Source: an uncultured Anaerolineales bacterium (GTDB lineage Bacteria > Chloroflexota > Anaerolineae > Anaerolineales > UBA11858). From it: 64,000 bases of DNA. Location: assembly GCA_964603385.1 (NCBI GenBank), contig CAZRUS010000004.1:66632-130631 (forward strand), given 5' to 3'. A program made the translations under genes and the position numbers. How positions within the stretch are numbered: position 1 is the stretch's first letter; each line of letters starts with the position of its first letter. Below the pieces are notes generated by a model, which saw only the letters and a program-made list of their open reading frames with translations, did no database searches and was not told the origin of the DNA. Shown here one piece after another: positions 1-64,000 of the stretch.

Positions 1-1743
1 ACTGCCGATCATCAACCGATCCTGCGGGAGGGAATAAGGCTGAGGGTGAAATGCCCTGGCTGCTTCATTGACGGCAATCAGCCGGAAGGGACTGCGTTGA
101 AGGGATGGCTGAGAATTGCCAGAAGGCGGCCTGCTCATAACGGGGAGGGGCTTCCCATTTCCCTGGCGAAAGGCGGCTTGACGCGGTGAACTCTTCTGGC
201 CGGGGCGTGATTTGCTGAAGAAGGCATTGTTTCCGGGAAATCCTCGCGGCTGAATAATCCCCCGCAGGATCATGACCAGGAAACCTAACCCCAAAGCCAG
301 GATCACCGCCAGTCCGAAAAAACCGAGCCGATTTTCGTTGAATATTGTTGTCAGGCTGGGCTCTGGCGTGTCTAGCAGCACTTCTATGGGCGTTCGCAGG
401 CTGCTGTGACGCAGCCCCAGCTCATCCACCACCTCCACGGTAAGATAATAAATACCGGGAGAGCGGATTTGACTGATATCCCAGACGAATTGGTCATAGG
501 GAGCGGATGTGTTTTGATCAACGACTTCGCCATTAACGCGCAGGGTGGTTTCGGTCAGCTCCCGGGGTAGATCATCCGGGAATTCCAGATACGCTTCCAG
601 CCTCACTTCCTGAGGCTGATACTCCACGAGGGGCAGGTCCGGATTCCCGGGCTGGGGATTCTCACGAACAATCAGCTGGGGAGGATTCAGCAGCGCTGCA
701 TTGGGGGGATCAACCTGCAGGGAAAATTCCCGGCTTGCGGTCAGCAGGGTGGATTCCTGTTCAATGGTAATTTCCACTTGGTGGGTTCCGCTGGTGGTGA
801 TCTGGGATTGGTAGCTGAGCAGGTAGGTGTTTCGATAGCGGTCCAGCAGATCGGCCAGATCCGGAAGGCTTTCATAGGGCTGCGGGGGCTCAGGGGTGGC
901 TTCCTGATCGTTGTCCGTTTGTTCTTGCTCTTCAGCAGCCATTATGCCGGCATAGGGAAAAAAATCTCCGCCGGTTTGGGAAGCCATCTCCTGCAGCTTT
1001 TCCGCTCCCACAGAACCGAAAAACGCCGGGGAGGAAATCTGGATGGGATAAATCCGGACCCCGCTCTCCACTGCCTGGGAGATCAGGCTTTCCAGCCCTC
1101 CAATTTCCTGTGGGGTAGGGGGAGGGCTGAAGAAGAGCACAATTCTTTTCCCACCCGGGCTTTTCAGCGGGTCTGCAGCCAGCTGAACAGCGTCGGAAAG
1201 CACGCTGAAATCCGCTGCGGTCTCCCGCGGCTGGGGATTGTATCCTTCCAGTGCGGAGATCAGGTCGGAGGGAGAAGCGCGGTGGGTTACTTCCAGGCCG
1301 TCGTTGGAGATCAGGCTGAGGTCGTCGGGTGCAGATCCTTCTGAAGCAGATAACCAGCTGATCAAGGCCTCTTTGATGTAGTGCAGCCGGGAGTTTCCCA
1401 GCACATCCTGGATCCCCAGCGGGGGAGAGGAATTGACAGCAATCACCAGCTGAATACCGGGGGAAATCTCCTGAAATTCCTCTGGTTCAAGTTCCGTTCC
1501 ATTTTCTTTGAGTTCGATTTTTCCCTCACTGAGCCCGGTGAGGGGATCTCCATTCTGACCATAGGCGTCCAGATAGAGGGTGATGCGGGGGAACTGTTCG
1601 GTATTCGGTGGAGAGATCTCCAGAGCAGGGCTGTTCTGAGCGCTGACAGAAAGGACAGGGGCCAGGATCAAACCCAAAGCCAGCCATATCCTCCAGCGAC
1701 CATGGTGTCGGTTGGTAGTTATCATTTTTGTTTGTTTTTGCAT
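1..1743 (-). CDS. Secreted, membrane-anchored vWA-like protein with an Ig-like region, one TM helix and the start of an FHA-like C-terminal domain. The 3' end lies beyond the window start.
   Basis: Absent from the ORF track because no stop lies inside the window. Checked by hand: + strand triplets 1-3, 4-6, ... contain no TTA/CTA/TCA until 1759-1761. The minus frame is therefore open for 581 codons from ATG 1743 (alternative ATG 1725). Translation: MQKQTKMITTNRHHGRWRIWLALGLILAPVLSVSAQ (signal peptide); GIQLVIAVNSSPP, GGKRIVLFFSPPP and VRIYPIQISS (vWA-like strand pattern); LGFFGLAVILALGLGFLVMIL (TM); FRLIAVNEAARAFHPQPYSLPQDRLMIGS (FHA-like start). Confidence 0.8.
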   Translation of the reverse strand, partial: MQKQTKMITTNRHHGRWRIWLALGLILAPVLSVSAQNSPALEISPPNTEQFPRITLYLDAYGQNGDPLTGLSEGKIELKENGTELEPEEFQEISPGIQLVIAVNSSPPLGIQDVLGNSRLHYIKEALISWLSASEGSAPDDLSLISNDGLEVTHRASPSDLISALEGYNPQPRETAADFSVLSDAVQLAADPLKSPGGKRIVLFFSPPPTPQEIGGLESLISQAVESGVRIYPIQISSPAFFGSVGAEKLQEMASQTGGDFFPYAGIMAAEEQEQTDNDQEATPEPPQPYESLPDLADLLDRYRNTYLLSYQSQITTSGTHQVEITIEQESTLLTASREFSLQVDPPNAALLNPPQLIVRENPQPGNPDLPLVEYQPQEVRLEAYLEFPDDLPRELTETTLRVNGEVVDQNTSAPYDQFVWDISQIRSPGIYYLTVEVVDELGLRHSSLRTPIEVLLDTPEPSLTTIFNENRLGFFGLAVILALGLGFLVMILRGIIQPRGFPGNNAFFSKSRPGQKSSPRQAAFRQGNGKPLPVMSRPPSGNSQPSLQRSPFRLIAVNEAARAFHPQPYSLPQDRLMIGS

Positions 1744-1906
1744 TGTACCGTACCTTATTTACCAGAGTGCTTACTTTTTTATTAGGCGGTGCAAGCAAAA
1801 ATCTCTAAATCTAGATTAAAACTTCATTTGGTCTGCATGTGTTAGAATTTGGGTGGTCAAAGGGCATTTTCAAGGAAGGAGACATATCAGCATTGGTCAA
1901 CCGGGT

Positions 1907-2581
1907 ATGACAGAGCTCATTTTAGCATCTCGATCCCCCCGACGGCAGCAGCTGCTGGGAATTCTCCAGGAGACCTTCCTGGTCAGGGCAGCCGATGTGG
2001 ATGAAGCTGAGCAGCCGGGGGAGGCGCCCTCCGGGTATGTTATTCGTGTAGCCAAAGCCAAAGCGCGAGCGGCGGCCGAGTCCCTCGCGGGAGGGAAAGA
2101 TGCCAATGCGGCTGTGCTGGCTGCCGATACCACTGTGGTTGCTGACGGGCAGCTGGTGGGAAAACCACAGCATGAGCAGGAAGCCAAAGAGATCCTCCAG
2201 CGGCTGGCGGGAAATACCCATCAGGTGCTGACCGGTTTGATTGTTTATCTGCCCGGGACCGGGGACATGCACAGCCAGCTGGCTGTCAGTGAAGTGAGCA
2301 TGCGCGAGCTTTCTGAGGAAGAAATGGACCGATATGTGGCCAGCGGTGATCCGCTGGATAAAGCTGGAGCCTACGCGATCCAGAACCGGCGCTTTCAGCT
2401 GGTGCCGGATTTTGCAGATTGCTTTGCGAATGTTATGGGCCTGCCGCTTTGTCACCTCAAGCTGACCTTGGATAAAATCGGGTTTCCCACGCCCAGACAT
2501 CTTCCGCTGCGCTGTCAGGAGGTGCTGGATTATCTCTGTCCGGTTTATCAAGATATATTGGAAAAGACCCCTGAGCACTAA
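1907..2581 (+). CDS. maf: Maf-like nucleoside triphosphate pyrophosphatase (septum formation protein Maf)
   Basis: ATG at 1907 gives MTELILASRSPRRQQLLGIL, the typical Maf N-terminus. DKAGAYAIQ is present near the C-terminus. The ORF-track GTG start at 1853 adds 18 non-conserved residues. Confidence 0.85.
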   Translation: MTELILASRSPRRQQLLGILQETFLVRAADVDEAEQPGEAPSGYVIRVAKAKARAAAESLAGGKDANAAVLAADTTVVADGQLVGKPQHEQEAKEILQRLAGNTHQVLTGLIVYLPGTGDMHSQLAVSEVSMRELSEEEMDRYVASGDPLDKAGAYAIQNRRFQLVPDFADCFANVMGLPLCHLKLTLDKIGFPTPRHLPLRCQEVLDYLCPVYQDILEKTPEH

Positions 2582-2596
2582 CAAGCAACCCTGTCC

Positions 2597-4834
2597 ATGG
2601 AAATTAATCGAATGAAAAGAATCCTGATCCCCCTGTTTGTCCTGGTCATCTTATTGACCGGCTGTAATCAATCCACTCCCGGGACGCCGGTCACCGGCGT
2701 GGTGACCCCTTCTGCTTCCCTGCCCACGCCCGGCATCCAGACCACCAAAACCCCCGATCAGGAGGCAGTGGTGGTCAGTTTTCTGGAGCACTGGCAGGAG
2801 AATGACTTCAGCGGCATGTACCCCTTGCTCAGTTCGGAAAGCCAGAGCCAGATTGGGGAAGAGGAGTTTTCCAATCTTTACTGGGGGATTGCTGTTGAGC
2901 TGGCTCTGGAAAGCCTGGAATATGCTGTCCTATCCTCCTATACGGATCCCGGTCAGGCCCAGGTGGCGGTCAGCTTGAATTACAATTCAAGGATCATTGA
3001 TGAGCTTAAACGGGATGTCATCTTTCCGCTCGCTTTGGAGGATGGCGAATGGCGGATCAACTGGTCTAAGAAACTGATCTTTCCTGAACTGGAGGGGGAG
3101 AATGTGCTCAAACTCAACCGGGTGGTGCCCACCCGGGGCAACATCTACGATCAGGAGGGCAGTGTCATCGTCGCCTATGCAGAGGCCATCTCGCTGGGTT
3201 TGACCCCTTCCCAGATCCGATCCAAGAAGGAATCCGAGCTGCTGGAGCAGCTCTCCCGGGTGCTGGATAGACCGGCCGGGAACATTGCTGCTGATTATGC
3301 CGACTTTCCCCCCAACGTGGATTGGTATTTACCGCTGGGTGCGGTTAATCTGGATGAGGTGGAAGATCGGCTGGGGATTTTGCAGTCCTATACCAACAGC
3401 GGCCTGCTTATCCATCAGTTTGAAGGGCGGTATTATTTCGATAGTGGGGTTTCTCCCCAGGCCATCGGGTACGTGCGCTGGATTCAGGAAGCCGAGGAGG
3501 ACCAGTACCGCCTGCAGGGGTATGCTCGTGATGAGAAAGTTGGCGGCCAGGGGATTGAACGCTGGGGTGAACCGTATCTGTCCGGGAAACGGGGGGGGAC
3601 TCTTTACGTTGAGGATGCGGAAGGGAACACGGTGGCCCAGCTGGCCAGCTCACCTGCCGGCCCGGCCCAGGAGATCTACACTACCTTTGAGCGGGATTTC
3701 CAGGTGGACGTTCAGCAGGCCCTCTATGGATTTAATGGAGCCATTGTCGTGCTGGAAATTGATACCGGTCGGGTGCTGGCCATGGCTTCAAACCCCAGCT
3801 ATGATCCCAACGTGTTCAACTCCAGCTATTACAATTCCAACATCCTGCTGCAGGAATATTATCAGATGGACCAGAAATCTCCTTTCCTGAACCGGGCTAC
3901 TCAGGGGCTGTATCCGCTGGGATCGGTTTTTAAGATCATTACCATGGCAGCAGCCTTGGAAAGCGGGGAATTCCAGGCCAGCGATACCTATGACTGCGAG
4001 TATCTATTTGAGGAATTGGATGGGGTCACCCTGAAAGACTGGACCTATGATAAATATCTGGAAGGGGAGGAAACCCCTCCCTCCGGAACCCTCACCCTTC
4101 CGGAAGGCTTGATCCGCTCCTGCAACCCCTGGTTCTACCACATTGGGCTGGAGCTCTACCGAAATGGTTTTACCGATGCCATCGCGGAGATGGCCGAGGG
4201 ATTTGGGTTGGGCAGCCCGACCGGCATTGAAGGCGTCGAGGAAGAAGCCGGCCTTATTCCGGTGCCGAGGTCAGAAGTGGACGCCACCAACCTGTCTATT
4301 GGTCAGGGACAGACCCAGGTGACGCCGCTGCAGGCAGCTCAATTCATCGCCGCCCTGGGCAACGGCGGGACCCTATACCGTCCGCAGATTATCGAAAGCA
4401 TCCGCACCGCTGGAGGGGAGGAAATATTCACTTTTGAACCAGACCCGGTGGGAGAGCTGCCGATCAGCGAAGAAACCATGCAGATCATCCGCAGCGGTAT
4501 GGTCGGTGTGGTCTCCAGCAGAAGCCCTCAAGGGACGGCAGAACATCGCTTCCGCGGTCTGGCAATTCCCGTAGCCGGGAAAACCGGCACGGCGGAATCG
4601 GGCTCGGGGGAATCTCACGCCTGGTTTGCCGGCTATACATTCAATCAGAACCCTGACAAACCGGACATTGCTGTGGTGGTAATCGCGGAAAACGCCGGAG
4701 AGGGATCTGAAGTGGGAGCGCCCATTTTCCGGCGGGTGGTGGAGCTGTATTTCAACCAGGTGCTGCGCTACTATCCCTGGGAATCCGAGCTCGGCGTCTG
4801 GGCTACACCTGAGCCGGAGGAAAATGGCAACTAA
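2597..4834 (+). CDS. Class B penicillin-binding protein (transpeptidase) with an NTF2-like N-terminal domain
   Basis: Lipoprotein-like signal LLTGCNQ. SxxK (GSVFKIIT), SxN (IRSCNPW) and KTG (AGKTGTAE) motifs occur in the canonical order. The N-terminal block VVVSFLEHWQENDFSGMYPLL ... GEWRINWS resembles the PBP2a/MecA N-terminal NTF2-like domain. Confidence 0.9.
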   Translation: MEINRMKRILIPLFVLVILLTGCNQSTPGTPVTGVVTPSASLPTPGIQTTKTPDQEAVVVSFLEHWQENDFSGMYPLLSSESQSQIGEEEFSNLYWGIAVELALESLEYAVLSSYTDPGQAQVAVSLNYNSRIIDELKRDVIFPLALEDGEWRINWSKKLIFPELEGENVLKLNRVVPTRGNIYDQEGSVIVAYAEAISLGLTPSQIRSKKESELLEQLSRVLDRPAGNIAADYADFPPNVDWYLPLGAVNLDEVEDRLGILQSYTNSGLLIHQFEGRYYFDSGVSPQAIGYVRWIQEAEEDQYRLQGYARDEKVGGQGIERWGEPYLSGKRGGTLYVEDAEGNTVAQLASSPAGPAQEIYTTFERDFQVDVQQALYGFNGAIVVLEIDTGRVLAMASNPSYDPNVFNSSYYNSNILLQEYYQMDQKSPFLNRATQGLYPLGSVFKIITMAAALESGEFQASDTYDCEYLFEELDGVTLKDWTYDKYLEGEETPPSGTLTLPEGLIRSCNPWFYHIGLELYRNGFTDAIAEMAEGFGLGSPTGIEGVEEEAGLIPVPRSEVDATNLSIGQGQTQVTPLQAAQFIAALGNGGTLYRPQIIESIRTAGGEEIFTFEPDPVGELPISEETMQIIRSGMVGVVSSRSPQGTAEHRFRGLAIPVAGKTGTAESGSGESHAWFAGYTFNQNPDKPDIAVVVIAENAGEGSEVGAPIFRRVVELYFNQVLRYYPWESELGVWATPEPEENGN

Positions 4835-4855
4835 CCGAGGAGCGGACATTCCAGC

Positions 4856-5788
4856 ATGAGGGATGATTTATTTAGAGGAAGAGTACTCCGGGCACAGTCA
4901 GGCTTTTTCACTGTCAAGACAGAGCAGGCTGGCATCCTGGTATGCCAGATCCGGGGACGCTTGAAGCAAGGACCTAAACTGGGAGACATCATCGCCATCG
5001 GGGATTGGGTCAAGGTCTCCCGCCAGGGGGAAGAGGCAGGGATGATCGAAGAGGTAGAGCCCAGGAAGACCATGCTGTACCGCATGGCACCCACACCCCG
5101 GGGCGAATATCAGCAAATCATTATCGCCAATGCCGACCAGGCTGTTTTTGTCTACGCGGCTGCCCAGCCGGCCCCTCGACTGCGGATGCTGGACCGCTTT
5201 CTGGTCATTGCCGAGAAGGAAGATATCAAATCGATCATTGTCGTCAATAAAGTGGACCTGACCACCAAGGAAAAAGCCCGGACGTTCTTTGACCGCTACC
5301 AGAAAATCGGTTATCCCGTGCTGTACACCTCGGTGATCAGTCATCAGGGCATTGAGGAGCTGAAACAAACCCTAATCGATAAGGTCAGTCTTTTTGCTGG
5401 TCCCTCCGGTGTGGGCAAAACCAGCCTTCTCAATCAGATTCAACCCGGATTGGGACTGGCTGTCCGGGAGGTCAGCGAATCCACACAAAAAGGAAAGCAT
5501 ACCACGGTCGCCCGCAAACTCGTTCCCCTGGATGAGAGCGGGTATGTGGCCGACACACCCGGATTAAAAGCCCTCGATCTCTGGGATATAGAACCGGAAG
5601 AGGTGGATGGATATTTTCCGGAGATCAGCGCCCGGGTCTCAGACTGCCGGTTCAGCGACTGCACCCACATTCATGAACCGGGATGTGCGGTCAAGGAGGC
5701 GGTGGAACAAGGGGAGATCCACCCGGAGCGGTATCAGTCCTATCTGCGGATGAGGCAAATCGAAGAAGACAAGATTCCATGGTTGTAA
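4856..5788 (+). CDS. rsgA: Ribosome small-subunit-dependent GTPase A
   Basis: Circularly permuted GTPase motifs NKVDL (G4), GPSGVGKTSLLN (G1) and DTPG (G3). C-terminal zinc finger CRFSDCTHIHEPGCAV. Confidence 0.9.
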   Translation: MRDDLFRGRVLRAQSGFFTVKTEQAGILVCQIRGRLKQGPKLGDIIAIGDWVKVSRQGEEAGMIEEVEPRKTMLYRMAPTPRGEYQQIIIANADQAVFVYAAAQPAPRLRMLDRFLVIAEKEDIKSIIVVNKVDLTTKEKARTFFDRYQKIGYPVLYTSVISHQGIEELKQTLIDKVSLFAGPSGVGKTSLLNQIQPGLGLAVREVSESTQKGKHTTVARKLVPLDESGYVADTPGLKALDLWDIEPEEVDGYFPEISARVSDCRFSDCTHIHEPGCAVKEAVEQGEIHPERYQSYLRMRQIEEDKIPWL

Positions 5789-7677
5789 AGAGAGTATTAT
5801 CCGGCCTGATATTGATTGGGCTGGCGCTGCTTGGATCCGCCTGTGCTCAAGAATCTGAGGATTTCCTGCTGGCTTCCCCGTCAACTCCTGCAGGGATGGT
5901 TATCAGTTCGACTCAGCAGGCTCCGGATCCCCCGGAGGTGCTTTCCATCTGCCTCGGCCAGGAGCCGGTGTCTTTATTTCTCTATGGGGATAATTCCCTT
6001 TCTGCCCGGATCATCCGCCAGGCAATCTACGATGGTCCCGTGGATGAGGTGGATTTTCAGCCTCAGCCGGTAATACTGGAAGATATTCCCAGCCTGGAGA
6101 ATGGGTTGGTGCAGATTGAAACGGCAGCTGTGCAGCCGGGAGACCGTCTGGTGGATGCAAACGGGAACCCCACCTATTTGCAGGAAGGTACGCGCTACCT
6201 GCCTGCCGGCTGTTTTTCCCAGGACTGTAGCCTGCAGTACCAGGGGGAGGCGGAGGTGCAGCTGAACCAGGTGGTGATTACTTTTCCGCTTCTGGAAGGG
6301 CTGTCCTGGGCAGATGGTGAGCCGCTTACCGCGCAGGATTCGGTATTTTCCTATCGGGTTGCCGGGCAGATCTTCTCCACCAGGCCTCCAAAAAGGCTGC
6401 GGATGACGGCCGGCTATTCAGTGCAGCATGAAAACGAGGTGGTTTGGAGGGGACTGCCAGGGTACCAGGGGTTAATAAACTATGATGATTTTTTCTTCAC
6501 CCCTCTCCCGGAGCATCTCTGGGGAGAACTCTCTTCCCAAGCGCTGTTGACCTCCGAGCAAACCTCCCGAGCACCGCTGGGCTGGGGCCCTTACCAGATT
6601 GAGGAGTGGGTGGCGGGGGATCATCTCAGTCTTTCCCGCAGTGCCCTCTATGCCTGGGGGGATGATCAGGCCGGTGTAGACCGGCTGGTTTTCCGTTTTA
6701 TGCAGGATCTGGAATCTGCGCTGGCGGCGTTTCGCGTCGGAGAATGTGACCTGCTGCTCAACCAGGAGGGTCTTGCGGAGGCGCTCCAGGATCCCGAGGC
6801 TTACAAGCTCCCGGATCAATTTGCAGTCAGCAGCTATCACACCGGGGTCTGGGAGCAAATCAGCTTTGGGGTGCAGTCTCTGGTTCCAACCCGACAAATC
6901 CTGGCAGACCGCGATGTCCGGAAGGCAGTGGCCGGCTGTATTGATCGGGAAGCAGCGGCAGCGCTTAATCCCGGGGCAGGCCAGGTGATCAACAGTCTTT
7001 ACCCCCTGGGAGATCCCCGGTATTTTGTCCCGGCAGACAGCTTGAGCTACCAGCCCCAAAAAAGCAGGGAGCTGCTGGAGGAGGCGGGATGGCTTGACCA
7101 CGATGGAGATCCCGACACTCCCAGGACAGCGCGAGAGGTGGAAGGCATGGAGCAGGGAACTCCCCTGGAGCTCACCCTGCTGATGGCCGGGACGGAGGAT
7201 CCTCCTGCAGAGATCAAGGCGATTGCAGCCTCCCTTGCCAGCTGTGGGATTGGTCTGGAAGTGTCCCTGCTGGAGCCAGAAACGCTGCTCCAGCCCGGTC
7301 CAGAAGGGCCGGTGTTTGGTCGGCAGTTTGATCTGGCCAAATTTGCCTGGCTGACAGAAGGATATCCTCTCTGTTCCCTGCTGGTTTCCTCTGAAATTCC
7401 GGGCAGCTTCCCCGATCATCCCAAGGCCTGGGGGGGAACCAATGCATCCGGATACAGCAGCCCGGAATTTGACCAGGCCTGCCGGAACATCAAGACCAGT
7501 CTGCCCGATCAGGAAGGTGTCAGTGAGGCCTATCAGCAAATTCAGACCCTGATCAATCAAGACGTTCCTGTGCTGCCTCTGTACTACCGCCGGGGGATCA
7601 TCCTTCATCTCCCCGGGCAGGGGAGTTTGGACGGCCGCGGAGCGGTTCCGCTGTGGAATATTGAAATGCTGCCTTAG
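5779..7677 (+). CDS. ABC transporter substrate-binding lipoprotein, family 5 (peptide/nickel type)
   Basis: ATG 5779 gives MVVKRVLSGLILIGLALLGSACAQ (lipobox) and overlaps the rsgA stop by 10 nt. The upstream part of the ORF-track frame lies inside rsgA. Length and overall pattern match SBP_bac_5; family assignment comes from general resemblance only. Confidence 0.7.
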   Translation: MVVKRVLSGLILIGLALLGSACAQESEDFLLASPSTPAGMVISSTQQAPDPPEVLSICLGQEPVSLFLYGDNSLSARIIRQAIYDGPVDEVDFQPQPVILEDIPSLENGLVQIETAAVQPGDRLVDANGNPTYLQEGTRYLPAGCFSQDCSLQYQGEAEVQLNQVVITFPLLEGLSWADGEPLTAQDSVFSYRVAGQIFSTRPPKRLRMTAGYSVQHENEVVWRGLPGYQGLINYDDFFFTPLPEHLWGELSSQALLTSEQTSRAPLGWGPYQIEEWVAGDHLSLSRSALYAWGDDQAGVDRLVFRFMQDLESALAAFRVGECDLLLNQEGLAEALQDPEAYKLPDQFAVSSYHTGVWEQISFGVQSLVPTRQILADRDVRKAVAGCIDREAAAALNPGAGQVINSLYPLGDPRYFVPADSLSYQPQKSRELLEEAGWLDHDGDPDTPRTAREVEGMEQGTPLELTLLMAGTEDPPAEIKAIAASLASCGIGLEVSLLEPETLLQPGPEGPVFGRQFDLAKFAWLTEGYPLCSLLVSSEIPGSFPDHPKAWGGTNASGYSSPEFDQACRNIKTSLPDQEGVSEAYQQIQTLINQDVPVLPLYYRRGIILHLPGQGSLDGRGAVPLWNIEMLP

Positions 7678-7823
7678 TTGAGGGAACCCTACAGTTGTGA
7701 TATGATTCCAGACTTAAAGCCAGCTAAATATTCCATGAATGCGGAAAAATCAAATAGAAGTCACCATTTGATTGTGGTAAAATTCACCAACAAAGTTCTT
7801 GCAGCACATTCTGTGTGAACTCT

Positions 7824-7853
7824 TTGACATATTCCTCATAGTTCAATTATAAT
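7824..7853 (+). promoter_or_regulatory. Sigma-70-type promoter for the peptide ABC operon
   Basis: Perfect TTGACA (7824-7829), an 18-nt spacer, then perfect TATAAT (7848-7853). It sits inside a conspicuously AT-rich 246-nt intergenic region about 70 nt upstream of the ATPase start. Confidence 0.55.
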
Positions 7854-7923
7854 TCTAAGTTGAGACAGGGTTTTGAAATTGAACCTATTTTGCAGGAAAT
7901 CAAAAATAGGGAAAATTTTTTTG

Positions 7924-8934
7924 ATGGAGGTTAGTACATTGAATAATCGAGAAGTCATCCTTGACATTCAGGACCTGAGCACGAGGTTCCACACGCAGGA
8001 CGGGGTTGTGCATGCGGTAAATGGCATCTCTTATCAGCTGCATGCCGGTGAAACCCTGGGAATTGTGGGGGAAAGCGGTTGTGGAAAAAGTGTCTCCATG
8101 CTGTCTGTCATGGACTTGCTGGCATCTCCGCCGGCGGAAATAGAAGCAGAGGCGATCTTGTTTAAGGGAGAGAATCTCCGGAAGTACTCCAAAACGGAGA
8201 TGCGGAAAGTCAGGGGGTCGAACATGACCATGATTTTCCAGGATCCCATGACCTCCCTGAACCCGGTTTTGACCATTGGGTTTCAGATCAAGGAGCCTTT
8301 GAAGCTCCATATGGGGATGAGCGACCAGCAGGCGGAGGAACGAGCAGCTGAACTGCTCAGTCTGGTCGGGATTCCTGAAGCGGAAAGTCGTTTATCTGAT
8401 TTCCCGCACCAGTTTTCAGGCGGTATGCGCCAGCGGGCCATGATTGCCATCGCCCTGGCCTGCGATCCAACCTTATTGATTGCTGATGAACCCACCACGG
8501 CGCTGGATGTGACCATTCAGGCGCAGCTGGTGGAACTGGTCAAGGATATTCAATCCCGCCTGGGGATGGCCTTGATCTGGATCACCCATGACCTCGGGGT
8601 GGTAGCCGGCCTGGCCGAACGCGTGATCGTCATGTATGCTGGGTTTGTCGTGGAAGATGCCCAGGTGGATGAGCTCTACGGGAAACCGCTTCATCCCTAC
8701 ACCATGGCGCTGCTCAAATCCCTCCCCCGGCTGGACGGCATACAAGAGGAAGAGTTAAGTACAATCGAAGGGCTCCCCCCCAGCTTGCTGGAGTGTCCAG
8801 GACACTGTCCCTTCGCAGCGCGCTGTGAGTTTGTACAAGACAAATGCCGGGAGATCAACCCCCCGCTCTTGGAGGTAGAACCCGGTCATAAGATTGCATG
8901 CTGGGTGGATGTAAAGACAGGTGAACTTCGATGA
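7924..8934 (+). CDS. Oligopeptide/dipeptide ABC transporter ATP-binding protein (OppD/DppD-like)
   Basis: Walker A GESGCGKS, signature FSGGMRQR, Walker [13 protein letters not shown], and a C-terminal oligo_HPY-like Cys-rich tail. ATG 7924 preferred over the TTG at 7873. Confidence 0.9.
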
Positions 8935-9938
8935 CACAGGAAAACAACTCCTTAGTTCGGGTAGAAAAATTAGTGAAACACTTTCCCATCACGCAGGGGA
9001 TCATCTTCCAGCGTCAGGTGGGCGCTGTCAAGGCGGTGGATGATATCACCTTTGAAATTAAAAAAGGAGAAACTCTGGGCCTGGTGGGAGAAAGCGGCTG
9101 TGGGAAATCGACCACCGGTCGGACCATTCTGCAGCTGCACGAACCCACATCGGGCCGGGTGTATTATGATGGGCAGGATCTGACCACCGCTTCAGCCTCC
9201 CAGATGCGGAAACTGCGCCGTGATATTCAGATTATTTTTCAGGATCCCTACGCTTCCCTCAATCCGCGGATGACAATCGGAGACATCATTGGCGAGCCGC
9301 TGGAGGTGCATAAGATTGGCACCGCCAAAGAACGCCGCGAGCGCGTTCAGGAGCTGCTTAACCTGGTGCGGCTAAATCCGTTCTTCATTAAACGCTACCC
9401 GCATGAGTTCTCTGGCGGCCAGCGGCAGCGCATCGGTGTGGCCAGAGCTTTGGCTTTGAACCCGGAGTTCATTGTCTGCGATGAACCCATCTCTGCCCTG
9501 GATGTGTCTGTGCAGGCCCAGGTGGTCAACCTGCTGGAAGAGCTGCAGGAAAAATTTGATCTTACTTACCTGTTCATCGCCCACGACCTCTCCATGGTGC
9601 GCCATATTTCTGACCGCATCGCGGTCATGTACCTGGGGAAGCTGGTTGAGCTGGCTGATCAAACGGAGCTGTTTGAGAACAAGATGCATCCTTACTCGAT
9701 TGCTCTGCTCTCCGCGGTCCCCATCCCTGACCCGGTCAAGGAGCGGCAGCGCAAGCGGATCATTCTGGAAGGGGATGTGCCCAGCCCGGCCAACCCTCCC
9801 TCCGGCTGCCGATTCCACACCCGCTGTCCCATTGCGGAGGATCTCTGCCAGGTCGAGGATCCGCCTTTTGAGGAAAAAGCACCCGGACACTGGGTGGCCT
9901 GCCACTTTGTTGACAAAGCCCAGCGGGAAATGATGTAA
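8931..9938 (+). CDS. Oligopeptide/dipeptide ABC transporter ATP-binding protein (OppF/DppF-like)
   Basis: Walker [10 protein letters not shown], signature FSGGQRQR, Walker [17 protein letters not shown] overlap with the upstream ATPase gene. Confidence 0.9.
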
Positions 9939-10068
9939 TTATCCGTCATCTGAAGACATTCTCAGTGAGAAAACAGACCACACAGGAGGTGATTCTCAAG
10001 GAAAAAAACAGCAAAGATGGAAACCACATGTTGAATATCTATCTTAATTTAGAAGGAGAAGAAAAGCT

Positions 10069-11802
10069 ATGAGGAAAAAACTGTTCGTCCTGTTTTCCGT
10101 TATGATGGTCGGCGCGATGCTGCTGTCGGCCTGCGGACCCAGGGCCCAGAAGGCAGAGGTTGCCACCGGTGAAGACCTGGTGACCCTGAACATCAACTGG
10201 CAGACCGAACCTCCCACACTGGATCCCTCGTTGGCCACAGACACCACCTCGGTGGACGTGCTCAACAACCTGTTCGTGGGCCTGACCCAGTTTGATCCGG
10301 TCACCGGCGAGGTTTCCCCCGCCCTGGCCACCGACTGGGAATCCGGCACCGACGATGAGGGCAACCAGACCTGGACCTTCACCATGCGCGATGACGTTCC
10401 CTGGGTGAAATACAACGCCGAGACCGGCGAGGTTGTCCAGGAAGTGGATGAAGAGGGCGAGCCCCACTTTGTCGACGCCAGCGACGTTGTCTACGGCTTC
10501 CGCCGCACGGTGGATCCTGAGACCGGTTCTGACTATTCCTACATCACCTATGTGATCAAGAACGCTCAGCCCATCAACAGCGGTGATGAAGCCTTCACAG
10601 TGGAAGATCTTGGTGTGGAAATGGTGGATGATTTCACCGTTCGCTTCACCCTTGAAAATCCCGCAGGCTACTTCCCCGCCATCGCCGGCTTATGGATTGG
10701 CTACCCGATGCCCCAATGGGCCATCGAGGCAAGCGGCGAGGAATGGACCGAGCCCGAGAATATCGTTACCAACGGCCCCTATGTGCTGGAAGAATGGGTC
10801 CACGGTGCTGAGCTCAACCTGGTGAAGAACCCGCTGTGGGTCAATGCTGACGACGTGCAGATCGAGCGCGTGGAAGGCGTGATGATCACCGAAGCCTCCA
10901 CCGGATTTGCGCTCTATGAGAACAACGAGCTGGACACAGCTGCTGTGCCGCTCCCCGAGATGGATCGTGTGAAAACCGATCCTGAGCTGAGCGAGGAATA
11001 CTTCTCCGCTCCGGTGCCCTGCACCTACTACTACGGCTTCACCAACAACAAACCGCCGTTTGACGACGTGCGTGTCCGCACAGCGTTCACCCAGTCCATC
11101 GACCGCCAGAGCCTGATCGACAACGTGCTCAAGGGCGGCCAGACCCCGGCGACCTCCTTTGCGCCTCCTGGTATCTTTGGCGCTCCGGAACCGGGCGAGG
11201 TTGGCTTGGAATACGATCCTGAGGCTGCGCAGGCTGCCTTCCAGGAATACCTGGATGATAACGGCATGTCCGTGGAAGACTTCAACGCCATGGATGTGGT
11301 GCTGATGCACAACACCAGCGAGGGTCACGCCCGCATCGCCGCTGCCATCCAGCAGATGTGGACCGACACCCTGGGTGTGGAAGTCCGGGTCGAGAACCAG
11401 GAATGGGCTGTCTATCTGAACACCATCGAAAAGGATTCTCCTCTCGAGGACATGCCGCATGTCTGGCGGCTCGGTTGGTGCGCGGACTACCCGGATGAGA
11501 ACAACTGGATTCATGAGGTCTTCAACGCCAACGCTGGTGCCAACCGGCTGCGCCGCGAACCGACTGAATTCGATGAGATCACCGCACAGGCCGCGAAAGT
11601 TCAGGATCCTGCCGAGCGTGAGGAGCTGTACTTAGAGGCCGAGAGAATGCTGGCTGAAGATGAAGTTGCCTATGCCCCGATCTATCACTACTCCACGGAG
11701 AACGTGACCAAGCCGTGGGTGGACCGCAACTTCCCGCCCCTCGGCGGCATCGACATCTACAACTGGACGATTGACATGGCAGCGAAAGAAGCCGCCCAGT
11801 AA
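10069..11802 (+). CDS. ABC transporter substrate-binding lipoprotein, family 5 (peptide type)
   Basis: SD GAAGGAG upstream. Signal/lipobox MMVGAMLLSACG. Family-5 SBP-like length and composition, sitting directly before the permease genes. Confidence 0.85.
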   Translation: MRKKLFVLFSVMMVGAMLLSACGPRAQKAEVATGEDLVTLNINWQTEPPTLDPSLATDTTSVDVLNNLFVGLTQFDPVTGEVSPALATDWESGTDDEGNQTWTFTMRDDVPWVKYNAETGEVVQEVDEEGEPHFVDASDVVYGFRRTVDPETGSDYSYITYVIKNAQPINSGDEAFTVEDLGVEMVDDFTVRFTLENPAGYFPAIAGLWIGYPMPQWAIEASGEEWTEPENIVTNGPYVLEEWVHGAELNLVKNPLWVNADDVQIERVEGVMITEASTGFALYENNELDTAAVPLPEMDRVKTDPELSEEYFSAPVPCTYYYGFTNNKPPFDDVRVRTAFTQSIDRQSLIDNVLKGGQTPATSFAPPGIFGAPEPGEVGLEYDPEAAQAAFQEYLDDNGMSVEDFNAMDVVLMHNTSEGHARIAAAIQQMWTDTLGVEVRVENQEWAVYLNTIEKDSPLEDMPHVWRLGWCADYPDENNWIHEVFNANAGANRLRREPTEFDEITAQAAKVQDPAEREELYLEAERMLAEDEVAYAPIYHYSTENVTKPWVDRNFPPLGGIDIYNWTIDMAAKEAAQ

Positions 11803-11816
11803 CTTTAACTGATCTG

Positions 11817-11855
11817 CATGGAGGCTGGGAGCTGCCTCCCAGCCTCCATGTTTTT
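11817..11855 (+). terminator. Intrinsic terminator/attenuator between the binding-protein gene and the permease genes
   Basis: Perfect 15-bp stem CATGGAGGCTGGGAG / CTCCCAGCCTCCATG with loop CTGC, followed by TTTTT (11851-11855). Confidence 0.75.
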
Positions 11856-11871
11856 AGAAGGACGTACTGTT

Positions 11872-12888
11872 ATGGCTCGATACATCATCCGCAGAATCTT
11901 GCAGTTTATCCCTGTCCTGCTGGGAGTTACCTTATTTACCTTTGTGCTCATGCGCGCTATCCCCGGCGGACCGTTTGATTTCGTCGGCGATCGCAGCCTG
12001 CCGCCCCAGATCCGGGCCAACATGGAAGCCAAGTACCGCTTGGACTGGCCGATGTGGAAGCAGTTTGTCTCCTATGTGGTCGGAGATGATGTGCTGGGAG
12101 AGGAAAGGGGGTCCCGGGGGATCATCCGCGGAGATTTTGGGCCATCACTGCACTTTCGCGGGCAGCAGGTCAGCGATATCATCGCTACCACCCTGCCTAT
12201 ATCTGCACAGCTGGGATTCATGTCACTGCTGCTCTCCGTGATTATCGGAATCCCCGCAGGAATCATCGCAGCGCTGAATCAGAACAGCTGGATCGATTAT
12301 ATATCCACTTTCGGGGCTGTTTTTTTCCTGTCTGTGCCTAACCTGGTCTTATCTCCTATTTTGATCTGGATCTTTGCTTTGAAGCTGGGTTGGTTCCCGG
12401 TTGCTACCTGGGGTGCCAAACCCCCCTACCTGCTGGGCTTTTTGCCCCGCCTGGAACAGCTGAACCGGGAATATTTCGCCCATGCTGTCATGCCGGTCTT
12501 TGCTCTGGGGACCGCCTATGCAGCCCAGATTGCCCGTCTGACCCGGGCCAGTTTGCTGCAGGTCGTTGGGGAGGATTACATCCGCACTGCCCGGGCTAAA
12601 GGGCTGAAAGAGCGGGTGGTCATTGTCATCCACGCCCTGAAAAACAGCCTCATCCCGGTGGTCACCATCCTGGGTCCGCTGTTTGCGGCTCTGCTGACAG
12701 GGACGTTTATTGTTGAAACCATCTTTGGGATCAACGGCATGGGCAAGCACTTTGTGAACAGCATAGGCAACCGGGATTATCAGGTGATCACCGGCGTCAC
12801 CTTAATTTATGCAATCGCGCTGGTTGTCGCCAATCTGGTGGTGGATGTCACCTATGCCTGGCTTGATCCCCGTATTCGCTATGACTAG
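11872..12888 (+). CDS. Peptide ABC transporter permease (DppB/OppB-like)
   Basis: ATG 11872 gives MARYIIRRILQFIPVLLGVTLFTF, the typical DppB N-terminus. EAA-type coupling motif YIRTARAKGLKERVVIVIHALKNSLIPV. The ORF-track start at 11818 lies inside the terminator hairpin. Confidence 0.9.
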   Translation: MARYIIRRILQFIPVLLGVTLFTFVLMRAIPGGPFDFVGDRSLPPQIRANMEAKYRLDWPMWKQFVSYVVGDDVLGEERGSRGIIRGDFGPSLHFRGQQVSDIIATTLPISAQLGFMSLLLSVIIGIPAGIIAALNQNSWIDYISTFGAVFFLSVPNLVLSPILIWIFALKLGWFPVATWGAKPPYLLGFLPRLEQLNREYFAHAVMPVFALGTAYAAQIARLTRASLLQVVGEDYIRTARAKGLKERVVIVIHALKNSLIPVVTILGPLFAALLTGTFIVETIFGINGMGKHFVNSIGNRDYQVITGVTLIYAIALVVANLVVDVTYAWLDPRIRYD

Positions 12889-12923
12889 CGGGGTACTGAA
12901 CAACCGGTTATCTGGAGGAATGT

Positions 12924-13922
12924 ATGGCAGTTGCTGAAATGGCAGGCAGGGGAGCCCAGGAAAAAAGTCTCTGGCAAAAATCTGTTTCCCGCCTGCTGCG
13001 CAATCGAGTGGCAGTTGGCAGCGGGATCTTCATCATCCTGATGGTCCTGGTGGCACTTTTTGCAGGAACGCTGGCCCCCTATTCATTTGCCGAGCAGGAT
13101 TTGACTGCGAACAATGCTATTCCGGAGTGGATGCTGTTTATGCTGCCGGAAGGGGCTTCTGATTACGCCAACATCAACAATGATTATGTGCTTTCTGCGG
13201 ACCACCTGGGACGGGATATTCTCAGCCGGACGATTTTTGGCGCCCGGGTATCCCTGACCATCGCTTTCGCCGGATCCGGCGTCAGCCTGCTGGTGGGAGT
13301 GATCTATGGGATGATCTCCGGATATTCCGGAGGCAGAATCGACAATATCATGATGCGCATTGTAGACTTCCTGTATGCTTTTCCCTTCCTGATCACGGTG
13401 ATCTTGCTGCAGACCTATTTCAAGGCCATTTCCCGGCGGGGCGGTGGAGAGGGTCTGGGCAGTGCCATCATCAATCTCAATAATGACCTCGGGGGTATGC
13501 TCTTCCTGTTCATTGCGATTGGCCTGATCAACTGGATCGGTATGGCCCGCATCGCCCGCGGTCAGGTGCTGTCTTATAAGCAGATGGAGTTTGTCGAGGC
13601 TGCCCGAGCAATCGGAGCGAATGACACCCGGATTATGATCCGCCACCTGCTCCCCAATATCCTGGGACCGCTGATTGTGGCAGAAACGCTGGCGATTCCG
13701 GGGTATATCTTCACGGAATCCTTCCTGAGTTTTATCGGGCTTGGTGTTAACGCGCCCACACCCAGCTGGGGGATTATGATCTCTGAGGGTGTTGAAGCCC
13801 TGCGCATCTACCCTAACCAGGTGCTGGTACCGGCAATTGCCTTATCCCTGACCACATTGGCGTTTAACTTCTTGGGAGATGGGCTTCGGGATGCGTTCGA
13901 TCCCCGTCAGATAGAACGCTAA
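12924..13922 (+). CDS. Peptide ABC transporter permease (DppC/OppC-like)
   Basis: GRDILSRTIFGARVSL motif and coupling motif FVEAARAIGANDTRIMIRHLLPNILGPL, with multiple TM segments. Confidence 0.9.
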   Translation: MAVAEMAGRGAQEKSLWQKSVSRLLRNRVAVGSGIFIILMVLVALFAGTLAPYSFAEQDLTANNAIPEWMLFMLPEGASDYANINNDYVLSADHLGRDILSRTIFGARVSLTIAFAGSGVSLLVGVIYGMISGYSGGRIDNIMMRIVDFLYAFPFLITVILLQTYFKAISRRGGGEGLGSAIINLNNDLGGMLFLFIAIGLINWIGMARIARGQVLSYKQMEFVEAARAIGANDTRIMIRHLLPNILGPLIVAETLAIPGYIFTESFLSFIGLGVNAPTPSWGIMISEGVEALRIYPNQVLVPAIALSLTTLAFNFLGDGLRDAFDPRQIER

Positions 13923-13956
13923 CAGACACGGAAAACCCCCCATCACAGGATTAATT

Positions 13957-13984
13957 CACTGCGGATGCAGAGGCATCCGCAGTG
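13957..13984 (+). terminator. Strong hairpin after the permease gene (probable terminator/attenuator)
   Basis: Perfect 12-bp stem CACTGCGGATGC / GCATCCGCAGTG with loop AGAG, followed by TCTTCTT. It overlaps the ORF-track ATG at 13965, which supports the 14004 start for the next gene. Confidence 0.55.
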
Positions 13985-14003
13985 TCTTCTTGAGGATAAT
14001 AGA

Positions 14004-15767
14004 ATGAAAAGCAATCTTCGCACCACCCTGACAGGAAAGCTGATCATGGGACTGCTGCTGGTATTCCTGGCCGCGGGCTGCAGCGGTTCCCTGGAAAAAT
14101 CCAGGAAGCCATCAGAGGATATCAGCCGGGGACTTCCCCTCTCGATTACCGCCTCCAGTTCCTTAGGGTTTGAGGTCACCCCGGATGGAGAAGCGATCCG
14201 GATCCTGATCAACGAAGAGGAAACTGCAGCTCGATTTCACTACTACCAGCTCAACCGGGCGGCAGAAATTGTCCGGGATGTGATCCTGGATCTTGATTTG
14301 GAAGGGATCGTTCGCTCCCCGGAAATCGTTTCCCACCCCGACGGTTTTCATCTGGTCTGGGCTGCCCGTCCGCAAGCGGGGTCCGGCTGGCAGCTCTGGT
14401 ATGCCAATCTGGACCTGGAGGGGAATCAGCGCATCTCCCCCCGGCGGGTGTCCGGAGATACGGAGTGGGTCAACCGCTATCAGCTGGTGGATGATGGCGC
14501 CGGCGGAGTTTTTGTGATCTGGGAGGACGGCAGCAAAGATGTAATTATGACCGCCCATATGGATGCCGCGGGAGAGCGCTTATCAAGCCCGGGTGTGCTG
14601 ATTGAACAGGGGGAAAATCCTTCCGTCCGGCGGGACCCGGGAGGACATATTCATCTCGCCTGGATGAATGAGGACACCCTGATGTATGCTGCGGTTGATG
14701 CCCTGGATTCCACCCTTCAGGGAACCCCCCTGCTGGATCTGCAGGTGAGCATGGGCAACACCTTGAACGGACCGGTGATTGGGGTGACGGATCAACATGT
14801 GCATTGTTTCTGGTCCATCCTCCGGCAGACCGGTATGGAAGCAGGGACGGCTGTGACAGAATTTATCAGCTTCCCGGTGAATTCTCCGGAAAGTCCCACC
14901 CCCGAGCAGCTCAATGTGTTCAGCAGCCCGGAGGATAGGTCCCGGCCTTATCAGGGTAGATTGAGTCTGGCGGAAATTATTTTGCCTCCGGAGGAGGATT
15001 ACCTGAGCACGGATTTTGTTTTTCATCCTCAAACATCCTCGATCAGCGGTCAATCCCTGGCGGTGGCTGTCTCCGCAAATCAGGAGATCCGATTGGACCG
15101 TTATATTCAGGTGGTGATTGGAATTTTTGAGGGGGGGGAGTATCAGGGATACACAATCGGCACCCGGACGACCCAGTATTCCCGGGACGCAGAGGTGGAA
15201 ATTGATCGTCAGGGCAACCTCCATCTGGTGTGGCGGGATGGAGCCAAAGGGAATCAAGTGTATTACGCCACCACCTCCGAAGCGGGCAAACGCACCTTGA
15301 ATAGAATCACACTTGCCGATCTGCCTACGGTGCTGTTCTCCGGTGGATTGGAAGCGCTGACCGGGGTGCTGCTCTTCCCGTTTGCTTTTCCCTGGATGGC
15401 GGTGGGACTGCTGATCATGATTGTGTATCGATTGATTGAAAACGATGAGGATATCTCCCAGACCCTTTCCAGGGTCTTGCTGGGGGTGTCCCTGGCTGCT
15501 TACCAGATTTCGAAACTGCTTTTTTTGCCGGATATTATGCTTTATGTACCCTTCTCCGCCTGGCTGGATATTCCCATCTGGCTGGCACCCATTCTGCAGG
15601 TCGGTGTGCCCATCCTGGTCTTTGGTTTGGGACTGCTGGCTGCTGAGATACGCCGCAAGCGGATGGATGGGGAACCCTCGTCTCTGGTATATTATCTGCT
15701 GGTCGTGATCGTGGATATGGTGCTGACCCTGGCATTTTACGGGGTAATCTTCCTGGGCGAATACTGA
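14004..15767 (+). CDS. Hypothetical lipoprotein with a beta-propeller-like ectodomain and a C-terminal multi-TM region
   Basis: MKSNLRTTLTGKLIMGLLLVFLAAGCSGS (lipobox). Five spaced strands end in W: GFHLVWAAR, GVFVIWEDG, GHIHLAWMNE, HVHCFWSIL, GNLHLVWRDG. The C-terminal ~140 aa contain 4-5 hydrophobic helices (LFPFAFPWMAVGLLIMIVY ... VLTLAFYGVIFLG). Confidence 0.7.
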   Translation: MKSNLRTTLTGKLIMGLLLVFLAAGCSGSLEKSRKPSEDISRGLPLSITASSSLGFEVTPDGEAIRILINEEETAARFHYYQLNRAAEIVRDVILDLDLEGIVRSPEIVSHPDGFHLVWAARPQAGSGWQLWYANLDLEGNQRISPRRVSGDTEWVNRYQLVDDGAGGVFVIWEDGSKDVIMTAHMDAAGERLSSPGVLIEQGENPSVRRDPGGHIHLAWMNEDTLMYAAVDALDSTLQGTPLLDLQVSMGNTLNGPVIGVTDQHVHCFWSILRQTGMEAGTAVTEFISFPVNSPESPTPEQLNVFSSPEDRSRPYQGRLSLAEIILPPEEDYLSTDFVFHPQTSSISGQSLAVAVSANQEIRLDRYIQVVIGIFEGGEYQGYTIGTRTTQYSRDAEVEIDRQGNLHLVWRDGAKGNQVYYATTSEAGKRTLNRITLADLPTVLFSGGLEALTGVLLFPFAFPWMAVGLLIMIVYRLIENDEDISQTLSRVLLGVSLAAYQISKLLFLPDIMLYVPFSAWLDIPIWLAPILQVGVPILVFGLGLLAAEIRRKRMDGEPSSLVYYLLVVIVDMVLTLAFYGVIFLGEY

Positions 15768-15902
15768 GCCCGCTTTCAAACCGGACCGATGGATTTTTCC
15801 TGCTGATCCTCCACCCCGCAGCAAGAACCAGGATCTGGGGTCAATGGGTATGATTTATCAAAGGGGATGATCTTTAAACAGAAAATGTGAGAGTAGCTGA
15901 CC

Positions 15903-18900
15903 ATGTGGAGTGAATATAAACACACCTTAAGGAAGTTGAGAGGCCAGATCCTTGGCTGGAGCCTGGGAGTGGTCCTTTACAGCCTGCTGATGGTGTTTAT
16001 TTATCCTGATATCGCGGAGATCGATATCTCCAGCCTGCTGGAGAGCTACCCGGAGGAAATGCTGGCTTTCTTTGGAGACAGCATCCGGGCTCTGACCTCC
16101 GCTCAGGGATATCTGGATATCTATTTCTTCAACTATATGACCGTGGTGCTGGGCATCTTCGCCGTCGGAACGGGCGCCAAACTGCTGGTCAAAGAGGAAG
16201 AAGAGGGTCTGATGGACCTGATTCTTGCTTATCCGGTCAGCCGGAGCAGTCTTTTTTGGGGGAGGATATTTGGCTATATCACGGCTCTGGCTGCAGTTCT
16301 TGCTCTGGCCTGGTTGACCTGGTGGCTGCCCTCCCGGATGGTCGGGTTGGAGCTGACGGCTGTCCAGCTGCTGCGGCCTTTTCTCTCTTTGTTTGGCGTG
16401 CTGCTGGTATTTGGTAGTTTTTCCCTGCTGCTCAGTTTGCTGCTTCCCTACAGTCGCGCAGCCGGTATGCTGTCCGGCGGGGCCCTGATCGCCAGTTATC
16501 TGCTGCTGGGTTTGTCCAATATTAATCAGAATTTGGAACCTCTGACGAAGCTGACCCCGCTGCATATATACCAGGGAGGTCAGGCGATCAGCGGCCTTAA
16601 TCTGGACTGGCTGTTGATTTACGGCGAGTTGGTGATCTTGTTTCTGTTCCTCGCCTGGTGGAGATTTCTGGAGCGGGACATTGCTGTGGGTGGAGAGGGT
16701 GGCTGGAAAGAGCTGCTGCCCGGGCAGCGGGAAACTTCCCGGAACCCCTCGCTGTGGAAGCAGATCCGACAGCCGATGTTATTTTTTGGCCAGCGGTTGA
16801 TCTTTGGGCTGCTTGTGCTGGGCTTTATCAGCTATGCCAGTTTCCTGGGGTTGGATATGGCCCGGGGTGAACCTTTCCAGGAGGCGGCCGTGCAGAGCGC
16901 CAGAAAGACGCTGGACTATGCCGGAGATGTCATCCAGGGGGAATTCGGTCAGACCAGCTCCGGCAGCGTCTCCCTGCGGTCGAAACCGGTAGAGGAAGTG
17001 GTCCCTGCTGTTCTGGGACGCAGTTTGGGGCTGCTGGGAGTTTCCCTGGCTTTTGCTGCGGTTGTGGGGGTGCTGCTGGGGATATTCATCGCTGGCAAAC
17101 GATCCGGCATCACGCTGGGCGCGATCATCTTCTCCATTGCCGGGGTTTCTGTGCCCAGCTTTTTTGCGGCGCTGCTGCTCCAGCTGGGGGTGATCCAGCT
17201 GACGAAAATCACCGGCAGAACCCTGCTGCCGGCAGGGGGATTCGGGTGGGATAATCACCTCGTCCTCCCGGCCTTGGTGTTGGCTGCCAGACCGCTGGCT
17301 CAAATCTCCCGGGTGACTTTTGTCACCGTGGAGGATATTCTATCCCAGGATTATATTCGAACGGCCTACAGCAAAGGGCTGAGAGGAATCTATGTCACAG
17401 CGGTTCATCTCCTCCGCAATGCTGCGGTGCCGGTGCTGACCACGATCGGCTTATCCCTGCGTTTTGCCCTCAGCAGCCTGCCGATCGTAGAATTTTACTT
17501 CGGCTGGCAGGGAGCCGGCTACACGCTGCTGCAGGCAATTTCCAACCGGGATGATTATCTCACGGTAATCCTGGTGCTCTGTCTGGGCATATTGTTCATT
17601 GTGGTAAATATGCTGCTGGATGGGGCCTATTTATTAATTGACCCCCGACTGCGCAGTAAGACAGAAAAAGCCAATCTTCGGAACAGGGAAACGATCTGGC
17701 AGAAAGGGAAAAAGTTCGCATCCGCGGTGAAACATTTTTTTACAGAGCGAAAATGGCAATCCTGGTTCCGCAAAAAGCAATCTGCCGGCCCCAGTCCTTT
17801 TCGGGAGATCATTGACAGTCGTGAGGAAGAGTTTGTTTATAATGATCAGCTGGAGTTGACCCGTCACCGGGCCCGGGTGTGGTTGAAAGGGACGCTGGGC
17901 AATCCTGCCCTGATTATCGGTACTGTGATTGTTCTGGCGCTGCTGGGGGTGATGCTCCTGAGTCCGGTGATCTCTCCGCACAGTCCTTATTCCACGCAGA
18001 GCATGACCATTGAAGAGGGGGAGTTCAGCGTTCCGCCATTTCCCCCCGGAGAACGCTTTCCCTGGGGAACGGATCCCCTGGGCCGGGACTTAATGAGCTT
18101 GATCTTCGCCGGGGCTCAGCAGACCCTCACCCTGGCGGTCTCCGTGGTGGCTGTACGACTGCTGGTAGGTTTTCTGTTGGGAGCAGCCGGAGGATGGAAT
18201 TCCGGGGGAGGGCTGGATCGTTTTGTCCTGGGCCTGTCCGAGGTGATCTCCGCCTTTCCGGCGCTGCTGCTGGTGATGGTGCTGATCCTGGGGATAGGCA
18301 TCCGGCAGGGGATGCAGCCCTTCATTATTGCCCTCAGTTTTATCGGCTGGGGCGAAATCATGCAGTTTGTGCGCAGCAAGGTGATGGAGATTAAAACCAA
18401 GCTGTTCATAGAAGGCGCGCAGGCGGCGGGGGCAAATTCTTTGCGCATTATTCGCAAGCATGTGCTGCCCAATCTGGTCCCTGAGATGGTCTCCATTCTC
18501 TCCCTGGAAATGGGAGCGGTCCTGATGCTGCTGGGGGAACTGGGATTTATTGGCATATTTATCGGTGGGGGCGCTTTTGCAGAACTTGAAATCTGGGGGC
18601 CGCCTTACCATTATTCTGATGTTCCCGAATGGGGGGCACTGTTGAGCAACATCCGTCTTTATGCTCGATCCTATCCCTGGACAGCCCTCTATCCCGCCGG
18701 GGCCTTTTTTGTGGCCATCCTGGGATTTAACTTCTTTGGCGAGGGCATCCGTCGGTTGATTGACCACGTGGGCGTGGCTGCCACCCGCTTATTTGTCAAT
18801 AAGTACACGCTCGCTGCCCTGGCAGTCCTGGGGGGCTTGTTTTTCTGGTTCCGCGGCAGCACCGGTTCCCTTGCTGTGTTTCAACAGCAGGCCAGAACCT

Positions 18901-20303
18901 TCAAGGGTGGGAATGCCCGGGCCTATGTGGAAATCCTTTCCAACCCGGCATGGGAGGGTCGTTCACTGGGATCGGCAGGACTGGATCAGGCGGCGGAATA
19001 CATCGCTGGACAGTTTGAGTCCCTGGGGCTGCAGCCTGCCGGGGAGTCCCTGACCTATTTTCAAACCCGCCCCCGATCCTATCAGCAGCTGGATGCCATC
19101 CCGAAGCTCCGCTTCCATGACACCACCTACCAGCCGGTGTATTATGAGGATTTTTCCGCCTACGTCAGCCAATACCGCAACCTGGGAGAAGCGACCGCCC
19201 CGGTCACCTACCTCGGCATTGGTGAGCTGATGGAAATTGGACAGATGTTCCGGAATTATCCCGCCCTGGAAGAGCTGGATTTCAGCGGGGAAATTGTTAT
19301 GGTCTCATCCGACCAAGAGGCGGACATTATCCATGATATGCCCAAATCGGGGGTGCTGGTGGTCACTGAGGATCACAACCTGCTCAGTCAGACCGCTACC
19401 TATTCTTCCCGAACCCCGTATTACCAGCCTTTTGGGCTGGATGAAACCCGGGGCATGGATACGCCGGTCCTGCGCATCAGTGAAAGGCTGGCGGACCACC
19501 TGCTGGCGGATACGGGAACTGAGCTCGATCAGCTGCGGCTTGACCAGGAGAAGCTGGAACAGGACGAGTTCCTGATCATCCCCACCGGGAAAACGGTCAC
19601 CATGGAGGTGGAAGGAACCATTCATGATGATGAGGAAGTTGTCAATGTCATCGGCCATTTACCGGGCCTCAACGCCCAGCTGGATGAGCAGTTGATTGTC
19701 ATCATGGCTCAATATGACAGCCCTCCGGTGATCCAGGGGCAGACCCCAGCGGATGCCGCCAACAACAATGCCTCCGGTGTGGCTGTGCTGCTGGAGTTGA
19801 TCCGCACCCTCCAGGAATCCGGATATCAGCCGAACAAGACCTTCCTGTTTGTGGCTTATGCCGGGGAAGGCATGGAAGGGGGAGAGTGGGCGGTTCCGGA
19901 GGTATCCAAGCTGCTGCAGACAAAATACGGCTTCTCCACCGCCTTTGATGTGGAAGCGGTGATCGAGATCCGCGGGGTGGGAGCGGGCAGCGGTGATGGA
20001 TTGATTACCTCCACGGAGGGCAGTTTGAGGCTGGTAGAATTGTTTGAATCCAGCGCAAACCGTCTGGGGGTGGGTCTGGAACGGGCTGAGGATCGCCTGG
20101 ATTTGAGCGTGATCTTCGAGGAAGGCAGCCGTTATGAGTCGGCAGACGAGGCGCCTTATCTGGAGATTTTCTGGGATGGATGGTGGGAAGTCGGCGGGAC
20201 TCCCTGGGATAATCTGGAGGAGATCTCAGCAGACAACCTGGAGCTGTCCGGAGAGGTGCTCAGTCTGGCAGCCATGGTGCTTGGCTACGAGGTCAACTAC
20301 TGA
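15903..20303 (+). CDS. 1466-aa fusion protein: ABC-2-type permease, DppB-like permease, DppC-like permease, an extra TM helix, and a PA/M28-peptidase-like ectodomain
   Basis: One uninterrupted frame. Residues ~1-270 are 6 TM and ABC-2-like. The next module carries the coupling motif YIRTAYSKGLRGIYVTAVHLLRNAAVPV and ends LLIDPRLR. After a basic linker comes a DppC-like module with WGTDPLGRDLMS and FIEGAQAAGANSLRIIRKHVLPNLVPE. TM helix YTLAALAVLGGLFFWF follows. The ectodomain has a PA-like DFSGEIVMVSSDQ and M28-like NNNASGVAVLLELIRTL. Confidence 0.8.
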   Translation: MWSEYKHTLRKLRGQILGWSLGVVLYSLLMVFIYPDIAEIDISSLLESYPEEMLAFFGDSIRALTSAQGYLDIYFFNYMTVVLGIFAVGTGAKLLVKEEEEGLMDLILAYPVSRSSLFWGRIFGYITALAAVLALAWLTWWLPSRMVGLELTAVQLLRPFLSLFGVLLVFGSFSLLLSLLLPYSRAAGMLSGGALIASYLLLGLSNINQNLEPLTKLTPLHIYQGGQAISGLNLDWLLIYGELVILFLFLAWWRFLERDIAVGGEGGWKELLPGQRETSRNPSLWKQIRQPMLFFGQRLIFGLLVLGFISYASFLGLDMARGEPFQEAAVQSARKTLDYAGDVIQGEFGQTSSGSVSLRSKPVEEVVPAVLGRSLGLLGVSLAFAAVVGVLLGIFIAGKRSGITLGAIIFSIAGVSVPSFFAALLLQLGVIQLTKITGRTLLPAGGFGWDNHLVLPALVLAARPLAQISRVTFVTVEDILSQDYIRTAYSKGLRGIYVTAVHLLRNAAVPVLTTIGLSLRFALSSLPIVEFYFGWQGAGYTLLQAISNRDDYLTVILVLCLGILFIVVNMLLDGAYLLIDPRLRSKTEKANLRNRETIWQKGKKFASAVKHFFTERKWQSWFRKKQSAGPSPFREIIDSREEEFVYNDQLELTRHRARVWLKGTLGNPALIIGTVIVLALLGVMLLSPVISPHSPYSTQSMTIEEGEFSVPPFPPGERFPWGTDPLGRDLMSLIFAGAQQTLTLAVSVVAVRLLVGFLLGAAGGWNSGGGLDRFVLGLSEVISAFPALLLVMVLILGIGIRQGMQPFIIALSFIGWGEIMQFVRSKVMEIKTKLFIEGAQAAGANSLRIIRKHVLPNLVPEMVSILSLEMGAVLMLLGELGFIGIFIGGGAFAELEIWGPPYHYSDVPEWGALLSNIRLYARSYPWTALYPAGAFFVAILGFNFFGEGIRRLIDHVGVAATRLFVNKYTLAALAVLGGLFFWFRGSTGSLAVFQQQARTFKGGNARAYVEILSNPAWEGRSLGSAGLDQAAEYIAGQFESLGLQPAGESLTYFQTRPRSYQQLDAIPKLRFHDTTYQPVYYEDFSAYVSQYRNLGEATAPVTYLGIGELMEIGQMFRNYPALEELDFSGEIVMVSSDQEADIIHDMPKSGVLVVTEDHNLLSQTATYSSRTPYYQPFGLDETRGMDTPVLRISERLADHLLADTGTELDQLRLDQEKLEQDEFLIIPTGKTVTMEVEGTIHDDEEVVNVIGHLPGLNAQLDEQLIVIMAQYDSPPVIQGQTPADAANNNASGVAVLLELIRTLQESGYQPNKTFLFVAYAGEGMEGGEWAVPEVSKLLQTKYGFSTAFDVEAVIEIRGVGAGSGDGLITSTEGSLRLVELFESSANRLGVGLERAEDRLDLSVIFEEGSRYESADEAPYLEIFWDGWWEVGGTPWDNLEEISADNLELSGEVLSLAAMVLGYEVNY

Positions 20304-20344
20304 CCAGGATCTTGCCGATTGATTGGCTGCCGGCTGGGGACTTT

Positions 20345-21301
20345 TCAGGGTTGGGAATAGATATCCCCCCCGGGCACCTGCACAGAATCCAGAAGATAAT
20401 CCAGGATGGTCCCTTCATCGCGCTCCTGCAGCCGGGCACCAGGGGCGAGGATCAGCCGGTGGGCCAGGATCGGCGTGGCGATCCTTTTGATATCATCGGG
20501 GGTGACATAGTCTCGGCCCTGCAGGGCAGCAATGGCCTGTCCCGCACGGAATAACCCCAGGCTTCCCCTGGGGCTTGCACCCAGATAGATATCCTCATGG
20601 GAGCGCGTGCGCTGCACCAGATTGATGATATAGCGCTTGATGGGAAAAGCGATGTGCACAGAACGGATAGCCTGCTGCACATCCAGCACATCCTGGACAG
20701 TGACCACAGCGCCCAGATCCCTAATGGGATGGCGGTACTGCTGCTGATCCAGGATGTCCATTTCTTCCTTTTCCTTTGGATAGCCCAATTTGATGCGCAT
20801 TAAAAAGCGATCCAGCTGAGCTTCCGGAAGGCGGAAGGTGCCCTCATGTTCAATAGGATTCTGGGTTGCCAGCACCATGAACAGGTCAGGAAGAGGGTGA
20901 GTGATGCCATCCACAGTAACCTGCTGTTCCTGCATGGCTTCCAGCAGCGCGCTCTGGGTTTTCGGTGTCGCCCGGTTGATCTCGTCGGCGAGGACAATTT
21001 CTGACATGACCGGACCGGGTCGAAATTCAAACTTTTTGGTTGCCTGATTGTAAATTGAGACGCCGGTCACATCACTGGGCAGCATATCTGGTGTGAACTG
21101 AATGCGGCCAAATTTTCCGCCCAGGGAGATGGCCAAACTGCGGGCCAGCATGGTCTTTCCAACTCCCGGGATATCCTCGATCAGCAGGTGTCCCTCACAG
21201 AGCAGACAGGCAACGGCCAGCTGAATGACGTCCCGCTTGCCCACGATCACTTTCTCAATGTTTGTGATTAATTGATCGGCAAATTGCTTAACGTTTTCCA
21301 T
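20345..21301 (-). CDS. MoxR-family AAA+ ATPase
   Basis: Walker A DIPGVGKT, Walker B VLADEINRATPKTQSALLEAM, and LATQNPIEHEGTFRLPEAQLDRF, typical of MoxR/RavA-like ATPases. Confidence 0.9.
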   Translation of the reverse strand: MENVKQFADQLITNIEKVIVGKRDVIQLAVACLLCEGHLLIEDIPGVGKTMLARSLAISLGGKFGRIQFTPDMLPSDVTGVSIYNQATKKFEFRPGPVMSEIVLADEINRATPKTQSALLEAMQEQQVTVDGITHPLPDLFMVLATQNPIEHEGTFRLPEAQLDRFLMRIKLGYPKEKEEMDILDQQQYRHPIRDLGAVVTVQDVLDVQQAIRSVHIAFPIKRYIINLVQRTRSHEDIYLGASPRGSLGLFRAGQAIAALQGRDYVTPDDIKRIATPILAHRLILAPGARLQERDEGTILDYLLDSVQVPGGDIYSQP

Positions 21302-21310
21302 GACTTTCCT

Positions 21311-23743
21311 CTAGTAGGGTTGTTTGATTTGATCCGGGGAGATCGTGGGTGCTGTATCCCAAAAAAACTTGCGCAGCAGCCAGAAGCGGTGTGCTCTGAC
21401 CAGCAGCCACAGATACCAGAACCGGAGCCGCAGCCGCTGAAATGTAATCAGGAAGTCTTTGGGAATGATCTCTCTGCCCTGATCAGGACTGAAGAGCACC
21501 CGGTAATACGCCTTGGTGATCTCTGAAAACGCTTGCTGCGCTTCCATCAACCACTCTTCCCGCCAACTTCCCTTTCCATATCGCTTCATGTGCCGGCTGA
21601 AACGCTGAAAAAATTCCTCCGGCGTATCCCCGGGGCGGGAGGGAAATCCCATCCAGCGGGCGTACCGGTAGATGCGACGGTACAACCTGGGAAGCAATCT
21701 CTGTGCTGGAAGCATCCTCAGCACAGCCAGATCGGCAGCCAGCCCAAGGGCTGCCAGAAGGATCACCCCACCGATGATGCCGGCGGCGGTCCAAAACCAG
21801 GAAAATTCACTCCAAAATCTCCGACAGTTGAGTGGGTCAAAATCGGCTTGGTAATCATCGCTGAACTTCGGTGCGGCATCCGCAGGACGGTCAATCGGCG
21901 GTCTGCCACCGGTGGGCTCAAAGGCAATCCAGCCGTTTTCAGGAAAGTAAATCTCCACCCAGGCATGCGCCAGGTCAGCGGTGATCCGGTAAGTGTTGGA
22001 ATCGGCGAGGTACTGGCCGCCCAGGTACCCGGTTACCAGGCGGGCAGGAAGACCGGCCGACCTGGAAAGCACCACCATGGTTGTGGCGTAGTAATCGCAG
22101 TACCCCTGTTTGGCGGTGAAGAGGAAATACTCAGCTAAATCCTGATCAATGGGCGGCTGAGGCAGATCCAGGTTGTAGGGGAACTGCCGCAAATAAGACT
22201 CGATAGCTACAGCCCGATCGTACGGCGTGGGCTCCGTGGCGGTCAAGTCCCTGGCCAGGGCATGGACCCGCTCCGGAACGGAGTCCGGAAGGGTAAGATA
22301 GCGCTCCCGTATCCACTGCGGATAATCCTGGTCAGCGCGCTGGAGTTCTTTTTCACCGGCCCTGGGGTAGAGCGAATCGGCCAGGTAGCTGGTCTCCTGG
22401 ATGACGGCTCCAAAGATATCGAAGGCATTCAGGTCGCTGTCCTGCACCCGCCAGGCTACCTGAAACTGCTCATCTGCGCTGAGCGGGATGCCGGCGGTGT
22501 ACATCACCCCTCCCAGGTCCTGGCGGTACTCCACCCGCTGGCGGATGACCTGATAATTTTCCGGCCACTCGCTGAGGGTTGTTTCTCCGGATTGAACCGT
22601 TTCTTGTTCGTTTTCTCTGGAGACCCAGCCGCGGCCGATGTAGAGGTCATAGGTCAGCCCCCGCCAGTAATATTTCTCGCCCTGCGCCCCTGCTGGCTGC
22701 TGATTGAGCTCCCCCTGGGGCTGAATCTGGACCGTCATTACCACCTGATCGCTGAGTTCGGGTCCGGAACCAATCAGGTGGCGGTTGGGCAGGCCGGGAG
22801 CTTGAAAGTTTTCGAAGATATTGACGGTTTTTTGATCCTCCTCCCGGTCAAGCCCCAGGGAGCGCAGCAGATCATCCTCCTTCTCTGATTCCTGCCCCAG
22901 CCGCTGGATGGTTTCTGCGATCCGCTGGATGGAGAAGGTGGGCGTGATCATGGAAAACAATGTGATGCCCAGGGTGACCACCAGGGCTGCGCCGGTGATT
23001 TTTTCCCGGATAATTCCGGCGTATTCCAGCTCCTGGTCCTGCCAGGTTCTCTCCCTGGCGTCGTGCTGCACCAGTATGGAAAGGGCGGTGGTGAATGCCA
23101 GAATGGGGACCAGATGATAGGCGGTTTTTCCGGAATAAATCAGGTCCAGGGAGGAAAGTCCCAGCAAGGGCAGCAGCGCCAGCAGGGGCTGCTGGCGGCG
23201 AAATATCAGCCACATCGCCCAGACTGCAATTACCCAGATCAAAAACCCCCAGAATAAGGCAGTCACAGTAGGATCATAATAAGGCTTTCCCTGCAGGCTG
23301 TTCCCTGCCCAGGTCAGATAGCGGGTGCCCAGAACCTGGATGCGCTCTCCCAGTTCGGCGATGCCCAGCTGGATCGGTCGGAGCTCCGGGGCGGCATCCT
23401 GCTGAAAGATCCACCGCCAGGTCGCTGTGCTGACCCGAAAAAGGGCTGAAAATAACTCCAGGAGAAGTCTTTCTAAACGGGCAACACGGATGACCAGGAT
23501 ACCCAATCCGAGAAGGAAGGCAGCCAGGGATCCTTTCCAGATGGAAATTGGGGCGATAGCCAGGACCCAACCCACCACCAAACCGGCCATCGCCATCAGC
23601 ATCAGCAGGCTGTTTTCTAAGCCCTGAATGGAGTTTCTGAGGATGCCTGCCAGGTTCACAAAGATCACCAGGATCAGCACCCAATTCCGCAGGGTCGGTC
23701 TGGAGAGATATCGCTGCTGAAACTCCCGGAGCGCGGTGATCAT
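21311..23743 (-). CDS. Transglutaminase-like domain membrane protein
   Basis: Multi-TM N-terminal half. Transglutaminase core GYCDYYATTMVVLSRSAGLPARLVTGY (Cys), LAHAWVEIYF (His), GWIAFEPTGG (acidic position is Glu here). One further C-terminal TM. ATGA overlap with the DUF58 gene. Confidence 0.85.
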   Translation of the reverse strand: MITALREFQQRYLSRPTLRNWVLILVIFVNLAGILRNSIQGLENSLLMLMAMAGLVVGWVLAIAPISIWKGSLAAFLLGLGILVIRVARLERLLLELFSALFRVSTATWRWIFQQDAAPELRPIQLGIAELGERIQVLGTRYLTWAGNSLQGKPYYDPTVTALFWGFLIWVIAVWAMWLIFRRQQPLLALLPLLGLSSLDLIYSGKTAYHLVPILAFTTALSILVQHDARERTWQDQELEYAGIIREKITGAALVVTLGITLFSMITPTFSIQRIAETIQRLGQESEKEDDLLRSLGLDREEDQKTVNIFENFQAPGLPNRHLIGSGPELSDQVVMTVQIQPQGELNQQPAGAQGEKYYWRGLTYDLYIGRGWVSRENEQETVQSGETTLSEWPENYQVIRQRVEYRQDLGGVMYTAGIPLSADEQFQVAWRVQDSDLNAFDIFGAVIQETSYLADSLYPRAGEKELQRADQDYPQWIRERYLTLPDSVPERVHALARDLTATEPTPYDRAVAIESYLRQFPYNLDLPQPPIDQDLAEYFLFTAKQGYCDYYATTMVVLSRSAGLPARLVTGYLGGQYLADSNTYRITADLAHAWVEIYFPENGWIAFEPTGGRPPIDRPADAAPKFSDDYQADFDPLNCRRFWSEFSWFWTAAGIIGGVILLAALGLAADLAVLRMLPAQRLLPRLYRRIYRYARWMGFPSRPGDTPEEFFQRFSRHMKRYGKGSWREEWLMEAQQAFSEITKAYYRVLFSPDQGREIIPKDFLITFQRLRLRFWYLWLLVRAHRFWLLRKFFWDTAPTISPDQIKQPY

Positions 23744-25041
23744 CCCAGCGTCCTCCAGGAAACAGTCTGTTGATTGAGTCCCCGGGAATGCTGTCTGAGG
23801 CGTTCACCAGGCTGCATTTTCTGTCCATCCGCTATTCTCCCGGACAGATCCTGCAGCAGATCATTAATCAGGTAATATTTGATGCCCATGTCCAGGATAT
23901 TTTCTTCCATCAGTTCCGGGGTCTGGGATCCACCAAAGGCAGCCGGGTTTAACAGCAGGACTGTGGGCACAATTCCTTTTCTCAGCAGGTATCCCAATTT
24001 ATCCAGCCAGGCGGGATGGGCATTGGCCGTGATGATAATCAGGCTGGTGCGCTGCGCTAAAGAGGATCGCAGGTGATCGAGCATCTCAGACAGGGAAGGT
24101 CCTTTAGGACGCACAACGGCCAGGGACCGCAGCACCGTCCAGAGGTGGGACTCCCCCTCATCAGGGGGATGCCAGATCAACTCTCCTCCATGGGTGACCA
24201 GGCCGACCTGTTTGCCGTTCTGCAGCCCCTGGTGAACCAGAGATGCTGCCAGGATGACGCCGATTTCTTCCGAGGAGTCCTCTCCCTCCCCGACCTGCAC
24301 AGCGGGATCCATATCCAGCAGCACCCACCAGCTGCTGGAGGGCGAGTAATCAAACATACGCACGTAGGGTTCCCCTGTCCGGGCTGTGGTGGGCCAATGG
24401 ATCCAGCGCAGGCTGTCGCCGGGGGTATACTCCCGGACTCCACCGGCAATAATTGTCCGTTCCAGCCCCCGGTAGGTGGACTGCCCTTCGCCGGTTCGAC
24501 CACCCGGGGCAATTTCAATCCGGGGAAGGGGAACTACGGGCGGGACTACCATCATCGTCACCGTCTGAGGGTAATCAATCCGCACTCTGAAGATCCCCAG
24601 CGGATCCCCCGTTTCCACACTGGTTGGGCCCAATGTAAAAATACCCCGGCGGTGGCAGATCCCCTTAGTAAACCAGTGGGTGTACCACTGGCTGCGGACA
24701 CTGGCAATCCTGTCCACAGCATAGCCGGGCATTTGGGAGTGGTCAATAATCCGGACCCATAGGGCTGGAAATCGGCTGTCATTTTCCAGTGAAAGCCGCT
24801 CCTGGATGTGATCCCCTACCTGCATCCAACCAAAACGCATTTCCCGCTCCATGTGCAGGAGGTCTTTCAATCTCCATGCCCACAGAAAAGCCAGGGCGGT
24901 CATACCGCCAAAGCCAGAAGCAAGGATTACCCAGCCTTTAAAGGGAAAGAAAACTTGTAGAACAATCAGCAGCGCTGCCAATCCGGGAATCAGCCAGGAA
25001 TTAATCTTAAAAGTTCGTTTTGGGGATACCTCTAAATTCAT
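23740..25041 (-). CDS. DUF58 (vWA-like) protein, MoxR partner
   Basis: ATG 25041 gives MNLEVSPKRTFKINSWLIPGLAALLIVLQVFF with two N-terminal TM helices. DUF58 signature REYTPGDSLRWIHWPTTARTGEPYVRMF. The 80 codons upstream in the ORF-track frame have no recognisable features. Confidence 0.85.
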   Translation of the reverse strand: MNLEVSPKRTFKINSWLIPGLAALLIVLQVFFPFKGWVILASGFGGMTALAFLWAWRLKDLLHMEREMRFGWMQVGDHIQERLSLENDSRFPALWVRIIDHSQMPGYAVDRIASVRSQWYTHWFTKGICHRRGIFTLGPTSVETGDPLGIFRVRIDYPQTVTMMVVPPVVPLPRIEIAPGGRTGEGQSTYRGLERTIIAGGVREYTPGDSLRWIHWPTTARTGEPYVRMFDYSPSSSWWVLLDMDPAVQVGEGEDSSEEIGVILAASLVHQGLQNGKQVGLVTHGGELIWHPPDEGESHLWTVLRSLAVVRPKGPSLSEMLDHLRSSLAQRTSLIIITANAHPAWLDKLGYLLRKGIVPTVLLLNPAAFGGSQTPELMEENILDMGIKYYLINDLLQDLSGRIADGQKMQPGERLRQHSRGLNQQTVSWRTLG

Positions 25042-25279
25042 ATGCTGATTATAACAAAGCTTTATTTTCCCCTGACTTAACGGCAAATGTGAAAAGCTCC
25101 GGGATTTTTGATGAGTTCTGATGGGCCCGGGACCGCATCCAGCCGTGACAGAGAGCGGGTTCTGACAGGCGTGGATGAACAACAGCTGTTGGGAGATCAG
25201 CTCGTTCCCTAATAAATTTGCAAGGTACTTTCCAACTTCAACCCCGTGTTTCCGGTGCTCCCCGTGATACAATTTTGCC

Positions 25280-26374
25280 ATGGGTGATAGTTTTCGTATT
25301 TTACTTGTAGACGATCATCAGGATATCCGCACCGCCCTGCGAGCCAATCTGGAAACCCTGGGGGAGAATATTGATCTGGTTGATGCTCCTACCGGGGAAG
25401 AAGCCATTTTGGAAGTCGTTGGGACCGGTGTAGATCTCCTGATTGCGGATATTGGGCTGCCTGGCTTATCCGGGCTGGAAGTGTTCACGAAACTGAAGAA
25501 CACTTATCCGGAAATGCAGGTAATTTTGATGACCGGCTTGGAGGATGAAGACATCCGGGAGCAAATTTATGAAGCGGATGTGGAGGCCTATTTTTTCAAG
25601 CCCATCAACATGCCTGAGTTCTTGAACGCTGTCAGGCAAACCATGGGATTGGAACCGGTAAACTACCACACGGATGAACTGCCCAAGCTGATCAAGAAAC
25701 CGCTTCATAATGATCTCACCGCCCGGGTGGCAGACCTGCGGGGAGAGCTGGGGGCCATTTCCGCGCTGGTCATTCATGAACCGGGGGTGATTGCAGCAGA
25801 AACGGGGATTATTCCTGATACAGTGTATGAGTCCCGGGTTCTGCCGCTGCTGCTGCAGAGCTTTCGGACCACCAATCAGATATCCAGCGCGCTGGGAAAG
25901 TCCTCACCAGAGGGCGTGTGGTATTTCAATGGAGAAAACCACGACCTTTTCTGGCAGCAGATTGACAACGAATATGCCTTGGTTGTGATCACCACGCCGG
26001 TGACTCAGAAAACCGATCTCACCTGGGTGCTGACCATGCTTGATTTGGCCGCCAAAGAGACAGCTCAAGTGATTGCTGCTGTGGAGGGAAAAGCCGCCCA
26101 TCTGGAGGAGAAATCAGCAGAACAGGAAACCTCTTCCCCCCAAAAGAGGGACAACGGGAAGGTCAGAGCTGCCCAGAAATCAGAGCCCCCACCTGAGTCA
26201 GAAGAGCTGGATGAGAAGCTGGAACAGGAGATGGAAGAGGGCATCCCTGAAGAGAGCGAGGTCCATGAGTTCTGGAAAGCTGCTACTCTGGAAACTGAAA
26301 TTCTTCGGATCGAGTCCCCGGATTCCCTCACATATGAGCAGGCCAAAAAGCTGGGGCTCACCCCGGGCGACTGA
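25280..26374 (+). CDS. Response-regulator receiver protein with an uncharacterised (possibly Roadblock/LC7-like) middle domain and an acidic tail
   Basis: REC motifs LLVDDHQD, LLIADIGLPGLSG (phospho-Asp), ILMTG and FFKP. The middle block is ELGAISALVIHEPGVIAAETG ... YALVVITT. The C-terminal ~90 aa are Glu/Ser/Pro-rich. Confidence 0.8.
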   Translation: MGDSFRILLVDDHQDIRTALRANLETLGENIDLVDAPTGEEAILEVVGTGVDLLIADIGLPGLSGLEVFTKLKNTYPEMQVILMTGLEDEDIREQIYEADVEAYFFKPINMPEFLNAVRQTMGLEPVNYHTDELPKLIKKPLHNDLTARVADLRGELGAISALVIHEPGVIAAETGIIPDTVYESRVLPLLLQSFRTTNQISSALGKSSPEGVWYFNGENHDLFWQQIDNEYALVVITTPVTQKTDLTWVLTMLDLAAKETAQVIAAVEGKAAHLEEKSAEQETSSPQKRDNGKVRAAQKSEPPPESEELDEKLEQEMEEGIPEESEVHEFWKAATLETEILRIESPDSLTYEQAKKLGLTPGD

Positions 26375-26465
26375 CAGAACAATCCTCCATTCCTGCTGAA
26401 AAATAGCCAAAACACGACTCCATTGTCAGGGATTTTCTCCTATGTTACAATGCACTGGCTGATGT

Positions 26466-26537
26466 TGGGGAGTGGTGCAATTGGCAGCACAGCGGCCTTT
26501 GGAGCCGTTAATCTTGGTTCGAGTCCAAGCTCCCCAG
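26466..26537 (+). tRNA. tRNA-Gln (anticodon UUG)
   Basis: Folded by hand. Acceptor TGGGGAG/CTCCCCA, D arm GTGC-AATTGGCA-GCAC, anticodon arm GCGGC-CTTTGGA-GCCGT (UUG), 4-nt variable loop, T arm CTTGG-TTCGAGT-CCAAG, discriminator G. CCA is not encoded. Confidence 0.9.
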
Positions 26538-26707
26538 CTCCAGTTCTGGATTATGAGACCTGAACGGCAGGGGAAGTTTCCAGGTAGCTTCTTGAAAACA
26601 CTTCTGGCAAGCGAGTGCGGGGTTAGTGTGATGCAATCCTGGCTCGCTTTTTTTCTTCTGGAAGGGATTTCCCTGCCAAAAAAATCTACAAATCAAAGGA
26701 AGAGAAT

Positions 26708-28078
26708 ATGTCTGTAACAGCGGTTATTCTGGCTGCCGGGAAAGGGACCCGGATGCGCTCATCCTACCCCAAAGTCCTTCATCCGATTCTGGGAAAACCC
26801 ATGGTGTCATATGCCGTTGAAAACGCCGCTGCGGTTACCGGGACGGATCCGGTGCTGGTCATCGGCCATCAGGCTGAGCTGATCAGACAAACACTAGGCA
26901 ATACGGGCATTACCTACGTTCTTCAGGAGGATCAGCTGGGTACCGGCCATGCTGTCCAGCAGGCGGAAAAGATGCTCAGCGGCCGCACAGACCTGGTGCT
27001 GGTGGTCTATGGGGACATGCCTGCGGTTCGACCTGAGACTTTGCGGTCTTTGATTGCCGTGCAGCGCGAACATCAAGGCCCATTGTCTCTGCTGACAGTG
27101 AAGGTGGATAATCCCCGGGGGTTTGGCAGGGTAGTCAGGGACCAGGCAGGAAACATCACAGCCATCGTCGAAGAAGCCGATGCCAGTGAAGAGCAGCTGG
27201 CCATCGACGAGCTGAACGCCGGCCTGTACTGCTTCCGGGCGGATTGGCTCTGGGAGGCGCTGAAAACCCTGCAGCTCTCCCCGCAGGGAGAATACTACCT
27301 GACCGACCTGGTCGCTGCCGCAGTCAATCAGGGGGAGTCTGTTCAGTCCGTGCGGGCGGAAGAGCAGGCAGAGCTGATTGGGATTAATAACAGGATCCAC
27401 CTGGCCGAGGCGGGCAAGATCCTCCAGCGCCGGATCAATCACCACTGGATGCTTGCCGGCGTCAGCCTGCCGGATCCTGAGAGTGTATTCATCGGACCGG
27501 ATGTCTTTCTCAGCCGGGATACCGTGATCCTGCCGAATACCCATCTGCTGGGTTCTACCACCGTAGGGGAAGGCTGTCAGATCGGACCAAACTCCCTGAT
27601 CGTGAACAGCAGGATCGCGGACCGCTGTGAGATCCAGGCCTCCGTTGTGGAAAATGCCCGGGTGGAGGATGATGTCGATATCGGCCCCTTCAGCCATCTG
27701 CGCAAAGGCGCCCATCTGGCTGCCGGTGTCCATCTGGGTAATTTTGGGGAAGTCAAGGATTCCTATCTCGGGGAAGGGACCAAGATGGGACATTTTTCTT
27801 ACCTGGGCAACGCCCAGATCGGCAGAAATGTCAATATTGGCGCCGGGACCATTACCTGTAATTATGATGGCAGGGAAAAGCACACCACAGTGGTGAAGGA
27901 CGGCGCCTTTTTGGGGAGTGACACCATGCTGGTTGCACCTGTTGAGGTGGGTAAAGATGCCCGCACTGGGGCGGGAGCGGTGGTGACCCGAAATATCCCG
28001 GATGACAGCCTGGCTATCGGGGTCCCGGCCCGCAGTCTCAGTCCAGACGCTGAGGGGCAAGGCCCAGAGGACAGGTAA
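26708..28078 (+). CDS. glmU: Bifunctional UDP-N-acetylglucosamine pyrophosphorylase / glucosamine-1-phosphate N-acetyltransferase
   Basis: N-terminal AVILAAGKGTRM nucleotidyltransferase motif, GTGHAV, and C-terminal left-handed beta-helix hexapeptide repeats (IGPNSLIVNSRIADRCEI ..., NIGAGTITCNYDG). Confidence 0.9.
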   Translation: MSVTAVILAAGKGTRMRSSYPKVLHPILGKPMVSYAVENAAAVTGTDPVLVIGHQAELIRQTLGNTGITYVLQEDQLGTGHAVQQAEKMLSGRTDLVLVVYGDMPAVRPETLRSLIAVQREHQGPLSLLTVKVDNPRGFGRVVRDQAGNITAIVEEADASEEQLAIDELNAGLYCFRADWLWEALKTLQLSPQGEYYLTDLVAAAVNQGESVQSVRAEEQAELIGINNRIHLAEAGKILQRRINHHWMLAGVSLPDPESVFIGPDVFLSRDTVILPNTHLLGSTTVGEGCQIGPNSLIVNSRIADRCEIQASVVENARVEDDVDIGPFSHLRKGAHLAAGVHLGNFGEVKDSYLGEGTKMGHFSYLGNAQIGRNVNIGAGTITCNYDGREKHTTVVKDGAFLGSDTMLVAPVEVGKDARTGAGAVVTRNIPDDSLAIGVPARSLSPDAEGQGPEDR

Positions 28079-28129
28079 TTGGGGCCGGATGGGCATGCAG
28101 TCGAGAATATTTCAGATGAGGATCCAGAG

Positions 28130-28534
28130 ATGATCTTAGATCAGGAAACCAAACAGCGCTTGATCCAGAAAGCCCTCCAGGTGCGATCCCGTGCCTATGC
28201 GCCTTATTCCAACTACCAGGTTGGCGCTGCCCTGCTGACCGCAGGGGGGGAAATTTATACTGGAGCAAATGTCGAGAATGCCGCTTACCCAACTTCAATG
28301 TGTGCTGAACGATCTGCTGTCTTTTCAGCAGTATCAGATGGAGAAAGGGAATTCCAGGCTGTTGCTGTGGCCACCCGCAACGGCGGGACCCCCTGTGGCT
28401 CCTGCCGGCAGGTGTTGGCAGAGTTTGGGCTGGATATCGCGGTGCTGATTGTTGACCAGCAGGGGGCCATTATCCAGGAGACCACGGTTTCTGCGCTGCT
28501 GCCCGGTGCTTTTCAGGGGGAAGATTTGGATTGA
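28130..28534 (+). CDS. cdd: Cytidine deaminase (homotetrameric type)
   Basis: ATG 28130 with SD GAGGA. MILDQETKQRLIQKALQVRSRAYAPYSNYQVGAALLT. Zinc motifs CAERSAVF and PCGSCRQVLAEF. Confidence 0.9.
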   Translation: MILDQETKQRLIQKALQVRSRAYAPYSNYQVGAALLTAGGEIYTGANVENAAYPTSMCAERSAVFSAVSDGEREFQAVAVATRNGGTPCGSCRQVLAEFGLDIAVLIVDQQGAIIQETTVSALLPGAFQGEDLD

Positions 28535-28539
28535 GTGCG

Positions 28540-29760
28540 CTACCAGCTGGGTACCGGCGTGGCAACTAAGAGGGCATTTTCAAGCACCCACCCATCCAGA
28601 ATGGCCCCTTCCTGGTCTTGATAACGGACATTAAGCCAATTTCTACCAAGATCATCTGTCTGCGGATTGGGGTCGAGAATTTCCACAATGTGTCCATTTA
28701 ACAGCGTGATCACCCGGCTGCTCTCGGTGTCGGGATCACTTCGAATGGTCGCGCCGCCATATTCACCGCTGGCGTTGATTTCCCCATACATGGGGGTTGG
28801 CTTGGGGGTGATCGTGCTGGTTGCAGTCGGCGGCAAGGTGGGGGTGGCCGTGGGGACTGTGGGGGAGGGAGTGATCGTGGGCGGGAGGGGTGTGTTGGTG
28901 GGTGTGCTTGTGGGGGGGCGTGGAGTTGGTGTGGTGGTCGCGGTGGGGATCGGTGTGGGAATGGCGATATTCCCGCCAAAAACCGCTCCCATCCCGCTGA
29001 GAATGATCACGCCCAGGATGCTCAGGATGGTGATAACACTGCCAAGTGTGTACCCGAGCATGGAGAGCGGCCGGATGCCCACCACCAGGAAAACAACCAT
29101 ACCGGTGATGGCCAGCACTGCCAGATGAATGCCAAACACCACCAGTCCATCTGGCCATAAGTACGGCAGTCCGCTGCCCAATCCGACCCCGGCAATGGTC
29201 AGGGGAATATAGAGTTCATAGGCCAGGGCAACGCTGGAAAGCAGAGGGGAATTTTCTTTTCTGGTCACCCCCTGGATGGTAAAGAGCGTGCCGACAATCA
29301 GCAGCAGCAAATGCGGCCAGGTCAGCTGGGCATGATGGGTGATGGCCTGCACATCGATGCCCTGAAAAATCGGTGTGGTATACCCGCCGAGAATCCCCAC
29401 CAGGAATACAAACGCCCCGGCAATCAGAGAGCCGATCAGGCGCTGCAGGAAAAACTTGATCGATCCGGTGGCCGCCCCCAGGGCGATGCCAATAAATGGG
29501 GTCAGCGGCGGGGCGGCCAGCACGCCCAGCACCAATAAGGCCGGGGCGTTAACAAGAACTCCCACGGTGAGGATCGCTGCGGAGAACAAAGAAAACAGAA
29601 AGAAATCGAAGGTGGGTATTGTCTCTCTGGCCAGGGCATCGATCCCCTGCACTTCAGACTTCAGATCTTCTGGGATCAATCCTCGCTGAGCTCGCCGCCG
29701 GCGGGCGGGCGGGAGATTTTCTTGTTCATCGGGAAACTGCTCGGATTTGGGGATCGACAT
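28540..29760 (-). CDS. Multi-TM protein (DUF389-like) with a Pro/Thr-rich linker and a C-terminal SH3b-like domain
   Basis: TM core LVLGVLAAPPLTPFIGIALGAATGS resembles the DUF389 signature. A ~55-aa P/T linker (PTPIPTATTTPTPRPPTSTPTNTPLPPTITPSP...) follows. C-terminal YGEINASGEYGGATIRSDPDTESSRVITLLNGHIVEIL ... WLNVRYQDQEGAILDGWV is SH3b-like. Confidence 0.7.
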   Translation of the reverse strand: MSIPKSEQFPDEQENLPPARRRRAQRGLIPEDLKSEVQGIDALARETIPTFDFFLFSLFSAAILTVGVLVNAPALLVLGVLAAPPLTPFIGIALGAATGSIKFFLQRLIGSLIAGAFVFLVGILGGYTTPIFQGIDVQAITHHAQLTWPHLLLLIVGTLFTIQGVTRKENSPLLSSVALAYELYIPLTIAGVGLGSGLPYLWPDGLVVFGIHLAVLAITGMVVFLVVGIRPLSMLGYTLGSVITILSILGVIILSGMGAVFGGNIAIPTPIPTATTTPTPRPPTSTPTNTPLPPTITPSPTVPTATPTLPPTATSTITPKPTPMYGEINASGEYGGATIRSDPDTESSRVITLLNGHIVEILDPNPQTDDLGRNWLNVRYQDQEGAILDGWVLENALLVATPVPSW

Positions 29761-29775
29761 AATATTATTTACGGA

Positions 29776-30246
29776 TCAATGACGTAAGGTGGCTTTCAGC
29801 CGCTGGGGATGGAGCAGCAGATTCAGGGCTGCTTCAATATCCGGAACGATGATATCCGCTCTGCTTAGCGTCTCCCGGGCGGTTCCCTCCGGAGAGATCA
29901 GGCAGATGCCCAGCCTGGCAGCAGCCAGCATACCGGCATCATTGGCTCCCTGCCCCACAGCTGCGGTGGTGTTGGCGCCCAGCTGACGAACAAACTGAGC
30001 TTTCTGCTCAGCTTCTGGACCGCTTTCAATCCGGGTGGCTTGCAGCCCAAGCTGGCGGTCAATCTCAGCTTGCCGACCGTGCGTATTGGCAGTCAGCAGG
30101 TGAACAGATAGAGAGTCCCGGAGCTCATTGAACAGGGGAATCACTGCCGGAAGGAGAACACCGCCCACAGCCAGCGTGCCATTGACGTCAAAGACAACGT
30201 CCGTCAGGGTCAGAAGATCCCAGCCGGGAATCTCTAATCGAATCAT
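29776..30246 (-). CDS. HAD-superfamily protein resembling the P-domain of P-type ATPases (soluble P-type ATPase-like)
   Basis: Motif I FDVNGTLA follows the D-x-x-G-T pattern of DKTGT. The hinge-like GQGANDAGMLAAA resembles GDGxNDxP. Confidence 0.7.
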   Translation of the reverse strand: MIRLEIPGWDLLTLTDVVFDVNGTLAVGGVLLPAVIPLFNELRDSLSVHLLTANTHGRQAEIDRQLGLQATRIESGPEAEQKAQFVRQLGANTTAAVGQGANDAGMLAAARLGICLISPEGTARETLSRADIIVPDIEAALNLLLHPQRLKATLRH

Positions 30247-30331
30247 AATCCTATGTATTATACTAGAATACTCATCCTGGAAAATAAATAGTAAAATAAA
30301 GCCTGATTAGCTTTTTTAAGGGAGAGTATCC

Positions 30332-31375
30332 TTGCGCAAACAAAGCATTTGGCTCCTGATCGCGCTCTTATCGCTGCTCCTGGGCGGCTGCGGGATGCTG
30401 TCCAGCGAGGAAACGCCCGCACCGCAGCTTCCCGGTACTCCCACGAATATCCCCACCGGAACGCCGGCGGATACAACCACCCCGCTCGCGCCGGTCGGTG
30501 TGCTGCTCAGCGGCCCGGATGTTGACCCGGTTCTGCGGGAAGAGCTGACCCCCATGATCACCGAGGACCTGAAGGCGGAAGGGCTGCGCTTTCAGCAGCT
30601 GCAGACCATGAAACCGGAAGATTTCCGGGAGGAAGAGTACCGCCTGGTCGTGGTTCTGCCGCCTTATCCGGAGCTCACCGCGCTGGCTGCTTCAGCACCG
30701 GAAGTAAAATTCCTGGCTGTTGGATTCCGGGAGCTGCAGCCCGCAGCCAACCTCAGTGTCCTGCGGCCCGACCAGAGTGATTATGGAGTGCAGGGATTTA
30801 TTGCCGGGTATATAGCAGCCGTGATCACGCCGGACTGGCGTGTGGGTGCAGTCGGTCTGGATGAGAACGAGAAGGCGCTGGCAGCCCGGGAGGGATTTGT
30901 GGTGGGGGCGAAATATTTCTGCGGATTATGCAATCCAAAATATGCGCCGACCGGCGTTAATTATCTCTATCCTAAATATGTCGACCTTCCCCCGGAGGCC
31001 AGTCAACTGGATATCACTGCCAATGTCAAGCTGCTGCTGGACCGTGCTGTCCAGACCTTTTACATCACACCGGGAGCCGGGGATCCTGTGATCTATGACA
31101 TGCTAATTGAGGGAGAGGCCAGGATCATCGGCCCGGGATCAGATTTTCGGGAGGAATATTGGGACCATTGGGTAGCCTCATTAGAATATGACCTGACCGC
31201 TGCCTATCAGGATTCCTGGCCCGAATTTCTCGGCGGTGAAGTGGGGGAAGAGTTTGTTCCGCCGCTTTTAATTAATGATGTCAATCAGGAATTTCTCAGC
31301 CCGGGAAAGCTGCTGGCGGTTGAGGACCTGCTCACCGAGGTCAGTGCCGGGTATATCAGCACCACCCTGGATTAA
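30332..31375 (+). CDS. BMP-family (basic membrane protein / PnrA-like) ABC substrate-binding lipoprotein
   Basis: TTG start 5 nt after SD GGAGAG. Lipobox LLSLLLGGCG and a P/T linker. APEVKFLAVGF and GVQGFIAGYIAAVIT are BMP-like. It heads a BMP-type ABC operon. Confidence 0.75.
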   Translation: MRKQSIWLLIALLSLLLGGCGMLSSEETPAPQLPGTPTNIPTGTPADTTTPLAPVGVLLSGPDVDPVLREELTPMITEDLKAEGLRFQQLQTMKPEDFREEEYRLVVVLPPYPELTALAASAPEVKFLAVGFRELQPAANLSVLRPDQSDYGVQGFIAGYIAAVITPDWRVGAVGLDENEKALAAREGFVVGAKYFCGLCNPKYAPTGVNYLYPKYVDLPPEASQLDITANVKLLLDRAVQTFYITPGAGDPVIYDMLIEGEARIIGPGSDFREEYWDHWVASLEYDLTAAYQDSWPEFLGGEVGEEFVPPLLINDVNQEFLSPGKLLAVEDLLTEVSAGYISTTLD

Positions 31376-31533
31376 TTCTCTGACGTCGCCCCGCATGATC
31401 GCTCTGGGAACCAGGCTGGCAAGATGAGGATTTTTCCATTGTTCCGCCTGATTGATTGTGCTACACTTCACTTATTCATATTAGACGGAAAAAAGCGTTT
31501 CCTTAAAAAGAAATTTATAAAGGATACCATTTT

Positions 31534-33069
31534 ATGTCTCCTGTGTTAGAACTACGTGGGATCACGAAATCATTTCCGGGCGTTCTGGCCAATGATCATA
31601 TTGATCTGGAGCTGGAGGAGGGAGAAATCCTTGCCCTGTTGGGGGAGAATGGTGCTGGGAAAAGCACCCTGATGAATATCCTCTATGGACTCTACACCCC
31701 TGATGAAGGGGAGATCTTCATCCGGGGTGATCAAGTGGAAATACAAAATCCCAGTGATGCCATCGATCGGGGGATTGGGATGGTCCATCAGCACTTTATG
31801 CTGGTGCCCGTGCTGACTGTGACTGAGAATGTCATGCTGGGCAATGAGCCCATCCGGAATGGCGTTTTCCTCAACCAGGCCAAAGCAGCAGAGAAAATCC
31901 GCCAGATTTCAGAGCAGTACAAACTGGATGTGGATCCCTCGTCATATATCAAGGATCTCCCGGTTGGCGTCCAGCAGCGGGTGGAGATCATCAAGCTGCT
32001 CTATAGAGAGGCGGATATCCTCATTCTGGATGAGCCGACTGCGGTGCTTACTCCGCAGGAGATTGATGAGCTCTTTAAGGTGATCCGCAGCCTGCTGGAT
32101 CGGGGAAAATCGATAATTTTCATCACCCACAAACTGGGGGAGGTGATGGAGATTGCCGATAAGATTGCTGTGCTGCGGATGGGAAGGATGGTGGGCACGG
32201 CGGTCCCCGAAGAAACCTCTGAAAAAGAACTGGCCTCCATGATGGTGGGGAGAGAAGTCGTCCTTAAGGTGGATAAGCCGCCTTCCCATCCTGAGGGGAA
32301 AGTGTTGGAAGTCAGGGATCTTCATGCCCTGGATGAGCGCGGGAACAAGATGGTAAACGGTGTCAATCTTGATGTTCAGGCCGGGGAAATCCTTGGTGTA
32401 GCCGGTGTGCAGGGCAACGGTCAGACCGAGCTTGTGCAGGTGCTCACCGGTCTGCGCGACCCAGTTTCGGGTCAGATCCTGATTAACGGGCAGGATATGA
32501 CCGGGGCCTCTCCGCGGAAGGTGCTCGATGCCGGCGTCGCTCACGTTCCGGAGGACAGGCAGCATGACGGTCTGGTGCTCAGCTTCCCGGTAGCGGATAA
32601 TTTGGTGCTGAATACCTACGCAAAGAAACCCTTTACCAAGGGGTTGACCATGCAGGAAAAAATCATTGATGAGACCGCCAGGAAGCGGGTGCAGGAGTTT
32701 GATGTCCGCACCCCGGGCGTGATGATCCCGGTGGCCAATCTATCAGGCGGAAATCAGCAAAAGGTGATTGTAGCCCGGGAGTTTTCCCGTCCGATCAAGC
32801 TGCTGATTGCTGCCCAGCCTACCCGGGGTCTTGATGTGGGATCGATTGAATACATCCACAAGCGGATTATTGAAAAACGGGATGACGGCACCGCGGTTCT
32901 GCTGGTCTCAACCGAGTTGGAGGAAATCATCAGCCTTTCTGACCGCATCGCGGTCATGTTCAAAGGAAAAATTCTGGATGTTCTCCCGGCGGATGAAGTC
33001 ACCAGAGCCGAACTCGGGTTGCTGATGGCTGGTGTGGTAGAGGAGGAGGAGCAGCATGGCAGAAAATAA
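31534..33069 (+). CDS. ABC transporter ATP-binding protein with duplicated ATPase domains (sugar/nucleoside, BMP-operon type)
   Basis: Domain 1 has GENGAGKST, a degenerate signature (LPVGVQQR) and ILILDEPTAVL. Domain 2 has a degenerate Walker A (GVQGNGQTE), LSGGNQQKV and LLIAAQPTRGLD. Confidence 0.9.
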   Translation: MSPVLELRGITKSFPGVLANDHIDLELEEGEILALLGENGAGKSTLMNILYGLYTPDEGEIFIRGDQVEIQNPSDAIDRGIGMVHQHFMLVPVLTVTENVMLGNEPIRNGVFLNQAKAAEKIRQISEQYKLDVDPSSYIKDLPVGVQQRVEIIKLLYREADILILDEPTAVLTPQEIDELFKVIRSLLDRGKSIIFITHKLGEVMEIADKIAVLRMGRMVGTAVPEETSEKELASMMVGREVVLKVDKPPSHPEGKVLEVRDLHALDERGNKMVNGVNLDVQAGEILGVAGVQGNGQTELVQVLTGLRDPVSGQILINGQDMTGASPRKVLDAGVAHVPEDRQHDGLVLSFPVADNLVLNTYAKKPFTKGLTMQEKIIDETARKRVQEFDVRTPGVMIPVANLSGGNQQKVIVAREFSRPIKLLIAAQPTRGLDVGSIEYIHKRIIEKRDDGTAVLLVSTELEEIISLSDRIAVMFKGKILDVLPADEVTRAELGLLMAGVVEEEEQHGRK

Positions 33070-34711
33070 TCAGCGGGCTTTGCTCGGCCTGGTAGTGTAT
33101 GGTGAGGATGTTCACGGCGGTGGGATCGCCCAGTATGCCCATCAGGGGGCGCAGCGGGTCGCAGAGCAGCGGGATCTGGAGATCACCCTGGTGGAAAGCG
33201 ACCAGACGGAAGAGGTCCAAAAGGAAATCCAGGAGCTGCTGGAGAAAGACCTCCGGGTGATGATCACCACCAGTCTGCATACCGGACAGATTGCGGAAGA
33301 CCTGGCTGAGGAACATCCTGAGGTCACTTTCATCACCATAAATTATCAAGCGCAGAAAAAACTGAAAAACCTTACCTCGCTGCCTGTGGAGCTGCACCGC
33401 ATTGAGGAGCTGGAAACGCTGCTGGCTGCCCATCTTGCCGTGCAGCTGGATCGGGAAAAGATGGGCATCTGGCAGACATTCCGGCTGGCGTTGATGGAGT
33501 GGAATGCCCAGACCATCCTCATCCCGCTGCTGGCGTTCATTTCCGCATTGATCATTGGGGCATTTTTCATTGCCGGGTTTGATCCTGACGTTTGGGCGGC
33601 TTTTCAAGGTGGTTTTCGGCCCGGAATCAGCGCAGCATACCAGGCGGTGGTGGAAGCTTATTCCGCTCTCTGGGACGGTTCGGTGGGCAATCCCCGGGAA
33701 ATGGTAGAAGCCTTCAGAACCTTTTTCAGCAGTGGAGAAACCGATCTCCTGGTAAGGGCCTTATCTCCTTTGATGGAAAGTCTGCGGATTTCCACCCCCT
33801 ACATCCTGACCGGGTTGAGTGTTGCGCTGGGCTTCCGGGCCGGCCTGTTCAACATTGGGGCTGAAGGGCAGTATTTCATTGGTGGATTGACCAGCGTCTT
33901 TATCGGCTATTCCGTTCAGGGGCTGCCCTGGTATATTCATTTGCCGCTGGCTCTGACAGCGGGGTTCCTGGGAGGCGCTTTGTGGGGAGGAGTGGCGGGT
34001 TTTTTGAAGGCAAAAACCGGGGCGCATGAGGTGATCACCACCATTATGCTGAACTATATCGCCTACAATCTGGCTGAATTTCTGCTCCAGGTGGGCGGTC
34101 CGATGGCCCGTCCTAATGATTCCCGACCCATCAGCCCGGAAATCCTCAGCTCTGCCAGGCTGCCGCAGTTTTTCCCTGATAACCCCGCCATCCGCATTAA
34201 TGTCGGTTTGTTCCTGGCCCTGCTGATGGTTTTTGTGGTCTGGTATCTGCTCTTCAAAACCCCAATCGGGTTTGAGCTCCGCACCGTGGGCTCCAACCCC
34301 CGGGCGGCGAAAACTGCCGGGATGAACATCGGCTGGACATACATGCTGGCCATGGGGTTGGCCGGCGGTCTGGCTGGATTGGCCGGCACACATGACATTC
34401 TCGGAGTGCTGAAATATATGCCCAATGCGTTTCAGTCCGGATACGGTTTTGATGCCATCGCTCTGGCACTGCTGGGCAAGAGTCATCCGCTGGGAGTGCT
34501 GCTGGCATCCCTGCTGTTTGGCTTCCTCCGGGCGGGTGCTGTCCAGATGCAGGGGGCGGCCCAGATTCCGGTGGATATCATCTCAATTCTTCAGGGTTTA
34601 ATTATTGTCTTCGTGGCTGCTCCTGAGCTGATCCGGGCCTTGTACCGGCTGCGGGATACAGGAGAAGAGGGCGAGGCTGTGCTGACCACCGGCTGGGGTG
34701 GACAGGTCTAG
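33056..34711 (+). CDS. BMP-operon ABC permease with a ~135-aa N-terminal extension resembling a BMP binding-protein N-lobe
   Basis: ATG 33056 is preceded by GAGGAGGAGGAG and overlaps the ATPase stop. The permease core starts near TILIPLLAFISALIIGAFFIAGF and includes FNIGAEGQ, typical of this permease family. For the extension, see findings. Confidence 0.8.
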   Translation: MAENNQRALLGLVVYGEDVHGGGIAQYAHQGAQRVAEQRDLEITLVESDQTEEVQKEIQELLEKDLRVMITTSLHTGQIAEDLAEEHPEVTFITINYQAQKKLKNLTSLPVELHRIEELETLLAAHLAVQLDREKMGIWQTFRLALMEWNAQTILIPLLAFISALIIGAFFIAGFDPDVWAAFQGGFRPGISAAYQAVVEAYSALWDGSVGNPREMVEAFRTFFSSGETDLLVRALSPLMESLRISTPYILTGLSVALGFRAGLFNIGAEGQYFIGGLTSVFIGYSVQGLPWYIHLPLALTAGFLGGALWGGVAGFLKAKTGAHEVITTIMLNYIAYNLAEFLLQVGGPMARPNDSRPISPEILSSARLPQFFPDNPAIRINVGLFLALLMVFVVWYLLFKTPIGFELRTVGSNPRAAKTAGMNIGWTYMLAMGLAGGLAGLAGTHDILGVLKYMPNAFQSGYGFDAIALALLGKSHPLGVLLASLLFGFLRAGAVQMQGAAQIPVDIISILQGLIIVFVAAPELIRALYRLRDTGEEGEAVLTTGWGGQV

Positions 34712-34725
34712 GAAGGAGCGAATTC

Positions 34726-36024
34726 ATGTCTGCGGTTACAAGCGAAAAACGAGTTACCCGAAAAAAGTTCTCCCTGAATCGATCCCAGATTTATGGAATT
34801 CTCTACCTGCTGGTTGCGGTGTTCATCATCTTTGTTTTTGCACAGGCGGCCGAGCCCGGGCAGATGTCCACGTTTCGTCTCACCCCGCCCCGCTCAGAGG
34901 CGCTTCCGGTTCCTGATCTGATTTTTCCCAGCCAGATCAGCCTGTATGTCTTCGCTGTCATCGTTGCCTTTGTGGGCGGGTGGCAGCTGGCGAAGGGTTT
35001 CCAGCGGTTAAATCTGGTGCTGGTCTTCATGGCCATTCTCTTTGTGATCGCCTTCCTGACCTGGGCGGCCAGGGGAAGGTCCCTTAATTTCACCTCTCTG
35101 ATGGCCAATGCGCTGCTCAGAGCCACCCCGATTGCCCTGGCCGGGCTTTCCGGTGTGCTCTGTGAACGGGCTGCGGTGATCAACATCGCCATCGAAGGGA
35201 TGATGCTCAGCGGGGCCTTTACCACCACGATCGCGGCCAGCATCGCCTCCAATCTCTGGGCCTGGTCGGATGGCCTGTCCTTGCTGTTTGGGTTGATAGT
35301 CGGCCTGCTGACGGGGGGTCTGCTGGGTCTGGTGCTGGCAGTGTTAGCTGTGCGGTACAAGGTGGACCAAATTGTGGCCGGGACGGCGATTAACATCCTC
35401 TCGACAGGGATCACCAGCTTCCTGGTCTCCCGAATCCTGGTGGAATTCCAGAATCTGAACCAGGCACCGATCTTTCCCAAGGTCAGTTTGCCGCTGTTTT
35501 CCCGGATTCCGATCCTTGGACCGGTTCTCTTCAATCAAAATCTACTCTTTTACCTGATGTTCGTGGTGATTGCCGCCATTCACATTATGCTTTTCTACAC
35601 CCGCTGGGGGCTGCGCACCCGGGCTGTTGGCGAACATCCCAAAGCTGCGGACACCCTGGGTGTACGGGTCTATTTCACCCGCTACGTCAACACCATCCTG
35701 GGCGGGATGGTTGCCGGGCTCGGCGGAGCTTTCCTGGTGATAGGATCTGTGGGAAGGTTCGATGAAGTGATGACCGCCGGGAAGGGATTTATCGGCCTGG
35801 CGGCAATGATCTTTGGGAAATGGATGCCATTCGGGGTCTTCGGCGCTGCCAGCATCTTTGGGTTTGCCGATTCGCTGCAGAGCAAGCTGGCGATTCTTGA
35901 TGTGCCCATTCCCTCCCAGTTCCTGCTGATGGCTCCCTACCTGATCACCATTATCGTCCTTGCCGGCGTCATTGGGGAAGCCATCCCGCCGGCCGCTGAC
36001 GGTCAGCCTTATGTGAAAGAATAA
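34726..36024 (+). CDS. BMP-operon ABC permease (second subunit)
   Basis: SD GGAAGGAG upstream. Multi-TM, with INIAIEGMMLSGAF typical of the paired permease. Confidence 0.85.
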   Translation: MSAVTSEKRVTRKKFSLNRSQIYGILYLLVAVFIIFVFAQAAEPGQMSTFRLTPPRSEALPVPDLIFPSQISLYVFAVIVAFVGGWQLAKGFQRLNLVLVFMAILFVIAFLTWAARGRSLNFTSLMANALLRATPIALAGLSGVLCERAAVINIAIEGMMLSGAFTTTIAASIASNLWAWSDGLSLLFGLIVGLLTGGLLGLVLAVLAVRYKVDQIVAGTAINILSTGITSFLVSRILVEFQNLNQAPIFPKVSLPLFSRIPILGPVLFNQNLLFYLMFVVIAAIHIMLFYTRWGLRTRAVGEHPKAADTLGVRVYFTRYVNTILGGMVAGLGGAFLVIGSVGRFDEVMTAGKGFIGLAAMIFGKWMPFGVFGAASIFGFADSLQSKLAILDVPIPSQFLLMAPYLITIIVLAGVIGEAIPPAADGQPYVKE

Positions 36025-36052
36025 TCAACCCCCCGCTGTGACAGAAATAACC

Positions 36053-36080
36053 AAACAGGCTGTCTCCGGACAGCCTGTTT
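36053..36080. terminator. Bidirectional hairpin terminator between convergent genes
   Basis: 12-bp stem AAACAGGCTGTC / GACAGCCTGTTT with loop TCCG, lying between the + operon stop (36024) and the minus gene stop (36106). Confidence 0.65.
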
Positions 36081-36105
36081 GCGGTAATGCTCCGATAGGG
36101 AATTG

Positions 36106-36360
36106 CTACAATTTTGATTTGGCCAGCTCATCAAACCCCAGACTTTTCAGCGCCATGTAGGCAGAGCGATCCCGGGCTTCATTGAACACCTTTCTGGCTC
36201 TGGATAATGCGGCCCGTTTTTCTTTGCGGTCCTTGGCCAGCAGGGAGGCCCGGCGTTTCTTTTCTAAAAAATCGGCTGCTGCAGAGACATCATCATTTCC
36301 TGCCTCCAGCGCCTCCAGGGCGTATGCCTTTAAATATTCCCGATAAATCGATTGGTCCAT
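36106..36360 (-). CDS. Small helical Lys/Arg-rich hypothetical protein (84 aa)
   Basis: Strong SD (CAGGAGGATGT-ATG), 19 nt downstream of murJ. No recognisable motif. Confidence 0.6.
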   Translation of the reverse strand: MDQSIYREYLKAYALEALEAGNDDVSAAADFLEKKRRASLLAKDRKEKRAALSRARKVFNEARDRSAYMALKSLGFDELAKSKL

Positions 36361-36379
36361 ACATCCTCCTGAGCTTTCA

Positions 36380-37921
36380 TTATACCCTGAGCAGAGCTTT
36401 GATTTCCGGGATAACGAAGGGCGCAGCAGCGGCCGCCGCGATCAGGGAAGCACCCCCGGCAGCGGCAGCGTTGAGCAGGGATGTCTGCCCGGATAGATCA
36501 ACCAGGCTGAGCAGCAGCACACTGATGCCAGCGCCGACAGCTGAGGCAGCTGCGGTTCGCAGCACCGTCGACTTTAACCGCGGCCGGTATGGCAGAGGAC
36601 GGTAGAGCAGATAGAAGAGCAGCACTGCTTCCAGGGTGAAGACCAGAGAGTTAGCCAGCCCGATCCCCGGCGCGCCCAGCCAACCGGTCAAGAGAATTCC
36701 CACAAGCAGGAAAGCAATCAGGGAGATTCCTGATGTGATCAGGGGAACAACGGCATTGTGGCGGGCGTAAAATGACCGCGCGGATATCTCCAACAGGGAG
36801 TGTCCCAGGAGACCGGTCAGGTAGGCGCGGGCAGTCCAGACGACCAGGTCGCTTCCGGCGCTGTCAAAATTGAGGATCTCAATCAGCGGGGGCAGATTAA
36901 TGGCCAGGATAACCCCTGCGGGAACTGACAGGGCAATAATGGTCTGGATGCTGACTTCGAGTGTGCCGTGGAACTTTTCTCTCTCCCCGCGGGCAGTCTG
37001 CTCCGCTAAGGTGGGGAGCAGCGCGGTACCCAGCGCGGTGCCAATCACCGATTGGGGCACCTGCATGAACAGCCACCCGTAGACCAGCGCAGTGACTGCC
37101 CCCACACTCAAGCGGGAAGCCAGATTGTCCTGGGTGAGAAAGATCAGGTGAATAAACAGCACAGTAAGCACGCGGGGCCCCATCAGCCGCAGCACTTCCC
37201 GGACGCTGGAATCGCCCACCGACAGGGACGGGGTCCAGCGGAATTGAAAACGCAGCAGGCCGGGAATCTGAACCAGCAGGAATAAGGCTGCGCCAAAAAT
37301 TACCCCATAGACCAGGCCGTCCACCCCCAGACCAAAGGCCGGCAGGGTGATCGGCCCCAGCTGGAAGCCCTTCTCAGGGGCTAGAATCAGGATCCCCGCC
37401 AGGGATCCCAGATCGTACATGCTGGGAGCTAAGGCGGGGAGCAGAAAGTGTTGATGGGCCTGCAGGCCGGCGATGGCCAATCCGCCCAGCGCAAACAGCA
37501 CGGTGGCGATCAGATTGAGCCGCATCAACCGGACTACCAGCTGCTGCTGTTCCACCCCAAATCCAGGCGCGATTCCAATTTCCCAGGACACCAGCTGGTT
37601 GGCACCGAGGGCGATCAGCAGGGATAATCCTATCGCCGCCAGAAATATCAGATTGGTGATGCGGGAAAACAGCAGCCAGGTTGGCTCTCTGCCTTTTTCC
37701 TCCCGGGTCTCAGAAAGCACTGGGATGAAAGCCATGGCCAGAGCGCCGCCAGATATCAGGGCGAAAACCAAATCTGGAATGTTATTGGCAGCATTGAAAG
37801 CATCCAGCTCTGCTGAGAGGCGGAAAGAACGAGCGATGATCACATGGCGGACGAACCCGAGCACCTTTTCCAGGCCAAAAAAAATTGCGATGATCAGGGT
37901 CGACCGGGCGATGTGTTTCAT
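36380..37921 (-). CDS. murJ: Lipid II flippase MurJ (MviN family)
   Basis: 513 aa, about 14 TM. The N-terminus STLIIAIFFGLEKVLGFVRHVIIARSFRLSAELDAFNAANNIPDLVF is typical of MurJ. Confidence 0.85.
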   Translation of the reverse strand: MKHIARSTLIIAIFFGLEKVLGFVRHVIIARSFRLSAELDAFNAANNIPDLVFALISGGALAMAFIPVLSETREEKGREPTWLLFSRITNLIFLAAIGLSLLIALGANQLVSWEIGIAPGFGVEQQQLVVRLMRLNLIATVLFALGGLAIAGLQAHQHFLLPALAPSMYDLGSLAGILILAPEKGFQLGPITLPAFGLGVDGLVYGVIFGAALFLLVQIPGLLRFQFRWTPSLSVGDSSVREVLRLMGPRVLTVLFIHLIFLTQDNLASRLSVGAVTALVYGWLFMQVPQSVIGTALGTALLPTLAEQTARGEREKFHGTLEVSIQTIIALSVPAGVILAINLPPLIEILNFDSAGSDLVVWTARAYLTGLLGHSLLEISARSFYARHNAVVPLITSGISLIAFLLVGILLTGWLGAPGIGLANSLVFTLEAVLLFYLLYRPLPYRPRLKSTVLRTAAASAVGAGISVLLLSLVDLSGQTSLLNAAAAGGASLIAAAAAAPFVIPEIKALLRV

Positions 37922-38070
37922 GAGCTAGAGTATAGCATAATTGCCTGGATCAAGATTAATACTGGATCATCGTACCCCGGCCGGCGGAGGACTTTTGTTC
38001 TCCCTGGAAGAGTGGTAAGATATACCTGGTACGAGCTAAAAGCAAGAGCTGATTTTATAAGTGAGGAAGC

Positions 38071-39117
38071 ATGCGCACAGTGTATTGGGATCAGGAGAAC
38101 AACACGGTCAAAATGATCGACCAGCGGCTGCTGCCGGTGGACTATGTAATCAACGAATATACCCGCTATCAGGATGTCGCCCGGGCGATTTCCGATATGG
38201 TGGTCCGGGGAGCCCCGGCTATTGGAGCGTCTGCTGGGTTTGGTCTTGCTCTGGCGGGTTTTCAGTCTTCAGCTCCGACGGTGCAGGAGCTTCGCCAGGA
38301 TCTGGAGAAAGCGGCCAGGGAGCTGGAAAAAGCCCGGCCTACTGCAGTCAATCTGGCCTGGGCTCTGAAGCGGATTCTCAAGAAAACTGCGGGAGAATAC
38401 CCGCAGGCAGATGATCTGCGGGAGGCAGTGCTGGACTCGGCGCAGCGGATTGCTGATGAGGATGTGGAAATCAACAAGCGGATGGCCGCTCACGGAGCGG
38501 AGCTGATCGACGAGGGCGATACCATCATCCATCACTGCAACACTGGTTCATTGGCCACCGTGGATTGGGGGACGGCGCTGGGAGTCATTCATACCGCCCA
38601 TGAGCAGGGCAAAAACATCCATGTGCTGGTGGATGAAACCCGACCCCGACTGCAGGGCGCCCGGCTCACTGCCTGGGAGCTGGAGCAGTATGGGATTCCT
38701 TACGACATCATCAGTGATAATGCCGCCGGTTATTTTTTGTCCACAGGCAGGGTGCAGAAGGTGGTTTTCGGGGCAGATCGGGCGGCCGCCAACGGGGATG
38801 TGGCCAATAAAATTGGCACCTATATGCTGGCCCTGGCCGCTGATGATAACGGGGTCCCTGCCTATGCTGTCATCCCGACCTCGACAATTGACCTTTCTCT
38901 GGCTTCCGGGGATCTGATCCCCATCGAAGAGCGAAGCCCGGATGAGGTTCTGGGGATTTCTCTGCAGGGCAAGCAGATCGCCCCGGAGGGGGCCAGCGCC
39001 CGCAATCCGGCTTTTGACATCACCCCGCACCGTTTGATCAGCGGGATTGTCACCGAAAACGGGGTGGTTTCTCCTCCCTATCAGGAAAATCTCCCCCACG
39101 TTGTCCCTAGCGATTAA
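38071..39117 (+). CDS. mtnA: S-methyl-5-thioribose-1-phosphate isomerase family protein (MtnA / eIF-2B-like)
   Basis: MRTVYWDQENNTVKMIDQRLLP, VRGAPAIGASAGFGLAL, THCNTGSLATVDWGTALGV, GADRAAANGDVANKIGTY. Discriminating MtnA from related sugar-phosphate isomerases needs a search. Confidence 0.8.
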   Translation: MRTVYWDQENNTVKMIDQRLLPVDYVINEYTRYQDVARAISDMVVRGAPAIGASAGFGLALAGFQSSAPTVQELRQDLEKAARELEKARPTAVNLAWALKRILKKTAGEYPQADDLREAVLDSAQRIADEDVEINKRMAAHGAELIDEGDTIIHHCNTGSLATVDWGTALGVIHTAHEQGKNIHVLVDETRPRLQGARLTAWELEQYGIPYDIISDNAAGYFLSTGRVQKVVFGADRAAANGDVANKIGTYMLALAADDNGVPAYAVIPTSTIDLSLASGDLIPIEERSPDEVLGISLQGKQIAPEGASARNPAFDITPHRLISGIVTENGVVSPPYQENLPHVVPSD

Positions 39118-39132
39118 CCCTGGAAGATATTC

Positions 39133-41410
<2,278 letters not shown>

Positions 41411-41444
41411 TTTCCACTGCAGTAAGGGAGAAACAGGAAACCTT

Positions 41445-41480
41445 CCCCGGGTCAGCGAATTGACCCGGGGCTTTTTTTTT
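41445..41480 (+). terminator. Rho-independent terminator after ahcY
   Basis: 10-bp stem CCCCGGGTCA / TGACCCGGGG with loop GCGAAT, followed by C and T9. Confidence 0.85.
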
Positions 41481-41628
41481 AATCTCCAGGATGCGTTTTC
41501 TAATCTTTTCCGCTCCGGGAGACTTTGTGTTTCTGGGACAGGAAGGTTACAATAACCATACTTGTACCCGTTTTCACGAATCTGGGTTCCGGAATTCGCT
41601 GCCCCCATCCTTACCGGGGAGGTGCTTT

Positions 41629-42678
41629 ATGAGTGAAATTAACAGGCGCAGGTTTTTACGCCTTCTGACCGGGGTGCTGGGCTATGCAGCCAGCACGTAC
41701 CTGCTCGGCTGTCAGGACCCATCCAAGCTGGCGGAAAAGCGAGGAGCCGCGGATAAACTCGCACCGGCAGCTGACACACCTACTTTTACGCCAACCCAGG
41801 CAGTCACGCAAACTGCCGATCCTGGAGAGACCGGCACAGCGACAGCAACCCCTCAGCCGACGATGGCAGTGGCGGACCTGGCTGTGGCCCGGAATGGGGA
41901 GCCTGAGGTGATTACCAGGAAAGCCCTGGCCGCCCTGGGCGGGATGGAGCGTTTTGTAAAATCAGGGGATGATGTCATCATCAAACCCAATATCTGTGTA
42001 GCCTACCACAGCTATGAGTACGCTGCTACCACGAACCCCTGGGTGGTTAGCGCGCTGGTCAAGATGGCTTTGGAGGCCGGCGCCAAGCGCGTCCGGGTGA
42101 TGGACTACCCCTTTGGGGGTACGGCAGAACAGGCCTACCGGGTGAGCGGGATCGCCAATCAGGTGAAGAAGGCTGGGGGTAGAATGGTCACCATGGCCAA
42201 CTTCAAATACGTGAACACAAAAATCCCCCAGGGGCAGGACTTAAAAGAATGCAAGATCTATCAGGATGTGCTCGATGCTGATGTGCTCATCAATGTGCCC
42301 ATCGCCAAACACCATGAATTAGCCCGGCTGACCCTGGCGATGAAAAATATGATGGGTGTCCTTTATTACCGGCCCATGATGCACATAAATCTTGGACAGC
42401 GTCTAGCCGATCTCAACAGCAGGGTGCGGTCTCATCTGGTGGTTGTCGATGCGGTCAGGATGCTGATGGACCACGGACCCAGCGGGGGAAACCTCAATGA
42501 TGTTCGCCTTGCTAACACGGTCATCGCCACCCCGGATATTGTGGCGGCAGATACCTATGCTGCCTCATTATTTGGACTTAAGCCGCGGGATCTGGCTTAC
42601 ATTCAGGCTGGGGCCGCGATGGGGTTGGGCACCAAAGACCTCAGCGGGCTGAAAATCGAGGAGATCAATCTTGGCTGA
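41629..42678 (+). CDS. TAT-signal DUF362-domain protein
   Basis: ATG 41629 gives MSEINRRRFLRLLTGVLGYAAS (twin-arginine motif). A T/P/A linker follows. DUF362-like DDVIIKPNICV ... TTNPWVVSALVKMALEAGAKRVRVMD ... PIAKHHELARLTLAMKNMMGV. Confidence 0.75.
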   Translation: MSEINRRRFLRLLTGVLGYAASTYLLGCQDPSKLAEKRGAADKLAPAADTPTFTPTQAVTQTADPGETGTATATPQPTMAVADLAVARNGEPEVITRKALAALGGMERFVKSGDDVIIKPNICVAYHSYEYAATTNPWVVSALVKMALEAGAKRVRVMDYPFGGTAEQAYRVSGIANQVKKAGGRMVTMANFKYVNTKIPQGQDLKECKIYQDVLDADVLINVPIAKHHELARLTLAMKNMMGVLYYRPMMHINLGQRLADLNSRVRSHLVVVDAVRMLMDHGPSGGNLNDVRLANTVIATPDIVAADTYAASLFGLKPRDLAYIQAGAAMGLGTKDLSGLKIEEINLG

Positions 42679-44269
42679 GAGCACTCGTAGTTCCATTTTC
42701 GATTGGACTCCAGAGCGCTGGATCCGGCTCAGAAAAGGTGTGCAGGTTGCAGCCCTGCTGGGATTCCTGGGGCTTTTCTTCTGGGCAGGCCGCGTTTTTT
42801 ATCTTCAACCGGATGCGGGAAGCAGAGCCGCCGGTTTTTGGGTAAATCTTCCCCTGCGGCTGGATCCGCTGGTGATGGTTGCTCAGCTGGCTGCCAGCAG
42901 GGTTTTCCTGGGAATTTCCCTGCTGTTTCTGATCACCCTGGCGGCAACCCTTTTGTTTGGGCGGGTGTGGTGCGGCTGGTTCTGCCCGCTGGGAACGCTG
43001 CTGGAATGGACCTCCGGGAAAAATAATCCCCGCCGGAGCAGGAAAATTTCCAATTCCTGGCGGGGGGTGAAATATATCCTGCTGCTGACCATTCTGGGGG
43101 CCGCCCTGCTGGGAAACCTCAGCCTGCTGGTGCTGGACCCGCTGACAATCTTGATCAGGACGCTGACCAGCGCAGTGATGCCCGCCCTGGATGCCGGGTT
43201 TACAGCCCTGGAAAGGCTGCTCTTCCGGATTCCTGTATTGCAGGGAGCTGTCGGATTGTTGGACAGCTGGGTCCGACCGGCTGTCTTTCCGCTGCAGCCG
43301 GACAGCTTTCGATCCGGCCTGCTGTTTGCCCTGCTGATGGCCGGGATTATGACTTTAAATGCACTCACTCCGCGATTTTGGTGCCGATATCTCTGTCCCC
43401 TGGGTGGGATGCTGGGCTGGATCAGTAAATTCAGCCTGGTCAGGGCGCGGGTTGAGGGAGACTGCACCCTATGTGGGCAGTGCCTTCAGGTATGCCCAAC
43501 AGGGGCCATACAGAAAGGCGATTCCCTGGAGGTGGATGCCGGTGAGTGCATCATGTGCATGGTCTGTCCCACAACCTGCCCCACAGCCGGACTCCAGATT
43601 TCTGCCGGTCCCCCCAGCCCTCACTGGCGCGCTTATGATCCGGATAGAAGAAAGCTGGTTCTCTCTCTGGGGGCTGCTGCTGCTGGGGTGGGAATTTTCC
43701 AGCGGGATTTTTCCGCCGGACAGACCCATCCCCACTTAATCCGACCCCCTGGTGTCCTGAACGAAGAGTTCCTGCAGCAGTGCATCCGCTGCGGGGAGTG
43801 CAGTGAAGTGTGTCCCACCAATGCCATCCAGCCGGCAGGGCTGGAATCCGGCCTGGAAGGATTCTGGACGCCGATTTTAATCCCCCGGACCGGCTACTGT
43901 GATTATTCCTGCAATGCCTGCGGACAGGTGTGTCCGGTAGAGGCGATCCCCCCGCTCAGCGTTGCTGAGAAGCGGAATCAGGTCATCGGCAGGGCGTATA
44001 TCAATACCAACCGCTGCATCCCCTGGGCAGATCAGCAGGACTGTATTGTCTGTGAGGAGATGTGCCCCATTCCCGAAAAAGCGATTTTGCTGCAGGAGGA
44101 GACCGTCCACAGGCCAACCGGGGAAAGAGTCCAGGTGCTGCGGCCCTATGTCGTTCGCGACCGCTGCATCGGCTGCGGAATCTGTGAGAACAAGTGTCCG
44201 GTAGCTGGAGAGGCCGCCATCCGTGTTTATACACCCCCACCGGACTGCCAAACGGTAATTTCCACCTGA
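42671..44269 (+). CDS. Membrane-bound polyferredoxin (NapH/NosH/RdhC-like N-terminal TM domain plus multiple 4Fe-4S motifs)
   Basis: TTG start overlaps the DUF362 stop by 8 nt; the start is uncertain. TM-embedded WCGWFCPLG and WCRYLCPLG. Cluster motifs CTLCGQCLQVCP, CIMCMVCPTTCP, CIRCGECSEVCP, CNACGQVCP, CIVCEEMCP, CIGCGICENKCP. Confidence 0.85.
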   Translation: MAESTRSSIFDWTPERWIRLRKGVQVAALLGFLGLFFWAGRVFYLQPDAGSRAAGFWVNLPLRLDPLVMVAQLAASRVFLGISLLFLITLAATLLFGRVWCGWFCPLGTLLEWTSGKNNPRRSRKISNSWRGVKYILLLTILGAALLGNLSLLVLDPLTILIRTLTSAVMPALDAGFTALERLLFRIPVLQGAVGLLDSWVRPAVFPLQPDSFRSGLLFALLMAGIMTLNALTPRFWCRYLCPLGGMLGWISKFSLVRARVEGDCTLCGQCLQVCPTGAIQKGDSLEVDAGECIMCMVCPTTCPTAGLQISAGPPSPHWRAYDPDRRKLVLSLGAAAAGVGIFQRDFSAGQTHPHLIRPPGVLNEEFLQQCIRCGECSEVCPTNAIQPAGLESGLEGFWTPILIPRTGYCDYSCNACGQVCPVEAIPPLSVAEKRNQVIGRAYINTNRCIPWADQQDCIVCEEMCPIPEKAILLQEETVHRPTGERVQVLRPYVVRDRCIGCGICENKCPVAGEAAIRVYTPPPDCQTVIST

Positions 44270-45267
44270 GAGAGGAAAGTCTGGCGAAGGATCTCATCCC
44301 CTGGCTGCTGGAATCCGCTGAGCCCTGGACGCGGTATCGAACCAGGCTGGACCTGCTGGGGATGTCTGCTTCTCATCCTGCGGTGATCCACGATCGGGAG
44401 CAGCTTCTGGGTCACTCTCTGGTGCAGGAGTTGATTGAGAAAGCTTCCTCATGGCCAGGATATGCACTGAAACGGCACAATGACGCCGCTCATCCACTGT
44501 ATGCCATCAGCACGTTGGCTGATTTTGGGTTGACAGGGGAAGATTCACAATTGAGGACCACTGTTGAAAAGATTTTTCATCACCAATCAGCAGAAGGGCC
44601 TTTTCAGACTCAGCTCAGGCTGTACAAACGTTTCGGTGGCCTGGAAGGGGAGCACTGGAGCTGGATGGCCTGCGATGCACCCACACTGCTGTCATCCCTG
44701 GTCGCCTTTGGCTTTCAGGAAGACTCCCGCATAAAGCATGCCCTGGCAGTACTGCTTCAGTCAGTGGAGGGAAATGGCTGGCGTTGTCAAGCAGCAGAGG
44801 AGCTGGGAAATTTCAAAGGTCCTGGGAAACGGGAAGATCCCTGTCCAATTGCGAATGTTTCTGCGCTCAAGGTGCTGTCACTGCTGCCGGAAGACAAACA
44901 CCGGGAGGCTGTGAAGCGAGGGGTGGATATGCTGCTGAGGCATTGGACAGAGCAAAAGGATAAGAAATATTTTTTATTTGGGATTGGAACCGATTTTCGA
45001 AAGATCAAATATCCCCTGGTTTGGTACAACATCCTTCATGTTGTCGAAGTCCTCAGCCGATTCTCTTCTGCTGTTTCCGATCCCAGATTCCAGGAGATGC
45101 TTTCCGCTCTGATCATCCAGGCGGACGAAAGGGGGAAATTTACAGCGGGATCAATGTACCGCAGTTGGAAGAAATGGTCCTTTGCGGATAAGAAAGCCCC
45201 TTCTCCCTGGCTGACATTTCTGGTTTTGAGGATCAGCAAGCGGACGGGCCTGCGGGTCAGTTGTTAG
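44194..45267 (+). CDS. Hypothetical protein, possibly alpha/alpha-toroid (prenyltransferase/terpene-cyclase-like repeats). Start uncertain.
   Basis: Long open frame in codon-like sequence. The ORF-track GTG at 44194 overlaps the upstream gene by 76 nt, and the next in-frame ATG is 44362. Weak repeat-like elements (EGNGWRCQ, helix-rich). No signal peptide. Confidence 0.6.
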   Translation: MSGSWRGRHPCLYTPTGLPNGNFHLREESLAKDLIPWLLESAEPWTRYRTRLDLLGMSASHPAVIHDREQLLGHSLVQELIEKASSWPGYALKRHNDAAHPLYAISTLADFGLTGEDSQLRTTVEKIFHHQSAEGPFQTQLRLYKRFGGLEGEHWSWMACDAPTLLSSLVAFGFQEDSRIKHALAVLLQSVEGNGWRCQAAEELGNFKGPGKREDPCPIANVSALKVLSLLPEDKHREAVKRGVDMLLRHWTEQKDKKYFLFGIGTDFRKIKYPLVWYNILHVVEVLSRFSSAVSDPRFQEMLSALIIQADERGKFTAGSMYRSWKKWSFADKKAPSPWLTFLVLRISKRTGLRVSC

Positions 45268-45281
45268 CTGAACTGGGTTCT

Positions 45282-45313
45282 AAAAAGGCTCCAGGAATGA
45301 AGGGAGCCTTTTT
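45282..45313. terminator. Bidirectional rho-independent terminator between convergent genes
   Basis: AAAAAGGCTCC - 10-nt loop - GGAGCCTTTTT. The A/T runs flank the stem on both strands. Confidence 0.8.
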
Positions 45314-45327
45314 AGCATGAGAGAAGT

Positions 45328-46173
45328 TTACTCAACCGAGTACAGCTCGGTAGTGCCGCCCCCCATGGTTTCATCCATCGTTTCCTGTCTGACCATGCCC
45401 ACCCCTTCCACATACCAGGTGGAATAATCCAGAGGAAGATCTGAAAATGCCGCGCCGACATCACCACCCAGATCAATGGAGATCGTCCCGGTGGAATCCA
45501 CTCGGTAGGCTTCAGGAAATGTGCCGGCGCTGACCGTCACTTCCTCGATGCCGGCGATGGTGTTGAGGATATCAATTTCCATATCGGTATTTACCGAGAT
45601 GCCTTCCATGGAGAAATCAGCCTTGACCTGATAGCTGCTGTTCCAGGATGCGCCTACTTCCCATTCCTCAGCTGGCAGCAGATAGACGCCTTCATAATCC
45701 AGGGTTTCAAAATCAAGTCCCTCAAACTGGGTAAAATTGATGGTGGCGTATTCGCTGGAGATCAGCCCGGATTCATCACAGTACCAGGTGGCCGTTGCTG
45801 TGAAGATTTCTCCTGTCTCCCTGTCCCGCAGACTCATGGTGGACTGGAAGGATTCTTCCGTGATCTCAGCGTAAGAGAGGCTGAATTGACCCTCCTCATC
45901 CGCCTCGGGACTGTGGATCAGATACGTCCAGGTGGTGTCGCTTCGGATGGGATAAAAAGGATGCTGGCAGGCGCCCTCCGCCTCAGATTCCAGGTTGAGT
46001 ATTTCCGGTGTTGGTTCCAGCGTGGCCGTGGGCGGTATGGCTGTGGCGGCTGGCGGTCCTTCCTCGACTGGTTCTGGCGGGGACGGTTCAGCCGGGGTGC
46101 AGGAACTCAGAATCAAAAGCAACGCTGTCAGAACTCCAATGAGTGGAAACCGGGACTGCTTCAAAGTGAACAT
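45328..46173 (-). CDS. Secreted hypothetical lipoprotein
   Basis: MFTLKQSRFPLIGVLTALLLILSSCTPAEP (lipobox) followed by a P/E/T linker. No recognisable catalytic motif. Confidence 0.7.
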   Translation of the reverse strand: MFTLKQSRFPLIGVLTALLLILSSCTPAEPSPPEPVEEGPPAATAIPPTATLEPTPEILNLESEAEGACQHPFYPIRSDTTWTYLIHSPEADEEGQFSLSYAEITEESFQSTMSLRDRETGEIFTATATWYCDESGLISSEYATINFTQFEGLDFETLDYEGVYLLPAEEWEVGASWNSSYQVKADFSMEGISVNTDMEIDILNTIAGIEEVTVSAGTFPEAYRVDSTGTISIDLGGDVGAAFSDLPLDYSTWYVEGVGMVRQETMDETMGGGTTELYSVE

Positions 46174-46185
46174 ATTCCTCCTCTA

Positions 46186-47178
46186 TCAGGGAATACTGAA
46201 AAATACTTTTCCATATCCGATCAGATCGGCATCAAAAATGAACTCCAGGTTTTCTGCGTCTTCAGGCACCTGGAAGCCGATCTGTCCTCTAACTTTTTCT
46301 CCCGGCTGCAGTTCATCATCCGGGACCGCGCTGTCCGCAGCGGCCTGAGCCCCCAAGTGCATGGTGTACTGCTGACCGCTGCCGTCCTTCAGGTACATCT
46401 GCAGTCCGCCGGTAATCTCTCTGGTGGTGTCTCCCTGGTTCACCACGGTGACTTCAACCACAATAAACTGATACCCATCCTCCGGTTTGACCAGCTGGGT
46501 TCCTTCCGGTTGGGTTACACGCAGCACCTGAATGGAAAAATCAGAGATCTCCACGGCATCCCCAACCTGGTAGACTGGATGAGTGCGGTCCAGGGCAAGG
46601 TCCTCCGGGGGATCAATGGAGACCGGCAGGCTTCCCAGATCCACGGAGACCTCTCCCAGACCGATAATCTTTTGTTCATAAACGAAGACCAACCCGTCAG
46701 CATCTTCCGGGATCTGGTAGCCGATTTTGCCGCGGATTCTTTCCCCGGGGTTGATTTCTCCCCGGGGAGGATTGGCTCCGCTGGCTGCATTGGCTTTGCC
46801 GTTCAGGTTGTATTTTCTTCCCTGGCTGTCCTTTAAGGTCATCTGGAGCAGGGGCGAGACAGAGAAGGATCTTCCGCCCTGATTGGCGATGATCACCTCC
46901 ACGGCGACATATTTTTTTCCTTCTTCGGGTGGGTTGAAATCTCTTCCGGGAGGTTGATCCCAGCCCAGGACGATCAGCAGCGTGTTGTCCATGCTGATGA
47001 TGTCGCCGACCTGATAGGTTTGACCGCGGGTGGGTTCGGTTAGGGCAGCATCAGCGTAACTGCCTTCGGTGGCCAGACTGCCTACCTTTTCCGCTTGCTG
47101 CTCCAGCTGACAGCCGGTGCTCAGCAGGGAAAAGCCGCCCAGGAACAAAATGATAAGGAGAAAAGTTTTGATTTTCAT
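46186..47178 (-). CDS. Secreted lipoprotein with two tandem DUF4352-like Ig-type domains
   Basis: ATG 47178 gives MKIKTFLLIILFLGGFSLLSTGCQ. Two clearly paralogous ~125-aa halves: YQVGDIISMDNTLLIVLGW...KYVAVEVIIANQGG...GYQIPEDADGLVFVY versus YQVGDAVEISDFSIQVLRV...QFIVVEVTVVNQGD...GFQVPEDAENLEFIF. Confidence 0.8.
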   Translation of the reverse strand: MKIKTFLLIILFLGGFSLLSTGCQLEQQAEKVGSLATEGSYADAALTEPTRGQTYQVGDIISMDNTLLIVLGWDQPPGRDFNPPEEGKKYVAVEVIIANQGGRSFSVSPLLQMTLKDSQGRKYNLNGKANAASGANPPRGEINPGERIRGKIGYQIPEDADGLVFVYEQKIIGLGEVSVDLGSLPVSIDPPEDLALDRTHPVYQVGDAVEISDFSIQVLRVTQPEGTQLVKPEDGYQFIVVEVTVVNQGDTTREITGGLQMYLKDGSGQQYTMHLGAQAAADSAVPDDELQPGEKVRGQIGFQVPEDAENLEFIFDADLIGYGKVFFSIP

Positions 47179-47603
47179 GGGCATATTAGATGGGGGAGAA
47201 GATCTTATTAAGGGAAAAGTGAGTTTCATACCAGATCTATTATAGATGCTGTTGAGAAAAAAACAAAGCAGGTTTCCTTTAACGAATGATTAATTCCACA
47301 GAGACCACAGGAAACTGGATATTTCTCGCTGAAAGAGGCGAGATGTCATCTTCCCGGCTCTACCGCCTGCAGCTGCCGGCGGGATGAGCGACTCAGGATG
47401 GAATATTTCTCCAAATGAGAAATGATATATAATCAAAGCGCCACCCCAGGTTTTCTTTGTTCATTTTCATCCAGCAAACAGAGAAAGACCGTACCTGTGG
47501 TAAAATTTTTTCTCAAACCCGGTCTGCGATTCTTCCCGCAGCCGGTATTGCTGGTCTTGAAACCAGTTTCGTTGCAGTCAGGCAGGCCGCAGGGGAGGAT
47601 AGC

Positions 47604-49745
47604 ATGGCTTTGGAAACGTTTGAAAACCTGGTAGCTGATCCCCCACAGGATCTGGATGATCCTCAGCTGTATGTTAATCGGGAATTGAGCTGGCTGCGAT
47701 TCAATGACCGGGTGCTGGAGGAGGCTAAGGATGAAAGCCATCCGCTCCTGGAGCGGGTGAAATTTCTATCCATCTTCTCTTCCAATCTTGATGAATTCTT
47801 TATGATTCGAGTTTCCGGGTTAAGACGACAGCTGGAAGCTGGTACCCTGGAAACCCCTCCGGATGGGCTGCTGCCGTCCGAGCAGCTGGCCATGATCCGT
47901 CAGCGGCTGCTGCCCAAGCTGGAAGAACAGTACCGGTGCTGGCAGGAGGATTTACTTCCCAAACTCAAAGAAAATAACATCCGGATTTTGCTCTATAAAG
48001 ATCTCAAGAGAAAGCAGCGCAAGCTGCTTCGAAAATATTTTGAGAAAGAGATCTATCCAGCACTTACCCCGCTGGCCTTTGATCCCGGCCATCCTTTCCC
48101 CCATATTTCCAATCTGTCGATGAATCTTGCTGTGGTGGTCTATGATCCCAAGCACGGACAGCGCTTCGCCCGGTTGAAAGTACCCAAGATTTATTCCCGC
48201 TTGATTGCCATCCCCAGCGAGGAGACAGTCGATGAATTCTCCGAGCTGGGCTTGATCCAGCGCAACTCCACCACCTTCGTCTGGTTGGAGGAGGTGGTCA
48301 AGGCCAACCTGGATATGCTCTTTCCCGGGATGGAAATTGAGGCCGCTTACCCCTTCCGGGTCACCCGAGATGCAGATCCAGAAATTGAAGAGGATGAGGC
48401 CTCTGATCTGCTTTCGGCCATCGAGGAAAGCGTCCGGGAGCGTCAATTTGGGTCTGCGATCCGGCTGGAAGTAGATCACACCATGCCCGATCAGGTGCGG
48501 GATATTTTACAAACCAATCTGGATATCGCTTCTTATCAAATATTTGTTGTGGATGGTCCCATCGGTCTGGGCGATACCATGGAGCTGCTGAAGATCAATC
48601 TGCCGGAGATGAAAGACACTCCCTTCAAGGCCTATGTGCCTCCCCGTCTGTCCACTGAAGAGAGCATATTTTCCGTGATCCGGCGGAACAATATCCTGCT
48701 TTACCATCCCTATGACAGCTTTGATCCTGTGGTTTGCTTTATCCGTGAAGCAGCTCGAGACCCCGAAGTGCTGGCCATCAAAATGACCCTTTACCGGGTT
48801 GGTCCCGATTCGCCGATTGTCGCTGCTCTGATGGATGCCCGGGAAAACGGGAAGCAGGTGGCCGTGCTGGTGGAGCTGAAAGCGCGCTTTGATGAGGAAA
48901 ACAATATCGTTTGGGCCCGGTCGCTGGAGAGGGCTGGTGTGCATGTTGTCTACGGACTGGTCGGGTTGAAGACCCATGCCAAGGTCAGTGTGGTTATCCG
49001 CCATGAACAGGAAGGCATCAGACGATATATTCATCTTTCCACTGGAAACTACAATGACGTCACAGCCAAAATTTACGCAGATCTGGGGTATTTCACCTGT
49101 GATCCTGAGCTGGGACAGGATATCTCAGCCTTATTCAACGGTCTGACCGGATACTCCCAGGGGGAAGAGTACCAGAAACTGCTGGTGGCCCCCGGCGCCA
49201 TGCAGGAAGAGATCATCTCCCGGATTGACCGCGAGATTGCCGAGCATGAGGAGGCGGGTGGGGGGTACCTGGCCTTCAAGATGAACTCTCTGGTGGATGA
49301 GGCCTGCATACAGGCTCTCTACCGGGCATCCCGGGTCGGGGTGAAGATTGATCTCCAGGTACGGGGAATCTGCTGTCTGCGGCCCGGAATTCCAGGGATC
49401 AGTGAGAATATCACCGTGACATCGGTGGTGAGTAGATTTTTAGAGCATGCCAGGATCTATTATTTCCGGAATGGGGGGGAGGAAGAGGTTTTGATTGGCA
49501 GTGCTGATTTAATGCCCCGGAATCTTTATCGGCGGGTGGAAACCCTCTTTCCAATTGAGGATCCGACCTTGAAGCAGGCGCTGAAGGAAACCATTCTCAA
49601 GATTCATCTACAGGATAATGTCAAAGCCCGGAAAATGATGCCGGATGGCACCTACCAGCGGGTAACGCCCGCGGAGGGGGAAGAGCCCCTGAACTCCCAG
49701 CAGTGGTTGATTGAAAACCGGGGAATCTGGCATCATTCAGAGTAA
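47604..49745 (+). CDS. ppk: Polyphosphate kinase 1
   Basis: ATG 47604 after SD AGGGGAGGA. LYVNRELSWLRFNDRVLEEA, FLSIFSSNLDEFFMIRV, and PLD-like GLKTHAKVSVV and RFLEHARIYYF. Confidence 0.9.
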   Translation: MALETFENLVADPPQDLDDPQLYVNRELSWLRFNDRVLEEAKDESHPLLERVKFLSIFSSNLDEFFMIRVSGLRRQLEAGTLETPPDGLLPSEQLAMIRQRLLPKLEEQYRCWQEDLLPKLKENNIRILLYKDLKRKQRKLLRKYFEKEIYPALTPLAFDPGHPFPHISNLSMNLAVVVYDPKHGQRFARLKVPKIYSRLIAIPSEETVDEFSELGLIQRNSTTFVWLEEVVKANLDMLFPGMEIEAAYPFRVTRDADPEIEEDEASDLLSAIEESVRERQFGSAIRLEVDHTMPDQVRDILQTNLDIASYQIFVVDGPIGLGDTMELLKINLPEMKDTPFKAYVPPRLSTEESIFSVIRRNNILLYHPYDSFDPVVCFIREAARDPEVLAIKMTLYRVGPDSPIVAALMDARENGKQVAVLVELKARFDEENNIVWARSLERAGVHVVYGLVGLKTHAKVSVVIRHEQEGIRRYIHLSTGNYNDVTAKIYADLGYFTCDPELGQDISALFNGLTGYSQGEEYQKLLVAPGAMQEEIISRIDREIAEHEEAGGGYLAFKMNSLVDEACIQALYRASRVGVKIDLQVRGICCLRPGIPGISENITVTSVVSRFLEHARIYYFRNGGEEEVLIGSADLMPRNLYRRVETLFPIEDPTLKQALKETILKIHLQDNVKARKMMPDGTYQRVTPAEGEEPLNSQQWLIENRGIWHHSE

Positions 49746-49748
49746 GCC

Positions 49749-51179
49749 ATGAAAATAGCCCTGATCAGTGACATCCATGCAAATTTACAGGCACTGGATG
49801 CTGTCCTCCAGCATGCCAGAAGTCAAGGGGTGCAGGCGATCTGGAATGCCGGAGACTCCATTGGCTACGGCGCAAAACCAGATCTGGTGGTCCGACGACT
49901 CCGCGAGGAGGGCGTGGTCAGCGTGCTGGGTAATTTTGACCGCCGGGTGTTGAAATTTGACAGCAAGAAGGATAAATGGCGGCAGACCAAGCGCCCGGAA
50001 AAATTTTTGGCCTTCCAATGGGCCTTTGAAAATCTCTCCCAGGTGAGCAAACAGTACCTGGAGAACCTGCCCCGGGAGCTGACCCTGCAGCTGGGAAAGT
50101 CATCTTTTCTCCTCACGCACGGCAGCCCTGATTCTATAAAAGATGCCCTTGGACCGGATACGCCGGATAAGAAATTAATAAAATTGGCCGGGGACTCAGA
50201 AGCCCAAATCTTCCTTTGCGGACAGTCGCATCGGCCATTTTCCCGGATGGTGAAAAACGGCTGTTTTATCAATCCGGGGAGCGTTGGTCTACAGAGAGAT
50301 GGGGATCCGCGGGCGAGCTATGCCGTGCTGGATCTCCCCGCGGAAATGATGATCGCTCAACCGGAGCGGCAGGTGGACCTTCAGATGCTCCCCCAGCGCG
50401 TGGTCTATGATGTCGAGCAGGCTGCTGAAAACATCCGGGAAGCAGGGCTGCCGGAAGCGTACGCCCAGTGTTTGATACAGGGAAAATCCTTATCCGCGGT
50501 GTTGAGAGAACCGGAAAAATGGCAGATCCCCGGTCCTGATGACGAGAGCTGGTGGGCTGCCCCCTTTAAATCCCTCAAAACCAGGACGATGGAAGAGGAC
50601 CGCAGGCTGGATGAGGTCATTCGGCTGGCAGAGGAATATGGCTGCAATCTCGAGCACATCCAGCAGGCCACCCATCTGGCACTGCGGCTGTATGATGAAC
50701 TGCAGCCGCTTCACCGCCTGGGCCCCGATGAACGCTATTGGCTGCGGTGCGCTGCTTTGCTTCACGATATCGGGAAACCGCAGGGCAATAAAGGGCATCA
50801 TAAAGCGGCCCTGGAGATGATTCTTAATGCCCCGGAACTTCCCTTTCAGGGCCGGGATCGAAAAATCATCGGATTGATCGCCCGCTACCACCGCAGCGCC
50901 TGGCCGAAGCAAAAACATGATCACTTCGTCTCCCTGCCTGCTGTGGATCAACGCAAGGTCACGATCTTATCCTCCATCCTCCGCGTGGCGGACGGTCTTG
51001 ATTCCCCGCGCAGGGGGAATGTCATTGATCTACAAGCCTATTTCTCACCTGAGGAAATTACGATTACAAGCCAGGTCAGGGAACAGGCTAAGAAAGAGCG
51101 GAAACGGGCATTGGGGAAGGGGGAATTAATGGAATTCGCTTTTGGGCGAGATCTGTATATTGAATGGCATCGGGTGTAA
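49749..51179 (+). CDS. Fusion of a calcineurin-like metallophosphoesterase (YfcE/MJ0936-type) with an HD-like domain paralogous to the Ppx/GppA C-terminus
   Basis: MPP motifs ISDIHAN, NAGDSIGYG, LGNFD, LTHGSP, CGQSH. The C-terminal half carries AALLHDIGKPQGNKGHHKAA, LIARYHRS and ILRVADGLD. The start is 4 nt after the ppk stop. Confidence 0.8.
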   Translation: MKIALISDIHANLQALDAVLQHARSQGVQAIWNAGDSIGYGAKPDLVVRRLREEGVVSVLGNFDRRVLKFDSKKDKWRQTKRPEKFLAFQWAFENLSQVSKQYLENLPRELTLQLGKSSFLLTHGSPDSIKDALGPDTPDKKLIKLAGDSEAQIFLCGQSHRPFSRMVKNGCFINPGSVGLQRDGDPRASYAVLDLPAEMMIAQPERQVDLQMLPQRVVYDVEQAAENIREAGLPEAYAQCLIQGKSLSAVLREPEKWQIPGPDDESWWAAPFKSLKTRTMEEDRRLDEVIRLAEEYGCNLEHIQQATHLALRLYDELQPLHRLGPDERYWLRCAALLHDIGKPQGNKGHHKAALEMILNAPELPFQGRDRKIIGLIARYHRSAWPKQKHDHFVSLPAVDQRKVTILSSILRVADGLDSPRRGNVIDLQAYFSPEEITITSQVREQAKKERKRALGKGELMEFAFGRDLYIEWHRV

Positions 51180-51196
51180 AGTGTTCTGGCTGCTAG

Positions 51197-52738
51197 TCAT
51201 TGTGGGGGAGAAAAACTGTCGATAGTGACCAGCTTCTGATAAGCTTCCTGCATCAGCGGAGCGGCGTTGCGCTCAGCCTGCCAGAGCTCCACTGCTGGAT
51301 ACTGATTGGCAATCAGGGTGATCCGCAGCTGATCATCATCCCAGGTGATGATGGCATCGTTAATATTTGCGCTGCGCCCCCGCTCAAGACACTCCGCCAG
51401 CCTTAAAATGGCTGATAATTTAATCAGCTTTTGCTCATCCCGGTCATCAAGCAGGAGTTTGTAGTCAGAGATTTCCGGGGTTCCTTTACGATGATAGCGA
51501 GTGAGCAGGGCGATCAGCGCAATTTCTTTCGGTGTGTATCCGGGCAGCCCGTTGTATTCCAGCAGCGTTTGGGTGTGTTTGTGATGGCTGCTGTAGCCGA
51601 TGATGCGGCCGAGGTCATGGAGCAGGGCTGCCGCATATAGAATTTCCCGTGCTTTGTGATCATATCCGTGCAGGGGAGCCAGCTGTTCGAACAGACGGCC
51701 GGCCAGAAAACGCACATGGCCGGCATGCTGTTTTTCATACTCGTAGTTCCGGGCTAAATTCAGCACACTGAACCGCCTGACACTGGGAATGATCGGCGGG
51801 TCAAGATGGCTCCAGAAGAGCTCAAAAAATACCCCTTCACGTACCCCGTTCACAGAGATACGGACTTCTTCCACCTGCAGCCTTTTCATGACGCTTTGCA
51901 GGACCATTGCCCCGGGAAGGATGATATCAGCCCGGTCGCTGCTTAAGCCGGGGATCTCCTGGCGTTTGTCCAGCGGCAGGTCGCGGAACTGCTGAATGCT
52001 CTCCGCCACCGAGGAGCGTTTGAGGACAAAACCGTGCAGCGTGTAAAGCGGATAGTTCTGCCGCTTGGCCTGAATGCTGGCTAAATTGCGGATCGTACCG
52101 CCCAGACCGACCAGGGGAAGACCGGCTTTTTCCGGTAGCCAGGAGATGCTGTCCAGCTGCTGGTTGATCTCCTCTTCGATCTGCAGATATTCCTGGTCGG
52201 AGACAGGATCCTGGCGGACAAAGCGCTCTGTCAGGGCCAGCGCTCCCAGCTGAACCGAGGCTCCCCGTTGAAAACGCCGTTTCTGGATATCGCTGAGCTG
52301 GACACTGCCCCCGCCGATATCCAGCACGACACCCTTTTTGATGGGAACTTCATTTAACGCCCCCAGGGAATCGTAGTAGGCTTCTTTTTCTCCATCCAGC
52401 ACCTGAATGTCCAGGCCAATGTCTTTTTTTACCCGGGCCAGAAAGGCGGGTCCGTTTGCTGCTTCCCGGACCGCGCTGGTGGCCACAGCTAGAATCTGGC
52501 TGACCTGGGTTCGTTCACAAAAATCGTTAAATAGCCGCAGGGTGGAGAGACCCCGGGCGATCGCCTGGTCGCTTAACCCGGCAGCGGTCATTCCCTTTCG
52601 GAGGCGAACAACCTCTCTGACTTCGTCTTCCAGGCGGTAAGCAAAGCCCAGACGGGTGTTCATGATGATTAACCGGTTGGTGTTTGACCCCAGATCAATG
52701 ACGGCGATGCGCTGCGATGATCGATTTTTCATAATCAC
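51197..52738 (-). CDS. ppx: Exopolyphosphatase / pppGpp phosphohydrolase family (Ppx/GppA)
   Basis: GTG start. IAVIDLGSNTNRL and VLDIGGGSVQL (ASKHA fold). C-terminal HD-like AALLHDLGRIIGYSSHHKH, LLTRYHRK, ILRLAECLE. Confidence 0.9.
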   Translation of the reverse strand: MIMKNRSSQRIAVIDLGSNTNRLIIMNTRLGFAYRLEDEVREVVRLRKGMTAAGLSDQAIARGLSTLRLFNDFCERTQVSQILAVATSAVREAANGPAFLARVKKDIGLDIQVLDGEKEAYYDSLGALNEVPIKKGVVLDIGGGSVQLSDIQKRRFQRGASVQLGALALTERFVRQDPVSDQEYLQIEEEINQQLDSISWLPEKAGLPLVGLGGTIRNLASIQAKRQNYPLYTLHGFVLKRSSVAESIQQFRDLPLDKRQEIPGLSSDRADIILPGAMVLQSVMKRLQVEEVRISVNGVREGVFFELFWSHLDPPIIPSVRRFSVLNLARNYEYEKQHAGHVRFLAGRLFEQLAPLHGYDHKAREILYAAALLHDLGRIIGYSSHHKHTQTLLEYNGLPGYTPKEIALIALLTRYHRKGTPEISDYKLLLDDRDEQKLIKLSAILRLAECLERGRSANINDAIITWDDDQLRITLIANQYPAVELWQAERNAAPLMQEAYQKLVTIDSFSPPQ

Positions 52739-53212
52739 AATATCCGCTCACGATCGATAATGCTGCCCAGACATCCGGGCCCCGACCAGCTGGCTAGATG
52801 CGGGAAAGGCAGCCTTGAGGATTGTAAGGTATCTGCTCCAGCTGGTCAATCAATCACCTCCCGGTATTCTGATTCTACCTGCTGCGCATGGATCGGAAAA
52901 CTTCCATTCTGGGCGCAACAGAATGACCTGATTTGCCCCTCTGTATCCGGATATTTCCCCAAAAATCATCCGACGGCAGGAGGTCTGTTTGTCTGCCGAC
53001 CTTATCTGACCCAGGAGAGTATGATAGACCGGTCAGGAAGTAAAAAAGACTCTCAGGGATGAGATGGATTCGCCGGAACTCTCCAACCAGGTCAGATTTT
53101 CCGGAGGAAGCCAGAGCTCAGTCTTTGCCGGGATTTCAGCCAGCCGAGGAACCGTTTCCTTGGAAATCAATTACAATGGTGGAAAGCCGAGCTGCGCAAG
53201 ACGGGGAGGTGT

Positions 53213-54202
53213 ATGAACCAGGAAGAGCACGCTGCGGGATCGACGAAAAAATTTTTCCGGGAAGGCAGATCTGTATCAGGATATACCCTGGCTGATTTCC
53301 TGCACGGCTATCTCTATGCCTGCTGGCCGTACCTCTATATCGGGGTGGCCACCGGGGAGCATTCCCTGGCCAGATTTTTGAAACCGCTTTTTAACTTTGT
53401 TTCCGGTTTGTTCTTCCCCAAAAATGAGCAGCAGAAAGAGCCCGGGATAGCTTTTGCAGACACCTATCACGGCAAAGTCATCCCTGTTGAGGAGGCTGAA
53501 AAGCTGGTATCCATAAAGGAGGATATTGCGGTTAAAAATCTGGAGGCGGTGATTCCCTACCAACGAGCAAAAGACATCATCCTGAAAAACCCCCAGCGAA
53601 TCGCCGTGCTGGATTGTCCCTGTCGATGCTCTCGAGAAGACCCCTGCACCCCTGTGGATGTTTGTCTGATTGTTGGGGAGCCGTTCGTTGGTTTTATCCT
53701 GGAACATCAGCCGGAGAGATCGAGATTGATCAGTTCGGAAGAGGCCGTGCAAATCCTCCGGGAAGAACATCAGCGGGGTCATGTCTCGCATGCCTTTTTC
53801 AAGGATGCCATGCTGGATCGGTTTTATGCTATCTGCAACTGCTGTGCCTGCTGCTGTGGCGCTTTCCAGGCACACCGGAGTGGGACGCCAATGCTGGCTT
53901 CATCGGGATATTTGAGCAGGATCCGCAGTGAAATCTGCTGCGGCTGTGGAACCTGTGTGGAGGTCTGCCAGTTTTTTGCCATAGAAAGAATTAATGGTGT
54001 GGCGGTGGTCGATGAGCGAGAGTGTTTTGGCTGCGGCGTTTGTGTGGACCAATGCCCGGAGGGCGCCATAGAACTGGTCAGGGCTCCCGAAAAGGGGCGC
54101 CCGCTGGAAATCTGGGATTTGATGGGCAGGGAAGAACAGGCAGGCGACCAGCTGCAGGGCAGGGAAGATAGCAGGGATTCTGCTGCTGGAAGCCCGGCTT
54201 GA
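53213..54202 (+). CDS. Cys-rich iron-sulfur protein with a C-terminal 2x[4Fe-4S] ferredoxin domain; function unknown
   Basis: SD GGAGG. VLDCPCRCSREDPCTPVDVC, AICNCCACCCGAF, then CCGCGTCVEVCQ and CFGCGVCVDQCP. Confidence 0.75.
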   Translation: MNQEEHAAGSTKKFFREGRSVSGYTLADFLHGYLYACWPYLYIGVATGEHSLARFLKPLFNFVSGLFFPKNEQQKEPGIAFADTYHGKVIPVEEAEKLVSIKEDIAVKNLEAVIPYQRAKDIILKNPQRIAVLDCPCRCSREDPCTPVDVCLIVGEPFVGFILEHQPERSRLISSEEAVQILREEHQRGHVSHAFFKDAMLDRFYAICNCCACCCGAFQAHRSGTPMLASSGYLSRIRSEICCGCGTCVEVCQFFAIERINGVAVVDERECFGCGVCVDQCPEGAIELVRAPEKGRPLEIWDLMGREEQAGDQLQGREDSRDSAAGSPA

Positions 54203-54212
54203 GCGCGGCTAT

Positions 54213-54695
54213 CTATGTGTGGACGGGAATGATCTCTCCCTGGCTGGCCTCAACCAGCACCTGGGGAGGGATGCTGAATACGGTGTGGGGGGAACCGGCA
54301 GCAGCCCAGATGGACTCATACTGGAGCAGGTCCTCATCAAGAAAGGTTTTTATCGGGGTGAGGTGGCCCAAAGGGGAGACCCCACCAATCGCAAATCCGG
54401 TAGTTTCTCTGACATAATCGGGTGTGGCAAACTCGATTTCTTCCCCCAGAATGCTCCCCACCAGGTCTTCGTCGACACGGTTGGCACCGCTGGCCATCAC
54501 CAGGATGGGCTGATCTGAGTCCGATGTCCGAAAAACCAGTGATTTAACGATTTGTCCCACATCACAACCGACCGCCTCAGCGGCTTCGATCGCCGTCCGG
54601 GTGCTGCTGGGCAGATCAATGACTTCGCTGGGTAAGTCCATGGACTCCAGCGCGTCAATCACTCTTTGAACGCTGTTTGTGGCTGATGTCATCAT
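54213..54695 (-). CDS. YbaK/ProX-type aminoacyl-tRNA editing (deacylase) domain protein
   Basis: 160 aa. KSLVFRT, TTGFAIGGVSPLGH ... IWAAAGSPHTVF fits the YbaK/EbsC pattern. Confidence 0.75.
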   Translation of the reverse strand: MMTSATNSVQRVIDALESMDLPSEVIDLPSSTRTAIEAAEAVGCDVGQIVKSLVFRTSDSDQPILVMASGANRVDEDLVGSILGEEIEFATPDYVRETTGFAIGGVSPLGHLTPIKTFLDEDLLQYESIWAAAGSPHTVFSIPPQVLVEASQGEIIPVHT

Positions 54696-54704
54696 TGGGT
54701 GTCC

Positions 54705-55250
54705 TCACTGCTGGCTGCTGACTAAAATATCCACGTAGAAAGGGTCTCCAAACCGCTGTCCGGAGGGATCGAAGGCCTGCCACCAGGAATTATACCGGCC
54801 GGGGTTTTCGGGAGCCATGAAGACGATTTCAATCACCCCCTGACTGCCGCTTCTGGCCGGGGTTAATCCCTGGATCTGGTCTGCTCCCAGAGCCAACCCG
54901 GAGATCAGGCCCATGCGGTAGTGCTCATTCCAGCTGCAGGTACCTGTGTTGGTCACCAACCAGCGTTTGCTGAACTGCTCTTCTGGTTTCAGTTCAGTTC
55001 CATCCGGGATGGTCAGATCCTCTTCAAAGCGAAGCTGGTTGCTGCAGTTTGGCGTGGGGGTTGCTGCCGGCCCGCGGTGCTGTGCTGAGGCGGTGTTTGA
55101 TACCAACCCCTCTGTGGGTGGGAGAAAGAAACTTGCAGCTGTTGGGGTGGCAGAGGGGGGGGTTCTCTGACACCCTGTGATCAGGAGTGTCAGGAAAAAG
55201 AAGCCGATGCGCAGCAGGGCTGGAGGGCGATTAATCGTCGGTATCGGCAT
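54705..55250 (-). CDS. Secreted lipoprotein with an NBR1-type Ig-like domain
   Basis: ATG 55250 overlaps the recA 3' end by 20 nt and gives [60 protein letters not shown] matches the N_BRCA1_IG-like pattern. Confidence 0.65.
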
Positions 55251-56289
55251 CACCTTCGTCCATGTCGTCATCGTCATCCATGGACGGAAAAGGGGAGCGG
55301 TCCAGCACCAGCGTGCGGATTTGCTCTTCAATTTCTTCCGCGAGATCAGGGTTTTCACGCAGGAAGTCCTTGGCGTTTTCCCGTCCCTGGGCAATACGCA
55401 TGTCATCGGTATAGTAATAATAGCTTCCGCGTTTATCGATCACACCGAATTCCACCCCAAGGTCCAGGATGTCTCCAAAGCGGGAGATGCCTTCATCGTG
55501 CATGATGTCAAACTCTGCCGTTCGGAAAGGGGGGGCGACTTTGTTCTTCACCACCCGGACCCGGGCCCGGCTGCCGATGATATCTGTCCCCGATTTGATC
55601 GACTGGATGCGGCGGATGTCCAGACGGACAGAGCTGTAAAACTTCAGCGCCCTTCCCCCCGGAGTGGTCTCTGGATTGCCAAAAACAACACCAATTTTCT
55701 CCCGCAGCTGATTGGTAAAGATCAATGCGGTGTTGGTTTGTTTGATGGCGCCGGACAGCTTTCGGAGCGCCTGGGACATCAAGCGGGCCATCAACCCCAT
55801 GTGGGCGTCCCCCATATCCCCCTCAATCTCCGCCCGGGGAACCAGTGCGGCGACGGAGTCAATGACAATCACATCCACTGCTCCGGAGCGGATCAGCGAT
55901 TCGGCAATTTCCAGGGCCTGTTCTCCGGTGTCCGGCTGGGAGATGAGCAGGTTTTCAATGTCCACCCCGGTCATGACCGCGTAGGCCGGATCCAGGGCGT
56001 GCTCCATGTCGATAAAGGCTGCCGTCCCACCCAGCTTCTGTGCTTCGGCGACGATATGCTGGCAGATGGTGGTTTTTCCCGAGGCTTCTGGCCCGTAGAT
56101 CTCTGTCACCCGGCCCCGGGGAATGCCGCCCACGCCCAATGCCAGATCAAGGGACAGCGTGCCGGTAGGAATGGCATCCACCTCCAGGCTTTGTGAATCG
56201 CCGAGCTTCATAATGGCTCCTTCTCCGAAGCGCTTGGTAATGTCTTTCAGGGTTTTTTCTAAGGCTGCCTGTTTGGGATTATCAGCCAT
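55231..56289 (-). CDS. recA: Recombinase RecA
   Basis: Walker [10 protein letters not shown], Walker [51 protein letters not shown], and an acidic C-terminal tail. Confidence 0.95.
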
Positions 56290-56337
56290 GAGGTCCTCCT
56301 TTGAGTGCTTGATTTGATATCCACCCTTCTATCCCTT

Positions 56338-56365
56338 AGTGTAGCACATATGTTCTACCCGTCAA
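56338..56365 (-). promoter_or_regulatory. recA promoter with an embedded Cheo-type LexA (SOS) box
   Basis: Minus strand reads TTGACG (56365-56360), a 16-nt spacer and TACACT (56343-56338). The spacer contains GAACATATGTGC (56355-56344), one mismatch from the palindrome GAAC-N4-GTTC. SD AAAGGAGG precedes the recA ATG. Confidence 0.6.
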
Positions 56366-57561
56366 GGGAGGGGCACGAAATTTACTGTGGGGGTCGGCGG
56401 GGGGGCGAGGGTAAAGCCCCGCCAAACGTTAAATTTGAAAAAAGTCACCTGACCAGGATTGATTTCGATGATGGTGTCATATTTATACCCAATCGAGGTC
56501 ACCGGGATTTGCAGCAAATATGTGCCGGCAGGGATGCTGCTGATGGTCAGGTTTTCCTTGTAAAACGGATCGCTGTTGATGGCTTTATTTTGATATGATC
56601 TGCCGATCCACAGTTTATTGCTGTCTGGCGGGGCATTATTATCCAGCGCATAGAGGGTAACTTCCTGCAGTTCCACCGGTCTGCCATCATAACTGAGCAC
56701 CTGGCCGACCAGCACACCCCAGCCCTGGGGGGGAGAAATCCACAGATCAGGATTGCGGGTGGCAAAATAGTCGTTTTTTCCCAGGCGAACCTCAAAATGC
56801 AAGTGGGGACCGGTGGTTTTTCCGGTCCTGCCCATCAAACCGATCTCATCTCCTGCTTTCACCCGGGCTCCGATCTGGGTGGTGATTTCATTCAGGTGAG
56901 CATAGAGCGTATAGAGGTCCTCTCCCTGGTAGCTGAAATCGTGTTTGATCACCACAGCTTTCCCATAGGGATCATCGTAGATGTCGTTGCCCCCCCGATA
57001 GACGCCATATCCAGCGTAAATCACCCTTCCGTCTCCTGCAGCCCGTACCGGGGTACCGATGTCTCCAGGAATATCAATCCCGGTGTGCACCACATTGTCG
57101 AAGAAAACATCCCCGTATCCGTAGTTGGAATTAACACCATCAATGTCCTGGGCTGCAATGGGATTGACAAAATAGAAATGGTCCTGGGGAGAAGGGATCC
57201 AGGGAACTGGATAGACCGGAGGCCTCCAGGCTGCGGGGGAGCTTTCCCTGCTGGATGCTTCGGTCAGATCCGGCGTTTCCATGATCAGTGTGGCCAGATG
57301 AGTCTCCTGGCGCTCAGGGGTTGTGGTGATTGTTGGGAGATTGCTGGCCACCTGGGAAATCCATGGGGTGGGAGTTTCCGGCGGTTTGCTGGGCAGCAGG
57401 CTGGGAGACGGATCCTGAGCTGAGGAAGGCTTCTCAGCTGGCTGCTGACCGGCGCAGCCGACCGCAGCGGCCAGGCTGATGGATAGAAAGATCAGTAAGG
57501 CGAACGGCCTGGGCTTGCTTCCTGTTGACCAGATCGGTCTGGACATGCTCAGGGTCCTCAT
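56362..57561 (-). CDS. M23-family metallopeptidase (LytM-like), secreted
   Basis: ATG 57561 forms an ATGA overlap with the upstream gene stop (alternative ATG 57546). Lipobox LAAAVGCAG. M23 motifs HTGIDIPG and GPHLHFEVRLG. C-terminal Ig/carboxypeptidase-regulatory-like region. Confidence 0.85.
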   Translation of the reverse strand: MRTLSMSRPIWSTGSKPRPFALLIFLSISLAAAVGCAGQQPAEKPSSAQDPSPSLLPSKPPETPTPWISQVASNLPTITTTPERQETHLATLIMETPDLTEASSRESSPAAWRPPVYPVPWIPSPQDHFYFVNPIAAQDIDGVNSNYGYGDVFFDNVVHTGIDIPGDIGTPVRAAGDGRVIYAGYGVYRGGNDIYDDPYGKAVVIKHDFSYQGEDLYTLYAHLNEITTQIGARVKAGDEIGLMGRTGKTTGPHLHFEVRLGKNDYFATRNPDLWISPPQGWGVLVGQVLSYDGRPVELQEVTLYALDNNAPPDSNKLWIGRSYQNKAINSDPFYKENLTISSIPAGTYLLQIPVTSIGYKYDTIIEINPGQVTFFKFNVWRGFTLAPPPTPTVNFVPLP

Positions 57562-59393
57562 TCCCCGACCAGCTCCTGAACCGCTCCCCCAGGATGGATT
57601 TGCAGCATGGCTTCCCACCAGGTGAGGTTCTCCCGGAAGACAAATTTCTGAAATCGGGCCAGGGCATTGGAGGACTGCCAGATGCGAAGGGCAGGCAGTC
57701 TTTCCCAACCGTGAGCTGCAGCCAAATCCGTAAAGTCCAGGTAATACCCGGCGGGTGGAGCGGAGGCCAGGCTGCCACCGTTCTCATAGTTTTGATTAGA
57801 TCCGGCATAACGGGCGTCAAAATCCCAGGGAAGATCTTTTAGGGGGCGGCCTAGATACCCCTGTTGATTGCTGGTGCGCAGATAGATTCGCCAGTAGGTC
57901 TCTCCGAAATAATCCTCCCGCACGACATGCATCCAGCCCGCTTTCCGGGGAAGATCACTGATTTCTATTGCTCGTCCCGTGTGCAGCCAATCCCGCTCGA
58001 TTCCGGGATCGAGCGGTTCTGAGAGAGGAACGTAGGCGTTGTCCAGCGTTCCCAGGTAATCCCAGCCCAGCAGGTCTTCCGTGGCGGAGCGCAGAGTCTG
58101 GAAAGAATCCACTGCCTGCTCATTCAACTGCGAAAAGGGGACCTGGACGCCGCTGATCGGGGTCAGGTCCAGATCAGCGGCCGGATTACTGTTTCCACTG
58201 GCAGCACTCGCGGAGGGTGAATTCAAGGCTGAAGAGGATGTCTGCAGCGTGTTCAGCTGGATCTCCGGTGCCCAGCTCAGCCCCTTAACTGCTCCAGGCA
58301 TTTTCACAGCTGGGAGTAAAATCGGGAAATCTGCGGCCTCCCCGGGATAGCCAGTCAGGAAGGTTTGATAGGGTGTTTCCACCAGCGTGTAGAGAATCTT
58401 TCCTGCACCATCCCATACCGGCCAATCACCGGTGCCGCTGGGGAATGGATCCCGTTCTGGATGCTGGCTGTCCCAGGTGGTAAGCGTGTGACTGCCCTGA
58501 TCAGAGATCACCGCCCAGGTCAGATAGCGGCCGTCCGCTGTCCAGGTGGGATGTTTTACGACAGCTGCTTGATAAGCGGTGATAGCGGTGGCTTTTTCCT
58601 CATCCGGTGAGTCCAGGTTGGCCATCCAGATCTGAGGGCTGCCATCTCTGAGGGAGATAAAACTGATCCTTCTGCCCTGGCCGGACCAGCTGGGAGAATG
58701 GTCCACTGCAGGATGGTTCGTCAGGTTGATCGGGCCGCCAGCTCTGGCAGCATCCTGGATGAGAATTTCCAGATTCTGATTCTGGTAGCTTTCATAAGCC
58801 AGCCATTTTCCATCCGGCGACCAGGTGGGACTGCCCTCATAGGCGAGTGTGTTTGTAAACTGCTCGGTTTCACCGGTTTCTAGATTGAGAATATAAACAT
58901 CCCAGGGACCGCCCCGGTTAGAGGAGAAAGCAATCTTTGAACCGTCCGGGCTGACCGCCGGGTCGATGTCATCATGGTTCCCGGAAGTCAATCTGGTGAG
59001 GGGAAGAGCCTGATTGCCATGCTGGGAACTTTGTTCTACCAGCGGACGATAGGCAAAAAGGTGGGTGTCAGCCCCTTCCTGGATGGAGAGCACCAGGGTG
59101 CCGTAGATTGAGGGAAAGGATCTTTCCAGCGGTTGAAAGGTGGGGCTGGGCAGCGGGGTAATGCTGGGTGGGGGCGATGGGCTCAGCGAGGGACTGGGGG
59201 AGGGGACAAGCGTGTCTGCTGCTGGGGTGATCGTTGCATAGAGGCGGGAATTCGCTTTGAAACCATATGGGTTCCCCGGCCAGAACAAAAATGTCATCAG
59301 CAGCAGGAACAATCCAATCCCGCCGATGATTTTGGCCTGTTTTCCCTCTATGACTTTGATCACTTCCAGATCCGGTGTGCTGTTTTTGTTCAT
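57558..59393 (-). CDS. Membrane-anchored TolB-like PD40 beta-propeller protein with an uncharacterised C-terminal domain
   Basis: ATG 59393 gives MNKNSTPDLEVIKVIEGKQAKIIGGIGLFLLLMTFLF (signal anchor). PD40 repeats PAVSPDGSKIAFSS, PTWSPDGKWLAYES, HSPSWSGQGRRISFIS, HPTWTADGRYLTWAV. Confidence 0.8.
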   Translation of the reverse strand: MNKNSTPDLEVIKVIEGKQAKIIGGIGLFLLLMTFLFWPGNPYGFKANSRLYATITPAADTLVPSPSPSLSPSPPPSITPLPSPTFQPLERSFPSIYGTLVLSIQEGADTHLFAYRPLVEQSSQHGNQALPLTRLTSGNHDDIDPAVSPDGSKIAFSSNRGGPWDVYILNLETGETEQFTNTLAYEGSPTWSPDGKWLAYESYQNQNLEILIQDAARAGGPINLTNHPAVDHSPSWSGQGRRISFISLRDGSPQIWMANLDSPDEEKATAITAYQAAVVKHPTWTADGRYLTWAVISDQGSHTLTTWDSQHPERDPFPSGTGDWPVWDGAGKILYTLVETPYQTFLTGYPGEAADFPILLPAVKMPGAVKGLSWAPEIQLNTLQTSSSALNSPSASAASGNSNPAADLDLTPISGVQVPFSQLNEQAVDSFQTLRSATEDLLGWDYLGTLDNAYVPLSEPLDPGIERDWLHTGRAIEISDLPRKAGWMHVVREDYFGETYWRIYLRTSNQQGYLGRPLKDLPWDFDARYAGSNQNYENGGSLASAPPAGYYLDFTDLAAAHGWERLPALRIWQSSNALARFQKFVFRENLTWWEAMLQIHPGGAVQELVGE

Positions 59394-59416
59394 AGTTTGG
59401 TTGAGGGGATGCGCGG

Positions 59417-60811
59417 CTAGTGCAGCCAGCTGGGGGAAAAGCTTCTCAATCGTCCGTTGGCGCGTTTGCCCCAGCCCAAAGGAACCCCTGCAGTGGTGAT
59501 CAGGATCCAACCTGCTTCCCCTGCTGAATCCAGGGGCAGTCCTCTTAGAAAATGAGCAACTTTTGTTCCACTTACAGGCAATTCTAACACTTTTTGGGCT
59601 GCCTCTTTGCGGATCCCCACTGCCAGAGCGTGGCTGGGGCGGAAGCGGCCGTGGTGAAATGTCCCCAACCACCAGCCCCAGTGGTGGACCTTCAATCCGG
59701 ATAAGGGGGGAAGCCCCTCAGGGACTGCGTATAGGCGATTCCCAAAGGCATGCAGGCTGGGGCTTCCCGGTCTAATCCCGTCTGTTTCTTTGCTGCAGGT
59801 CAGGGCGGCGTCAAAAAATCTTTCATATTCAGCGGCTTGATCGGCATCGATTCCCGGCAGATTGGCAGTCTGGAATGCCTGCGGTCTCTCGGCCCGGGCT
59901 GAGTCCTTGTGAAAACACGCTATGTAATGCCCCTCCCCGGGGGCCCGGTGCGGCCAGATGCGGACTGATTTTGTGATCCGTGTTTCTGCATTTTCGCCCT
60001 GATCGATCCCGGGACTGAAGCCGATCACCGGGTGGGGATCCTCCAGGGAAAAATCCGGACAGGCTTTCAGGAAGCCGCTGACGACCTGTTCATTTTCGCG
60101 GGTATTGAAGGTGCAGGTTGAATAAACAAGCACACCGTCCGGTTTGACCAGTTTGGCGGCGTACCAGAGGATTTCCTGTTGCTGGGCAGCGCAGCGCTGG
60201 ACAAAATTTGCAGACCAGCGCTTTCTTTCCCCGGGGTGGGAGCGGAACATCCCTTCCCCGGAGCAAGGTGCATCTACCAGCACCCGATCAAAAATCGGCC
60301 CCAGCGCATCCGCCAGCCGCTGAGGTTGATCCCGTGTGATGGCGGTTTGCCTCGCGCCCCAGCGTTCCAGATTTCGGGCCAGTGCCTGAACCCTGCCTGG
60401 ATGAGGATCATTGGCTAACAGCAGCCCGGTATTGTTCATCCTGGAGACTATCTGGGTAGATTTCCCTCCTGGCGCTGCCGCCAGATCCAGAATGTGTTCT
60501 CCGGGTTGAGGTTGGAGCACCTCCACAGCGGCCATCGCCGATGGTTCCTGCAGATAATAAAGGCCGGCAGCGTGAAAAGGATGCTTCCCAAGGTCTCCTG
60601 TTGCCTCCACCAGATATCCATTTTCTTCCCAGGGCAGGGGTTCCAGACGGACGGGCAGCCCCTGCAGTGCCTCACGGGAGATCTTCCCGGAATTGATGCG
60701 CAGCCCGTAGCGAGCTGGCCGTTCCTGGATCTCTCTCCAAAATTCTTCTGCTTCGTCTTTCAGCAGATCATTGATTATCGTTTGATATTGCTCGGGATAA
60801 GGGATGGTCAT
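59417..60811 (-). CDS. NOL1/NOP2/Sun-family RNA cytosine-C5 methyltransferase (RsmF/RsmB-like)
   Basis: SAM motif LDLAAAPGGKSTQ, and catalytic motifs VDAPCSGEGMFR (PC) and VLVYSTCTF (TC). Confidence 0.85.
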   Translation of the reverse strand: MTIPYPEQYQTIINDLLKDEAEEFWREIQERPARYGLRINSGKISREALQGLPVRLEPLPWEENGYLVEATGDLGKHPFHAAGLYYLQEPSAMAAVEVLQPQPGEHILDLAAAPGGKSTQIVSRMNNTGLLLANDPHPGRVQALARNLERWGARQTAITRDQPQRLADALGPIFDRVLVDAPCSGEGMFRSHPGERKRWSANFVQRCAAQQQEILWYAAKLVKPDGVLVYSTCTFNTRENEQVVSGFLKACPDFSLEDPHPVIGFSPGIDQGENAETRITKSVRIWPHRAPGEGHYIACFHKDSARAERPQAFQTANLPGIDADQAAEYERFFDAALTCSKETDGIRPGSPSLHAFGNRLYAVPEGLPPLSGLKVHHWGWWLGTFHHGRFRPSHALAVGIRKEAAQKVLELPVSGTKVAHFLRGLPLDSAGEAGWILITTAGVPLGWGKRANGRLRSFSPSWLH

Positions 60812-61197
60812 GGGGTGCTGAAAATGGTTGTATTTCGACCGGCGGCGAAAACTTCCAGAACTGCCTGGTTTTCTTCCTCTTCCGCCGATTCCCGCTCAAT
60901 CAAGTAAAAAGCCCACGCAACTGCTGTGTCAATTGCCCCTGCAGTCTGATCAGGAAACTGAACGTGGATTTCCGCCTGTCGATCCCAGCTGTGGATGGTC
61001 TGGGGGGAGAGGTTCTCGCGGTTTTCTCTGTTCTTACTCAGGACTTCCCCGGTGGGCTTCTTCTGGAATGATGGGAATTTCATCATCAAGGGCACGTTTC
61101 TGCCATCTGGATTGGGGTGAGGCTGAAATTGGTATCTTTTGACTGCTTTGTTAGAAAAAAGTAATTCCTCCAGTTCTGGGACCTCCACAGAGAACAC
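60808..61197 (-). CDS. Hypothetical protein (129 aa)
   Basis: GTG start. ATGA overlap with the methyltransferase gene downstream suggests co-translation. No recognisable motif. Confidence 0.5.
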   Translation of the reverse strand: MFSVEVPELEELLFSNKAVKRYQFQPHPNPDGRNVPLMMKFPSFQKKPTGEVLSKNRENRENLSPQTIHSWDRQAEIHVQFPDQTAGAIDTAVAWAFYLIERESAEEEENQAVLEVFAAGRNTTIFSTP

Positions 61198-61280
61198 GGC
61201 ACTTCACTCTTGGTTGGGTAATGATGTTTCTCTCAGCTGAGATAGGCGCAGAGAGAGCATTTCTCAACTAGTGTACCATC

Positions 61281-61317
61281 AATAAAAATACACGCCCTGC
61301 CGGATTGGCAGGGCGTG
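61281..61317 (-). terminator. Rho-independent terminator after the DegV pair
   Basis: Minus strand reads CACGCCCTGCC - AATCC - GGCAGGGCGTG followed by TATTTTTATT, 32 nt downstream of the DegV stop. Confidence 0.8.
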
Positions 61318-61349
61318 GAGTCCCAGAAGGGGTGATTTTCTAAAAAGGT

Positions 61350-62195
61350 TTATCCCAGATGATAAGCTAATCCTACCGCACCCGGTCCGGCATGGGTTCC
61401 GATCACTGGCGAGACCTCTGAAAAGACGGTTTCCACCGGCCGAATCCGATCCACCGCTTTTTCCAGGATTTGCTGTGCTGTTTGGGAATTATCGGCATGC
61501 AGGGTGGCCAAACGGACCTGGGTGTGGCCATTGACGCGTTCTTCGATGATATCCACAATCCGCTCCAGCGCTTTTTTCTGGGTGCGGACCTGATCTACAG
61601 AGACCACCACACCGTCGTCAATAGCCAGCACTGGTTTAATATCAAGCAGCGTGCCTACGAAGCGTTTTGCGCCGCCAATTCGCCCTCCACGATGCAGAAA
61701 TTCCAGCGTGTCCACCACGAAGACCACCCCCGTGTTTTCCCGGGCTTGTTCAGCGATTTGTTTGCATTTCTCCAGGGAGGAGCCCTGGTTGGCAGCCTGT
61801 GCGGCGGCCAGCACCTGGAACCCTAATGCCATGGCCAAGGATCGAGAATTCACGATTTCAATATTGGCTTCAGGAAGAAGTTTTTTTGCCTGCACCGCTG
61901 AAGAAACAGTTCCGGATAAGTCCTCAGATATCAGAATAGCCAGGATATCATATCCTGCTTCTACCAGCGACCGAAATTTGGTTTCGAAATCGGCCACAGA
62001 CGGCTGGGAGGTGCTGGGCATTACCCGGGCATTTTCCAGGCGCTGATAAAATTCTTCCGGAGTGATATCAACACCATCCAGGTAACAATCCTCATCCCAG
62101 ATTACGTTCAGGGGGACGACTTCGATATTGTGTTGTTCAATCAGTTCTGCCGGGAGATATGGTGAGCTGTCAGTGACAATCGCTACTTTCTTCAT
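61350..62195 (-). CDS. DegV-family fatty-acid-binding protein
   Basis: MKKVAIVTDSSPYLP, SQPS, FLHRGGRIGGAKRFVGTLLDIKPVL. Confidence 0.9.
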   Translation of the reverse strand: MKKVAIVTDSSPYLPAELIEQHNIEVVPLNVIWDEDCYLDGVDITPEEFYQRLENARVMPSTSQPSVADFETKFRSLVEAGYDILAILISEDLSGTVSSAVQAKKLLPEANIEIVNSRSLAMALGFQVLAAAQAANQGSSLEKCKQIAEQARENTGVVFVVDTLEFLHRGGRIGGAKRFVGTLLDIKPVLAIDDGVVVSVDQVRTQKKALERIVDIIEERVNGHTQVRLATLHADNSQTAQQILEKAVDRIRPVETVFSEVSPVIGTHAGPGAVGLAYHLG

Positions 62196-62301
62196 AGGTT
62201 CCTCTCTCGATCAATCGATATAATATGGCTGCCTTTATTACAACACCCGTTTTGAGATCGAGTTACGGATTCCTGGTAGAATGTTGCCCCTGCTTTTTTG
62301 C

Positions 62302-63150
62302 TTACATCCCATGCATACAGGCGATGGCCAGGGTTCCGGGACCCACGTGAGTACCGATCACCGGACTGAGTTCCGATAAAAAGATCTCTTCCGGTGAGAA
62401 GAGCTGTTCTACTGTTCCCTGCAGCTGTTCCGCTTGATCGGGGACATTGGAATGCATGATGGCCATGCGCAGCGGCCGCTCCTCTGCCGATCGGTCCCTG
62501 GTCAGCTCGATCATCCTGTCCAAGGCACGCTTGTGTGTCCGCACCTGATCGACTGGTTCGATTCGGCCGTCGCGCATTTCCAGGATGGGTTTGATATTGA
62601 GCATGGATCCCAGAAATCGTTTGGCACCGCCGATGCGGCCACCTTTATGGAGATATTCCAGCGTGTCCACGGCAAAGACGACATCGGTCTGCTCCTGGGC
62701 GTTAAGGGCTGTCTCAGCACAGGCAGCAAGTGATTCCCCAGCTTCTGCTGCCCGGGCTGCAGCGATGATATGCAGGCCGGATGCCATACCAGCCGTTTTT
62801 GAATCCACCACCCGGATGCGGTCGGTATCCAGCAGCTTTTTGGCCTGCTGTGCCGAATGGACAGTGCCGGAGATGCCGGAGGAGATCAAGATGGCAAGGA
62901 TATCCTTTCCTCGATCAAGCAGGTCCTGGAAGGCGGTTTCAAAGGCAGCAACTGAAGGCTGAGAGGTGCTGGGCAGGCTGGCGCTGGATTCCAGTCGATT
63001 GTAAAACTCCTCGGGAGTGATATCCACTCCATCCGCATAGGTGTCCTCCTCCCAGATCAAACTTAAGGGGATGACTGTGATCCGGTATTGCTCCCGAACT
63101 GTCTCCGGGAGGTAACTGGTGCTGTCTGTCAGGATGGCAACTGGATTCAT
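62302..63150 (-). CDS. DegV-family fatty-acid-binding protein (paralog)
   Basis: ATG 63150 gives MNPVAILTDSTSYLP. SQPS and YLHKGGRIGGAKRFLGSMLNIKPIL. The ORF-track TTG start at 63201 lies in the tRNA terminator. Confidence 0.9.
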   Translation of the reverse strand: MNPVAILTDSTSYLPETVREQYRITVIPLSLIWEEDTYADGVDITPEEFYNRLESSASLPSTSQPSVAAFETAFQDLLDRGKDILAILISSGISGTVHSAQQAKKLLDTDRIRVVDSKTAGMASGLHIIAAARAAEAGESLAACAETALNAQEQTDVVFAVDTLEYLHKGGRIGGAKRFLGSMLNIKPILEMRDGRIEPVDQVRTHKRALDRMIELTRDRSAEERPLRMAIMHSNVPDQAEQLQGTVEQLFSPEEIFLSELSPVIGTHVGPGTLAIACMHGM

Positions 63151-63199
63151 GAGAGGGTCCTCGAGAAAGATCTCTAATTTGGCTGCGGAAACATCTGGC

Positions 63200-63227
63200 A
63201 AAAACGGAGCGGGGTGATCCGCTCCGT
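63200..63227 (-). terminator. Rho-independent terminator downstream of tRNA-Arg
   Basis: Minus strand reads ACGGAGCG - 8-nt loop - CGCTCCGT followed by TTTT. Confidence 0.7.
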
Positions 63228-63233
63228 TCTCAG

Positions 63234-63307
63234 CACCCTCGGCGTGACTCGAACACGCGACCCCTTACTCCGCAAGCAAGTGCTCTAATCCACTGAGCTA
63301 CGAGGGC
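63234..63307 (-). tRNA. tRNA-Arg (anticodon GCG)
   Basis: The reverse complement folds as GCCCTCG-TA-GCTC-AGTGGATTA-GAGC-A-CTTGC-TTGCGGA-GTAAG-GGGTC-GCGTG-TTCGAGT-CACGC-CGAGGGT-G. It is 74 nt with a G1:U72 wobble. Anticodon identity is less certain than tRNA status. Confidence 0.8.
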
Positions 63308-63862
63308 AAGCTTGTATCTAGAGGATTTTACAACAAGGGATTGAAAAATTCAATAGATAGGCCCAGATGGATCGGATCTCGTTCCCCTTCTTGCCTGCTG
63401 CCCGGGGAATTAACTCGGGAGGAAGGTCATAAGATTATCATGAGGATGTACTTTGGTCGCGGAGATCGGATTCTGATACCATCAGTATCAGAGACGGGAG
63501 ATATTTAACCACCCTACTTATCACTGTTTCCTCCTTTGGCGTAAGCCTCCGCAAACAGTCTGACATGTTTGCGGAGGCTTTCACTATTTAAACATCTGCA
63601 TTCTGCCCAAGGCGAGCAGGGTTCTCCAGCAACCGATTTTCAGCTCTGGATGGGCTTCGTCAGTATTAGAGATGTATAAAATCTGTAATTTCCTGAATCA
63701 CTACCCGCTATAATATAATTACCCTTTCTCCACGCAACCCTGGAGAGCGTTCTCTCCAGGCGGTGGGATACCTGATTTCCCGCATCCCATCCGCTTCCCG
63801 GGAGCAGGGAAGAGAGGAAACCAAAACCCAGCAGTTGAGATTATTAAAAGGCAGTAGATGGC

Positions 63863-64000
63863 ATGAGAAAAGTAAAAATATTCCTTAGTGGTTTAACGCT
63901 GATGGCTGTGAGTTTGGCCTGTATCATCAATCCCCAGCAGTGGCTGGCAGAGACCGTTCAAGATGTCCAGCAGATAGAAAAAATCACCACTGTGACGGAA
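63863..64000 (+). CDS. 5' end of a secreted protein gene (continues beyond the window)
   Basis: ATG 63863, with 46 open codons to the window end. MRKVKIFLSGLTLMAVSLACIINPQQ is signal-peptide/lipobox-like. Weak SD. Confidence 0.5.
   Translation, partial: MRKVKIFLSGLTLMAVSLACIINPQQWLAETVQDVQQIEKITTVTE

Follow-up and report, generated by a model that had tools for sequence, protein, structure and literature searches.

Both membrane subunits of a peptide-type ABC importer and an outward-facing, putatively non-catalytic aminopeptidase-like domain in one polypeptide of an Anaerolineae bacterium

We analysed a 64-kb stretch of DNA (the window) from an Anaerolineae bacterium, which is the host of a 1466-residue membrane protein encoded in an operon of the order SBP-DppD-DppF-SBP-DppB-DppC-X-fusion. 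This order is syntenic in many relatives and comprises the following genes:

5683..7677, + strand: SBP_bac_5 solute-binding protein 1 (SBP1), an operon partner (Pfam E 8.6e-41)
7873..9938, + strand: DppD-like and DppF-like ATPases (7873-8934 and 8931-9938), both with ABC_tran and oligo_HPY
10069..13922, + strand: canonical SBP2 (10069-11802), DppB (11818-12888) and DppC (12924-13922), assigned by Pfam
13965..15767, + strand: protein X, the fusion's conserved neighbour, characterized by a predicted model
15903..20303, + strand: the whole fusion gene (ABC-2 / DppB' / DppC' / TM19 / PA-M28-like ectodomain), an uninterrupted ORF

The DppD-like and DppF-like proteins are the only Dpp-type ATPases of the operon, and their arrangement is syntenic in L001, L002, L009, L017, L018, L020 and other relatives. 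Among GTDB loci with room, 7 of 55 have an SBP1-like gene close to the fusion, and an SBP2-DppB-DppC-like set is present nearby in 20 of the 33 loci that extend 6 kb or more upstream. Protein X, present in 18/33 loci with room, is built from an N-terminal lipoprotein-type anchor, a beta-propeller outside the cytoplasm and, at the C-terminus, a membrane bundle of four helices (model pLDDT 82.8). It has no Pfam match, its 36 homologues are all unnamed, and a structure search returned generic beta-propeller matches only. Genes for MoxR, DUF58 and TgpA-like transglutaminase proteins are further neighbours of the fusion. In five distant relatives (L052, L054, L062, L071 and L087), no ATPase or binding-protein gene was found within about 8-10 kb of it.

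The fusion gene runs from ATG to stop in one frame and is divided as follows:

15903..16667, + strand: ABC-2 (NosY-like, PF12679) six-helix module, aa 1-255 (Pfam ABC2_membrane_2; six hydrophobic segments)
16668..16772, + strand: cytoplasmic linker 1, aa 256-290, beginning with the former C-terminal tail of a stand-alone ABC-2 protein
16773..17627, + strand: DppB'-like permease, aa 291-575 (BPD_transp_1 at 389-584; NCBIfam NikB/DppB/Opp2B models)
17352-17435, + strand: EAA coupling motif of DppB', aa 484-511, YIRTAYSKGLRGIYVTAVHLLRNAAVPV
17628..17897, + strand: basic cytoplasmic linker 2, aa 576-665, K+R-rich and poorly conserved
17898..18782, + strand: DppC'-like permease, aa 666-960 (OppC_N and BPD_transp_1; NikC/DppC/Opp2C models)
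18405-18485, + strand: EAA motif of DppC', aa 835-861, FIEGAQAAGANSLRIIRKHVLPNLVPE
18789..18854, + strand: nineteenth transmembrane helix, aa 963-984 (hydrophobic segment 963-981; helix in the predicted model)
18855..20300, + strand: PA/M28-fold ectodomain without metal ligands, aa 985-1466 (AlphaFold2 and Foldseek)
19095-19562, + strand: PA insert, about aa 1065-1220 (fold match)

A preliminary description of this DNA had proposed that modules normally encoded separately are fused here in a single frame with 6+6+6+1 helices, and both proposals are borne out, the latter by hydropathy and charge counts. All motifs it quoted are present in the ORF: YIRTAYSKGLRGIYVTAVHLLRNAAVPV at residues 484-511, WGTDPLGRDLMS at 721-732, FIEGAQAAGANSLRIIRKHVLPNLVPE at 835-861, YTLAALAVLGGLFFWF at 968-983 and DFSGEIVMVSSDQ at 1126-1138. 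Its assignment of the ABC-2, DppB-like and DppC-like modules was also right. Pfam recovers ABC2_membrane_2 (residues 9-222, E 2.8e-16, 60 bits, cut-off 27), two stretches of BPD_transp_1 (E 1e-37), a weak OppC_N match in DppC' and a partial Peptidase_M28, and DppB/NikB-like and DppC/NikC-like NCBIfam models cover residues ~336-586 and ~667-955, respectively. The Pfam PA model has no match in the query, and the PA insert rests on the fold match. One chain thus contains the two membrane subunits of an ABC importer of the peptide type, an additional membrane module of the exporter type (ABC-2) and an aminopeptidase-like domain, which helix 19, following the cytoplasmic end of DppC', places outside the cell.

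The fusion is genuine, as the preliminary description had argued from its topology. Fifteen full-length orthologues (56-97% identity) come from independent assemblies (ENA, JGI, NCBI, Logan) and keep the frame, and a survey of split and fused relatives in GTDB genomes found DppB', DppC' and the ectodomain in a single frame in 73 of 75 cases. In a comparison of one pair of sequences, the window's fusion and its 97% identical orthologue L090, on which all dN/dS values given here are based, the ratio is 0.12 for the whole fusion, 0.15 for the ABC-2 module, 0.03 for DppB', 0.30 for linker 2, 0.08 for DppC' and 0.09 for the ectodomain, indicating purifying selection on every module. The notion that separate genes were joined by assembly or sequencing error, or that the gene is decaying, could draw on two broken relatives, L001 with a frameshift and L008 with its ABC-2 module in fragments. 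However, the break in L001 lies inside the ABC-2 module ahead of the sixth helix, away from any domain boundary, and gene X is split too in this long-read assembly. Given the orthologue frames, the selection and the 73/75 intact core fusions, we regard this notion as effectively refuted.

DppB' shares 36% identity with the neighbouring DppB of the operon in the C-terminal 133 aa, and DppC' shares 29% with the neighbouring DppC. Both BPD_transp_1 domains have conserved EAA loops, and these loops, the very low dN/dS, the operon context and relatives fused to a Dpp-type ATPase domain predict that the pair is transporter-competent. Between them, the interhelix stretch of 97 aa (572-668) holds 21 K+R, and linker 2 is 32-52% identical among non-identical orthologues.

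The PA/M28 fold proposed earlier for the ectodomain is supported by a confident model (AlphaFold2, pLDDT 88.6, pTM 0.88), whose best Foldseek matches are PaAP, the Aneurinibacillus aminopeptidase, TfR1, BSAP and GCPII (E 1e-23 to 1e-19). The Peptidase_M28 match (residues 1248-1368, E 7.6e-11, 42.5 bits, cut-off 21.3) spans profile positions 1-104 of 193 only. The metal-binding positions read as follows:

19710..19712, + strand: Q1270 codon, at the position of zinc ligand His97 of the Aeromonas aminopeptidase; Q in 102/121 family members
19764..19766, + strand: N1288 codon, at the bridging ligand Asp117; D in 106/121 family members, N in 12 including the window
19866..19871, + strand: E1322-G1323 codons, with general base Glu151 kept and ligand Glu152 lost; E in 118/121, G in 120/121
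19971..19973, + strand: R1357 codon, at ligand Asp179, aligned to relatives with ...NLDxxG; R in 115/121
20196..20198, + strand: G1432 codon, at ligand His256, aligned to relatives with ...IHxPxDT; variable (R 51, G 37, H 12)

The alignment to the Aeromonas aminopeptidase covers H97 (Q1270), D117 (N1288) and E151/E152, and the equivalences of D179 to R1357 and H256 to G1432 come from aligning relatives with canonical HDEEDH. The pattern is thus QNEGRG here versus HDEEDH in the canonical relatives, and the earlier claim that every ligand is replaced stands for Q1270, N1288, G1323, R1357 and G1432. With all five metal ligands replaced, the ectodomain appears from its sequence to be a dead peptidase fold. 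The general-base glutamate (E1322) is still present, which amends the earlier account of this site. The family consensus QDEGRR retains the bridging Asp, which the clade of the window has lost as well.

Matches were found in 253 species genomes, nearly all of them Anaerolineae, and the core fusion is a widespread, hitherto undescribed transporter variant with a predicted function. In some relatives the same permease scaffold bears an ectodomain whose ligands are intact. In L091, DppB' is a gene of its own and precedes a DppC'-M28 gene with HDEEDH. P0372 reads HDEEEH, and many others are intermediate, with a partly degenerate ligand set. N-terminal additions vary (ABC-2, TPR, ATPase domain); a Dpp-type ATPase domain precedes DppB' in P0341 (Pfam ABC_tran) and in P0279 and P0290 (phmmer). 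The family thus forms a series from split DppB' and DppC'-M28 with intact ligands, through fused dead forms, to fusions extended by an ATPase, TPR or ABC-2 module.

Of all modules of the fusion, ABC-2 is the least conserved; it is 50-62% identical to stand-alone permeases of ~280 aa encoded directly downstream of their own ABC_tran ATPase gene. The stand-alone protein ends in ...WWRFLNRDLRVAGEGGWKLKEIFSFRK before its stop, and the fusion continues through ...WWRFLERDIAVGGEGGWKELLPGQ... into linker 1, which is 9-40% identical among orthologues and 89% identical to P0001. Fused copies are confined to the window, L001, L010, L012, L013, L014 and L016; in L008 the module has decayed into four frame-shifted pieces, and L009 and L011, with ectodomains ~61% identical, are devoid of it. 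It is conceivable that this module is functionally central, pairing either with another copy of itself or with the free stand-alone paralogue and its ATPase; the polypeptide would then form a physical link between an ABC-2 exporter and a Dpp-type importer. The fusion takes in the complete stand-alone protein almost to its last residues, one MAG carries fused and stand-alone copies (67% identical), and the dN/dS of 0.15 in the single pair implies that the module does something in the window's lineage. In addition, the window's copy keeps the KEEEEGLMDLILAYPVSR motif in the TM2-TM3 loop, which is strongly conserved in the ATPase-paired stand-alone forms, and ATPase coupling may thus persist. Nevertheless, the module was lost or decayed in close relatives whose other modules are intact, among fused orthologues the loop that putatively contacts the ATPase is the most relaxed segment (0.52 vs 0.79), most family members (~1200 aa) never had the module, and the 64-kb window contains no ABC-2-type ATPase. 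A central role is therefore improbable; the module copies a stand-alone permease that is paired with an ATPase, was acquired late and within one clade, and is dispensable, an accessory to the fusion though constrained in the window's lineage.

We favour, with a probability of roughly 55%, the view that the fusion acts as a second Dpp-type translocator built as a single chain, that it would share the operon's DppD and DppF, and that its accessory domain, derived from a peptidase, is non-catalytic. In this reading, DppB' followed by DppC' make up the entire membrane portion of an additional Dpp/Opp-type (type I) ABC importer, which would most likely be powered by the upstream DppD/DppF and work alongside the canonical DppB/DppC, with the two SBP_bac_5 receptors serving both translocators. 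Helix 19 holds the aminopeptidase fold, a PA-domain M28, outside the cell. Its ancestors were probably active peptidases tethered to the same permease lineage, presumably trimming peptides at the transporter mouth; both zinc sites were lost later, and the domain is kept under selection as a probably non-catalytic accessory. From its conservation and by analogy, the ectodomain most likely either catches peptides or provides a docking or positioning site for a partner at the translocator, for which a binding protein and the beta-propeller membrane protein X are candidates. The ABC-2 module would be a late, clade-specific, in-frame gain of a full-length permease normally paired with an ATPase, unneeded by the core machine.

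The conserved position of X beside the fusion could also be read differently: the fusion might not primarily be an importer, but rather a scaffold in the membrane on which a cell-surface complex is built with X and possibly the MoxR, DUF58 and TgpA-like proteins, in which the Dpp-like domains act as an ATP-driven mechanotransmitter or sensor modelled on FtsEX or LolCDE. The diverse modules gained at the N-terminus (ABC-2, TPR, ATPase domain) would suit such a scaffold, as would the TgpA-like gene near the fusion in 12/55 loci and beside the split, ligand-intact form in L091. Yet this transglutaminase association is partial and could be explained by inherited gene order, conservation is highest in DppB' and DppC', which lie in a classical peptide-uptake operon, and mechanotransmission, a property of type VII ABC systems, is not known among type I importer folds. 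We consider a scaffold quite unlikely.

The dead M28 domain could alternatively be a tethered receptor of non-Venus-flytrap type, which would grip peptides at the free N-terminus and pass them straight on to DppB'C' in place of a soluble binding protein. The remodelled site shows conservation, with Q, E, G and R where ligands once stood, the ectodomain is constrained (dN/dS 0.09 in the single pair), and distant relatives lack a binding-protein gene within ~10 kb. On the other hand, the window's operon encodes two ordinary SBP_bac_5 proteins for two translocators, so that the ectodomain need not be a receptor, and no type I importer is known to rely on a receptor of non-SBP fold. We judge this reading unlikely. 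Individual elements of it do have precedents: receptor domains are tethered to the importers OpuA (PMC7673798) and EgtUV (PMC9732360), and the C39-like domain of HlyB is a dead peptidase domain that handles substrate on an ABC transporter (PMC8277102). The likeness of the ectodomain to the transferrin receptor, suggested in the preliminary description, is apt at the level of the fold, with TfR1 among its best structural matches.

The 1466-aa fusion protein was proposed in the preliminary description to join an ABC-2 module, a DppB-type permease module (DppB'), a DppC-type permease module (DppC'), a nineteenth helix and a PA/M28-like ectodomain. We suggest that it would represent a second Dpp-type translocator in a single chain, in which the ectodomain serves as a peptidase-derived, non-catalytic accessory domain and the ABC-2 module is a late accretion. 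All peptide motifs quoted earlier for this protein were found at their expected positions in the ORF, and the ABC-2, BPD_transp_1 and M28 assignments are supported by Pfam, all above the gathering cut-offs:

15903-20303, + strand: fusion ORF, a single ATG-to-stop frame of 1466 aa
aa 9-222: ABC2_membrane_2 (PF12679), Pfam E 2.8e-16, 60.1 bits versus a cut-off of 27.2
two stretches: BPD_transp_1, Pfam E 1e-37, 130.1 bits versus a gathering cut-off of 26.4
preceding the second BPD_transp_1 stretch: OppC_N, a weak Pfam match
aa 484-511 (DppB') and aa 835-861 (DppC'): EAA coupling loops
aa 1248-1368: Peptidase_M28, Pfam E 7.6e-11, 42.5 bits versus 21.3, covering the first 104 of 193 profile positions only

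NCBIfam models of the DppB/NikB type match residues ~336-586 and those of the DppC/NikC type residues ~667-955, all with scores so far under the equivalog cut-offs that DppB' and DppC' are divergent paralogues. The columns of both EAA loops are near invariant across 57 relatives. Hydropathy scanning and charge counts place six helices each in aa 1-255, 291-575 and 666-960 and one more at aa 963-984, which makes the proposed 6+6+6+1 topology, with the tail outside, a coherent one. The six hydrophobic segments of the ABC-2 module leave both of its ends in the cytoplasm, the linker between the helices of DppB' and DppC' comprises 97 aa with 21 Lys and Arg residues, and the C-terminal tail is a hydrophilic stretch of 482 aa.

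Full-length orthologues from several assembly sources, together with purifying selection on the modules, show that this is a genuine fusion, as first described. A search of 5.8 billion proteins yielded one protein with 97% identity and 14 more full-length orthologues (1440-1471 aa, 56-66% identity), which stem from ENA, JGI, NCBI and Logan assemblies. In one sequence pair, the window and its 97% orthologue (locus L090), every module is under purifying selection, with Nei-Gojobori dN/dS values per segment of 0.15 for ABC-2, 0.03 for DppB', 0.08 for DppC', 0.09 for the ectodomain and about 0.3 for the linkers. One close relative's locus (L001), where the fusion is called as two genes, was considered as a naturally split form and rejected, because the break is a 1-nt frameshift within the ABC-2 module, ahead of its sixth helix. 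Since protein X, encoded upstream of this fusion, is also split in the same long-read assembly, the break is an error or a recent lesion rather than a domain boundary.

Relatives of the ectodomain are encoded in at least 253 genome stretches when one representative genome per GTDB species is considered. The best 80 of these belong almost exclusively to Anaerolineae (Anaerolineales, Anaerolineaceae, Promineifilaceae, Caldilineaceae, Ardenticatena and Thermoflexia), and the comparison of split and fused versions at these loci revealed one uninterrupted frame in 73 of 75 DppB'-DppC'-ectodomain triplets. The fusion stands alone in some genomes and is duplicated in tandem in eight loci (L003 at 10001-17155, L030, L035, L045, L048, L053, L082 and L086), where the ectodomains of the tandem copies are 37-47% identical to that of the window.

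The AlphaFold2 model of aa 971-1466, built with 56 homologues, reached a pLDDT of 88.6 and a pTM of 0.88. Its best Foldseek matches among solved structures were PaAP, Aneurinibacillus AM-1, BSAP, transferrin receptor 1 and glutamate carboxypeptidase II (E 1e-23 to 1e-19), with a probability of 1.00 to M28 enzymes. The Pfam PA model gave no match to the fusion at E <= 0.01; the predicted structure contains a beta-rich insert at ~1065-1220, and the ectodomain aligns over approximately its full length to PA-containing M28 proteins. Two relatives (P0364 and P0288) have Pfam PA matches, which an offset estimate puts at the position equivalent to this insert.

In the alignment to Aeromonas aminopeptidase, Q1270 takes the position of His97, N1288 that of Asp117 and G1323 that of Glu152, and the general-base Glu151 is kept as E1322. 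Asp179 and His256 were not reached in alignments to solved M28 enzymes by phmmer or by a 12-sequence profile, whose coverage begins at the first ligand and goes no further than the EE motif. As the second half of the ectodomain could not be aligned to solved enzymes, these two positions were located via relatives with canonical motifs (HYDH, GANDNASG, AEE, NLDxxG and IHxPxDT), which were found by searching the profile against 1.84 billion cluster representatives; here, R1357 stands at Asp179 and G1432 at His256. The earlier claim that every metal ligand is replaced is thus corroborated at all five ligand positions. The replacements are themselves conserved in the family (Q in 102, G in 120 and R in 115 of 121 members), as is the general-base Glu (118/121), and the bridging Asp is kept in 106 of the 121 members and is Asn in 12, the window included. 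Across the six positions, the family reads QDEGRR and the window QNEGRG. Judging from these residues, the fusion is best classified as a non-peptidase homologue rather than an M28 enzyme. The preliminary reading is thus supported in part: it holds for the genuine fusion and for the dead M28 fold, with ligand binding by this domain as a possible role.

The profile search returned 249 clusters at E <= 1e-30, which comprise the following architectures:

DppB'-DppC'-M28, ~1170-1240 aa: the majority architecture
DppB'-DppC'-M28 with an N-terminal extension of ~100 residues: some with TPR matches
Dpp-type ATPase domain ahead of DppB': P0341 (Pfam ABC_tran), P0279 and P0290
DppC'-M28 alone: ~780-890 aa
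DppB'-DppC'-M28-M28: P0263
PA-M28: stand-alone proteins
double M28 modules: proteins of 1600-2180 aa

The stand-alone enzymes show the complete ligand pattern HDEEDH, as do the giant proteins in their first module, and a single DppC'-M28 protein (P0376) has it too. A further DppC'-M28 protein (P0372) shows HDEEEH, and the full set was found in no DppB'-DppC'-M28 protein examined. Degenerate forms fall mainly into two classes, QDEGRR and YDGESH/HDGESH. With the Aeromonas enzyme as reference, the second class, to which the permease-fused proteins P0263, P0299, P0302, P0304, P0313, P0281 and P0333 belong, retains exactly the ligand triad of a single zinc site (Asp117, Glu152 and His256) and lacks the other zinc site as well as the general base. 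Its domain may, from this pattern, be a mono-zinc binding module. The P0376 gene directly follows a separate 306-aa BPD_transp_1 gene (locus L091), and thus represents a split, ligand-intact state. The simplest history suggested by these patterns would be that an active aminopeptidase was tethered to a peptide permease, after which the two permease genes became fused and catalysis was lost.

The giant proteins, P0288, P0280 and ~40 others of 1600-2180 aa, carry two PA-M28 modules, the first usually with HDEEDH and the second often with HDQEDN. Both P0288 and P0280 gave weak Peptidase_MA_2 matches when scanned with Pfam, and P0288 also matched DUF418. The permease-tethered domain may stem from the lineage of this group.

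The fusion gene lies at the end of a Dpp-type operon with its own canonical permeases and two SBP_bac_5 binding proteins (SBP1 and SBP2):

5683-7677, + strand: SBP1, upstream of the fusion
7873-8934, + strand: DppD-like ATPase with oligo_HPY tail
8931-9938, + strand: DppF-like ATPase with oligo_HPY tail
10069-11802, + strand: SBP2
11818-12888, + strand: canonical DppB
12924-13922, + strand: canonical DppC
13965-15767, + strand: X, 600 aa, without family match, directly preceding the fusion

This order is kept in close and moderately distant relatives. Among the 33 GTDB loci whose upstream sequence spans at least 6 kb, the canonical DppB/DppC/SBP set was present in 20, X in 18 and DppF in 17; X is found on the opposite strand in other genomes. 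DppB' shares 36% identity with the neighbouring DppB (over 133 aa) and DppC' 29% with DppC, which points to old paralogues. The presence of one ATPase pair next to two binding proteins and two membrane pairs suggests that two translocators share DppD and DppF.

Neither Pfam nor NCBIfam gave anything usable on the family of X. Its structural model (pLDDT 82.8) begins with an anchor at the N-terminus, continues with a beta-propeller and ends in a bundle of membrane helices, and its Foldseek matches were limited to generic six- and seven-bladed beta-propellers (glycosidases, lectins and WD40-like proteins). The true start of X is probably the second Met codon at nt 14004, because its 91% homologue (P0391) has a length of 587 aa. 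A scan for operon promoters and terminators found, ahead of dppD, a single perfect sigma-70-like site (7824-7853) and nothing convincing between X and the fusion.

A perfect hairpin with a 12-bp stem, CACTGCGGATGC-AGAG-GCATCCGCAGTG, is located at 13957-13984 (+ strand), between the dppC stop (13922) and the probable start of X, and could be a transcript-processing or attenuation element within the operon. Convergent with the fusion is a cluster of MoxR ATPase, TgpA-like transglutaminase and DUF58 genes (20345-25281, - strand). A TgpA-like gene is found near the fusion in 12 of 55 GTDB loci with room for it, and the same cluster recurs in L091 (6427-8682), where the TgpA-like gene stands beside the distant, split, ligand-intact pair of DppB' and DppC'-M28; this association may reflect a functional link or merely inherited gene order. 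Elsewhere in the window, a 551-aa ORF (33056-34711, + strand) combines a partial match to a Bmp/PnrA-like binding protein (aa 13-108, profile positions 6-102 of 301) with a subsequent BPD_transp_2 domain (aa 241-520), and may be another receptor-fragment/permease fusion, or the fragment may merely be an anchor.

The ABC-2 module is a recent and dispensable addition. Its occurrence is restricted to the clade of the window (the window, L001, L010, L012, L013, L014 and L016). In L008, what remains of it is four fragments that lie in different frames and carry internal deletions, and L009 and L011 lack it altogether, with X and the fusion separated by no more than 114 nt in L009. The remaining protein of L009 and L011 is as close to the window as are the ABC-2-bearing orthologues. 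ABC-2 is also the least conserved structured module among orthologues (37-60%, versus 73-79% for the permeases). It is most closely related to over 200 stand-alone permeases of ~280 aa (50-62% identity), which directly follow their own ABC_tran gene in the loci examined. In one metagenome-assembled genome, a stand-alone cassette (L004) coexists with the fused form (L010), with 67% identity between them. The alignment between the stand-alone protein of L004 and the fused module extends nearly to the C-terminus of the former, which indicates that a whole gene copy was joined in frame.

No ABC-2-type ATPase gene was found within the 64-kb window, and the gene upstream of the fusion is X. The cytoplasmic loop between TM2 and TM3 (DEEkGiLDLvmAhPvSR), which we take to be the site of the coupling helix in type V ABC folds, is among the best conserved segments of the stand-alone family (0.79) and the most relaxed segment of the fused set (0.52); the window's copy still fits the motif well. 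On this sequence evidence, most lineages are probably losing the coupling of the module to an ATPase. In a midpoint-rooted, unsupported neighbour-joining tree, the fused modules form a long-branched, non-monophyletic grade among the stand-alone permeases, and we set this tree aside for deciding between one fusion, several fusions or gene conversion. In the single pair of window and L090, dS of the ABC-2 segment (15903-16667) is 0.25, against 0.11-0.13 for the remainder of the gene, an approximately twofold difference that, for one pair only, would be consistent with recombination or gene conversion involving a paralogue. A far-reaching reading would make the metal-free, peptidase-derived ectodomain a new receptor or gate for a type I importer and have ABC-2 recruit a second ATPase system, so that one chain bridges two ABC machines; we consider this unlikely.

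Anaerolineae, which break down peptides and detritus, are abundant in sediments, digesters and wastewater plants. The DppB'-DppC'-M28-like fusion, present in at least 253 of their species-level genomes, is a transporter class that annotation has missed: databases name such proteins just 'ABC transporter permease subunit', and full-text literature searches retrieved no description of permease-M28 or ABC-2-Dpp fusions. While the parts are known, their combination and the series from enzyme to non-enzyme on an importer are undescribed in the literature searched. With ligand-intact tethered peptidases, partly degenerate forms and two dead classes, this is a clear case of such a transition on a transporter, and since the stages are directly comparable, they provide a testable model of a past coupling between uptake and extracellular peptide processing. 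The addition of ABC-2, by which a single chain comes to contain membrane domains of both the importer and the exporter fold, is unusual and tests the modularity of ABC membrane domains.

The fusion resembles Dpp/Opp/Nik importers in its two BPD_transp_1 domains of the DppB and DppC type with EAA coupling loops, and in sharing an operon with SBP_bac_5 proteins and with ATPases of the DppD/DppF type, which carry oligo_HPY tails. It differs from them in that the membrane subunits form one chain with a basic linker of ~90 aa, and in its extra helix, 480-aa ectodomain and N-terminal ABC-2 module. The ectodomain shares its two-domain fold with PA-domain M28 aminopeptidases (PaAP 8ac7/8ac9, AM-1 2ek8 and BSAP/YwaD 6hc6; Foldseek E 1e-21 to 1e-23), and the motifs around the ligands are still recognisable. 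Unlike these secreted enzymes, it is tethered to a permease and has all five zinc ligands replaced. Transferrin receptor 1 (TfR1) likewise bears, on a single membrane helix, an M28/PA fold that is devoid of metal ligands, and nicastrin and nicalin are further non-catalytic M28-fold ectodomains, the latter with a weak sequence match to our ectodomain (E 0.045). These three proteins use the M28/PA fold for binding and not for catalysis, but they are eukaryotic and not covalently joined to a transporter. In contrast to TfR and glutamate carboxypeptidase II, the 482-aa ectodomain lacks a C-terminal helical dimerisation domain.

Among ABC transporters, PCATs carry an active C39 peptidase domain, and HlyB retains a C39-like domain with a degenerate site for another purpose (PMC8277102). 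The permease lineage described here likewise unites ligand-intact and degenerate peptidase domains (HDEEDH to QDEGRR/QNEGRG). However, PCATs and HlyB are type IV exporters with a cytoplasmic, N-terminal cysteine-peptidase domain, whereas the fusion is a type I importer with an extracytoplasmic, C-terminal metallopeptidase fold. OpuA, GlnPQ and EgtUV are type I importers whose membrane subunit carries a tethered extracytoplasmic receptor domain (PMC7673798, PMC9732360). The fusion shares with them this tethered arrangement in a bacterium without a confined periplasm, but their domain is a classical two-lobed binding protein, while the fusion carries a PA/M28 fold and separate SBPs are encoded. 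The ABC-2 module, finally, resembles stand-alone NosY-like ABC-2 permeases (PF12679, COG1277; 50-62% over ~270 aa) in its six helices and shared loop and tail motifs, and differs from them in lacking a stop codon and in being linked to membrane domains of the importer type.
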